A DNA stretch of 61,032 bases, filler included, from Sphacelaria rigidula (Eukaryota): NCBI GenBank assembly GCA_964200075.2. It is 9 parts of 9 records of this genome, joined end to end, with 100 filler letters (N's around TTAATTAATTAA, not from the genome) between each part and the next. Parts side by side here need not be neighbours in the genome. Positions count along the whole stretch, not along the records: positions 40,757 to 47,448 come from CAXNAA020018585.1; 8 more parts are not named here. The stretch is one strand, 5' to 3'. Positions 1-61,032 of the stretch are shown piece by piece (position 1 is the stretch's first letter; every line of letters begins with the position of its first letter). A model generated the notes under the pieces. It saw only the letters and a list, made by a program, of their open reading frames with translations, did not search any database and was not told where the DNA came from. Made by a program: the position numbers and the translations under genes.

Positions 1-289
1 AAGGCAAGCAACAAATGACAACGCCCCCCCCCCACCCCCCCCCCCATCCCCCTCCCGAGTTGGTCGGGGTGTGGTAAAACAAATACAGCAGGTCTGTCAA
101 AGGAGTAAAGAAACAAAATGGAGACGAAGGGAGGATCAAACAACATCCCCAGGTACCCACGGAGAGAAACATCAAAGTTTTCGGGAAGACGGCAGACGAC
201 CGGGCGAATATACTATTTGATGGACTACTCGTTATGTTTCGACGATCATTGATGGACACAGAGGGAATTTCAGAGGCACAGTAAACATT

Positions 290-2150
290 TCATTTGCATG
301 GCGCTTGTTGGTCCAATCCGCCGCGCCCTTCTTCGCTCCCTCCCTTACGGCCCGGTACCACCCAGGAGCATTTTGCGCAATTTGCGCACATCATGCCGCG
401 TCTAATCCGAAGCAGTACTCAGGAATACGGTGTTGCAAACGCTCCGCGAATTGGCCTGCCTTTTTCTCCTCGATGACCATTTCTCAACGCATGACGGTGT
501 CGGAGAGGCGCTTGACGTGGCCGGCGTCTAGTAAGATCGGCCTCGGTTGTGCGTCTATATATGCTCGTTGCGGCACCTCCGCAGTAATCCGCGGCGGGCC
601 TTGCGCAACAGACTGATTGGGTGAGAACGTTTGGATCATGCAGCCGTAAAGCATGATCTGAACCATCACTCCTGCCTTCACGAAACGAGCGTTTTCTGCC
701 AGGGCAATATACGCATCGTCGTATACCGGTCTGCTGTACTTGATGAAGCACTTCCTGGCCTGGGCAATACCGTGGTTGACGCCAGTGGTGACGTTGCCGA
801 TGCTCTTGATGGTGCCGCCGAGATAGACAAAAGTACGCCGCTTGCTTGCACCTTCGGCATGCCGCCTCCACCTCAACCACGTCCGCCTTCACGTCTGAGA
901 AGCGCATGTGTATGGTTACTGTCTTCTTTTCCGCCACGACGAGACCGGACGCCGCACAGACTTCGAAGGTGGGCGTAATCGTCTTTGTCAGGCTTGGTTG
1001 AGATCACAGCGCGGTGCTGGCGTCGTCGGCGTGCGGTATGGCCCAAAGTTCCTCGTGAAGCAGGTCCGTGATTGTCCCACCCCTGGTAGCGATGCAAATG
1101 AAGTCATTCACCGCAGCCTCACCGATCGAGAAGCGCGGTCGAGCGTCACCCTCACCATTACCGCGAAAAAATACCCAACACGTGGGCAATCTCACAGCCT
1201 TGGCAGAGGCCCTGGTTAACGTCAGAACACTGAAGTTTCGCCGCTGCAAGGCGTCCGCACGCCCGCATGCCATCGTGGAAGTGACTGATGACGGAAATCA
1301 TCTCGACGGGGACGCCGTATCGTGCAAGCACCTTCCATAGAAGGGTGTGGTTGACTGAGTTGTACGCCTTCCGGAGGCCGATGAAGCATAGGTACGGCGG
1401 AAGATTGTTCTCTGGCTAGGTTTTGATGTCTGCGCACAACATACGTCATGTCGACTGTCGATCAGCGGAGTCGGAAATTGCGCTGAGCTTGGGAGGATTC
1501 TCTTTCATTCGCAATATTCGTGGAGGCGAACCGTAATAGCTATCTTGAGAACCACCTTGCCCTCGTGGGACCCGAGGGAGATGCCGCGGTAGCTGCCAAA
1601 TTTATGCGAGTCTTTTTTCTCGAAAAACACCGTGATGACAGCGTCTTCCCATTTGCGAGTCAACGTGCGAAGAGGGGGGGGGGGGGGGGGGATTTTGGGC
1701 CATGTCTTTCACGAAATTTCACGTCAAGTCGCCGTCGAAAGCAGCAAGTAACTGCTGTTCGAACGCGCTTGTCACCGATAAATAACACTCATTCATTCCG
1801 CTTGACACCAGTTTCCCGACATATAAGCGTGCCGCCAGTGTGTTTGGTCGTCGGACACGCATATTTGTCCATTTTTTCGTGAAGTCATCCCCCCCCTCCC
1901 CCCAATCGTAGGATCACTCTCCTGTGGCACTACTTCCAGACGCCACACTGTAATCACGAAGTTGTGGAGGTACCTCATCATTGTGGCAGAATCCTCGGTG
2001 AGGCCGAGCATGAATAGATCGCCACACAGGTTGTCAATCTCAACAGCCTTGCTGTTTGCTAGCTTGCGCGATGCTTCCTTCACGTCTTTCCTCGAAGGCT
2101 CGGCCGCGAACGCTTCGTTCCCCGGCATCTGTTCGATGGCATTTATGGTA
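290..2150 (-). mobile_element. Decayed RTE-clade LINE (reverse transcriptase and C-terminus), interrupted by a ~260-bp insertion
   Basis: Minus-strand fragments in RT order: KLANSKAVEIDNLCGDLF..VWRLEVVPQ | KWEDAVITVFFEKKD..YRGISL; LWAIPHADDA (degenerate YADD); FVYLGGTI..MLYGC; WYRAVREGA. Many stops and frameshifts. Confidence 0.9.
1657..1919. mobile_element. Putative old MITE inserted in the RTE RT
   Basis: Splits the VPQ/KWED motif. Ends GAGTCAACGTGCGA and (rc) GAGTGATCCTACGA, each followed inward by a G-tract and a CTTCACGAAA-like motif. No clean TSD. Confidence 0.5.
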
Positions 2151-5100
2151 AATTCTCGAGCGTAGACGCTGTCGTGGTGGTAAACTCAAGATTTATCACC
2201 ACTTTGTTTCTCTGAGATTGACGGTATGTGTTTTCAGAGATTTCTAAGTTTTTCGTGGGCTGTTTGACGAATTGATAATCCTTCCAGAAGTGACAATGGG
2301 CGTCCGAAAAGTGTCGTGAATGGCGGCGATATCCTCTCAGGAAAGAAGTACAGCAAGACTCTCCGAGGTGGCAAAATCCGCGATGCCCCGTACTGTATTG
2401 TACTCCGGCGAAAAATAGCGCTGAATCCTTGCTGAATCGCCCACATATATTTTTCGTATCTTTTTTCAATCGGGAGGTTGCTTTCCCTCGAACTGTTGTG
2501 CCACGATGATAGATCCATTTTTGCCGCACATCACCCACATATCGATACAATAAAGTATTTTGCACCGAGTGTTTCCTCAGCGCCTGAAGGCGGTGTGCGC
2601 GTCCCAGCAGTACCAACTACCCAGGAAATAAACGGCCAAAAACATGTGATGTGCAGGGAAAGACACCATCAAGCGGAAATTTCAGACAGCAATCGCTCCA
2701 TCATCAGAAGGAATTTTATGCCAGATGCCGTCGCGATGGGCAATAGCTGGTATATAACATATGTTTCCCATATTCAGGGCTTTCATTAAAGCTGTGGATC
2801 GTTGCTGAACTCCTGTTATATCAAGAGATATTTCCCCTCCCCACACTATCTTGGCTTCCTAGCAGTCTAGATCTTTTATATATCCGTAACGCAGAAGATG
2901 ACCATGATTTGTGTAATCTAATTCAATGCGTTTTAATTAATTCAACGCACAGGTTACCCTATGGCTGTCTAGTCAGCCCACTTGATCACGTTCACTACAG
3001 CCGATACTGACTCAGAATTTCTCCGCCGGCGACTTCTCTCTGTTAGTTCCCTCCATCCGTCAGGCCTGATTCACCAGGTGAGATTAGTTTCGTGCTCATC
3101 CAGTTCCATGGCTGTAGTTTCGAAACGTGATACACGTGTCACCAAGCATCTGCATTTCCTCACGCTGTTGGTGTTTTGTAGTACTTCGCGTACAACTAAG
3201 ACAAAGCGTCTTGTTCACCACATGCGACAACATTAGTTGGTATGTATACACCCTTGCGAGGTCACTTCTTCTTTTTCATCTCCGTCCGCTCTTCTCTCGC
3301 CCTAGAAGCTCATGTCAAACCTCGCACTACCGGTGGACTATTTTGTGTACTACGTACCCCTGCACCCTTGCCGCTCAACAATGCAAAGAAGATGTTCCGA
3401 AACTTGAAGCGGACGGCGCGGCGATAGCTACGAGGCCTTTCTACACTCTCTGAATACGAACTCAAGCCAAGACAAAAGCGCGTATAACGACGTGTTCAAC
3501 GCACGCAAGTGAAGTCTTGGAGTGATATCGCTTCCGCCGTGGCAACTTGCCGAAAAAAAGAGCCTAGAGTAGGCTCGAGGGTGGTGGAGGGGGTGATATT
3601 GTCATTGTTAGCGTTATTCTCGGAATAGTTTCGCAGGGTCACAGTTCAGGGATATCTGGGGTTTTCAGGGACTGGTGAGACAGGGGGGGGCGGAAGGATG
3701 GTGCTGTTTGCAGAACAGGCAAAATGTCACCATGTCACCCACTCATGTTTGGAAGTCTTTCACGCAAAATTCTAAGCCAGCAACGGGACCCAAGAGGAGC
3801 GAAGTGACCATTTTGAGAGCTGTGATTGGTCAGTCTCGCGATTTGCTCCTCTATAGATGGACTGCAGATGACCTACCTCGCGGGCTAGCGGCAGTTCCCA
3901 AATCGTTCGTAACAATTCAACCATTAGCATCATAGGCACAAACAGCGTTATCTTTACTCTGCTGGTTGTCTTTGCGGCCTGCTGAACTCCGCTAATTTTT
4001 TTGCCAGCGTAGCTTCACACTGTTGTGTTACTGTGTTACGAGGCGAATACATCACCAGCTTGAGGTAGATTGTGTTCAGTGCAGAGCGATGGCACGCTCA
4101 CTGTTACTTGCCGTTGCACCAAGCGAAGTTATACAGCACACATACTCCTGACTTTGCACGCACTTTGCTGCAAGGCGAAAACCCATCGAGGACTCTCGGA
4201 GACTATTTTCGACATCTGTGCCCAACATCCACGTGTTCATGATGCCAGGCGTTTCGTGTTGTAGCGGAAAGACAGCTGTCCTGAACCCACCATGTGGCAT
4301 AGGTCATCCGAGTCCGTTTGAGGAGGATTCGCAGGCTCAGGGTAGACCCTTTTGGGCCCTGGCCACACGAAGAATCAAAACGTGCTTTGCTGGCTAGTCT
4401 TCAGTGGATGGAATTCGCACATATTCAGAACCAACCACGCGGGTTGTGCAGTCCCAACCGACATAACTCACAGGTTAGAGTCAGTACTACAGCAGTACCG
4501 TACAACGTGAGGATATGCTATAGTAATGGGCCCCCCCAAAATGTCCGGGCAATTCGACGACACCATTCCGGCCGTAGACAACTTTTCTATTATTCCTCTT
4601 ACTTCTTGAGATGCTGTACCGGAATGCGGTTGATTTTACTGTCCACCCTTTTGAAGAACAAGTCGCGCGTTCAGGCGGCGCCCTCTCTGTTTAGACGCTT
4701 CATACTCCAGTGGTATTCCTTTTCCATAACATGGATGCATTTGCGTCGGAGACGTGTACGTTCCAGTGGATCGAGTCATGTTCTGCAGTTTCGATTATTT
4801 TGTACCCAGAGAGGAGGTCATCGTGGGACGAGGGGTGGGCAATGTCAGCTTCGAGAGGTGACTTCAGGGGCGATGCTCCACGATGAAAAAGGCCGCATCA
4901 CGCACGAGATCGGTCACAGCACATATCGTGAGCGATTATTGCTGAAAAATGCCTGTTTACGCTAGAACAGGGCGAAGTTAATGCAGGGTTCTCCAGATGC
5001 CGGCCAAACCCTGCGAGCATTGGTCTTGGAACACATGTAAAAAATATTTCTTGCTGTCTGTGTTATCTGCTGCGTACCAACCGTAGCAGTGACGCCTTGG

Positions 5101-6693
5101 GTGGTACCACCTGCTCACAGCACAGCGGCAGGGTGCAGGGTGACATAGCACACCGCAGAGCGTCACATCCTTAGCCTGTCCCTTCGCTGCACTGATTTTC
5201 CGCTGTCTTGCGCAGGTCGCCACCACACTAACCCAGATGCTTGTGCTGCGGCCAACGTGTACGTGGGATATCACCCCTCGCGACGCACTATATAGCTACG
5301 CCACATTTTTTTCAGCTGTTCGTGTTGCAGCTAAGCGTGCGTTTGCTCTAGGTGGCGCACGCAGGAGTGAAAAACCGCCTCCGCCGCTCTAATGGCTGCC
5401 CGTATGTTGAGCGAAGCTGTATGATAACACAGTCCCTATGATGCGAAATCCGCCTGTGACAATTCTCGTGGTGGAGGAGATTTTTACCTCTGGTGTTCTA
5501 ACATAGCGTGCAGTCACCAAGTGGAAGTACGAGTATTACACAAACTACAGTAGGCGATAGATTTCATACTGTGCTCAGTACTGTTTTTCAATATTGTGTA
5601 CGTACTGATTGTAGATATATTCGTCCAAAGTGCGGTACGTTTCCACGGATACTGCTACTCGGTGAGATCGTGAATATATCCGTAACATATGGGTGAAGTG
5701 CAGGAGGGCATTCACTATTTCTTTCACGTGCAAACTCTGGCCTGGTGCACTGTTAGTTGATATCGCTAGAAAAACACTACGATGACCACCGTGCCGGCTG
5801 CCAGACTGTCAGCACTTTGGGTGCACTAGCATGGGTGCACTAGCATTGCTACTGTCTGTACGGGGAGGTTGCTCCCTTGTGGGGTACGCCGGCTAGGGTC
5901 TGTGGTAGAAAAACGTGGTCGAGCGAGAGAAGCTTTACCTTGACCTGTCGAGCGACTTGGACCGGGAACGGTCAGGCCCCGGCCCTCACAATATGATGCA
6001 TCCTAAATGCCGCTCCTATGCTGGATTCCTGCGAGCGTTCATTCCTAACTGGGCGAGGATTGACGTTGACGCCGGCAGGATCTGTTGTGGCCTGCGAGCC
6101 CGACCGATACCGTACCCACTATTATCGTCATCGGTCAAGAAGTGCTAAAGCCGAATAAACACACACATCGTTGGTATCCACCGTTTCAATGCAGACCGGG
6201 CCCTCAGCGCCTTGTGCGTCTACGGCTGCGACTGTGACACCTTGCTGTGTACCAATCAACACATCCTCAAGTTTCGGCGTCATCAAACGCGAGGTGCGGA
6301 TTTCTTGACACCTAACATTCAGTAGCGCCGCCTCCATAATATGTAAAACGAACAACACTGACTCTTTTACGCCATTGACTCGGAGCCGGTAGCACTGGCG
6401 TTTTTCTGCCCTTTTTGAAGCGTATCCTCGACTCACGTTTATACATGAGTCGTCTTCCGGTTGGTTCTGCTGACCGCGGGACGCTTCGTTAAACGGCCAC
6501 TGCGATGTCCTACATTTCGGTTTGAAGCACACAACTAAAAAATCAGCGGTCGAATCGCAAACGTCCCCGAGGAGAACCAGGCGAGCAAAGTCGGCACCTC
6601 GATGGAGTGTCCAGAACAACCCACAAATAGGGGGGGCTGGGGGGGGGGGGGGGGGGCGACTCCATTTTTTGTCTGGCTTATACATTTGAACCG

Positions 6694-6793
6694 NNNNNNN
6701 NNNNNNNNNNNNNNNNNNNNNNNNNNNNNNNNNNNNNTTAATTAATTAANNNNNNNNNNNNNNNNNNNNNNNNNNNNNNNNNNNNNNNNNNNN
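6694..6793. other. Artificial scaffold linker (N44-TTAATTAATTAA-N44)
   Basis: Identical 100-bp linkers at 6694, 13487, 20280, 27073, 33865, 40657, 47449 and 54241. The core gives stops in all six frames. Confidence 0.99.
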
Positions 6794-7573
6794 GTTTAAT
6801 ATTCTTGCAACGGCAGCAGAAGACAGTCTCGTGACAGCACAGGGCATGCCTACTGCCCGCCCCAGCTGCTGAAGCAACTTCGCACGGGGTTTGGCAAGCG
6901 GATAGTAAGAGCTGATACCGTAGTATCTGCGGCGATGGTAATATTTTATGCTGCGCTGCGCTGCCGGTATATGTATCGCTATAACGAACGCTAGTGTACT
7001 CTCCCAGCTGTTGTCGATGTACTTGAGGGGTGATGTATGGTACAGCGCACTGCTGAACTCTGCTCGCGCACTGTTTGTTCTCTCTGTTCTCGCAATACCG
7101 GCTGTGCCATCATGTACTACTGATGTAGTGTTCTGCACTGTATTACCCTAGGGTACCAAGGTACGACACCGTACTCGAAGGGCTGGTTACCGCCTGCCTC
7201 CTCTTCGGCTTCATGCACGAGGACGCAGTACCACACTCGTCCAGAAAATGACTGTCTGTGTACAGAACCGTTTCACAAATCTGTGATACTGTGCTGTACT
7301 GTCTGTACCATAAAACGGTCACCCCGATTTTGAGTCCACGAATTTGAGTCCTCCCGATTTTTTCAAAATCGGGGCCCCCAAAAAATCGAGATTCGTTGCC
7401 ATGAAAGTGGGTCTAATTCATGAAAAATATATATTTAAGGTCCTGTACGTTTTTGCTTTAATTTTGCCCTTGCGATACTCCATATCAAACTTCAAAACAC
7501 AACTGCCAACATTGAGATAAGAATCCCTGATTTAGTGCATCTCGTAATATATAGAGTTTAGTATAAAGTATCA

Positions 7574-7921
7574 TGTGCGCCATATCTCTAGATGGACGAC
7601 GGGTTATGTGAAGGTGACGGTATCGAGCGTTTCCCCGTGTTTGAGGGAATGCTCACACCAGAAATCATCCGCTATACATATCGTTCGGGGTTTCGTATAT
7701 ACTTTAGTGTGTAAGGACACTCTCTCCGTACGGTACAGGATTAGGATTCACTCGACGTGGCGTTTCATCAAGGACAAAAAAATGGCCCAAGCCTTTGACA
7801 AGATAGATTTCTTCGCCTTGATTAGACGATGAATAACATGTGCAGATCCCGGCACAATTGGTCTTCGTCCATGAGATATAGCCGTGGGAGCTTAACTCCG
7901 TTTTAGGCTGGCCCCGGTCGT
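7574..7921 (+). repeat. Dispersed non-coding repeat, copy 1
   Basis: Colinear with 14517-14861 (shared TGTGCGCCATATCTC, CTCCGTACGGTA, CTTGATTAGACGAT, GAGCTTAA, GCTGGCCC..TCGT). Confidence 0.8.
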
Positions 7922-9277
7922 GGTATTCTCGTTGTCACCGTTGACCAGGCACTAGGCACCACCTTTCGAGACACATTTCAGACAGCGGGGGGGTCACACG
8001 CGCTCGCCGCCCGTTTTTTCCCGTTTTTCCTGCTATAATACTATTTTTTCCCTTCGTTATTTTCGGAATTTACGCGTTTTTTCCGGCAAACACTGTGCGA
8101 GTTTCCGTTTCCCGATTTCAGTGCTAGGGCTTTGTTTACGAAGCTTGGCGCTTGCACAGCCCCCACACTGCACTGTAGATGGGAGCTTGCTGTTGTCTGG
8201 GATGCTCCTGCTGATGTCGGGTGCTTGTCGTGCTGTCACGGCACATTGCGATGGGATGGGGAATGTTGCGAATGGCGGAACCGTTTTATCAATGAGCTAA
8301 CAAAAATTTTCAACAATCAACTCAACGTTTAGAGCTGAACTAAGACACGTGTGCGGATTGTGTCCAAGCCCGCGTTTCGCAGCAAGACGAGTCGGGAATA
8401 GTGAGATGGTAAACACCGCTCAAGAGTGTGAAGTTGGAGCAAGATAGTGTAATGAAATAGGGCCATGGATACGTTGTTCATTTTGTCGAAAAATACTGAT
8501 TATTGAGCACTACAGTACTGCATTTATTCTCCAAATCAAACGTGGGTATCCGAGGGATGCCTGATACCAGAACCTGGGCATGCCTTGGGCACGCTTATCA
8601 TGTGTAGCAACTTACGCATCAGTCCTGAATGTAGACATCATATCATGTGTGCCCAAGCTCCAACTGCAGCGCCTGCGGCTGGCCTCAACCCTCGCTCCGC
8701 TCATGTCGTTTTTCAGCCCGAGCCATAGCCTTGCAACATGCGACCCTGCCGTTGACGGCGAGTAGCGTGTAGCTGTTCATGATGCTACTGCGTGGACCTC
8801 AACGAGAACCCCGCAACCACAGTGAAAGTCATGCGCTGGAAGCGGGTAAGACATGATGGCTACTGTAGGCCTATTAAACGCTTCTTGATAGCGGGCTGGT
8901 TCCTTAGCACTCTGTAGTGACCAAAAGTACGCGAAGATCGGCCTCGGTGCTGTGTTTCCAGCTTCGACCGTTTTAGTACCGGACGATCAACTAGCTTTCC
9001 CCTCCTTTTTTCTCGGCCGGTGGTTGAGAATAACGACTTGTGGTCGAAAGATACCACGTATACGTGTAGATGAAAATGGTTGCGATGCACATGCGGGCGT
9101 CACAGTAGAGAACAATTAAAAAGGAGTCCTGTTTGCGTCAAGGGTAGTGTGGTCAACGCACACAGTGAACTACTGCCTGTTTGTTGCTGAAAAGCTGAAG
9201 GGTATGCGGGTGTGGTGTGGGGCTGTCTAGACGTGGGACCGGAGTTTTGCGGAGTTCTCTTCCTCCCCCCCCCCCAA

Positions 9278-9692
9278 CCCTCTACCAGTAGTCGAGTGGA
9301 GGAGGAAGTGGATGCACAGAATTGCTCCTGACAAAGCAATAGCGAGTAGAATTCATAGAGTGACAGAATGTGAAGTATACAATTAAGAACGGGACGTGCT
9401 AGAGGAGGAAATGCGGGAAGTAAACGAAGGTGGCATGTAATCGTTGAATGCATTAGACAGTAGGTGAAATGATCGCTATACTAGGAGATAGATCGTCGCC
9501 ACGGACGGCGAAACAGGACGGGGATAAGATACGCCACATGTTTTTGTGCAATACATGGAAGAAACGTCATGATGAGCGCTCAAATGTTAAAGGTGTCTCT
9601 TTTGGGAGTAGGAACGGTGCGCCGTCTCGAAAGGGATGCGTGGTCAATGGTCAAACGACTACAAGGCAAGCAACGAATGAGAACGCCCTGCC
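9278..9692 (+). mobile_element. 5'-truncated RTEX-like LINE 3' end (family A)
   Basis: Homologous to 57430-58135 (-). Degenerate C-x-C..H..C zinc knuckle, ERDVLEEEMREVNEGGM, and terminal PSRKGCVVNGQ / AAGGCAAGCAAC(G/A)AATGAG tail. Confidence 0.8.
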
Positions 9693-10287
9693 ACTCAACA
9701 CTAACAGTCAATTGAGCCGAACAAACACAGACTGACGCGCACACACAACTAACGCGCATGGAAACGCAGCGGTAAGCGTGTCCTTCTCAGAAACCCCTGC
9801 TTTCATAAGATGCTTGCTGCTGAGCGTTCGGTAGACAGGGCCCTGTCAATCACATTGGGCTGCAGTCCTTTGGGCCAAGGCTACCACTTGTTAATAGAAA
9901 CCGTCGAGCACCCGAAGGACAAACCAGCGATCATCCACGCCTGGACTGCTGCGATCCTCCAACAATCGGTGGGACTGTCACATGTGCCAATTCGCCGCCG
10001 GCCCTAGAAAGTTTCAAGAGGAGGCAGTTGGCGTTCATCGCTGTCCGAATGGGAGGGTCGCCAATGTGTGCAACCATCCCAAAGTTGTGGGAAGCTTGAA
10101 AGTGGAGGCGTTATCGCAAAGAAAGTGCCGTTTGTCTTTTCATCCGACAGGGTTATCGCTCGTGTATATTGTAGAGTGTTCCATCTATCCCTATCCACTC
10201 TCGACGAACACGCGACAACTCTACGAGTAGAAACACCATGATATATGATGAATGATACTAACCTCATGGTTATGATGACTCCCACAG

Positions 10288-13200
10288 GCCAACCCGGAAC
10301 AATCCAAGCACCTGGAGACAGCGCGAATGAAGATCTTGGGGAGTTGGGTTGACTTGGTCAACTTACGTACAGAGACCTACAGGTAGGCTTTCCCCCCATA
10401 GTCCCGAGATATGACGGATTATGTCGGAGTTAACAGTTCAGGAGACGCATGTCGTTTCGCTTGGATCTTCTTTGGAGATGCTGCAATTATTTTCGTCGTG
10501 TTGAAAATATTTTTATGATGATTCCCTGTGAAATGCGAATCCTGGTTTGCGGGCGTGCGTTTGACGCGGAACGACGTACAGTTAAATTTTCGCTCGTGCT
10601 GTGCCGTCGTTGTACACAGTGCCGACAGCCGAATCCCAGAAGCAGCATTCGGTTCCGCAGAGCAGGACGCCCTCCGCCGCGACTTCACCATCAATGCCCT
10701 GTTCTACAATGCCAACACGGCAGCTGTGGAAGACATGACTGGCAGGTACGTCGTTTATTTTTGGAGTGCTGTATATGCTGTACATACGAGGCCTCCTCAC
10801 ACAAGCCGCAGCGAAGAGGCCCGAGCGGAGCGGTCATCCGCGAGTTGCAAATAGATGAGACTCCTACTCAAAATCTGCCAAGGCGGAGAATTTCGAGGCT
10901 ATAAGACGGTGCATCCATTGGGTGTCTTTCAATTGTTTAACGCAAGGCCGCAATTGTTGTATTTCCAGCGCCATGAAGACACGGCAATATGTAGCCCCCC
11001 CATGCTCTCCTTCCCCAGTCCCACCTATAGGGGGCTGTGTTGTGTGTGTTGCTTGCTTGTGTTTCCTCGCCTACTTCTTCACCCTCCTGTTGCTCTGTCC
11101 TGAACCAAAGAAATTTACGGCGCTGTACTGCGGCGTTGTGTCATGGCGTGTGCATGTATGCTGCAGGGGCCTAGACGACCTTCGAGCCGGCATCATCCGT
11201 ACCCCGTTGTCTCCGATGGTGACCTTCCAAGACGACCCCCTCAGAGTACTCCGAGCGCTCCGTTTTGCGTCTCGCTTTGGCTTCACGCTGCACGAGGTGG
11301 GGTGGCACTTCGTGGTATGCGTGGGCGTTGCCGTGCTGAAGAGGCGCGAGGCATTCGAGGTCATTCTTGCGAGCAGGATGAAAGCAGAGTTATACACAAA
11401 TATGTACAAAGACCTGTTGGCCACGGCGTCTGAACACTTTCCATCGCCATCAAGTATCATGACAAATAGTTGAGTATACCACCACGGTTGGTTGATCTCT
11501 CTGACTGCATTGTCATACCTTTACACCAGCCCCATGTGTCTTCATCCGTCATGTTGTGTCGGCCGTGCAGGATCTTCGCGCGGCAGCTCAGGACCGCAAG
11601 ATACAGGTCGCCCTTGCAACGAAAGTTAGTCGTGAACGCGTGGGAGCAGAGCTATCCGGGATGCTGACGGGAAAGGTACAGTCAAGATCAAGCAATCCAC
11701 TGTCCGCGGTTTGGTCAATTACAGTAGTCGCACGGGTATGTCCTTCCCGGTACCACAATTAGCTGTATATCCCCCGTCCCCTTTTTTATTGTGGTATCGC
11801 CCACCCGGACCGCCCGCGACCCCAACAAAACCCGTTTCAATGGCTATCTCGGTTGCACAGTAGCAGCAGAGACTCATCTCATGCACCCCCTCGCGCCCGT
11901 TGCACATATCTTCGTGAAACAGATGGCTCAACCTGGGCTTGCGCTTTCTTTGCTGCAAGAGCTAGGCCTGGCACAGGCTGTCTACGCTCCCCCCGAGAAC
12001 CTTACCCCCCCACCGCCTGCGGGGGTCTACGACTGGGCTCGCGGTGCGGCTGTGGCCAGGGCCGCGGCTCGTGTGCTCGCGTTCCGTGCAGGGTCGGAGG
12101 CACAGGCAGAAGCGAAACGTTTGCAAGGTAGTGCGGTGTGCAAGGAGCCCCCCGCGAGCACGGGGGAAGGAAAATCTAGGACGCCCCCTTCTGAAATAGC
12201 GGTATTTTCGACGGTGGATAGCAAGTCTGTAAATGAAGGGGCGAGTGATGCAACGAAGAACGGGGCTGTTGCTGGCGGCGGCAATAGCTTGGTTGGAGAT
12301 GCGCAAATAGACCTGCAGCCAACCAGTAGCAGAACCGAGATGTCCGATAAAGTGAGAGATAGGGTGAGCGCGTCCACCGTCACAGGAACAGCGGCGACGG
12401 CGGTTTCCCAGACGGAGACAACTTCATGTTCGGATTTGCCTGCACCGGCTGCTGAATGCCAGCCTGCCTCTAGCACCACCGCTACCACCGCCGCGGTGGT
12501 ACCGGCGCCAACGGGAGAAGACACCGTCAGTGATGCGTCAACAACAGCCGTACTCAAAGGGAAGGGGAAGGCGAAAGCCGTCACCGCGAAGGGTAGATCG
12601 GTGGTTGAAGAGGTCAACGGTGGGACTGGAAGTAAGACGGACACCGACGATCCACGGACGCTTGTCCGAGAACTGTTCCTGTCCGCTGCGCTTCTACCGC
12701 TAAAGGGGATGCAGCAGAAGATCAAAAAAGGAAAGTTTATCCCTGCGGCGCAGTCCGTTGTGCAGGAGTCTCTGAAGGTGAGCAATTTTGTGTGTGGAGG
12801 AAGACGGCACAGCGGCGAAAGTTGAAAGGATTCCGTACACTACAATGTCCCGTCGATTGTAGCACTGAGCTTGGAACGTACTACCTCTATTGGTTATTCT
12901 ATACAACCAAACCGAAAGACTGCCCTGGTTGATCGATTGATTGAGCGTCACACTTTAACTGACCCCCCAGAGGCCCAGCCGTGGTCTCATGATGAACGTA
13001 CCCAACAAAAATTGCGACTTATAATCGGCCAGTCAATATATGTGAGTGATATTTCCTTGACCTGATTTGCTTTGGTGCCTGTCTGTGTTCCTTTCCGATG
13101 CAGCTCAAGTCCAAGGAAGCGAAAAACGTGGCCGAGATTCTGGAAGTGCTTCCGACGATTCGAAGGTTCGCGGACATTCTTGCCACCGGACCAGAAGTTG

Positions 13201-13301
13201 CTGCTCTGCCAAGCAAATGTGAGGGAGCCAAGGGGGGCGAAGGAGATGCGACTGAATACGCAGGGTTGTCACGGCTCGATGTCGGCCTTGCCGTTAGACA
13301 G
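10288..13301 (+). CDS. CCA1: CCA tRNA nucleotidyltransferase (class II), partial at both ends
   Basis: GT-AG exons with compatible phases: 10288-10382 (ANPEQSKHLETA..VDLVNLRTETYS), 10620-10745 (DSRIP..DALRRDFTINALFYN), 11167-11296 (GLDDL..IRTP..TFQDDPLRVLRALRFASRF), 11571-11675 (KVSRERVGAEL), 11923-12777, 13104-13301. The motif A exon(s) and the 3' end are not on this scaffold. Confidence 0.95.
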
Positions 13302-13919
13302 GTAGGCGCTTCAGATCGTTAGGTCTACATCCACTACATCTACCATATCGTGTCATGACTGTTTCATGCCAAATGAATCGTATATATATATATATATATA
13401 TCCATCTCTAAAGCTAGAATGCCCCCCCCCCCCCCCCCCGCCACCCCCCCCCCCCCCACCCCTCCTAACAACGACAAACCACCAACNNNNNNNNNNNNNN
13501 NNNNNNNNNNNNNNNNNNNNNNNNNNNNNNTTAATTAATTAANNNNNNNNNNNNNNNNNNNNNNNNNNNNNNNNNNNNNNNNNNNNAGATGAAACTTTCG
13601 GTCTTTGTCATAACCCTGCAGTTACACACGCGGGTTTTCAGCAACACTTCAGCGTTTCGTTTAGACGCCAGACACGCCATTCCAGACCAGCCTCATTGGT
13701 CGTTCTCGAGGCCTGGTCCCAAAAGGGTCAATTGACCAATAAATGGGCCGTTCGGGTCGATATAAATCTGGAACAGTATTTTGCGAGCCACTTACCGGCC
13801 CGCGTTTGGTGTTTCCGTATTGACATTTTGTGTGGGACCTCGCTAGGGTACGAAGAGCCCCAAAAGTAGGTTCGGTTGGCATTTATATATTTTCTTCACT
13901 GGTTCAGGATGTTTTAGTG

Positions 13920-14143
13920 GAGGAATCTCAAACTCGGCTCCCGGTATCCTGGTTCATTCGCTGGCTCTGAGTTGTTCGCTATTTTTTCAAGTGGAATTGA
14001 TCGCGATTCCTAGGAGGGCCTGACCTGGCGGTGAAAGGGTCTCATCATCTGATGAATCGCCATCACTTTCACTTGAAAAAATAGAAAACAACTCAGAGTT
14101 AGCGAATAAACCAGGATACCGGGAGCCGAGTTTGAGATACCTC
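13920..14143. mobile_element. Foldback/MITE with ~90-bp inverted arms
   Basis: 13921-14010 pairs with 14052-14142 (ATCTCAAACTCGGCTCCCGGTATCCTGGTT...). GAG...CTC termini. Flanks TAGTG / TAGTA are a possible TSD. Confidence 0.8.
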
Positions 14144-14516
14144 TAGTATGGTAACGACCATTTTTTTACGAGAATGCCGGAACCTCTCCAAAGAAAAAAG
14201 TGAAGGCTCATTTTTTTTATTCAGCATACCTCTGTGGTTCTCTATACTGAGTTTCAAACTAAAATTCCTGAAATTATGCCAAAATTTGAGACAAGGCGTA
14301 AGAGCAGTGCTCATTCTCCTCAAAACTCCCCTGATGAACAAAAAATGCGAAAGACGAAAAAATGAAGAAAAACATGTTGTTTTTCATTGTTTTATGCACT
14401 ACCGGTTCTCCACCCGAAACTTCAAAGCACCACGCTCGGAAACTGAGACTTGATATCCAGATTTAGGTCATCTAGTGCCTCTGCCCGTAATATATTGATT
14501 TTATTATCGAACCTTA

Positions 14517-14861
14517 TGTGCGCCATATCTCGACATAGATTACGAATTAGGTGAAGGTCAGGGTACCTATCGTCTCCCCGTGCTCCAGGGAATGTCCACA
14601 CCAAAAATCGTCGTGATGCGCTGAATGTATCGGTTGGGGTTTCATATAGATTATAGTATAGACGCTATCTCCGTACGGTATAGGAATCACTAGACATGGG
14701 GCTGAATCAACGAGAAAATACTGGGCCAGACTTTTGAGCAGATGTGCACCTTTCTCTTGATTAGACGATTGATACGATATGCGGATCACGGCCCAACTCG
14801 TCTGCGTCGATCAGATATGGCCTTGAGAGCTTAAATCCGTTTCTATGCTGGCCCAGCTCGT
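14517..14861 (+). repeat. Dispersed non-coding repeat, copy 2
   Basis: Colinear with 7574-7921. Confidence 0.8.
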
Positions 14862-15849
14862 ATGAAAGTATGACACTTCATCATACTGTCATACATGGTA
14901 GGCCCCCTAATATCCGTCATTCTGCAACAATTGGAAATCACCTTTAGCGAACGATATACGACGGGTTCATATGCCATTTCAAAATCCGGAAGTGCCATAT
15001 ATATATGGCAAACAAGTCGAGTACATAAAAATATGACATTTTGTCATACGCTCCGAACGGGTAAGGGCCCAGCTACACTACGCAGTAGTCACAGCTCCGT
15101 TCATTCCTACATTCGTACTACATAAAGCTGACCGCAGCACACTAAAAGAACGAAGCGCCCTGGAAATGAGAGTCAATGAATATCGAAATAAAAATGGGGC
15201 ATGGGCCGATTTGGGCCTGTTTTGATCGATGGAGTTGATTGCGGGAAACTTTCGGTCGGTCATCACACGGAAAAGGACTCTTCCATGACTGGTTGTTTCG
15301 CCCCATCTGCCACAGTCCACAACCCCATTTGTGTACGTATTATCACATCAACCACACCAATCCAGGCGTTGAACATGGCCATCCATACGAACAGTAAGAC
15401 CATACCTAGGCCTCCCATCTATGTGTCATCACACCAACCCAAGCGCCGAGCATGATGATGAACACTAATAGTGGAATCACACTAATAGTGGAATCAAACC
15501 AACAGAATAGCACAATCGTCGTGTGTGCAGCATTGGGGCTGCGGTCGCGCCAAAGGACGTGAAAAAAGTAGTAGCGTTGGTGTGTTGAGATATTTCCGTC
15601 TACTAGTATTGCTTAGACCGCAGATTATAGGCGGTATGTCATTCTAGGCTTGGGGCACGGCAAAGCATGGCTTGGAGGGCAAGCCTAGTCGAAGTAGCTC
15701 AGGTGTAGAAAAAGCGTGAAGGTTCCAAGGAGTAAATTAGATGCATGGCTGCTGATCCGATCAACCATGCAATATCTGCTGCTTTACACTTGTGTATCAA
15801 GATTCCTAAGATTCACCCACGAAAGGACCAAATACAACGGTGACTAGAC

Positions 15850-18800
15850 TGTTGTATTAGGTAGTTCGATTTTCATTCCGAAATGCCGGCGGTGGGACAG
15901 GGAAAATAATTGAAAGAACGTCCCCAGAGTAGTGAGTGTCCCCAGGCGATGCCACACCGTTCGTGCTAACGAGGATTACGAAATAATCAGTCCTGAAGTG
16001 AGAGAACTGCGATAGCGGATTTTGGTTCGAAGCGCGCAGAAGAAAATGCAACACCATGCACAGGTCAGACAGGGGCATCAGCAGCAGCAGCAGTAGTGCG
16101 GCGGGAGCGCCGGTGGGAAAGACGCAAAAAGGGAAAGCAAAATAAAGACCCCAGTTCACGCTTACCACGGCCCAGCGCAACGAAGCGGACGCAGCTGGGG
16201 ATTGACACCTGACACATCGGTGCAGGGGTTACCGTGCATGACCGACGGCCCGGTGGGCAGGGGAAGAGTAGTAGACCAAGTGCGGGTGCTGTTCCGTACA
16301 GGAGTCTCTCTCGCGACGCACGCGGGGGAAGCCATAATGGTGGAGAACGCCTTTGCCCCGCTCATGCGAGACATCGACAAAAGCATGTACACTTTTAGAC
16401 ACCATGCGCTAGACATCGATGCGGCACAGCCAGACGCGTAGGTGGCAAATCGGCAGCTGTCGACCAGCATGGCCACGACGGAGACTGTGCTGGCAGCGCG
16501 CCTCGTGGATTTGGGAGTGGTGGCGGTAGAGGGAGCTGAATATGTAATCCTGCCCGACGAGAAAGGGCCCCCAGAGAGGGCGAGGCAGATAGGGGAGCCG
16601 ATCCGGAAGTAGGAAGAGAACTCACAGGAAAGCAGGGCGGCAGCAGTGGGCACCCACAAGAGTAGGTGCTAGAAGGCTTCACTGACGACACGGAGGAGGA
16701 GGTGGACCAACTCGGGGGCATGCACAAAAGAAAGCTGCCGGAGGACGACGCGAGGGTATGTGGATCTGCGCGGAGCCGCGATGCCTAAGGAGGTGAGTCA
16801 AGCCGGCAGAGGGAAACAAAGTTGCGCGCAAGGTAAAGCAGCGATAGCGAAAGGGCAAAGGTGGAAGGGCGGCGAATTGTTTGGTAGAGCTTTGACCATT
16901 CCGGCATAAGCATGAGCAACTGACCCGAAACTATACATGACGGGAAGATAGCACTAAGGGCAGGTTGAGCTATCGAACAAGGGTGCGTCCACGGGCACTT
17001 AGGTGCCTTAAGCAAACACCTTTACACTGCGTTCGGGGAGCGTACACAGCGGGGCCGCAACATAGGCAGCGTAACACGCGAGGGTGGTGGGGCTGCAATA
17101 TCCGTCATTTCGAGGGCAGGCGTGAGGTAAGTGCAACAGGGTTGAACTCATGGTTGATCGAGTTGGTGGCTAGAAACGCATACGTGCATGGCAGGATAAC
17201 GGCCGAACAATTCGCAGTAGCAAGCAGGTGGACTGAGCAGTGGTGGCACAGTGATGAGGCAGAATGCAGTGGGCGGGACGCATGGTCAATCGCACGCGGA
17301 GTATGTATCATGCGGTGGTCGAGGCGCGTAGTCTATCGCACGCAGAGTATCGCGTATGAGACGGTGCGGTGCGTGGTGGGCGCAGTAGGCAGTTATGCAG
17401 GGTTTCAGCTCGGTACGGTATGCGGGTTTGGGTTGGTTTGTGGTACGTGAATGGTGGGTGCATGGAAGGTAGGGCGTAGTGCATTAGGCGGGGGAAGTGA
17501 TGGTGCGGGAGAAAGAGCGCATGATGGCGTAGAGCGCCTTGTGCGGGGGAATAGCAGACGCGATTGGATGGGGTCGAGTTGCGGGTTGTGAGCGAGAAAA
17601 TAGACGGTGCTTATAAGTGCTATGGGGATGCGGATGCGGTAACGTTGGTGAGCGGGGCGATACGCGAAGGGCGTTACACTGGGGATTATAAAGGGCAGAG
17701 CGCGCGAATGCATGAGGGGATAAGGACATCGCCGCTGGTACGGGTGCAGAAACAACTTGAGGAGGCAATGATGTGGATTCACATAGGTGGGTAGCTTGGG
17801 CGTGGGATATTACGATGACATAATGCAGCAATACCGATGACCACTTGTGTGCTTTCATGGGGGTGCTGAACAAACTACTTAATTGCTGTGCTGGCCAATA
17901 TATGTGCAGTGCATTTATGCGAATGAAGCGGCCCTGCGTATTTTGAGGAAGGGGATGGCGCTACATGGGAGGAATCGAGGGGGGGTGTTGAAAGCGGCGC
18001 AGGGGAAAGCAAACCACAGCGGGCTTTTTGAGGAGCGCCACCTTTTCCAACGCTGGATCATGCGAGGTGACAATGTGGCACGCCACGGCAGTCCTACGTT
18101 AGTCGTTGACTGGATGGCAGATTTGGTGCTGCTGGCCAGAAAAGGCGTGGCGACCGAAACGCTAAGGGAAGACAAGCATACGATGCTAATGCGTAAGGCT
18201 GGCCAGCAGGTGTGAACGCCCGTCAAGAGCCAAGGGACGCAGTGGCAGGCCCGTGGACAGGGTAATGGGGCGAAGGGGCGTGGATACGGGTGGGTGCAGG
18301 TCAGTCACAGCATCACCCAGGAAGGGGCCAGTTGCCCGCAACGGGACAGATGGCCCGTGGGGCGGCACAGGCTCATTTTGGGCACGGCGGAGGCGGCGCT
18401 CAAGCCACGCTAGAACAGAGAGCGGAAAGGGCGCAACGGCACGCCCCAAAATAACTCGCAAACCCTCCGCCTGCGATGGTGGGTTTTATTTGTCGCAACT
18501 GTAAGAGAGCGAACCGCCCGTTCCAACACAGGTTTGAGACGTGCACTTGGACGCGTTGCACCAACTGTAAATGGGTGGGGCACGTTATCGCCAACTGCCA
18601 TCTGCCAGACAGCAGCGGTGCCGGAGTGAGCGGAGAGCAACAAGTAGGAAGAGTCTAGCGCACGGCCAAGGCTCTAGCAAGGAGGAGATGGCGAGCGCCA
18701 TGGGGTACGCGGAGGGGAGAGACGTGAGAGAGTGGTTTCAGGAAACGACATGAAGGGTATGAAGTGGTTAAGGGCATCGGAGGAATTATGCATCGGAATG

Positions 18801-20165
18801 AAGGGTACGAAATCGAGGTTCGAGAGAAAGAAGAGTCGGAATGATGCATAATGGTGGCTATGAGTGAATCAAGGATCAGCAGATGACACCATGTATATGT
18901 ATCTGTATGGCATACGCGTTACACAAGATTGCGGTGTTACGGGAAAAGGAGTAGGGCGTGCTAAGAACTCAGCGATAGCAAGGACAAGTGCAGAGATATG
19001 CGTGCAGGAGCGGGAGAGGGAGTTCAAAGGCAGGTACTACGGTGCTTCGCCGCCAACAAGCCGCAGAGGTATGATTAATTCTGATGATACGCTGCGTTGG
19101 TATGGGGCGGCAGCGTAGCAAGGGTTCGTGGTGAACATAATTGGGGAACAGGAGCAATAATTCTTTGAATGGGGGAGCATCAGAAACTGATATAGGAATG
19201 GGCGATGCGGTGGACACGAGGGTGCTGAGGGTATCTTATACGTAGTGTGTTATTTATGCAGGCATAGTGCACAAATGTGGCATTGGTGGGTCTGTATAGC
19301 TGACATTTAGGAAGGAATGGTGTGCAGGATGATCAAACGAGCGAGGCGCGGATCGAGCTAAGTACAGCACTAAGACTAATGAAAGTGCATCCACGATGAC
19401 ACACGCACAAACAAAGGATAGCCCTCGCAAGGGAGAGTTTTTGGTCGCAGCGCGGCATGCGCTTGGCGCGGAGGCGCACGCTGAATAGCATCAAGCCAGG
19501 GACCATCGCCCGTGAGCATTGAACTTAGTTCGAGTCACGAGGAGAGATGTGGGGCAGGTGCACACTCGTATTCAGATTATCGGGAGAGCGCCCGGAGTGG
19601 GGCTGAGTGTTACTTATCCACTAAAAAATGGGAACAGACTTTAGCCACTAGCAGCATCGTTTCGCCCTTTTTGCGCAAAACGATATGAGAATGTTCAATC
19701 TGGTAGGTCGTTGAATCTCACGACCAGAGCAAGTGCAGAGAACTCCCGAGCAAAGATGCAGAAGCAGCGGGGCAATTCGCGGCAAAAGAAGCATGATATA
19801 TCTTCTGCAGGTACGATATTACAAGTGAAAAGGTATGAAAAAAAGCAGTTTTGAAGGCGGGGTGAGCGTGCGGGAGTAAGACATCCCCCAGCAATTAAAG
19901 TGTGGGTGAGGCCTTGAGCACCGTGAGAAGTTTGGAAGAGGGCATCAACGGCGGCAAGAGGTCTCATTCCATCCCAATACTCACAGGGCGGCAAGCGGAA
20001 AGAAAAATATACTGCAGTACTTATCATCCACTGGCCTAATAGGGGGTATTATGGGTTTATTCCGAAATAGCGATGTCAAGATAGGGCAAGGAACTAGAAG
20101 AGCGTTCCCTAGACTAGTGTCCCCAGGGGATGCCACACCATTCAGTGCTAACAAGGAACACGGGA
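15850..20165 (+). mobile_element. Ancient degenerate LTR retroelement with gag and protease remnants only
   Basis: Diverged direct repeats ~15850-15980 and ~20047-20165 (ATTCCGAAAT..GTGTCCC..GGCGATGCCACACC.TTC.GTGCTAAC.AGGA). Purine tract AATAGGGGG precedes the 3' copy. Two zinc knuckles CRNC..H..C and CTNCKWVGHVIANC at 18490-18600. Frameshifted AVDT-GAE-VS protease-like motif at ~19207-19237. Confidence 0.6.
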
Positions 20166-20379
20166 CCTTACAAATTGGGGATGGATATTTTATTGGGTAT
20201 GAAAAACCCGGAGGATTAAAATCTTCGTATCCACACCAAATCTTCGAAACATGGTTCCATTTCTTCACCTACTGATAGCNNNNNNNNNNNNNNNNNNNNN
20301 NNNNNNNNNNNNNNNNNNNNNNNTTAATTAATTAANNNNNNNNNNNNNNNNNNNNNNNNNNNNNNNNNNNNNNNNNNNN

Positions 20380-20612
20380 CCGTGGTGTGTTCGGCGAGTC
20401 GCATGAAGGGTGAGCTGTATCCTGCTACGATTGTTCGACCCGAGGCCTACTGATTATCTTGCATTTGGATGACAGCCTACAATGAGCTGCTTATTTTTTT
20501 GTCTGGCATCGCCACCTGCAAAGACAGCAACGGCTTATGCACTGCCTCATGGGTGGCACACCATTTATACTCTACGTAGTACGATCATCCCCATTGTGCG
20601 AAGTTGAGGGGA
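20380..20612 (-). mobile_element. RTEX-like LINE 3' fragment (family B)
   Basis: Same sequence family as 36040-36400, 36570-36856, 40757-40940 and 60962-61032 (GCGAGTCGCATGAAGGGTGAGCTG, ATCTTGCATTTGGATGACAGCC). Confidence 0.75.
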
Positions 20613-20642
20613 GGTCGTTGTCATAAATTGATGGTTTAGGAC

Positions 20643-20862
20643 CGCGACAAAATTACGCCGTTACGTTGAGATGGTAGTGATGATCTGGATAATGACCGGA
20701 GACACGGGGATGATACCCTGGCGTGTCTAGGAGGCGGTGCCTACGAGGGCACTCCTGATAATGAGAATATTGTAAAGACTGACAACTGAAACTGAGGCCA
20801 GTAAGACTGGGGAGTCCCTCAACAGTAGTGATCCACTAGTTCTTCTTCTGGCTGGCGTCACA
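20643..20862 (+). repeat. 5' LTR
   Basis: Aligns to 24839-25086 with substitutions and one ~28-bp indel. Confidence 0.9.
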
Positions 20863-23800
20863 ATATCGATATTAGTGTTAGTGCTAGAAATAGTACCTAG
20901 CAGAACCTGCTGGAAGGATTTCAGCGGAGAGTCTGGCGGCTGGGGAAGCATCACGGACGCATGGAGGGGGTTCACGCTGATGGTAGCTGCAGAAAGGCGG
21001 CTGGCCTGTGATTGATCCAGACTAGAGACTTGCTGAAGCTGCGTGCAGTGGGAGTTTGGAGGCTCCTACGACTGTGCGGTGCGGCGACGAAGCAAGGAAG
21101 TGTGCGATTCGCGAAGGTCCGCTGGCCTGCGAAAGGTTCGCAGGTAGCCGGCTGCAGCTATGGCGACCGGCTCGCATAGTACGACCAGCGTGACGCCCGT
21201 GGTTATGCGGGAAGAGTTGCGAAATCCCAATATGGGGATAGGTACTCCGAGAGTGCATCTCACACTTTCTATACGAAGTACGCGGAGTACAGACAGCGTG
21301 TGGAGCACGTTAACGCAGGGGGTGCAGTGCGACAGCAGGTAGTGTTGATGGCTCAACGAATACCGACGCATGTGCAAAGAGTGCTTACGCGTTTGGAAGA
21401 TGAAAAGAGCACAAGCACACCGCCGCGATTGGTCTCGGCGATCAAAAAGCGTGCTGGGCATGCGGCGGGCACTTGCCACTGTTGTGGTCAGGTCGGGCGC
21501 GATTGCCCAACGTCTTCTGGTGGAGAGTCTGAGCAGTCTCATGCCGCGCGCCATCAACATCGTCAGCACAAGGGCAAAGGACGAGGTATTCGGGTTGGTG
21601 GCGGCGGCGGATCCTCCGGCGGTGGAGGATCGCAGTCGAGTCCTCAGCACCAGGAGCACCAGCACCAGCAGGGTCAGCGGCGTCAGCATGGGTCTGGATC
21701 TAGGTCCGGCGCCGCCGTAGGTGCTGCTGCTCCGCAACGCGCGGTGCAAGTGGGACCGGTTTCTACAGTGTCGAACATGCGCCGGCGCCGGTGGTGGCGC
21801 CGGTGTCGACACAGGCAGCAGCGCCAGGCGCGACGCCTGCTGATGCGCGGGTCGGAGGTTCGCCAAATTCTTGGTCTGCTGGCTGCGGGTCGTACTCGCC
21901 AGCGGTGCCGTTTGAACCTGCCGGTGCGTCTTCGCCTGCGCAGCTTGCGTAGCCGTGGCGTCAAGTGGGATCAGCGGCGCATCGGTCGGCGAATAAAGTG
22001 CCAGTGGAGTTTGCGGACAAATACGTTCCTGCAGAGCAATGTCTTACAAATCAACGGGAGCGTGGAGCCATAGCGGTTCGGGCTATGTAGGGTTCTGGCG
22101 CCCACTTCACGAATCATGTGAGTCTGTCGGTGCAGATTGTAGAGATATTGGAGCGTCTTCTCCCGGGTGTGCCGCTGCGCATTCAGTTTTCGCTCGGGGC
22201 GCGGCAGGCCGTCACTGCGTCGGGTCAGCACGTTTACGTCACATATCGTACTGTTCCGCTGCAGCTGACTTTCACGACTTCCGGGGACCGGCGCCGTTGC
22301 CTCCGATCTCGTTTGCGATCATGCTGGGGTCGGATGGCGTTATTCTTCTGGGGTTGCCGACGCCTCAGCATCTTGGAGTCGATCCGTATGCGCGGTTGTG
22401 GGACTCCATGAAGACGCGGATGTCTCCGCCTGGTCCACGCTTGGAGACGCCCGCCTTTTCGGGCAGTCGTCACGTGAGCTTGTCGGTGGGTGCTTTTCAG
22501 GAGGCTGGGAAGCAGGTGACCGAGGGGCGGGATGCGGCGGTGGAACGCTTGGTAGAGCGCGGCCCGGAGATGTTTATGGATCCGGCGGAAGAGGAGTCCG
22601 CTCGGAAGGTCGCGCTGGAGGAGAGCGTGGCGGATGCTGTGGTGAAAGGCCTCAGCATATTGCATCGCTGCGTCAACGCGTTTCGTCGTGTGCTGCGGGG
22701 TGATCCCCTTGCGCGCGTGGAGCCCATGCGTGTTCAGCTAAAACCTGGGGCGTCCGCGGCGAAGACAAAGCCGCGGCGGTACGATCCAGTAAAGTCGAGT
22801 TGGTTGGCGTCGTGCATGGCGGCTTTTTTTTGCGCTCGGGTTGGTGTCACGGAACTTGCAGGCGGGGTGGTCCAGTCTGGATATGGCGGATCCGAAGAAG
22901 GCTGCATCGTGGACGGAGGGCAGGCTGCAGGCGTGGGCGACAGCGAAGGATCTAGTGGCTCATGCCGTGACGCTGTTCCATCTTCGTCCCGATTTATCAG
23001 GTGTTGATGTTTCCGGATGCATCTGAGTGCCATTGGGGTAGTTGTGTCACGCAGGTGCCTAAAATTGAAATGCAAAGACGCTTGCCGGTCGCGGATATGA
23101 CGCGTGAACCGCTGGCTTTCCTCAGCGGTAATTTCAAGGGTTCGCGGTCACGTTGGGCCACAATTTGACAAGGGAGGTTTTGCTATCGTAAGTACTTTTC
23201 GTCGTTTAGAATATCTTTTGTGGGATGGCGTGCACATTTTCACGGATCACCGAAATCTCGTGCATATTTTCAACCCGGAGGCGTGGGTTACGTCTGTGTC
23301 GAAGGCATTGGCACAACGTTTGGAGGGTTGAAAAGCTGTCCTTGGTCAGTATCGTTACTCGATTTGCCATTTTTCGGGCGACCGTAACGCGTGGGGTGAC
23401 TTGCTTTCGCGTTGGGTGAATATTCCGGCCTTGCCTGTGCGCGCTGTGGCTGTGTATGATCCGTGTGTACCTGATGAATCGATGCCGTTCAAATCTGCTG
23501 TCCGCCAAGCGCAACGAAAAGACCTTGGGGCCGAAGGTGAGGATGTGCAATCTTTCAAGTCGGACGTTGGTCCTGCTATCTTGGGCAATGAAGGTATGTT
23601 TCGTGTGCATATGCGTGGCCGAAACGTTTTGTGGATCCCGAGTTCTGACAAGCAGTTGCAGGTACGTCTGATGGTTCGCGCGCACATGCGCGACGCCGGG
23701 CATCGTGGTGTGGCTGCGACACTCGTGGGCTTGCAAGAGCTTTGTGTCTGGCAGGGGATAGAAACTCATGTGCGCGAAGTTGTCCGTCAGCGTCTTCACT

Positions 23801-24838
23801 GTGCTGACTCGAGGGCGGGCGATGTTGTTCCCCGCCCGCTCGGCGAAACGGTCTATGGGACCATGCCGAATGAAGTCGTTCATTTTGACTTCTTGTACGT
23901 GGTCGAGAGTGGCCCGCTAGCTTCCCAAAGTTTGTCGGAGGATGCTGGGTTTCAATACGTTTTGGTAATCGTTGATGATTTGAGCAACTTCGTGTCTGGA
24001 ACCAGTAGCAGCGTGCACTGCTGAATCGACTGCTGCATCTTTGCTAAATTGGTGCAAACCTCTGGGCGTGCCGCGTGCGTGGGTGAGTGATACCGCCACG
24101 CATTTCAAGAATGCGATCTTGGCCCGATTGCCAGAGGTTTTGCACGTTGATCACCAGTTTGCGGTGGCGTATTCTCCGTGGTCTAAGGGCACGTGCGAAC
24201 GCATGGTCAAGATAGTCGTTCGTGCTCTTTGCTCCATTCCTCTCGAGCAGCGTAGAGCGGTTTCCGAGTGGGTGGACGCGTTGCCTGCGGTGCAATGGGC
24301 GCTAAATACAGCGTATCATCGTCGTTACGATAGTGCGCCGCACCACGTGATGTTTGGTCGTGCACGTGGACTGGTCCATGGAGAGTGGTTAGGGCTCACC
24401 ACCCGCACGTGTTCGAGATTCAGAACATTGTTTCGGGTGGTGCTCAGACCGCCCATGTAGCTCGTCTGCTTTTTTATGCAGACTCGCAGCTTAACGTTAC
24501 GGTTGACATTAAGGACTTGTTCCAGCATGCTTTCAATCAGGGGCAATTTCAGATGGCTGGTATCGTCCGAGTGGCAGAAGCAGACGATCGTTCGTTGATC
24601 GCGTTGGTCGACTGGGTTCGTTTCGAAGTTGAGGAGCGAACGTGAGCCCTTTCAACGATATTTTTGAGGCCGCTCCGGAATTTCTTACGAAAGAGTTGCG
24701 TGAATTGCGCGTGACTCGTGCCGTTGCTGCTCGCATTACGAGTGAGTTTGGTATTCAGTTGTGACTTACTCATCGTTTTGGCGTTTTCTATGTTTTAGGC
24801 TTGTTGATCGATTTTCGTCCAACGCGCTTTGGGGGTGC

Positions 24839-25086
24839 TGTGACGAAATTACGCCGTTACGTTGAGTTGGTAGTGATGATATGGATAATAACCATTGGTA
24901 GTGGTGATCTAGATAATGGCCAGGGACACGGAGATGGTACCCTGGCGTGTATAGGAGGCTGTGCCCACGAGGGCACTCCTGATAATGAGAATGTTGTAAA
25001 GGCTGACGACTGAAACTGAGGCCAGTAAGGGTGGGGAGCCCCTCAACAGCAGTGATCCACATGTTCTTCTTCTGGCTGGCGTCACA
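24839..25086 (+). repeat. 3' LTR
   Basis: TGTGAC..GTCACA inverted ends, preceded by TTTGGGGGTGC. Confidence 0.9.
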
Positions 25087-26180
25087 GGAGATAGCAGCTT
25101 CAATGATACAACTTCCGTCCACCGGGGCATCGTCCTTCGTACACGACTGGCCAAAGCGTTGGAAAGCATCCCTTCTGAGCATGTTTGACAAGTGGATGGA
25201 GGATTTCATCTTCGGGGTGTTGGGGTGACGGTTGCCATCCATGAAAAAATAATAGGGTAGAGTATAGACGTGCTAGCGATACCTTTCCGGTCCCAACAGG
25301 CATCGTTAGCCGTTCGTTACGGGCCAAAACGGTAGATAGCAGCCCCCTGAGCGTATTTGAGCAAGGGATGGAATAACTACATCCCCAGGGTTGGAGGGCT
25401 GGGATGATGCCATAAATTTATATGGTAGAGCTTAGCGGTTTTATTGGTACAATTATTACCTCCAGGGCCATCAGTCTCCGCAGGCTACTGGTCAAAACGT
25501 CAGACAACACCCCTCCTGAACGAGCTTGGCGCGGAGATGAAACTGTGGCATCTTCTGAGTGGGAGGAGATGGGCTCATAAACCACAAGGGTAGGGTGTAG
25601 ATGTTCTTGCGATGCATCTTTAGTCTCCAAGGGCATCGTCGCTCGTGCATTTTGGGTCAAAGCGCTTGGTGTCACCCTCTGCGGCGGGACTATGGCCTGC
25701 GTTGATGTTGTCCCCGGGGAGAGGGGGTTCGCCGTTTTCTTTCCCGCATGGATACTTCTAATAGTCCACTCTTCGGATGCTACGTCTTTTTAAGTCAGGG
25801 TCATCGGCATTAGTCTACAGTGGAGTATAACGGTAGAGTATAGCTCCCTCTATCTGTACATGTGTGGATAAGGACCACTCTAGGCCGTAGATTTCACCCG
25901 TCGGGGATGGTTATTCCCGCTTCCCCTGCCGAACCGTACATCCCGCGGCTAGATCCAACTCCATCGATTAAAAGAGGATACTGAAAAATGGGAACGAGAT
26001 TTCTTATGGGAACGAAGTGAGGTCGAAATCCTATACAATACTGGCATATGGTACCCCTTACGATATAGTATATCATTATTATATACTCCGGAGGGAATAG
26101 GATTTCGACCTCATCATTTGCGTTTCCAAAGAAAATCTCCTTTCTATATTTATTTATGGTTTCCCGGCTGAGTTTGCTTT

Positions 26181-26478
26181 TAACGTTTTCGTGAGATTGA
26201 GCGTAGAGGATACGATTAAGAGTGAAAAGCGCGGTCAATTAGTGAATGAGTCGTTTCAGTTCCGAAATGCCCCTCCACGAGGCCCGATACGCTTTCTGTA
26301 GTAGCTTGCCACTGAGGCCCTTGATATCCCTGAGTAGGATATCGACGTGTAGCTATGAGCACACGCTAGTGATACAGGCGAAGAAAAGCACACACGAGAT
26401 GAAAGATTGGCTAGTTTGAAGCAAATTACCGAAGCCACCCTCAATCCGCGATCTACTCTCAATCTGACGAAGACGCTG
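26181..26478 (+). mobile_element. MITE family (CAACGTTTTCGTGAGATTGAGAGTAGAG TIRs, hAT-like termini), copy 1
   Basis: ~27-bp TIRs. Full second copy at 60559-60852, partial inverted copy at 54990-55090. TSD not recognisable. Confidence 0.8.
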
Positions 26479-26729
26479 TTTTTCTACCGTTAGGGGTGCG
26501 AATCGGGGAGGTGTTAGCCTCCAAAAGAAAGTGTCCGGGTTGTTTGACGGCGTTTTTCCGACCATAGACAAACTCACAATGTATACTCGTATTTGTTCCT
26601 TTTTTCCCATATTAATATATGTGACCGCGAGCATACTCCATCTCTTGAATAAGCATAAATTTCATTTGATTTTTCAAGTGAAACTGATGACCGTGGATTC
26701 TCGAAAATGGGGTTGAAAAACAAAATGAG

Positions 26730-27071
26730 GTTCAACTCAAAAGCCGTGCTTTCCCTGACCTAATTCATGACAAATGACTTTCATACGGACGACCTCATCC
26801 CTCCCAACCTCCCTAAAACTATTTGCGGGGGTTTCTAGCCTTTCGTTTCCTTAATGGATATGTGCGGAAGCACCCTTTTGCCTCGATTTCGGGGTGAAAA
26901 AAGGACGTTTTTCGGCCCAAGAATAGTGCTTTCACACATACCCTTTTTGGGAAACGGAAGTCTAGAAATCCTCCGAAATAGTTTTAGGCAGATCGGGAGG
27001 GATGGGGTCGTCCATATGAAAGCCATTTGTTGTGAATTTAGGTCAGGGAAAGCACGGCTTTTGAGTTGAAC
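26730..27071. mobile_element. Foldback element with ~145-bp inverted arms
   Basis: GTTCAACTCAAAAGCCGTGCTTTCCCTGACCTAA... at 26730 is mirrored up to 27071 at the scaffold end. Spacer ~50 bp. Confidence 0.85.
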
Positions 27072-28165
27072 ANNNNNNNNNNNNNNNNNNNNNNNNNNNN
27101 NNNNNNNNNNNNNNNNTTAATTAATTAANNNNNNNNNNNNNNNNNNNNNNNNNNNNNNNNNNNNNNNNNNNNTGTTCGACATTGCTATCAGGAGAGCCCC
27201 GAAGATGTCGAAGGGCACAAACATTTTCAGGGCTGCCGAGCGTTGCTCATCTCGCCGCGCCGCAAATGAAAAAACGAGAGGAAAATACAAGTCGATCGTG
27301 GGAAACTGACATTTTTTTGGCAACTTGACCGTCTGTTATTGAAAATACAAGCTTGGCCAAAAACGAAACCATGACCTACGGGAAACGCAAAGGTGCTCTG
27401 GAACCATCTCAGCGAGTAGAGCAAGTCATCCCAAGGTGTCTACAGCCGCCTAGCCCTCGTTTCGGGGGAAAAACGACGGAGAAGGACCAAAAATGCACTT
27501 GTCAATAAGTTGTACTTATTGATACATAGGAAGTAGCCTAAGAGGGGGGGAAAGTTGACTTCCGAGGGTGAAAAAAATTCTCCGCGTACGCAAGTTTTGC
27601 ACTATTCCACGTGCCTGGGGTGCAACGCTAAAAACAAAGTCCGAAGATTGATCCGTTACACTGAGAGCAAGTCATTTTCAGGCGAATCATCATAGCTTGT
27701 CCGACTCTTGGAACCTCTACACAGCCCCAACCTTTCAACTCAAGGAAATAAACGCAACATCCTCTCCCGCCCCCGTTCCCTCCGAATGAATGAAGAGTAT
27801 GCGTGTACTCGCGAAGAAGAAGTTAGACCGGTCCCGGTCACCGAAGCTTCAAATGGGTTCAAGTCTCCTAGGGCGCAGGTTGTCGGAGAAATCATGACAT
27901 CTCGCTTCCAAATACATACAAAAATTAGACGACTCTACTGCGTTGTACAGTAGTCAAATCGTTTTGTACCGTAAAATAACTTCTTCATAATATTGCTCTG
28001 TACTGTCCGCAATAATCTTGTAGTGCAAGGTCGCCTACTCACACGCATTTCCAAAAATGAACAGCGATAATCAGAAGCACTCACGACGACATGCAAGAAG
28101 AGCAAAAAAAGAGAGGCATGGAACGGAACAAAAGAGAACAATGAGTGAAAAAAAAAAAAACTTAC

Positions 28166-31100
28166 CCGAGTCAAACACCACGTCTTGATCGGGCTATCGC
28201 ATGCCGACCCCACACCGACACCACCACCGTGCTTGGAAGCCATGTCCATCCTGTGGTATGGTAAGCGATCCAGCCCGTTCACCCGGCTAACACCTCCACT
28301 CCACCTTTCCCATCCCGATATGCCGCCGCCGCTCACGCCTGCGGTGATGATCGGGTCCCTGCCAGTACTCCCGGGCCCGCTTCCCACTACAGAGGAGGCG
28401 GTGGACGCCGATGAGGAAGGCATAGCCTCGACTTCGTGCGGCAGGAGGGGCTGCCCTCCGGAATCCGTGTCGGATCGGGAATCATCTCCACCACCATAGA
28501 TGTGGAGGTGCTCGTTTTCTACTCGGAGGAACCCCCACATTGTCCTGGGGGGTTATTTTGTGCGTGTGTATGGGTGGCGGGGGGAGGGGGGAAGGGGAGG
28601 GATCTGGATTATGAATTGTGGTGAACACATAGAATCAATTCGTCCCTCACATTAATTTGCCTGTATGTTTGTTGCTTGGGATGCATGCACCGCAGTCACT
28701 CTTCATGCGCCGCGTAGCAGCGGCGCGCGCAGTCGATATGCTTTCCTCTTCTACAGCCAAAGAACAACAATGGCAGAACGAACAAGTGGCTCTTGTCCGT
28801 ACGGCACGGGCACTGGGAGGCGACAACCGGCATACCCGAGGCAGTTTCTTCCACCGAGAAATGGGCAACAGGCTATCTAGACCGGAAAACACGAAAACGA
28901 TATATCAAGGCAACGGAGGTGCGAAATTTTGACATGAACTGCCTCGTTTTGCATATACAAACTGCCGTTCCATGTCGGCAACGAGCAGCCCCCCAAAATT
29001 CAACCACAACTCTCAAAATCTATTTCCACTCGAAACCCATTCTCTCCAAAAATGTACAGACACGTGCATGTCGGCTTTCACAGCCGAACCACATATTTCC
29101 GGTCCAGCTATTCCCCGCCATCAAGCCAACTCTTCATACCATCGATCACAAATAGAGTCGATTTCTGGCACATATCTGAACATACCGCAATCGTTACTCG
29201 AGTCGCCCCCCTGCTCCCCCCCCTCCCTACCTACACTCCATCCCCGTCCCCGCTCCCGCGACTTCTCACCTTCGCATTATCTCCGCGGCAGCAATAGTAA
29301 GATTGAGGTAGTTCTGCACCGGCTTGGTAAACCACACGTTGTCTTCCGGTATCAAAGTCGTAGTCCACAGGAAGCGAAGCACGAGGTTGACCAAGGCCAC
29401 CGTGACGTAAATCCATTTCCGTCGGTACAGAAGGCAGGGTCGCAGCCGCAGCGACCGTCCATCCCTATGTTCGTGTCGCGCATATGTTCATAATAAATAA
29501 TAACATGGAGTGGAACATCAAAGTAATGTATAGAAAAAGGTTGGGTTGGGGTTTGGATTATTGCTTTTTGAGAAAGGTTAAGACAATAATATGGGCGAGG
29601 AGGGTGGCCGCGGACCCCCTCGTCCCCCCCCCCCACATGCACAACAGCAACAAACAACAAAATTGCACACGGGAGGAAAAACAACAAGAAAAAATTGAGT
29701 GCGTGAAATTAAACATACTTCGTATGTAGAACCCATGCATACACGTACACGAAACACACACACTACAGTAGCATACTCATACAGAAAGACGTACTGTAAC
29801 ACCATCAACCAGACGGCGACGAATTCCAACTGAACAGTCAACAACCAAACCACCATTGTGCACGCTGCGATTTCCACCGATCGTTCGTCGGAGCACGACG
29901 GTGCTATTTCATTGATGGCGCGGTAAAAAAAAACATGGAAATTCCCCGATGAAACACAGCTATTTCGGCAGTGGGACGGGCTCCACCCCCTCTCACATGT
30001 GAGACTCGCAAGAAACAAATATGCTTTTCTCGAGGGAGAGGTCCCGCATGTATCCAGTGACCCTATCCAACCTCACATGGAGACGTAACGCGCGCGCGTT
30101 CGGCAATGGCTTGCCTTCTACAACGATCTCTGCAACTCACCACTTCAGCAAGTCCCAATCCATAAAGATATCCCACGTGTACTGGTACAGCGTGGCGATA
30201 ACGAAGCACAGCACCCACAGGGGGCTCTTGTGCATGGCGATGGGCTGGAAGGTGCCGAAAAGCGAAACGGACATTGCCGTCGCGTACTTGAGTGCGTTGC
30301 CTAGATGTGGCCATCTATTTTGTTTGAACGAAAAACGAAGAGGAAAAAAAAGGGGGGGGGGGTTAATGAACACATACAAACACTGGGAAAAGTGAAGAAA
30401 ATCATGGGACAAATGAAAAATGAGCATAAAAACACAAGAACCAGCCCCGTCCACTTTACCTTGATTTTCCGTATTCCAACAAAGTACAAGATAATACAGT
30501 TGCAATTCGAACAAAAACAATAGCAAATCTCGAACCTTGATGAACGACGGCCATGCTCTCAAAGAAAGAAAAAAAAAAAAAACGAATGCACCGAACGGGT
30601 GGGATAGTGGGAGAGGCACGGGGAAAAAAATATCTCACCGATTGTCGTGATATTGCACAGATCGGTGGATTTTTTTTGTTCATCGGAATGATCGATGCGG
30701 GGGCCCTTTCCAAACGGTTTACGCTCTGCAGACGTTTTCTTCTCTCTCAGGGTTCGTACCTTTGCCTGGTCTCGTACGATCTCCGGAGATTCTGCTGGAA
30801 ACGCCACCACAGAGGCGCCGCCGTCAGAAAAGGCACAATCACCATGCTGTACCCGGTCCAATCCTGACGTATATATTTTTTGGTTCGTTGATTTATTAAT
30901 ATTAGATATTTTACGAACGAAGCGAAAAACGTATGCAACACTCAGAAGGATCTGCGATCAGAGTCACGACGTGTCGAACGCCAACACACTGAAACCCTAC
31001 CGGAATGAGAGACAAGGAAGACCAGTGGCAGGTGGCGGGAGGGGCGGAGCAACGCTCGAATCATCAATCCAAAACAACATGTATTCGTGCTCCTTTTATA

Positions 31101-32409
31101 TCCTCGTGCGTAGCCGACTTGCACCAGATCGGCACGATCAAACCTCGGAAAGATACAGCTACTCCCCCTTACTGGCCGCACCCCCCTCTTCCCCCCCGCA
31201 CCGCTGCTCTGTCTCGCTGCCCCTCTCTTGCCTCCCTCCATCTGTTTTACCGCCTCACGGTTCTCTCGGACGCCAAAAACTTCATCTCGAGTCGAATCGA
31301 GATCGAATTGCTTTTGAGGAAAGCTCACCTAGAATATACTTCCCCCCCTCCCCCAAACAGAATCCAATCGGATGGAGTATGACGCCAGCTTGCCAAGCAT
31401 ACAATGGAGACCGCACCTTTACAGAGTCGACGGATGGAGAGAAAGTCGGGTCCGACGTCGTAAGCCAGCCCCCCTTCACAAGGGAGGTGAAGTACACTAT
31501 GGAGAACGCAACGTCGATCATAACCTTCACCACGCTGCCAGGGACAACCGTCGCGAGCACAGGACCATCCATCGCATCACCACGGAAAGAGAAAAAAAAA
31601 AGAGGAGCAAAAAACACCAGGAAAGATTCCAAGGTCGAAAACGTATGAAGAAATAAGGACGGACGACGAGCACACAAGACGTTCGTGACACGGACTACTA
31701 TTACAGAGCATACGCACGAGAAACATCACTTCCATCACACTGGACCGTGTCTTGAACCCTATCATAGATAGTTTCCCCGCTCTCGTACTTATCCAAACCC
31801 CCAACCCTGTAGGGGAGATCCGGATTGTGAGCAAAGGGTCCACACGACAACGCAGGCACGGTTCCTTCAACCATGGGATCCTGGTGGCAGGCTGTGACGA
31901 CGATACGATACAATGCATCACCTGTGCCACCACGTATAATCCAGCCACAGATCCACGGTTCGGACGACTCATCGTCGGTTCAAATCACCAAATCCACGAT
32001 TTTTCAGACCCGACTGCTCGAAAGAGAGGAAAAAAGTTGGCCATTGGTGGGGGAAAAAAGTCCACGCAACTTTTGCGTCATTCCACATGCCTGGGGTGTG
32101 TGCGCGTACCTGGGTTGCAACGCTGAAAACAAAAGCCTGAGGATTGATTCGTGTAGTACGAATCAACGACACTAACATCAAGTAATTCGCAGACAAATCA
32201 TTGATTCGTACGGTACGAATCAGTCACACCAAAACCAAGTAACTCACAGACGAATCTTTAATTCGTCCGACCCTTGCATTGATCAACCTGCATACGCACC
32301 TCGTGAGGATATCGCCCACGTAGCCCTCGAGGAAGCGTACCTTGCCAAACGGGGATATTACCACCGTCCAAATGACCCGCAGCAGGGGTTTTCGCTCGGA
32401 CCAAGGGTT
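28166..32409 (-). CDS. EXS-domain membrane protein (XPR1/SYG1/PHO1/ERD1 family), partial
   Basis: Phase-compatible GT-AG exons: 32409-32300 (SPFGKVRFLEGYVGDILTS), 31534-31417 (VVKVMIDVAF), 30863-30760 (PLWWRFQQNLRR), 30314-30141 (WPHLGNALKY..LYQYTWDIFMDWDL), 29464-29270 (LRPCLLY..NLVLRFLW..EIMRR), 28544-28166 (TMWGFLRVENEHL). These are the canonical EXS motifs. Confidence 0.93.
31954..32276 (+). mobile_element. hAT-type MITE in an EXS intron
   Basis: TIRs CACGGTTCGGACGA / CAAGGGTCGGACGA; 8-bp TSD CACAGATC/CATTGATC; internal ~57-bp tandem duplication. Relatives at 56902-57156 and ~27585-27710. Confidence 0.8.
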
Positions 32410-33092
32410 CTGTTCCACACAGAAAAAAAAAAAAACACCAGATCGCGTCGGGGTGAAGAGGCGCGAGAAAATGGGAGCGGGGCGCACGTGAGCTACGTGA
32501 CAGTCGGGATGTGTCGTACGTCGTATGTAGAGTTTTGGGGTTCAAAGGGGCCAAATAGACGATGACAATCTTTTCCGTAGTCTCTCCTCGTTTTTTGTCA
32601 CTGATTATCGTGGGAACTATTCTTCTTTATATTTTTTCGTGTTTAGCTTGTATCGCGTTTTGTGAGTTTTAATCTGTTTTTATTTTTTTTATTTTGCTAG
32701 CCTGTGACCACGGAAGTCGTCCGCATCAGATGCCCAGTACGAATGTACCGCGCAGATATCGGAACGGTTTTTTAATGTGAAGACAACAAAACAGACAGGC
32801 TCGCACACCCATTCTGTCTGCAGGAATCCTATTTTAAGTGGGATAAACACGCGGATGCTCTGCTATTCGTCTCTCGTTGTTTTCGTATTTCGTTGTTGTA
32901 ACCGCTAGACACTTGTGGGAGCTCCTCGTGTGTATTTTGTTATATATTACTCGCTTCACCATACAGAGTACAGCACATGCGTGACCCGTACTAAATCACA
33001 TTTGTGGATGTTTGAGTCTGTGCGTGCTGCATTCTGAGTCCTGCAGACAATATTCCAGGGCTGTAGGTCAACATGAAATTACGTACTTGTAG

Positions 33093-33709
33093 ACGCCGTG
33101 CGAAGAAAATCTGTATACAAGGATCAGTGTCGGACAGCTAGCTGCACAAATCGTCAATAATAAAGCCGAGCGCTGCGCACAGCAAGCGGCACGCGGGCGA
33201 CGTACCTTGGCGTCTGCGCTTGTTAGCGGGCTGTATCGGGGGTGAGAAGAGACGATGCGAGACAGAGAGAATGGAGCGGAGATTATGTATCCATATCGAT
33301 GTGGTATTTCTTTCTATTAACACAGTCGATGTACACAATCGAAGTTAACATCTCCACTCTTGCAAGCAGATGTAGCAGAAGCAAGCACCCCGCGAGCGAC
33401 TCAGCTTCCATGCACATGCACATGCACACCCAACACAAAAATTGTCCCACAAATCCCTACCCCCCCCCCCGCGCCGATACTCCAAAACTCCTCCAAAATG
33501 CACCAACACAATGCACGCCACAGAAGCATGATGGAATATCAGTCGCATCGATTGCACGCCCACCAGTGGCAGTGCCCCGCATGTGGCCAGAGGAATTCCG
33601 CCGTAGCGTTCCCCCGATGCGAGCTGTGCGACAACGGGGTGGGTCCAGAAGGACAAGCTCTCGAGAAGATCTTTCAGGAAGCCGTCCGCGCGGCATTTCG
33701 AGCAATGAG
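33093..33709 (+). CDS. Two putative exons encoding a RanBP2-like zinc finger protein fragment
   Basis: AG|33093-33241|GT and AG|33524-33709|GT join in phase without stops: TPCEENLYTRISVGQLAAQIVNNKAERCAQQAARGRRTLASALVSGLYRG-SMMEYQSHRLHAHQWQCPACGQRNSAVAFPRCELCDNGVG... Confidence 0.55.
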
Positions 33710-33964
33710 GTTCGTGAGATTAGGCCTGGACGAGATATACAGTACATGTATGTCCCGTAGGTCAAGGTTTGAATCACCAGTATCCTACTGTAGTATACCC
33801 CCCCCCCCCCCTGGCTGTATGTCTCACCGCGGAGCACGGCAACGGCTTATCGGAAGCAGAAGGANNNNNNNNNNNNNNNNNNNNNNNNNNNNNNNNNNNN
33901 NNNNNNNNTTAATTAATTAANNNNNNNNNNNNNNNNNNNNNNNNNNNNNNNNNNNNNNNNNNNN

Positions 33965-34178
33965 TGGTCACACGGCGTCTGATGTTCGGGTTCAGGCTGC
34001 ATGAAGCGCCTCATATGGGCGACAATGGCGAGAACGAACCCAAGCGTGGGAATTCTCAGCTGCTCGTTGTGCTCGACTTTTGCATTTCGATTTACGAGAA
34101 GATTTTGCCTCCCCACACCAGGCACTTTTTGTTTTGTTTTCTGGGGGGGGGGGGGCGGGGGCTATCGTAGAAAGTGTC
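33965..34178 (+). mobile_element. MITE (GACACTTTCTACGRTAGCCCCC TIR family), left end cut by the scaffold boundary
   Basis: Colinear with 39500-39748; ends GGGGGCTATCGTAGAAAGTGTC. Confidence 0.85.
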
Positions 34179-35236
34179 GATTGATTTGTGCAAATGTTGA
34201 GTCAGGGACGAATCACGACTTTATTCGTCGGAACCTTGGAGACCTTACCTCATCTCAAAATAACGGGTTGGAATCTTACCGGCAACTGCACTAGTACTCG
34301 TTATCCCAAAACGGGGGATGAACACTGGAACAAGTACTGGCATAAACACTGGCATGAAGAATTTAGCGCAAGGGGGTAGTTGGCAGCAGTGGAATGGTCG
34401 GGGAGGCATGATATACGAGGAGCGTGTCGTCAGCACACTCGTAACCTAGAACGCAAAGTCGTCCACGGTAAACCCACGCTCCCGTGCCGCCGAATTCCAG
34501 TAGAGTGCCGTACAGGTAGTTGCAATCATGCATGGCCCCATATTGGTTCGAAAGGGCATGAACCTGCACTCACAATAAACCCCGTTGTATCTCACTACTA
34601 CACATGATCCCGACGAGATCCGTTTTTAAACAAGCAGCATGAATGTTCGGTCGCGCGTGACCCGCCACCGTTTTCGGCTTTTCGACATCGAAAATTGTTG
34701 TACACATACACACACATATGTATAGATCGAAGTAGTCGACTGAGTTTGTTTGACGTGAGTTGACGCGGTGCGGGAGTGCTGACCCAATCCGCGAGACCAA
34801 GATGGAAGTCGTGCACCGGGGTGAGATGGGTTGATCCCCTGAGACCACGGACTCGTCCCGAGGAAAGAGAGGGGTTCAACGTACGACAAAAATAATAAGA
34901 AACATAATAAGAAACATAATAATATATATATATAAATATATAAATACAGTACCCGTCATATTTCCAACCTCTCCACTTCTTCGCGACGAGTCTAAAGTCC
35001 CGTGGGGATCGATCCATATCTTCCCTGGTGCCCATGCATACACCTCACCCGCGAGTGATTGATTTTATTTTATTTGTCGCACTTTAACTGACCCCCCAGG
35101 AATTCAGCCGGAGAAAATAGAAGAAACAGAAAAGGTAGAACAGAACATATAACAGTAGACCAAGACGTGAAAAAAGAAAACAAACGAACAAACAAAAAAA
35201 TGGCCGGCCTCCTACCACATGGCTTCGGCGACTAGG

Positions 35237-35280
<44 letters not shown>

Positions 35281-35281
35281 C
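35237..35281 (+). repeat. (AAC)15 microsatellite
   Basis: Perfect trinucleotide run. Confidence 0.98.
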
Positions 35282-36034
35282 CGAAACGCATCAACCAAGG
35301 AGGGTGTTCCACACTGTCACCAGACGTACTCTAGGCTGTACGATCCGTACCTCCCCGGGGGCCAACGTACCATTGAATTCAAACAGTGTGCCTGGGTAAG
35401 CGTGCTTGATGCCACGCGCGAAGGCGAACTTGCATAGTCGAGCTCTGACACCCCCACCGTCCTACAGTACTGCAACAAAACTGACCCGGTCATCGAGCGG
35501 GGTTCTACATCTTCCTTTGGCGCCTTTGGCACAGTCTCCGCTCAGTCGTCAAAGAGGGCGAAGGGGGGGAGACGGGGGGGGGGGGGGGGGGGAGGGGTTA
35601 AGTACTTTGGTTTTAAGAAGTCTCCGCTACCCATTTGGACTTCCTGCGGGCGGGCAAGGTAACCAGCAGAGTACAGTATGCCCCATCTCGAATCACTTCA
35701 CCACGCCTTACCCCGAACACTGACTAGCTCGCCTAGCTTTGGAGTACTGACTGCTGACCCATGGGGTTCCGGATAGTAGATTCGATTACCATGGCAAGCC
35801 ATACATCACTGGGTGCACAGCGGGCGTCCTCGATCCTATCCCACAGCGACGTTGCACTCGATTTTGGGCCGTCGACGGTGAACAGCATGATATCATACCA
35901 GTGGAACGCACCATACCCGAGTAAAGTGTACAGTACTGTACCCCAATCCAATCGCATGACCACGGAATGGTCAACAAATCCATTCGAGCCCCAGCAAGCG
36001 CGCGTGCGTGGGGTGGGGTGGGGTTTTGAAGGTT

Positions 36035-36856
36035 GGGGGGGTGCACTTCTGATCTTGCATGCCGTAGTCATAGAACCATTGACTTCGCATCCCCACAAAG
36101 CCGGGACGGAGCACGCCAGGTTTTGCGCCGGACCAGGCTCGCACTCAATCACGAAGCGCGAAGCGCCGTGATGTATTCGGCGAGCCTATGAAGGGTGAGC
36201 TACATCCTGCTGAGATTGTTCGGCCCGAAGCGTACTGATTATCTTGCATTTGGATGACAGCCTCCAATGAGTTGCTTCATTTTCTGGTATCATCACTTCC
36301 AGAGACAGCCGCGGGTTATATATACACTGCCTTATGAGTGTCTCGCCATTTAAGCACTACGTGCAATAGTACGATCATCTCCTTTCAGCGGAGTTGAGGT
36401 CCTCCCACCCCGCACAATATGATTTATTAAAGCTCGACCACCATCATCGTTACCGCAACACAAAAAATGCAAGCGCGGAAAAAGAATGGGTAACCTGGTT
36501 GCCTAGCTTTCGCAGTGATTGACGTGTTTTACAGCGTCATCGCCAACCGACGCCAACCCCATAGGGGGTCCGCCCCTACAAAGCCGGGACTGAGCACGCC
36601 GGGTTTTCGCCGGACCAGGCTCGCAATCAATCACCAAGCGCGAAGCGCCGTGGTGTGTTCAGCGAGTCGCATGAAGGGTGAGCTGCATCCCGCTAAGGTT
36701 GTTGTTTGTTGTGTGGCCCGAGGCCTTCTGATTGTCTTGCATTTGGATGACAGCCAACAACGAGTTGCTTTATTCTGTGGTATCGCCACTTCCAGAGACA
36801 GCCACAGCTCACACACTGTCTCATGGGTGTCTCACCGTTTAAACACTACGTAGCAC
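36035..36856 (-). mobile_element. Two tandem RTEX-like LINE 3' fragments (family B)
   Basis: 36040-36400 and 36570-36856 are homologous. The minus strand ends ..WGCEVNGSMTTACK, then oligo-C. Confidence 0.75.
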
Positions 36857-36966
36857 GAAAGGGTTGGGGAGAGGGGGCGCTAAGGCCACACCTGAGAAAC
36901 ACGGATCTCGCTTTTCTTGTTTCCACGCTCTACTAGTAACGGCATCTCTCCACTGCAATTTGCTGG

Positions 36967-37091
36967 GTTGTAGGGGTTGAGGGAAGGGAGTACTCATTTG
37001 TTGCTTGCCTTCAGTATTTCACCATTGACCACGCATCCCTTTCAAGACGGAGCACCGTACTACTCCTAATAGAGCGGGGGGGGGAGGAGGA
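36967..37091 (-). mobile_element. Short RTEX-like family A tail flanked by a ~94-bp direct duplication
   Basis: Tail matches 9600-9690 and 57445-57530. Flanks 36873-36966 and 37092-37185 are diverged direct repeats. Confidence 0.75.
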
Positions 37092-37149
37092 GGGGACACT
37101 GAGGCCACAACTAAGAAATGCGGATCTCGGTTTTCTTGTTTCCACGCTC

Positions 37150-40140
37150 TACTAGTGACGGCATCTCACTACTGCAATTTGCTGGCGCCATGATTGCCCT
37201 GGTCAATACGTTCTTTTCCATCCCCCAAGGGAATCATATACATGGCGTACGTCAAACGGTACTGCGAATCACCCCGCGGACAAGGAACGTATTGACTACA
37301 TCCTCACACGGCAAGATCACCGCGGGCTTGATCGCAATGTCACCGTCCATCCATAACCCCCTAACTCGCCGAACTCTGAGCGCAACATCGTCTGCGCCTC
37401 AGTGCAGCTCCTTGGTCGCTTCGCACACAACAGACCTAGACGAATCCCAATTGAGCGTAAATCCGATCGACAGACGGGAAATAATTTGTGACCCTGACAG
37501 ACGTGAGCAACTCCCCCAGCTCATCATCAGCGAGCTCAAACAGAATATACCTGGCGATACAGTTAGTTCACTGGCGACGAACTTTGCCGACGCGCTCTTG
37601 AGTGCCGCTGAAAAGGTGGTACCCCGTCCGACCCGAGAGCCACGTATACCGGGGTGGTTCGAGGATGCTGTCATCCGAACGGAGTTCGAACAGGTCTGGA
37701 ATAAGAAGGAAATGGCGAGATAGACGGTGCGACTGGGACCATCACGAAATAAACCCGCATGACCCACTTTGCAAGCAGCGTGCAAAAAGGTGAAATAGGT
37801 GATCCAAGTTGGGGTGGACAAATTTTCGGATGTGCATGCTAGAGATTCGGGGGAGTATACTCGAGCGGGGGACATGAGAGGATGATACAGACATCTCAAC
37901 GGAGGGTGGGGGCTGTCTGGACGACCAATCGAGAGTGAGCAGTGCATTCGAGATGAGGACGGCAATACACTGCGGGACAAAGGTTTGATCAGTGAGAGAT
38001 GGGAGCGGTACTTCTCCACATTGCGGAACGCCATATCGGCAACTATCGACCGAACCGTCATCGAGAAGTTTGCACAACGACCGACAGCGCTGTCACCAGG
38101 AGACCCACGAAGGCCGAGTAAAACTGAGGAGGCTCTGAGAGCTATGTCGGACGCCAAAGCAACGGGTCTGAATGGTCTGCCTGGTGACATCCTTAAGCTT
38201 GGACTGGACGAGGAGGCGTCGGAGATTCTGTGTCACTTCCACAGCATCGTCTCTGCGGTTTGGACATCTGGCGAGGTGCCACAGGAATGGAAAGATGTCA
38301 CTGTCAAAGTGCTGCACAAAAAAGAAGACGAGTGTGGAAAGTAAAGGGACGCTTCATTTGTGTCACATGCTGCTAAAGTTCTCCCCAACATTGTCGCCAA
38401 CAGGCTCGGTAATCTTTGTGAGGAACGAGATGTCTTCTCGGAAGAGCAATGCGGATTCAGGCGCCAACAATCGACCACGGACATGATGTTCGTAGTACGC
38501 CGACTTCAGGAGTTGGGACGGGCGAGCAACGTCCCACTGAACGTGTGCTTTATCGATCTGCAAAAAGTCTGCGATTCCGTAGACCGCACGCTCCTGTGAG
38601 AAGTGCTTGCTCGGTTCGGAGTCCCGCCGTGAGTGATCGTGATCATATGTATGTTTCACGACGGCATGCGAGCTCGGGTACAGCTAGATGGTGACGAACT
38701 GCCAGCGTGGTTCCACGTCTGCCAGGGACTCGTACAAGGTTGTATTTTGTAACCGCTGTTGCTCAACATCTTCGGAGCAGCCTTGGTCGACGTGATCGTT
38801 CAGCGGTTCGCGGTGGACCCAGTCATCGTCTCTGACTCGATTTTTCTCGATGATGCGCCAAAAGGTGATGGTGATGAGCCCCTGGAAGAGACGCCGCTGG
38901 AAATTGTGCGACGCGCGGTGTGGGCAATGCTTTATGCGGACGACGCTGGCATAGACTCGAGGACTGCAGACGGCCTTGCTCGGATGATAGTCGTGATAAT
39001 GGTGACCTGTCAGGAAGTCGGCCTGACGGTCTCCGAGAGCAAGACAGAGTCCATGCGCCTTTGGTCAGTACCCAGTCCCACGGAGGCCGCCTTGCACATC
39101 AAAGTTGCCGGTCAACGGTATAAGCAGACGGGGAAGTTCGTCTACTTTGGTGATGCTTTCAGCGCGGACGCAAAAATGTCCATCGAAATCAACCGCCGTA
39201 TCAGCGCGGTGTGGGTGCGTATCTGAAAATATAGCTCCCGACTATGCGATCGACCCAACGCCCAGCTATCCTTCAAAGTCCGGCTGCTTAAAGCAGAGAT
39301 AGTAGAAGCTCTGGTGTTTCGATGTGCCACATGGACGTTACGTTCCGTTCTCAGGACTTCGACAGTCTGCGCACTGCCCATCACAAGCTCTTGCTGCGAG
39401 TGGTTGGACTCCGCGGGAAAGATCGAAATGGCTACAAGACTCTTTCGTACAGACCGATGCTCGAGATGAACAACTGCGAACGTGTCGAGACGAATATCCG
39501 ACAGTTTCTACGATAGCCCCCCCCCAAAACCAGCCCAAAAGTGTCACGAAAAAAAATGGCCGTGCAGCGCCTAATGTTTGGGTTCAGGCTGCATGAAGCG
39601 CCTCATGTTGGCGACATTGGCTAGAACGAACCCAAACGTGGGACTTCCCAGCTGCTTGTTGTGCCCGGCTTTTCCCATTTCGATTCACGTAAAGATTTTG
39701 CCTCCCAAAACTATGCACTTTCGGGGGGGGGCTACCGTAGAAAGTGTCATCCGCAAACGTCAACTCTGGTTCGCCGGGGGCATTTGCCTGGCAGGAGGAC
39801 ACACGCCTTCCTAGACGCATCATGAACGGACGGTTAGCCGCACGAGGGCCCAAGGAGGCTGGCCGCTCCCCCAAGCGATTGGAGGAAAACCTTCAGGGGA
39901 ACCTACGTGCACTACGGGCTGTTGGGCACAAAGGAGCACGACAGAAATGGTTGGTGCACGGTGTAGAGGTTAACGATGCATACGATTGGGTCACTGCGAC
40001 GAAGGACATGGGCTAATGGCATGTAGGAGTCGAAAAGGGAGCGGAAGAGTTTGAGGACACCTTGCGACGCGCGGACAAACGAGGATCGGGTCACCGTCAC
40101 AAGCGAGAGGTTGCTGCGTCGAGGGCCGCCAATCGAAGGA
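37150..40140 (+). mobile_element. Decayed 5'-truncated RTE-clade LINE (end of APE endonuclease plus RT)
   Basis: ALVNTFFS..IDYILTRQ (APE end); ERWERYFSTL; KATGLNGLP..VPQEWKD; EEQCGFR..STTDMMF..FIDLQK; GLVQGC; AMLYADDA; FVYFG; IRKRQLWFAG; RLPRRIMNG. Numerous stops and frameshifts. Confidence 0.95.
39500..39748 (+). mobile_element. 249-bp MITE with ~26-bp TIRs and 4-bp TSD (ATCC)
   Basis: GACAGTTTCTACGATAGCCCCCCCCC ... GGGGGGGGGCTACCGTAGAAAGTGTC; ATCC at 39496-39499 and 39749-39752. Excision restores RTE codons E-T-N-I-R-K-R-Q-L-W. Confidence 0.92.
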
Positions 40141-40604
40141 TCCTATCTGCTCATATCGGTTGTCGGTTGTGTCCTCGGTGCGTGGCTCTGCGGTGCCCCT
40201 TGATGTGTGTCCGTATCTACTCTGCTGCCCAGAATTCTTCGCGTTTCACCACTTGTGTACTTTCCTCATCTTTTTCCCCTTTTCCCCACCGTTTTTTCTC
40301 TATGTGTGTTCTTTCATGCCGGTGTATGCCACAGCAGTGTGGTACCTCGCTTCATTGTGTTTATTCGTGGATGATAGGGTCCACACCCTAAATCGAGCGG
40401 TTGTAGTGGATGAGCTGCAGTATTTTCCTCTCTGCGGCCATTTGTTTTCTGCGACTGGGTATGAGTGTGTTTTTGCGCGAGACGTTTTCCGCCGAAGCAA
40501 CGTGGTAGAGACCGCCCACTTCTTTCCTTCGCTTTTATTTCATTTATTTTATTTCATTCATTTTATTCTATTTTATTTTATTCCATTTTATTTACTTATA
40601 TATA

Positions 40605-40635
<31 letters not shown>

Positions 40636-40756
40636 CTTTTTTTTTTTTTTTTATTTNNNNNNNNNNNNNNNNNNNNNNNNNNNNNNNNNNNNNNNNNNNN
40701 TTAATTAATTAANNNNNNNNNNNNNNNNNNNNNNNNNNNNNNNNNNNNNNNNNNNN

Positions 40757-41032
40757 AATCTTAGCAGGGTGCAGCTCACCCTTCATTCGACTCGCCGAAC
40801 ACACCACGGCGCTTCGCGCTTGGTGACTGAGGGCGAGCCTGGTCCGGTGAGAACCCGGCGTGCTCCGTCCCGACTTTGTAGGGATGCGAAGTCATTGGTC
40901 TGATGACTATGGCATGCATGATCATGAGTACCCCCCCCCTTCTGAGATGCTTCGTCTCGAAAGGGATGAGTGATTGATGGCCAAAGGAGTAAGGCAAGCA
41001 ACAACTGAGTACGCCCCACCCCCCTCCCTCTC
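40757..41032 (+). mobile_element. Stacked RTEX-like 3' ends (family B then family A)
   Basis: Family B tail ends GAGTACCCCCCCCC at ~40939; family A tail CGTCTCGAAAGGGATG..AAGGCAAGCAACAACTGAGTACGCCCC follows. Confidence 0.8.
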
Positions 41033-41048
41033 CATTGCTTGAGTGCAG

Positions 41049-44000
41049 CTGTGATACCGTTCCAGGGGGCGCTGGGCATAGACATCGGCACAAGCTACCT
41101 CCGGGCGGGCGTGTATGTCAACGGTCGAGTCGAGATTATTTCCAACGCGGAAGGCAACCGCGCGACGCCAAGCTTTGTCGCGTTCACAGACACCGAAGTG
41201 CTTACCGGCGAGGCTGCTCAGGTTCAGTTTCGTTTGAACGGTAAGAACACGGTCTTGGAGGCCAAGCGACTCTTGGGGCTTGGGGTCAGTGATACCTCCT
41301 TCTGTGATTCCGTCTCCAAGCGCTGGTTAGCTCACGTTGAGTGGTCGGTCAGTGACGGAGGATTTCCATCACGCGTGCCCAGGCTCACGACAAAAATGGA
41401 CCACAAAGGCGAGTACCAGGGCTATACACCTGAGGAGCTACTTGCGTTTCAAATCGCCGGGGTGAAGGCGGCCGCTGAGGCTCACCTTGGTATGACGGTG
41501 AGATGTCCGGGAGCCCATTTCGTTGACCAGTGCACAGTGTACCTTTCCTTGGTTTCTGAACATTGAGATGCATACAGTGCAGCGATACAACTGACCCCCT
41601 TTGCCATAGCTTCCGTTCAACCCATAGCCGAGTATGAACAACTTCAAAATGGGCTCGTATTTACAATTTCCCATCGTATTACCTTGGGATAATGATACTA
41701 TAGATCATCCGCTGTATCTGAACAGTATCACGCACAGCTTTTCGTGCAATGGTGAATGGCGGTTATTACCGCTCCCACTACCGTAAGAGTACTCTCTCCA
41801 CAAACCTAGGTTCTGAGGGAGATCATTGTACGATTGTTCCTGAAATATTGTCCCCGCGGTGTATCGGGAGTACAGGGTACTATAGCATCGTCCAGAATTG
41901 ATACCCAGGGTAATTCCCTGCACCATCCGGTAGTACAGCACTGGAAGCGAGGTTGCGCGGTTCATTGACTCTCCGGTGCAAAGCGAAACCGGGCGTGATT
42001 GGTTCTGAACGTGGCGAGTGTTTGCTCAACATCAGGACCGTCTGGTATATTTGATGGCATTGTGCACTATAAGTTTAGTCATGCAGCTGGTATGACGAAT
42101 TCTCTTCGATCTCTGATTTTCTATTTGACACACAACTGCCTGGCCCACTTGCTCCAGCGTTGCATGCACCCATGAACGCCCCCGCGCACGCGGGGGGCGG
42201 GGGTTCCGCGTGTTGTCAACGTGACCGCAACGCACCAAATTCCAACCAAGATGAGGGTTCACGTGAGATTTTTTTCGAAATGTTCTCCTGGAACCTCCTC
42301 CAAGCTTGTATGAGACGCGAAGCGGCAAACACCCCGAATCTCGCATCGTAATCCTTGCACAATGGACGTACACAGGAGTTACTGATTGATCGGGAGAGTC
42401 TATCGGTGAATTTTGTGCTCCCCGGTAACCCGCCGAGCCCCCCCCCCCCCCTCCCGTGCGCCCCGTCCAACGTATGGCAGGTTGCGGATGCCGTGGTTAG
42501 CGTCGGTTCGGCGTACGGCACAGCCAGAATATTGGCGACACGCAAGGCGGTCGAGAAGGCCGGGCTCAATATGATCCATTTCATGCGGTCACCTGATGCT
42601 GCCATCTTAGGCCACTCATTGGAGCATGGATCCGCAGAGGAAAAAAATGTGTTGATATTCGATTTAGGGGCGGGCGAGCTAAACGTGTCGGTCCTGACTG
42701 TGGAGTATGGAATACACGAGACGAAGGCACATCGCGGGTCTAACGTGGGTGGAGTGGATTTCGACAACAACCTCATGGATGACGTCCTGGTGAGCGACCA
42801 TGTCTGCTGTTTACGTGCGTTGTTTTCCCTTGGCAGGGTATTGCTACTGACCACTTGTCTGCAGTATTTTGTTTTTGTCCAGGGCGACGTCAGTTTGTGG
42901 ATCATGCACGACGCAAGTCACACATCGGTAGATCCACGGTACAGCTTGCAGGCGTGCAAGCGTTCGCAATGGTTGTCCCCGTGTTGATCATTCACTTGTT
43001 TTTTTTGGAGGTGGCGTGCTCTCATAGGACTCGCCCACTTTGCGTTTCATGCGAAGCACTTCAATTTTGGAGCAGCACTTGTCATGCCGTCCAGGGCCTG
43101 AACGAGGAACTACAAGAGGGTGCTTTCACATTTACATTTTTTTTATCCCGCGCGCTCGTGGGGTGCTGATCACGAGCGCAACTGTCAAAAATGCGGGTAC
43201 AATGTTTCATCACTGAGGGCTGGTATCAGGGGGTTGAGGCATGCGGAGAAATAAATGCATTGCTTCTGGTCCCGTTTGATCCATCACGCATACGCTACGG
43301 ATCGCACTTTGTTCCCTCGTTATGTGAACACTCAACGTAGGCCAAGGCCCGACGCAGCGGGAAATTGCCGGAAAACCTGGACATGGTGGCTGTGCACCAG
43401 CTCCGCTTGTTATGTGAGCAAGCGAAGCGCCGACTCTCGAGCTTTCCCTACGCAGACATCACTTTCGATCCTAGACTGCCGGGATTGAAGTCCAACTCGC
43501 GATCCTTCGAGATCTTTGAGACGAGGGTGTCTCGAGATGCCTTCGAGGCCATGATCGCAGACCGGATTACAATGTTTGACAGTGTCGTGCGGAAGACTCT
43601 GACCGACGCTGGAATGACTGTAGGACAGATCGAGGAGGTCATTCTTGTCGGCGGGTCTACAAGGATTCCGAAGGTTCAGCAGGTCGGTCGGTGTGCTTGT
43701 GTGTTGTATGCCCCTTTCCGTGTGTTTCCTCACGGAACGAAGCCAACAAGCGTAATACAATGCCGGAAAGGGGAATAGATGTGGCACGCAATTTCCCTGG
43801 TGCCCAAAAGACTAGCTCATGAACTCTGATTGACCTATTTTCCTTGCTTGACGTCGAAGCGAAAAATATATAATCAACTGCCGCGCTTCAGTAAGAGGTC
43901 GCTAAGCGCTGGTTCGCTCCCGCCTCCCCGAACTGCATCTATGAAAAGCATGGTCAAATCGCTCTCCGGGTTGCTCAATCCTGCCGCCCACGCTCAATGT

Positions 44001-45217
44001 TCATCTGGAGCTATCATTGTTGTGATCAGGGTTATCTTGCTGCCTTGCTCCATTTAATCCCGTCAGAGACGGCGCTCCGTCACGGGTGAAACTGTATGCG
44101 TCCATAACCTAAAATCAACACTCACGCATGAGTAAAGCCCTTTGCAGGAGCCAGTCTCTCTCAGTAGGCACGTGACTTCATTGCTGTGTCCAGTACGAAA
44201 AACGGGACTCCATGCGTGAATCGTGAAAGGTATTCGGCGCCATGGTCCTGTGCCTTGTACATGCCAACTGGTTAGTTGACTCCGGCCGTGGATCGTGCGT
44301 TGTGCGTGACAGATGTTGGTGGATATATTCGACGAGGGCCGAGTTCATCAATCCGCAAGTCGAGACGAACTGGTGACACGTGGCTTGGCCTGTAAAGCGG
44401 CGATAAACTCTGGACAAACTGGGGAGGTGCTCGATTCCTTCCTCATGCTCGCAGTCTACCCGTGTTCTCTTGGAGTGGAGACGGCGGGCGGGGTCATGAC
44501 GAATGTCTTGAAGAGGAACACGACACTTCCCGCGAAAAAATCGCGGAGTTTGACCACGTACACAGATAATCAAACAAGCGTGGTGATAAAGGTGTACGAG
44601 GGCGAGCGCACCATGACCAGGGATTGCACACTTTTGGGGACTTTTGTCTTGGATGGTATTCCACCCATGCCCAGGTCGCAGCCCATAGTGGAGGTGACGT
44701 TTGACGTGGACGCCAAGTCTGAGCTCTGTGTGTCTGCCACGGAGCTTTCCACGGGCAACAAAGGCGAGATCATCATCAACGAAGAATCATATGTGAGTGA
44801 TCCCCAGTCAATATTACACGAATACTACGGGTGCCCTAATGGTGAAGGAGTTTCGGGCCAACTCGTCTAGATTTCGACACCATGGCAGGCGTGTTCTTAA
44901 CTCATGTATGCCTGTATTTCCCACCTCAGCTGGTGATGACAGGCTTCTTGTATATATATCATTGGCAAACGCCTCGTCCTTCACCTGCCCCTGAGCGATC
45001 TGATCGTTATGATTCATCCCCACGCATTCCCATACAGGGTCGGGACTGTCCCGACGGAGGAATACTAGCGACTGCAGTAGAACCGACTGGAGTATACCCA
45101 AGCGGAGACGAGCCACCGGTCTACGAGGAGAGCCACCAAGAGACACCGCCACCACCGCCAAGTCATGCATCAAGCAAACGCAAAAACCCCGCGACGAAGT
45201 GGTTCAATCGTAAATAG
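41049..45217 (+). CDS. HSP70: Atypical Hsp70-family protein (NBD plus SBD-beta, lidless), 5' exon missing
   Basis: Phase-compatible exons with no internal stops: 41049-41497 ([26 protein letters not shown]), 42481-42789 ([17 protein letters not shown]), 43341-43682 ([24 protein letters not shown]), 44313-44792 ([25 protein letters not shown]), 45038-45217 (novel tail, TAG). Confidence 0.92.
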
Positions 45218-47170
45218 TACAACGACCTTGTGGCAACTCCATTGCCCACGTTTCTCCAGTGACTGCTGTCACATTGCTCGCCGCATTGACCTATTCTTTC
45301 TCCATCTATGCCTTAAGGTTGGTATGGTGTCAGACCGGTTGTTGTATGCTACGCGGGGAAGATGGAAGGCGGTGAAACTAGCGCATGCTTGTGATGTTTG
45401 CCGTGTGCTGTTATATCCATTTCGTGGTGAGTACGGTTGACGCGGATACCGCTTTCGATGTTGTGGCTTCCACGATCATTCGCGAACGACACGGGATCGA
45501 TGCGGCCGTCGTATTTCGTGATAGCCCCCGGTCCGTGTTCCGCTGCGGTGGGTCACAAAACCATTTGTTATGTGTGACAATAACGGGGTGTCAATGGGAT
45601 ATCGAAAGCGGGTGGCAGTGGATGTTTCAAGACGGGTGCCTCCTAGACCAACCATTTATAATATCTTTGCGGTCTCGATTCTCGAGATCTTGTGTCTATT
45701 GTGCTGTTGACGTGGCGTACTTCGAAATAGTTTTGGTGGGTAATACCGTGTGACAAACGCGAAAAAGCCTCAATAGCTGTAGCCCGAAACCATGTTTTGC
45801 GCGGGCATACTTGTGAGCTGAATTGGCTTTTGCGCTCTGCGCTTGATCCCCCAATTTCAGAGGACGAATGGGGAAGAGAAATAATCCAGTTGCTCTGACC
45901 CTTGTACTGAGGGAAGGAACGTTGTGTGTGCTCATCTGGTGAAAATCATTGATTGACATGGACCGTTTAGAAGGATAGGCATTCAAACTCCGTATGTATA
46001 CCAGCCTTCTGGTGATACTGTTGAAACCAAGTACTGGGTTACACGGTCGAAATATGCCGAAAATCAATACTATCCGTACCCTACTGACTGTAATAGCATG
46101 ACAGTCGATCGGCGTAGAGAACATGTCGTTTGGACTCCAACAATTGCCCCTATTTCGCGACAGCAGTGGTGGGAGTGCGCTGTAGTGCAGGCCACAAGGG
46201 GACGTCTGAGTTCTCGGGTGTGTCGGTGTTGAGGATGGTTGTAAAATCGTACACGCGGTATCTGCCATATTATTCGCGCGACAGGAGTCGCTACCCGATT
46301 CTTGTATATTAATCCGGGTAAGTGGGTATGAGGTCGGTTGCTGCGGGTATCCGGGAGTCGGAAGAGATTCTCGTACTTGTTTTTGGAGAACATCTTCGAG
46401 GGATGGACGTTGGGTGATGAACGGTGTGTACACGGGAAAAAGGCGGGATACACCGTATTCAGTAGAGAGGGGCACGAGAACTACTTCACCTCAATTTTGG
46501 AGAAAGTAGCGGAGCCAAGGATACATCGTGCAATATTTTACTTCAGTAGGAGTAGGCACTTTGTGTAACTTAGACGGTCCCTCCGAGGGCCGAAGAAAAC
46601 GTATAGTAGCTACGCACAGGGAAATCCCCAGGAGGACAGGAAGTTACAACACGTGAGTACGGAGTTATCCGCAGCTGTTTCGTCATACTATAGGGTCAGT
46701 ATACCGCGCGTACTCCCGTCTGCTCAGAGGTGATCACGGTAACAAACTGCACAGAAGTCGCAAGACCTGTGAAAGCTAGAGAGTTTGATTTTTATCAACT
46801 GCATCACTTGGGTCTCCCTTAGCTTCGCTGGGTTCGTCATCGTACTTCGAGTCTCCGAGTATCCAGTGTTGAGATACAGGCAGCCATTACAGCGGCGGAA
46901 GCGGCCTTTCACTCCTGCGTGCGCCACCTGGGGCAAATGCAAGTTGTAGCTACAACACGGACAGCTTTACAACATGTGGCGTAGCGATATAGCGCATAGC
47001 GAGGAATGATATTCCGCGTACACGTTGGCCGCAGGTACAAGCGGCTGCGTTCATGATGTGGCGAACTGCATAGGACGCTCGAGCAACAGAGAGCTAAGTC
47101 ATGCATGCCATGACCCAGCAACGCATGTTCTTCGATACCGACCGCTTCGCGCCCGGCGTAGACGTCATCT

Positions 47171-47318
47171 TTCTGGGCGGTGGCGAAGGTATTGCGTGTG
47201 ATCCCGTCCATGTAGGTGGAATCGAGCTCGACGGGGTGAGCTGGGGAGTCCACCACGTCGAGCTCGATTCCACCTACGTAGACGGGATCACGCGCAATAC
47301 CTTCGCCGCCGCCCAGAA
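47171..47318. repeat. Long near-perfect hairpin (68-bp arms, 12-nt loop)
   Basis: 47171-47238 versus 47251-47318 reverse complement: 5 mismatches, three of them G:U-compatible on the + strand. Confidence 0.92.
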
Positions 47319-47639
47319 CAGTATTTTGCAGGCCACTTACTGGCCCACGTTTGGTATTTGTGTATTGAAACTTTGTGTGGGACCTGTGGCGCAATCACGC
47401 CGTCACGGTTGAGTATATAGTGGATCCTGGATGATGACCAGGGGACAANNNNNNNNNNNNNNNNNNNNNNNNNNNNNNNNNNNNNNNNNNNNTTAATTAA
47501 TTAANNNNNNNNNNNNNNNNNNNNNNNNNNNNNNNNNNNNNNNNNNNNCATCATCCACAGGATGCCCTTGTCTCCTGGTCATCATCCAGGATCCTACACA
47601 TGCTATATCTACTACGCCTTGGTGTATTTTGGCTACATC

Positions 47640-50600
47640 CCCCATTTTTCGAAACCGATCCAGGGTCCAGCCCATTCAAGGTTGAATCGTGGGTACTCAC
47701 TATAGATCCTACGTGTCCATCCCTGGTTGAGTTTTTAATAATGCTCGGCCATATTCCACCAGCAACGACGAAATGGACATTCATGTCTCCCGGGTCCGTG
47801 ATTCGGGCATCCCCAGACAGATCATTATCATCCGGCGGCTGTGGTAAACGACACAACATATCCGCATTCGCGTTCACGCGTCCTGGCTTGTACTTGATTT
47901 CATAAGTGTACGCACTTGAAACGTCGTGCCAACGCTTAACCCTCGGAACTTTTTCTGCAAGGCTCAATGAACTTCGCAAAGGTTGATGATCAGTATAAAT
48001 CTCAAACGGCACTCCGTAGAAAAGTGGTCTGTTCTTCTTGATGGCCCACACAATAGCCGCTGCCTCTAATTCGGACACACTCCAACTTCTCTCGCCGGGG
48101 CATGTTATCCCCGTGAAGTTGTTCCACCACCGCGCCCAGACCATCCAGTGATGCATTCGTGGTAAGCATGAATGGGCGTTTCCCCAAAGCTGCATCTTCA
48201 AAGTGTGGAAATGCTAAAACGTTCGTACCGGTCAAGGATAATAACATCTCCTTGGCTATCGATTCGTGTTCTTGAGGAAACTGAAAACGAGTTCCTTTCT
48301 TCAACAAACTTCTTAAAGGTTTGAGCCTCGCAGCCATTCGCGGAATAAATTTACGGTAGTACCCCAAACATCCCAATAGCGATCTGAGCTGGGATACTTC
48401 AGACGGCATTGGCATCTTGATTAAAGCCTGTGCCTTGTCCTGATCAGGAGAAATTCCCTCAGCCGATATGTGATGCCCTAGAAATTTCGTTTCTGCCATC
48501 CCAACATGTGCCTTTCTCGGTGCCAATTTCAGGTTGGACTTGGTCAGCCGTTAAAGGAGACCCTCCAAGCCATCTACATGTTGCCTGCCTGTTCTACGGT
48601 CGACATCGTTCCAACCCATCACATATTCTCGCCATGATGGCCTGGAACCAACCTGGACTTCCACTGCACCCCGTCGGTATAACTAATCATTCATAAAGAT
48701 CACTCTGCGTACCAATCGCCGTTAACGGGATTGATTCTTGGTGTATAGCCACATTGAAGTACCTGGAAGTGATGTCCAATCATGAAAATATGTTGGCACT
48801 CCCCATTTCATCCAAGAGTTCCTCAATGATCGGAATGGGTAAAACCTGAACTATTGTACTGCCATTAAGCTTTTTGTAGTTGCACGTAATCCGAATGGAC
48901 CCACCCGCTTTGTTCACTACTACGAGCGGGCTACTCCAGTTCGAATATGATCTCCTCAAAATACCTGCTGCGAGCATGCGATCAATTTCAACTTGTACTT
49001 TCTTCTGTACTGCTGGGTTATGACGATACGGGTGCTGTTTGACGGGCCTCGTCCCCGGTTGAAGTTCAATTCAAAATGGATCCACCATGCAATACCCCAA
49101 ATCCATCTTGTCCTTTGAAAATCGATGTTAATTTTTGCACAAAAGCTCCCCCAAATTTTCAATGTCCTCAACTGGCCAATGTGCGCCTTCCAACCCGAAC
49201 CCTATTCTTCGCATATGTGTGGGAAGCTTCACCCACATATCTTTAAATGCTCGTTGTTGTTCATTTGTCAAATCTGCCAAGACCGGAGGTTCTTCTAGAT
49301 TTTGGTCAACCGTGAGTATTTCCTCGGGTTTCAGATCCTTAGTTTCAGAGATCTTGACGTCCTCCAGAAAGCATGGTACCAAAGGTGCCCCAGCAGAACC
49401 TAGAGTGGTGTTCGGATGGAACATCTGTCCTTCTAAACCGGTAAAACGGCGAGGGATAATGGATTCACCTGCTTCTATGATAATCTCCTGTGAGGATCAA
49501 TCTGAATCCAGAGATACATAATAACATCCACTTTTGATGGGCGTTGCGTCCCTGTTACATAGTTTGACCGGAATACATGACAATGTATCAAGTCGTATCA
49601 TATCATGGGATCCATTGCACATCACTGTAACTTGAGCTGTTGACGATTGCGGTTCCACAAAACCAATAGCCTTGCGGACTTGTTCCGCAAACGCACGATG
49701 AACAGAGTCGATCTTGTTTCCTTGCAAGGTCATGACTATTTCTCGTCGGTTCACATCACGATATGTTCTGACCGGAAATAATCCAAGGCCATCACGTCCG
49801 ACTGGAATGTCATAATTCATTGTTCCATTAGGTACAATATGGGCGTGAATTGCTAAACATGCTCGNNNNNNNNNNGAACTGACACTTGTGGGTTGGGTCT
49901 TCTAGGCCACAGTCTGATATTTGACCGCACCTGTGAAAAGATACACAACGGGATACCATGAAAACCACCCCAAGATGCTGGGTCTACCTCTCGGATGCCT
50001 TCAATGGTGGCTGCCCCGACGTCAACCATTTGTTTTTATATTGAGTAATGAATACACGTCGCCGAACTCCCCGTGTCCATCAAAGCCTTAACTTTCAAGG
50101 TTCTAGTCGCCTTCGGGCCCGAAAATATTTGCGCCACGGTCGAACTTCTCCTCCCCTTACTTGGCGAATTTCTTCCAAGTATGGCCCTTTCCTTTCTCGC
50201 GCAACCTGACTAGATACTGTCGCTGGTACGCAGGCGGGGACAGGTTCTGTAGGTAAACGACTCCCAGTTTTCGGATCCAGCGCATACTTTCGGCTGGTGT
50301 CCCGCTTGGGTCGTTACCATTATCTACTACTACCCTACGCACTGCGCAACACGAAGATTAATCACGATCTGTTAGTCGTGAAGTATCGCGGGATTCTTCA
50401 ACGATTCTATCGGGGAAATCAATAGTCATGCAAGCCTGCACATCGTTACCGTTGTCAGATGATCCTCTTTCGTGCACGGTTGCCAAATCGAGAGTATGAC
50501 CAGCCACGCTTGATCCTCCCTGACCTATATTACTGTTGCCCCGACTGCTGCGAGCTAGAAAGCTATACACACCGGAATCTCTGGTCGGAGAAATTTCATT

Positions 50601-53600
50601 TCCACCTATCTCACTGCTACTGATTATCGAACCGGCATGTTTCGTTACTTCATGCACATAGGAAATCTTGGCGGGACCATTTCTCTTTTCCCTTGCCGGA
50701 GCATTACTGTTATCCCGGCTGCCGCTGGCAGAGGTGCCGTGGACAGTCGAAAACTTAGTTTCGGCGGGAGTAGTGTCATTTCGACCAACCAAGTTACTAC
50801 TATTACTATTGCTCTTGCCGATGCGGGCTGTTTTGCCCCGCACAGTAGAACATTCGGCGGGACGTCTCTTGCATGTGTTCCCCAGTCCAGATGGGTATCG
50901 AGGGCTACGTTGAGAGCTAGCTTGATCATGCGGTTCTCCTACCTCACCGTGGATGCTTACTTGTCCTACTGGGTGCTCTTTACTCTGCGACTGTACAATC
51001 GCCTCGGGTTCATCCGTAACCCTAGCTACAACCGACGGCTCAAATGATTCATCTTGGCTGCTTGCCTGTGCACTCGACGTTTTAGTTTCACCTAAAATAT
51101 CGCTAAGAATTGATGCGCAACTAGGGGAGCCACCCCTACGGGATGCACTATTCGGGTGGCCGGACTGAAATGCCGTGCAAGATTTCCACGCTAAGGCCCC
51201 ACTTGCACCCGTCTATATTTAAGTGCCTACAGAGTGCTTGACACTCTGATCTGTACAGAATTGTGATGTCTTTCCAACTTTCAAATTCCCTTTCCTCGGA
51301 TGATCAGTCCTTACGCTGAATTTCAGTGTTCCATCGGCACCACAATTCTTACCCAGTGGGACCGCACTTCCCTCGTTCCCCCAACTAGTAGTCTTCCCGT
51401 GCAAGGACAGTTGAACTGTGCGGGCTAAACACAGTGACGCCACCAGTGTCTGCAATCATTGCTGGAGGGTCAGGTTCTCCACTACTTATAACGGGCTGAA
51501 GTGCTGTCGATGAGCTGGCCCAAGTTTCATCGTTGCACCTTTACGGTTTGTTTCTATTACGATGGTAATCACACAGCCGGTCTTGCAATCGTCGCCGTTT
51601 TTCAGAAATTTCTTGTGGAGATCCTTCCCCGATCTCATGATGGATAATGCCTGACTTATTTATGAATTATTTCGGACAGTCTCGGGCAAGAAGGTGCTCC
51701 GAACTGCCACAACTTAAACAGAAAGGACCGAATGCTTTACGCGCGGCATCTTTTGTTTCGCGAGAGTTGAAACGTTTGTAAAAGGGGGATCCCTGCCCTT
51801 TTCCCCAAAACGGTGATTGTTTTTCTGACCAATGGAAATAACATACTGCATTTCTGTATTTTCCTCATGGTATATCTCATCAACACTCATGACACTCCCA
51901 AAATGTTTAATATGTAACGTCTCGGCAAAATGTCAGCTCTGGTTGTTACGCCACCGACACTCCTAGTACCAAAACGTTTCGCTGCTACGACCACCGAGGT
52001 GTTCGTGTCGAAACCTCGAAGGACGTTCATCAATTGCTCAACATCTTCGAAGGGGAGGGGTTGATGGTGCCGACCCCCAAACACCGGTGCACTAATATTA
52101 GGATATTGGTCATCGATGCCGTTTTTCACCGCCGATTGAAATGAACCAGTCCTAGGGGCTAATTCTCGACCAATACTTTGCACATTAGCCACTAACAGTC
52201 TCAGTTCAGATAAATAGGTCGCGACCGTAGTCCCAGGGTCAACTGTGAAATTTGCCAGCAAACCCATAACATTTATTTCTTCCGAGTCGTACCTTTTCGT
52301 TTTATAGAAGCCACTCCCACGAGGGTGCGCCCGACTTTGACCTCGGCAGCCCCGTGTTAAAGATCCTTCCGACCCCCCACCGGTTCTCCCGCCACCTTTA
52401 GCCGCACGGAATTTGTATCCACCTGCACGCAACTCGCATCTGGCAGTATGATACATCAAGTCGGGGAACGCAAACGTTGGAGGCAAAGACATAGAAGTTG
52501 GTTTGCGGGCTGCAGCGGGGGTTGATTTCACTGCCTGTGCATATGACTGCGATGCCTTTCCTACCAACTGCCACTCTCTGTCAGCCTCCTGCTCCACTTC
52601 TGGGACAGGCTCAGCGGGGTTAGCTACCCGAGCCGACGTCTCAACAGCTAGAATTTCAGAAAGCCGTCTAGCCAGGGCTTCATCCTTCTTTATTGTCGCT
52701 TCTAACTGTCTGCTCCTACGAGCCGCAGCACGGAGTTCAGCATTATGCAACACCCGAGCGAGGGTCTCGTCTCCGTCCGTGTCGTGACCGTTTAGGGAGG
52801 ACGGACTTCTTGCAGGATTTGACCGCTCAAAGCAAGTCGGGTGCCCTTTATCAACTCTAGCTACAGCAGCCACTGTGCCGAAGATGGATTTACCCTCTCT
52901 CTTTTCTTCATCAGTTAACATGTGCCTCGTCAAAACCGACGGAATAGAGGTATAGACCTCCCCCGGCGCAGCGACCGTCGTGCATGAGCGACCTCCATCA
53001 TGGGCGTCAATTCCCAACACTCGGCATCTATCCGCATACGACAAAGAGTCCAATAATTGACGGACGTGTTCCACCACATCAACCACCACTGCACTAGGTT
53101 TGTCGACCCTTACAGTGGTGTTTTGAAAAAGTGCACATTCATTTGCCACCACCATACACGGTTTCGTTACCTCGATGGCCATCGCAGCCGGAGTGGTCAT
53201 CGCGTTTGCTGGGCTTGCGGCACGGGCCTCCTCCGGGCTCGTGGTACTTGTAACCATCACCCCCGGCAGTCCACCGACGAGTTCGACGATTTGCCGTCAA
53301 CGATCGTGCAAGTATCATTGTCTGCAGAGGCGTGTACAGTACCATTAACGGGGGTAGCGCACATGGTCACTATAGGTTCGGGTAACAATTCACAGTGTTG
53401 CGGGGGCAACGAAAAACAACCAACCGACTGAAAACCCTGATCTGTCCGGTTCGTTTGTTCTGCTTGTACTGGAGCAGCGTTGACCCGCTGCGTCCCGATC
53501 GATCGGGCGACTAATGCCGAGATAGCCCCCCCACGAACCGGCGAAAAAAGTTCACGGGGGACATGATCAAAAGTGCTGTTCGAGCCGGTTTCGTGCAGCA
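47640..53600 (-). mobile_element. Decayed Ty3/Gypsy retrotransposon (gag, protease, RT, RNase H; integrase not on the scaffold)
   Basis: Gag-like ORF 53260-51887; knuckle CLSCGSSEHLLARDC at ~51700; protease ALMDTGSS at ~50080; RT WSSPLVVVNK..RITCNYKKLN, KFLGH, LRSLLGCLGYYRKFIP; RNase H TNASLDGLGAV, ELEAAAIVWAI..YTDHQPL. Stops, frameshifts and loss of the YxDD segment. LTRs not delimited. Confidence 0.92.
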
Positions 53601-54807
53601 CGAACCGACTCATGTGGGCATTATATCTGTTTTCGGACTGCTATACGGCTATCATGTGGGCGAAATTGCTGCAAACGATCCCAATAGTGTATTCACAGCC
53701 CTGCTCCATTCTACCGCCTCTAGCAATTCTGGTGGGATGTCCAAAACGTCTGCCATCCGGAAACCAGCATGATATAGTGATACTAGCCCGCAAGACAGTG
53801 AATTCGAGCCACTACACGGCCCCCGGTACATGTGCCTGAAGCCGATGCGGGCTGCGGTGAATTAGTCACAACCGAGTAAGAACGTTCATGCCGGTTGCAT
53901 GGGATTGCGTGGGCTACGTATTTGAAATTCTAATTGAGAGGCAACATCACATCCTGAAAGCGCAATGTCCAGGTCACGCAATCATGTCTTAGCTAATCCT
54001 TGTCAAATGTCCAAAATTGTACAAAACCCCGAGGCGTGCTGGGACGTCTCGTAAAACGAAGCAGCCTTGCTTCGTAACTTCTGCCATGCTCCTCGATTTC
54101 AATATATAGTGGAGGCAACTTCCTACTCGGCGGGTGCCGTGGTGTAAAACGCCGACCGGTTCCTGCGGGGGAATGAACTCCATGTGACCCCCCCCCCCGG
54201 CCCCCCCCGCCCCCCCCCCGCCCCCCCAGGCAGCCGTCCANNNNNNNNNNNNNNNNNNNNNNNNNNNNNNNNNNNNNNNNNNNNTTAATTAATTAANNNN
54301 NNNNNNNNNNNNNNNNNNNNNNNNNNNNNNNNNNNNNNNNGGCCGTCAGTAGTGTGCGCTCCTTTTCCGGTACTCGTCAGTCATCTCCACTTTGGGCCGC
54401 TGCTGTTGCGGGCATCCGCCTCTTTCCTCTGTTCTTGGGTTTGATGGTGGTATCCTCGCCTCGAACCTTCCGCTGCAATAGAGCAACACCCCCCCACACA
54501 CATCGGCAGACTACAAGTTGTCTACTGTCTGTTGTGCGGCATTTGTATGTACACTGTGCTTGTGTGTTGTCCCATCTATTCTGGACGCCGGTCTAGACCT
54601 TTTGGTACATGTGGGCGCACCAGCCGGCGTCACACACACAGAACGTCCGTGTTCAGGTTCTGAAACCCGAAAAACACTGCAGAACTGCCGTGTTGTCTGG
54701 TGTTGAGTGTGGTACTCTACACTTCACATACCACTGCAGAGTTGTCTTGTGCTGAGTGTACCACGCTGTACTTCAAATAATGGGGTCATCTTTTGAGCAG
54801 TTTTCGA

Positions 54808-54892
54808 AAAGTTCTGCTCGTTTTTTCAAAGTTCTGCTCGTTTTTCCCAAAGTTCTCCTTAATTTTTTAAAAGTTCTCCTCGTTTTTTAAAA
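54808..54892 (+). repeat. ~20-bp minisatellite (AAAGTTCTGCTCGTTTTTTC) x4
   Basis: Two exact and two degenerate units. Confidence 0.8.
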
Positions 54893-56901
54893 GTATTCCG
54901 AAAAAACCAAGAGTGTTTTCTGTCATAGAAATCTAGTGCCGAACCTGCAATAGCCTGAGGCAACAACCAATTGAAAAATGGGAAAAAAATATCGGGCCTC
55001 ATGAAGGGGCATTCCGGAACTGAATCGCTTCATGCACAAATTGACCGCATCTCACTTTCAATCGCACCCTCTACTCTCAATCTCACGAGATCATTTTTTT
55101 GTATGACAGAAAATATCGAAAACAAAAAGGTTTGTAATACATGCTGTTAATGAGCACATGTAGCTAAAAATCACTGGGGGTGTTTATCCAATGTCACAGT
55201 ATAGAGAAGGGCTGCCTTTGCGATTAGGGGTGTCATGACTCGATCAATAATGTATCACTCCAAGAAACTTCCACGATCATATTATCAGCGAACATGATGA
55301 TCGCCTCGTCCCACCAGCCACAGTCAGTATACCCCTTCAAGATGTGTATCGTGTGCATAGCAAGCAATAAAGCCCTATGGGTATTGACTTCACTATTAGT
55401 TCAGTTGATGCAGTATCTGCTACCCTCCCCTCGTTCTCGTTTCAGTGGTACGTAGCTGCAGTGGAGTATGCGGGTTTTCTTGTCTAGTATGCACACTTTC
55501 GCGCCTGGAACGGGAATCATCGTTCTATCAAACCTCTCAGAGGGGTTCACGGGAGCTCATCGTTGAAAACTCCACAGTTGGACACATTCCGGAACAGCTC
55601 CTCCTACCGCGGCTTCGAACTAAGCGCCAACTCCAGGCAGACTGAGAACCCTCGGTCACAAGGGGTCAACAAGGCACCCTAGGCACAGTGTGCTTGGGCA
55701 GAGCTTAAATCGGTCACGTGTCGTGTCGATTGCAGCCAAACCAAACGTTATGAAGCAGGCGGGCGCTTGGGACTGCCGAACGCCTTCAGATCGGAATACA
55801 AGAGTCCAAGCATGGATTGCATCGCAAGTACCGCGGCAGGCATGGGAGTATCGCTTGGTACTACCGACTCGTCCCGAGAAAGGATGGGAAAATAGAGGTG
55901 CGAAAAGAGAGATTTAGGGCTGCCGTCAATCAACACCTGCAACAACATATCTGACGCTTTGCTTGGGGATGGAGAATGGCCTAATATGACCCACAAACGT
56001 CATATACACCCGATCGCTACCCTTGCGATACATGCCCGTAGATTCATACCAAATTAAAACCATCATCTTCAAAAATATCATGCTTGAAATCACAAGAGAT
56101 GCCGCATATTTTCCAAATCTCTTGAACATGTAATAAACTAGGTCAAGTCACATTGCCTCGCAGGCATTTCATTGGGGGGCATATCTAAGCTCGGCCAAAA
56201 CCAGCTCTCGACTAGCGCCAGCTTCACGCGATCTGTGCAACATGCCTGCTGTCATACCCTCTCCCACGACTCCATCCGAGTACACCCATGATGAAATACC
56301 GTCCATTTCAACAAGCCTGCACATCTGATGACGAGGACGAGGGAAAGTGGGGACCGGGGGGGAAGGGGGGGAGAGGCACGGCAGTTCAACGAACGACAGT
56401 ACGCATGAAAACACAAAAATACGCATACGTGAATGGATAACTACAGGCTGGTTCATGCTTTTCTCCCAAAATTGTGTCATCAGTAGATGCCTTCCGTAGA
56501 ACCTACCCAATAGTCGCACACATGGTCACATATTTGGAAACGGTTACCATGGTACCGAGTGATACCCCAAACCGTGGTATTTCGGTGACGTTGGGTCTTT
56601 ACGTCGTCGGATTTCCACTGACGGTACGCACGGAAGACCCAGGAAGGTTTCCCTCGTATCTCTTTTAGAAAATCTCAGATAAACCCCAAACTTGGAAGTC
56701 CCGTATGTATTGGTGCTCCATATGGGAAAAAAAGGATTGTTGACAATGTCTTCAAAGTTTCTCCGCAATTTACAGTCTTCCGGGGGTCTTCATGCTGGGA
56801 ACCCCGGAAGGCGATACAGAATGCCTCAGAACAAAGGAGCCTATTATTGTACCTCCCGGGTAGTCCAAGGAACCTTTGCACCAAGTTTGATTGCAAAACT
56901 C

Positions 56902-57156
56902 CAAGCGTCGGACAAAGAATGATTCGTCTGGACTTTACTTGGTTTCAGTATAATTGATTCGAATCGTACGAATCAATCCCTAGGCTTTGTGTTCACCGTT
57001 GCAACCCAGGTACACGCAGCCCAGACACGGAATGGCGCAAAAGTTGCGTGGATACCCCTTGGACCAGTGGTCAACTTTTTTCTCCTTCTCGGGCAATCAG
57101 GCCGAAGAAATCGTGGATTTGGTTATTCATAGTCGTGATGATTCGTCCTAACCGTA
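56902..57156 (-). mobile_element. hAT-type MITE with perfect 8-bp TSD
   Basis: CAAAACTC at 56894-56901 and 57157-57164; termini CAAGCGTCGGAC / (rc) TACGGTTAGGACGA; homologous to 31954-32276. Confidence 0.9.
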
Positions 57157-57429
57157 CAAAACTCGACCACCTCATACACGTTTCCCCAAAATTCCTGACA
57201 AAGAAGTTTTCGAAATAAAATAAAGTAGGCGTTTGCACGTTTCAAGCTTACTACTCGTACATCGCACAGCAGCAAAACTTGCACGCCGTTTTTAGGAATT
57301 AGACCGTTTCTTACGCTTCGCATTTTCCCAGCGTACTTGAAAAAAAAACATACCATGAAAAGGTACGACTGGAAAATACGACCAGAAACGGTGACCTTTT
57401 CTTATGGTTCCACATAAAGAAAATTGGGG

Positions 57430-58135
57430 GGGTTGATCGGGACGGCGTACTCATTCGTTGCTTGCCTAGTCCTTTGACCATTGACCACGCATCCCTTTCG
57501 AGACGGGGCACCGCGCCTACTCCTAATAGAGACACCTCCAACATTCTGGCGCTCATTACGTTTCTTCCATACAAAACACAAAACCTTTTACATATCTAGT
57601 CCTCGTCCCGTTTCGCCGTCGCTGGCCACCATTTATCTCCTCGTATAGCCATCGTTTTCTTGCTACTGCCTAATGCATCAAACGATTTCATGTCACCTTC
57701 GTTCACGTCCCGCATGTCCCCCTCTAGCACGTCCCGTTCCTCGTTGTATAGTTCAAATTTTACCACTAAATGCCTTCTGCTCTCTATTGCTTCGCCACAG
57801 AGGCAATTCTGTCCATCTACTTTCTCCTCCTGTCGACGACTGGTGAAACTCTTTCTTCTTTCTGGCAGATCCAGGTCCCCCACCCGAAGTCGCAATTTCA
57901 TATTTCTCGCAACGTCTATCAGGTCATGTAAATATGCTTTCATCCCGATCCCCTCTCTCAACCACCCGTATATCCCCAGAAGATCTTCCTCGTCTTCGCG
58001 TCTGAGCGCTCCTTTTCTCCTTATTTCTATCATGCCTCTTACTTTTGTCTGGTTCCCCGCGCCTTCACCTATGGACCAGAATTTCGTCTTGGTTTCCTCT
58101 TATCTATTTCCATACTTTCTCGACTTCTTTATCCC
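57430..58135 (-). mobile_element. 5'-truncated RTEX-like LINE 3' end (family A)
   Basis: KLRLRVGDLDLPERRK..CLCGEAIESRRHLV..ELYNEERDVL..GDKWWP..PSRKGCVVNGQ: a C-terminal zinc-knuckle region typical of LINE ORF2. Confidence 0.85.
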
Positions 58136-58321
58136 ATAGGGGGCGAAAGAGCATGGAGGTGCCAAAAGTACGGTCAGCGGAGTTCGAAGGGGTGTGCTCA
58201 CCGAGGCGGGGTACGAAAGACTTCAAGACTATATTTCACCATGCCAAGCTTCCTGTTGGTGTAATAAGACATGCAACAAGACCTCCCCGGATGGCTGCTG
58301 GCCCAGCTCGTTCTGTGTACA

Positions 58322-58866
58322 AAACTGATATCTTCGTCCCATACTGTCGTATGCGGTAGTTCAGACGGTACTGTGCTGTCTAGTACTGTCTGTACTGCAC
58401 TTCTCTACATCATTTTGAGAGCAGCCGTTGTATATTACTTTCTGTCGACTGATATCTGCATCTTGCACTGCCATATGCGGCAGTATAGACAGTGCTGTAC
58501 TGCCTAGTACTGTCTGCACTGCATGCAGTCCACATCATATTTGGTGCGGCCGTTGTACACTACTGGGTGCAAAGTGACATGTGCATCATACTGTCTGTTG
58601 TATGCGGCAGTACAAGCCTTGTAGTATCTGCACTGCACGCTGTCCAGATCACTTTCAGCAGCCGTTGGGTGCAAAGTGACATCTGCACCCCACTGTTAAA
58701 TGCGGCAGTACAGACAGTACAGTTATGGGTGCGCGTGCCTAGTGTGGTCTGTACTTCACGTCGTCCACATCATACGTTGTCCGCATCATTTTAATGCAGC
58801 CGCTGCACTACTATTGTGTGTAAACCGACACCTACAACTCGCTGCATGAGGCAGCACAGACAGTAC
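58322..58866 (+). repeat. Degenerate ~125-bp tandem repeat, ~4.5 units
   Basis: Anchor ATGCGGCAGTA-like at 58351, 58475, 58602, 58700 and 58846, each followed by TCTG(C/T)ACTGCA..CACATCA..GCAGCCGTTG (last unit truncated). Confidence 0.8.
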
Positions 58867-60558
58867 GTCAAATACAAGCCGGGAGGGTTATTCTCGTAAA
58901 ATTTTCCCCGTCTCGAATTATCTTCCCGGATTTCTGTGAAAATACGAACGAGTAATAACCGTCTTGCACCATGAAATTTTGCGCGCGCGTGTTATGGGTC
59001 ATTACAAAAATTTCGATGAACAAGGTTGTTTTGCTCTCTGGTTTTTTACAGGTTTTCAGGGGTCCCACGAGGTCCAAGGTTCCACAGAAAAGGTCCCCGA
59101 GAACCCTGAGATCCCCGAAAACCGGTGAAAAGAACAAAAAGTGAAAACCTCGTTCATCGAAAGTTGCGTAATGGCCCATCGCGAGATTGTGCAAAAGTCA
59201 GGGTCCAACTGATATAAACGGCGTGATTTTTTGCGGGTAACTGCTCTTAGGTTGATGAGTATGGACCAGCCTGTAGCTAAAAAACTACCCACATAGCGTA
59301 GAGTGCAGCAGGACCTACATCTCGTGGCTTATTTCCCATCTTATCCAGTAGCCACTGTACTTCGGGCTGAAACCATCCCCTTCGACACAAACAGTGGCAA
59401 ATTGCTAAAAGTATTCATGAAACTCTGACCTGCGGTGCACCATCAACGGAGTTTTCTCCAGCAGCAGAAGCGTTGCTACAAGTATCCGAAGCTTCCCTTG
59501 CACCACAGTATTTGCCATCTACTTCAGGACGGGGGGAAGGCTCGAAGTGTGGGTGCCTTGGGATGACATCGCCGGCGCGGTAGAGCGGAACGTCGAGAGT
59601 TTTGCTCATATGTTTCGCCTGCAGTAAAACCTTCCAGAAACAGAGACACGTGCCGGACACGTGAATGTAGTCCAGGAGGGTCACAAGTTGCCACGAACGA
59701 GAGCACGTCACCGACGGCGGCATCAAGGAAGAGCCAAAAAGGTGACGTTACATAGTGTAGCGTGAAAAAGAGACCGCGAGAGAATAATCAAAACGGTAGG
59801 ATGAACCGTGGGAGCGAGGCAAGGGAGAACAAACTTATCATGGCGAGATGGGAAAATGACGATGGCAGCTCAGATACAGGAGCGAGAAAACAGAGCATCA
59901 ATGCACAATTCAACACGAACCCTCCGCTAGACAGATATAAACGCCAAGAAAAATCATTGGAGCAACAGCATATCGTGGCAAGGCAAAATATACACAGGAT
60001 AGACACGAAAAAGCAGCCTTAGCTACACATCTTACCTGCTCCTCCAGGCTGGCACAAGGATGCGAGCTGTAGAACACGGGATCCATAAAAAGGACGGGTG
60101 CCATCACATCCTCCCTCAGCAACAATCGTACCACTGCGCGAGCCTCCATACGGCCGGCTTCTGACTGCACGTACACGAGACGCACATTACCCTGCAAGAG
60201 ATACCTGAATAAAAACGTACCGTGGCCGTTTGACGTTCAGTACAGGGAATGAGCAGCAGCCTAATATCCGTGCAAACCATGCCACTCATGTGTTGTTTGG
60301 ATCACGTCTACCAAAACCGGGGAGGCGAACCGCGTCGGCTACACCCGAAAAGGGGCAAGCTAGCGTTGACCTTGACTAGTGCACCCCATGGCTCGCATTC
60401 GCCACGTACACGTGAACCTCCAGATAAATAACGCAGAAACATGTAGCTCTCAAGGCTGGAGTGAAAGGTTAAAGCAAGGTGTAGTGCCCCTCCGCTATCC
60501 CGAACTCCGACAAAGGTCAAGCGCAGTGCTGCCGCGCCCTGGTCTGATTGGTACGAAA

Positions 60559-60852
60559 CAAGGATTTCGTGAGATTGAGAGTAGAGGATACGATTGAGAG
60601 TGAAAAGCGGTCACATAGTGAATGAATCGTTTCAGTTCCGAAATGCCCCTGCACGAGGCCCGATATGCTTTCTGTTGTAGCTTCCCACTGAGGCCCTTGA
60701 TATCCCTGAGTAGGATATCGACGTGTAGCGGTAAGCACACTCTAGTGATGGAGGCAAAAAAAGCGCACATGGAATGAACAATTGGCTAACTTAAAGCGAA
60801 TGACCGAAGCCACTCTCTTCAGCGCTCTACTCTCGATCTCACGAAAACGTTG
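60559..60852 (+). mobile_element. MITE family (CAACGTTTTCGTGAG TIRs), copy 2
   Basis: Colinear with 26181-26478; ends CTCACGAAAACGTTG. Confidence 0.85.
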
Positions 60853-61032
60853 TCACAAGTGAAGGTGTTCGTGGTAGAGCGGAAGACTGGAGGATGAAAC
60901 GAGTCGACACGACGCAAGAGTGCTGATCCAATCCACGATACGATAATCTATGGTGTGTACCGGGGGGGGTGCGCTCATGATCATGCATGCCATAGTCATC
61001 AGCCCATTGACCTCGCATCCCTACAAAGCCGG

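Follow-up and report, generated by a model that had tools for sequence, protein, structure and literature searches.

The window, i.e., the whole stretch of 61,032 nucleotides of Sphacelaria rigidula DNA that was analysed, harbors an Hsp70 gene on the + strand, whose five exons (41049-41497, 42481-42789, 43341-43682, 44313-44792, and 45038-45217) form 585 open codons. In the exon model, the first exon starts at 41066 (41049), the four introns are all bounded by GT..AG and lie in phase 0, and no stop is encountered before the TAG at 45215-45217 that closes the frame. A Pfam search assigned exons 1 to 4 to the HSP70 family (PF00012, E values of 4.7e-24, 9.5e-17, 1.7e-17, and 1.5e-40, respectively), which together cover profile positions 2-499 of 599 in order; exon 5 was matched by no Pfam family. 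The first known coding exon (41049-41497) is internal and entered in phase 1: the spliced contigs begin on the window at 41048, directly behind the AG at 41047-48, which matches the start at 41049 given in a preliminary description, and inspection of the frame revealed neither a start codon nor any ATG before the nucleotide-binding domain (NBD). This exon encodes NBD lobe I, with the phosphate-1 loop GIDIGTSY, the EAKR motif bearing K71, and an 8-residue insertion in subdomain IB as compared to canonical Hsp70. Directly 5' of it, within the upstream intron, lies an unstranded high-copy repeat (40757-41000), identified by its depth and by its copies elsewhere: the summed contig depth reaches 4.8e5-4.6e6 in the bin 40757-40980 versus 22-40 across the Hsp70 gene, and further copies are found at 36035-36217 and 36574-36700.

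An intron of 983 bases (41498-42480) leads to the second exon (42481-42789), which carries the rewired segment described below. The following intron (42790-43340, 551 bases, contig joint 42788>43340, cut +1) precedes the third exon (43341-43682), a part of the NBD lobe in which EQAKRRLSS and a 10-residue nucleotide motif are kept and a second 8-residue insertion is located in subdomain IIB. Downstream of the third intron (43683-44312, 630 bases, donor GTCGGT, joint 43679>44310, cut +3), exon 4 (44313-44792) encodes the last part of the NBD, the FLMLA linker between the two domains (44439-44453), and a complete β substrate-binding domain (SBD-beta). It is separated by an intron of 245 bases (44793-45037, joint 44792>45038) from the last coding exon part (45038-45217), a proline-rich tail of 59 amino acids followed by the TAG; read-through translation indicates that retention of this intron would stop the frame after 14 further codons. 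The 3' UTR is unspliced and occupies at least 45218-46904, the spliced contigs extending from 45038 to 46783-46904, where they end at the start of a repeat.

The splicing of these exons is documented by contigs from three runs of two studies, P1 (X1 and X2) and P2 (X8), which are labelled as RNA only by a guess (“RNA? (a guess)”). Each run yields one spliced contig of 5141-5160 letters, with joints at 41496/7>42480/1, 42788/9>43340/1, 43679-82>44310-13, and 44792>45038, without any other letter or any mismatch, and with intron bins at zero depth. The DNA-like run X5, in which the first intron is present, provides colinear unspliced contigs (40994-42437 and 42438-46731) of even depth (22-30). 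In these three spliced runs, all four introns are therefore cut out precisely at their GT..AG ends, and the junctions as well as the five-exon frame free of stops and frameshifts, both predicted in a preliminary description of this DNA, are borne out. The spliced contigs also carry 1709, 1833, and 1802 extra letters 5' of 41049 that are not placed within 40757-41047 and that assemble as unique sequence. The gene is thus incomplete at 41049, its transcript reaching at least 1.7-1.8 kb further 5', outside the sequence block (40757-47448) in which it lies. An N-terminal part of up to ~600 amino acids could consequently be encoded, and a part of that size may change the functional reading of the protein.

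The NBD combines preserved and replaced elements, given here in Hsc70 numbering from the alignment to PDB chain 1ATS. The actin-fold nucleotide motifs of the family are present: D10, T13, and Y15 in GIDIGTSY, K71, D199, and the adenosine motif GGSTRIPK. The catalytic set E175, T204, and D206 and the GGG phosphate-2 loop of canonical Hsp70 are missing from the residue-by-residue alignment to Hsc70 chains. In exon 2, a 12-residue stretch harbors P147G and R155I, an 11-residue stretch contains E175S (codon 42589-42591), and DLGAGELN (42661-42684) carries T204E and D206N, accompanied in the phosphate-2 region by G202A and F205L. Further differences are Y149A, F150Y, N151G, D152T, R171H, N174R, and T177D. 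The canonical allosteric relay formed by P147, R155, N174/T177, and the linker aspartate is also missing: the linker reads FLMLAV instead of LLLLDV, with A in place of the canonical D, its hydrophobic core FLML being retained, and DAKS stands for DANG. Overall, 65 of the 147 universally invariant NBD columns are altered. Each substitution announced in the preliminary description was retrieved in the alignments, and the joint replacement of hydrolysis and coupling residues that it reported is confirmed. Identity to brown-algal Hsp70 is lower in the NBD than in SBD-beta (44.4% versus 63.1%, Fisher p 0.0008), but bacterial DnaK compared to the same brown-algal protein follows the same direction (51-53% versus 64%, p 0.017-0.05), so that this difference is not special to the window protein.

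The roles of the corresponding DnaK residues are outlined in a published account (PMC12406271): D8, E171, and D194 hold Mg waters; a strong loss of ATPase activity results from T199A; P143 is a switch, R151 contacts D481, and both relay the signal; D393 touches N170 and T173, and D393A alone cannot attain the ATP-bound state; among all side chains, T11 and K70 alone touch the γ-phosphate, which they sense. As their equivalents T13 and K71 are kept in the window protein, ATP sensing and some hydrolysis may remain.

SBD-beta is 63.1% identical (70/111) to P0038, the Ascophyllum nodosum Hsp70, and, of the 52 columns that are universally invariant, has kept 40, the pocket motifs among them. Its best match among solved structures is Hsc70 (E 1.9e-45), the PDB ranking being cytosolic Hsc70 (157 bits), BiP (130), DnaK (121), mitochondrial Hsp70 (119), and Ssb (109). 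Lid residues 507-657 of P0038 gave no tblastn match across the whole window at E<=10. Exon 4 is spliced to the tail exon in the three spliced contigs, and none of them joins it to a canonical lid/EEVD exon; contigs lose rare isoforms, and a minor lid-bearing isoform could escape them. The tail, which has no Atlas match, contains PPVY (45113-45124), PPPPP, and a basic end, and terminates with NRK, without EEVD. The protein is hence lidless and EEVD-free with a cytosolic-type SBD-beta, as initially described.

The best full-length match is a canonical Ascophyllum Hsp70 (47% over 528 amino acids). The phylogeny called for in the preliminary description, an LG+G4 tree of 24 rows, none of which is an Ssz1/HSPA14 sequence, nests the window protein within stramenopile cytosolic Hsp70s (100/99), in the ochrophytes (96/93), and together with Phaeophyceae (61/95). 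The canonical Hsp70s of plants, fungi, and animals fall outside this stramenopile clade. The end branch measures 2.89 versus a median of 0.12, about 24 times longer. An orthologue of HSPA14/Ssz1 was considered and rejected on the basis of this placement in a tree devoid of Ssz1/HSPA14 rows. Searches for an ortholog returned nothing above 60% identity among 120 listed of 1550 matches, nothing above 50% among 150 listed of 6644 matches from 1.84 billion representatives, and nothing above 43% in a further large search; a profile search for relatives retrieved canonical Hsp70s only. The lineage restriction proposed earlier therefore holds across these large protein collections. Hsp70 paralogues that are divergent and truncated occur widely among eukaryotes, and the matches from the 1.84 billion representatives include many of them. 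P0169, a lidless degenerate Hsp70 of 544 amino acids (3360 b ENA contig, singleton cluster), is joined to the window protein in the trees (SH-aLRT 97-98), a grouping in which, according to the tree-tool warning, long branches meet. Both display a one-residue deletion with NVGG instead of the canonical DTHLGG, both are lidless, and both have lost the linker D. P0169 is, however, 40.6% identical to the window protein versus 59% to canonical Hsp70, and keeps E175, T204, and D206. The profile search mentioned above was made with the two proteins together and recovered no further members.

Canonical cytosolic Hsp70s (HSPA8/Hsc70, yeast Ssa, P0038) represent the parent family, with which the window protein shares the NBD and SBD-beta architecture and a near-canonical pocket. 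They possess an SBD-alpha lid, a G-rich C-terminal region, and EEVD/EEID, whereas the window protein has none of the three. Ssz1/HSPA14 is the atypical Hsp70 of the ribosome-associated complex. Yeast Ssz1 and HSPA14 (Hsp70L1) are said, in a published study (PMC10687569), to bind nucleotide without ATPase activity and to be devoid of SBD-alpha and of the C-terminal domain. The window protein resembles them by the presence of SBD-beta, the absence of SBD-alpha and C-terminal domain, and an NBD predicted from its residues to behave atypically. It differs by its placement among stramenopile canonical Hsp70s and its Hsc70-like SBD-beta, the comparison with Ssz1/HSPA14 being indirect as far as sequences are concerned. 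The same study describes plant and green-algal Hsp70T proteins, proposed to be holdases, of which T1 type III is “lidless” and T2 has an atypical NBD (PMC10687569). The likeness, drawn with T1/T2 by description only, is one of kind: a lineage-specific cytosolic Hsp70 derivative without EEVD and lid. The window protein differs in joining the lidless state and an atypical NBD in a single protein, with a proline-rich tail and possibly an extended N-terminus, and in its separate stramenopile origin, plant Hsp70s lying outside its clade. This placement within stramenopiles makes it unlikely that the window protein has a common origin with the T1 or T2 lineages of plants.

On balance, the gene is probably a single-copy, transcribed, and lineage-restricted paralogue derived from the cytosolic Hsp70 of stramenopiles (most likely of brown algae), evolving very fast with its frame under selection, lidless, and deprived of catalytic and coupling residues. 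A hydrolysis-impaired, uncoupled, lidless client binder can reasonably be inferred from its residues. The NBD would still bind nucleotide and hydrolyse it poorly: residues of the Mg-water shell and γ-phosphate environment are replaced (E175S, T204E, D206N, G202A), while the domain preserves D10, T13, K71, and D199 as well as the adenosine pocket. With the proline switch and the interface arginine (P147G, R155I) and both sides of the linker contact (N174R/T177D; linker D-to-A) replaced, docking of the linker and SBD-beta on the NBD would be lost, leaving the NBD and SBD uncoupled. In the absence of a lid, hydrophobic client segments would bind to and leave the near-canonical SBD-beta pocket with fast kinetics. 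The protein would then serve, independently of ATP, as a holder, a competitor, or a recognition module, and not as a cycling foldase. As EEVD is absent, it would offer no docking site for TPR co-chaperones (Hop/CHIP-type). Given the additional 5' transcript, the Hsp70 module may form the C-terminus of a longer protein. Hsc70 T204E and E175/D206 mutants retain a reduced but measurable ATPase activity. This residual activity, together with the conservation of K71, T13, D10, and D199, indicates that the label “pseudo-ATPase” may overstate the loss. The pseudo-ATPase holdase of the preliminary description therefore stands as to the replaced hydrolysis and coupling residues, and is weakened by the two preserved γ-phosphate contacts, its function being deduced from residues.

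A decaying transcribed duplicate, i.e., a young lineage-specific cytosolic Hsp70 copy under relaxed constraint, spliced and open but without a role of its own, like many plant T1 copies, would account for the lack of an ortholog, the long end branch, and the altered invariant NBD columns, catalytic ones included. Repeats and retroelement fragments flank the gene on both sides, and plants do harbor diverse truncated T1 copies whose transcripts are hard to detect, as stated in PMC10687569. An amino-acid divergence of ~10% can also be reached neutrally without a stop (88 of 1000 simulations). At the observed divergence of about 55%, however, none of 1000 neutral simulations remained stop-free (mean 12 stops), and a single one of 1000 did so at 30%, from which it follows that neutral drift cannot account for the open frame of 585 codons. 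Moreover, GC3 amounts to 0.64 in the exons versus 0.49-0.51 in the introns, the four splice-site pairs are intact and in use, the SBD-beta pocket is preserved, and the same contig is assembled from runs of two studies. Decay is accordingly unlikely, and the spliced contigs and simulations corroborate the initial view of an intact, expressed gene held open by selection. Somewhat less probable still is an Hsp70 that cycles with altered kinetics, hydrolysing ATP via K71, D10, and D199, with the tail or an N-terminal domain taking over the roles of lid and co-chaperones. The conserved T13, adenosine motifs, and FLML linker core are compatible with it; against it are the simultaneous change of the catalytic, switch, and linker-contact residues, the absence of a lid for trapping clients, and the DnaK data of PMC12406271, in which D393A alone blocks the ATP-bound state and P143 and R151 relay the signal.

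The two remaining proposals concern the extremities of the protein. The preliminary description envisaged an adaptor in which SBD-beta would hold the clients and the PPxY tail would attract to them a ubiquitin ligase with WW domains (Nedd4-type). PPVY does lie in a proline-rich, probably disordered tail, and EEVD, the docking site of CHIP-type ligases on canonical Hsp70, is absent. The motif is nevertheless single and PPxY occurs in 6.2% of 100,000 tail shuffles, which leaves the ligase link unsupported; no orthologue was found in which its conservation could show, and none of the literature matches listed links Hsp70, the lidless state, and PPxY. This adaptor is highly improbable. It is more plausible, if still only tentatively so, that the Hsp70 part forms the C-terminal end of a multidomain fusion protein whose function is set by an N-terminal region of up to ~600 amino acids. 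The unplaced, unique 5' letters and a first known exon entered in phase 1 with no ATG ahead of the NBD are in line with this, and natural N-terminal Hsp70 fusions exist among the representatives: the added part consists of TPR repeats in P0217, of RCC1 repeats in P0240, and of a protein kinase in P0145, whose Hsp70 is lidless. Saccharina HSP70s span 469 to 1130 amino acids according to PMC13312973. Conversely, the additional 5' letters could form a leader that is not translated, and a short first exon encoding “M..” would also suit the exon boundary, which corresponds roughly to residue 1-2 of canonical Hsp70; the preceding block has no coding-like + strand ORF except retroelement pieces, although the blocks may not adjoin. 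A bolder version is doubtful: a crippled lidless Hsp70 of independent brown-algal origin serving as client-recognition module of a larger lineage-specific protein, in which the N-terminal region would provide the activity, the proline-rich tail would offer a docking site, and ATP would be structural and not fuel, in convergence with Ssz1/HSPA14.

Truncated or atypical Hsp70s as such are already known (Ssz1/HSPA14, plant Hsp70T) and, such paralogues being common in eukaryotes, the surprise to a specialist is moderate. As no orthologue was found in very large protein collections and the 5' end is separated from the known exons by a repeat and the edge of a block, automated annotation could overlook this gene or cut it short, which calls for caution. 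If functional, the protein would amount to an experiment of nature on how Hsp70 works. Its proline switch, its interface arginine, the two partners of the linker contact, and the hydrolysis shell have changed together, in a protein that preserves the client pocket, the adenosine pocket, and the γ-phosphate sensors, and it would reveal what the Hsp70 fold can do once uncoupled from the ATP cycle. Stramenopiles would also have arrived independently at the “atypical Hsp70” solution, which is known from Ssz1/HSPA14 as well as from plant Hsp70T.

The gene at 41049..45217 is built of five plus-strand exons, which were delimited from stop-to-stop open reading frames (ORFs) and the raw sequence and checked by script. 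From the proximal to the distal end these are exon 1 (41066-41497, its 5' edge being moved to 41049 by the transcript; Pfam HSP70 E 4.7e-24), exon 2 (42481-42789; E 9.5e-17), exon 3 (43341-43682; E 1.7e-17), exon 4 (44313-44792; E 1.5e-40), and a tail exon 5 (45038-45217) ending with the TAG at 45215-45217. Each of the four introns runs from GT to AG and lies in phase 0. The PF00012 matches of exons 1-4 follow each other in order over profile positions 2-499 of 599, and chance is no issue as their source. Eight runs from two studies are indexed for the locus. None is recorded as RNA (X1-X4 are labelled "RNA? (a guess)"), and the RNA nature was read from the spliced contigs themselves. Four of the eight, X1, X2, X8, and X5, were mapped on 40757-47448. 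X1 and X2 (study P1) and X8 (study P2) each provide one spliced contig (5157, 5160, and 5141 letters, respectively; depth 33-40) with segments 41048-41496, 42480-42788, 43340-43679, 44310-44792, and 45038-46783/46904, no other letters, GT..AG bounding each stretch left out, and intron bins of zero depth. Run X5 yields unspliced colinear contigs (40994-42437 and 42438-46731); their even depth, 22-30, is what single-copy DNA would give, and all four joints are absent from them. No letter difference is listed within 40902-46753 for any mapped run. We read the X1, X2, and X8 contigs as mRNA from two studies, so that each of the predicted junctions has been seen, the one between exon 4 and the tail exon among the four. 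As contigs lose rare isoforms, a minor alternative form may exist beside the main spliced one. The five-exon structure first deduced from the sequence is thus confirmed, and strengthened by direct splicing evidence.

The 5' side of the gene is less complete. The spliced contigs enter the window at 41048, right after the AG at 41047-48, and exon 1 therefore starts at 41049 with a phase 1 entry, the very coordinate proposed in the preliminary description. Exon 1 has no ATG ahead of the nucleotide-binding domain (NBD), and the contigs of X1, X2, and X8 carry a further 1709, 1833, and 1802 letters at their 5' side. The gene model hence stands for the exons of 41049-45217 but not as a complete transcript, which extends at least 1709-1833 letters further on the 5' side. 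These letters were not placed within 40757-41047, which could take at most 291 of them. The N-terminus may consist of a short first exon behind a long leader or may comprise up to ~600 more residues. The 3' ends of the spliced contigs (46783-46904) fall at the start of a repeat, and both contig ends are for this reason probably assembly limits.

The window is arranged as nine equal blocks of ~6692 b, parted by 44 N, TTAATTAATTAA, and 44 N. These eight identical 100-b linkers recur every 6792-6793 b (6694-6793, 13487-13586, 20280-20379, 27073-27172, 33865-33964, 40657-40756, 47449-47548, and 54241-54340). Repeat copies cut at the block starts 20380 and 40757 show no continuation across the linker, whether the linker is taken as inserted or as overwriting 100 b. 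The preceding block can therefore not be assumed to be adjacent, and the window blocks may not be neighbors in the genome. On the plus strand of this preceding block, a codon-usage scan of all ORFs of at least 50 codons, together with Pfam, revealed no convincing upstream exon apart from retroelement pieces.

Very high-copy repeats flank the Hsp70 gene at 40757-41000 and 46581-47448, with a summed contig depth of up to 4.6e6 as compared to 22-40 over the gene, and poly-C loose ends are found at 40936-40939, in the repeat upstream of exon 1. Elsewhere in the window, a multi-exon EXS-family (PF03124) gene is located on the minus strand at 29269-32541. Its Pfam pieces cover profile positions 89-135, 139-192, 140-252, and 260-317, two of them (30140-30634 and 30750-30941) with overlapping profile ranges; since it sits entirely inside one block, it gives no information on adjacency. 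A plus-strand ORF at 10522-10851 exhibits a PolyA_pol head domain (E 3.9e-09) and is followed ~1 kb downstream by a 365-aa plus-strand ORF (11728-12822) that belongs to no Pfam family and ranks second in the window by coding-like codon score. Retroelement fragments, recognized from ORFs and Pfam, lie at 23332-24021 (+), 38753-39223 (+), 39741-40016 (+), and 47554-48213 (-). They include an integrase H2C2 match (E 2.8e-06), an RT_RNaseH match (E 3.3e-14), and a weak RVT_1 match under the Pfam cut-off (E 2.4e-04) followed by an apparent LINE ORF2 tail. Over 16001-24000 the GC skew is strongly positive (+0.14 to +0.29) and the AT skew switches sign, unlike the rest of the window. Long minus-strand open frames over exons 4 and 1 of the Hsp70 gene (44181-44786, E 1.6e-15, and 40925-41326, E 3.8e-05) match PF10712, "NAD-specific glutamate dehydrogenase", a family known to correspond to the frame antisense to hsp70 genes; this frame is still open despite the divergence of the protein.

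Could such a divergent gene be a decaying copy? Neutral drift was simulated from its own coding sequence, with 1000 runs per divergence level. None of the 1000 runs remained stop-free at 55% amino-acid divergence (mean of 12 stops), one did at 30%, and 88 at 10%. Furthermore, GC3 in the coding exons (0.64) exceeds the values of the introns (0.49-0.51) and of the 3' UTR (0.50). Most of the divergence has therefore arisen under selection for an open frame, and together with the spliced contigs this bears out the view of a real, intact, and expressed gene. A recent loss of constraint could still have followed.

A 657-aa brown-algal Hsp70 used as tblastn query matches four exons with 58, 44, 46, and 38.5% identity, while its lid residues 507-657 remain unmatched over the whole window at E<=10. 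The 59-aa tail opens with GR, aligned to the canonical GRLS at the start of helix A; beyond this point it bears no relation to the canonical sequence. Eleven of its residues are prolines, PPVY and PPPPP both occur in it, and its end is basic. Exon 5 belongs to no Pfam family, and the tail has no usable ESM Atlas match. The absence of a lid is thus borne out, exon 4 being joined in the X1, X2, and X8 contigs to the tail exon and not to a lid/EEVD exon. The idea that the PPxY motif of the tail links the protein to a WW-domain ligase is not supported: 6.2% of 100,000 tail shuffles contain such a motif, the searches described below listed no orthologue that could show it to be conserved, and a ligase-adaptor role would remain a guess.

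Residues were numbered from the exon 2 alignment to Hsc70 chains, the best-scoring of which include engineered mutants (1ATS itself has E at 204), and brown-algal, oomycete, and other Hsp70s were aligned as a further comparison set. Exon 2 harbors the changes P147G, Y149A, F150Y, N151G, D152T, R155I, R171H, N174R, E175S, T177D, G202A, T204E, F205L, and D206N. The linker reads FLMLAV instead of the canonical LLLLDV, and DAKS replaces DANG. Subdomains IB and IIB of the protein each contain an 8-aa insertion, and a 1-aa deletion lies just ahead of NVGG. Conversely, GIDIGTSY (D10, T13, Y15), EAKR (K71), D199, EQAKRRLSS, and one further 10-residue motif are kept. The replacement of hydrolysis and allostery residues and the retention of D10, T13, K71, and D199, both noticed by eye beforehand, are therefore found in the alignments. 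Over columns invariant among ten canonical proteins (eight from eukaryotes and two DnaK of bacteria), 82/147 are kept in the NBD and 40/52 in the client-pocket domain, SBD-beta. The best solved match of the latter is Hsc70 (E 1.9e-45), in agreement with the cytosolic type assigned to it. Identity to the Ascophyllum nodosum Hsp70 is 44.4% for the NBD and 63.1% (70/111) for SBD-beta (p 0.0008). This asymmetry was dropped as proof of selective relaxation because DnaK, compared to the same reference, differs in the same direction (NBD 51-53%, SBD-beta 64%).

According to the available part of a DnaK study, T11 and K70 are the sole side chains contacting the gamma-phosphate, the Mg waters are held by D8, E171, and D194, and the T199A mutant has greatly reduced ATPase activity; P143 is a switch from which the interface residue R151 receives the signal, linker residue D393 touches N170 and T173, and D393A cannot reach the ATP-bound state (PMC12406271). 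Since both gamma-phosphate sensors have been preserved along with the adenosine pocket, while E171, T199, D201, P143, R151, N170, T173, and D393 (DnaK numbering) are altered, the NBD likely binds nucleotide and hydrolyses it poorly, and the linker and SBD-beta would no longer dock on it, resulting in an uncoupled protein. The intact, lidless pocket would bind clients with fast exchange, and the loss of EEVD would leave no site for TPR co-chaperones. Hsc70 mutated to T204E or at E175/D206 retains ATPase activity at a reduced level, and "dead" would therefore be too strong a term. The preliminary reading thus holds for a real, expressed, lineage-restricted, and rewired protein but not for its tail motif, and the function proposed is a prediction from sequence.

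Orthologues were sought exon by exon. Exon 4, queried against 5.8 billion proteins at the longer lengths, gave 1550 matches among 2067 candidates; the 120 listed have 49-60% identity and include no orthologue. Six top-scoring short fragments (P0003, P0004, P0012, P0020, P0034, and P0055) proved to be canonical in sequence, LLLLD forming the linker and both DANG and the lid helices being present; EEID/QEVD closes the three that are C-terminally complete, and P0012 and P0034 continue into out-of-frame sequence. Exon 2 (HMMER against 1.84 billion representatives, 6644 matches) and exon 3 (200 matches among 673 candidates) likewise show no orthologue among the 150 and 120 matches listed, with identities of 30-50% and 34-43%. 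A profile of the exons and P0169, a database protein discussed below, returned P0169 and otherwise only canonical Hsp70s. The protein thus appears lineage-specific among these matches, as had been proposed. The ORF of P0012, an ENA gene call of canonical brown-algal type on a 485-kb contig, starts exactly at MLVDYF, the residue where exon 4 starts (MLVDIF), which hints that the canonical parent gene may have an intron at this position.

The nearest full-length protein is the canonical Ascophyllum Hsp70 (47% over 528 aa). In a careful LG+G4 tree of 24 rows, from which P0169 was excluded for a long-branch warning, the protein nests within stramenopile cytosolic Hsp70s (100/99) and ochrophytes (96/93). 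The best tree groups it, weakly, with Phaeophyceae (61/95), and its end branch is 2.89 as compared to a median of 0.12. SBD-beta ranks PDB structures in the order cytosolic (157 bits), BiP (130), DnaK (121), mitochondrial (119), and Ssb (109). This placement, in a tree comprising no Ssz1/HSPA14 sequences, argues against orthology with that ancient lineage. P0169 is a 544-aa lidless, degenerate Hsp70 from a 3360-b ENA contig, in an unnamed singleton cluster. Like the Sphacelaria protein, it has the deletion ahead of NVGG and lacks the linker aspartate, but it retains E175, T204, and D206. Their grouping (97-98 SH-aLRT), to which the long-branch warning applies, could be genuine or could reflect the meeting of long branches; as the profile search added no further members, P0169 as co-founder of a family is suggestive only. 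A 546-aa fungal protein suspected to be Ssz1-like, P0357, turned out upon alignment to be a degenerate canonical-type Hsp70.

Among representatives, N-terminal Hsp70 fusions were encountered with a protein kinase (P0145, lidless), TPR repeats (P0217), and RCC1/thaumatin (P0240). No truncated or lidless brown-algal Hsp70 was found in the literature searched, and none of the papers listed combines Hsp70, lidless, and PPxY. In Saccharina, 14 HSP70 genes encode proteins of 469-1130 aa, six in the cytosolic clade; the available part of this family study does not describe the present protein, and its supplements may list a counterpart (PMC13312973). As far as the available part of another article goes, Ssz1/HSPA14 have an atypical NBD, lack SBD-alpha as well as the C-terminal domain, and bind nucleotide but have no ATPase activity, while plant and green-algal truncated cytosolic Hsp70T include lidless T1 type III forms, proposed to be holdases, and T2 forms whose NBD is atypical (PMC10687569). 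As Ssz1/HSPA14 and Hsp70T show, lidless and atypical Hsp70s as such are established, and the Sphacelaria protein is an independently derived new variant rather than a new kind of Hsp70.
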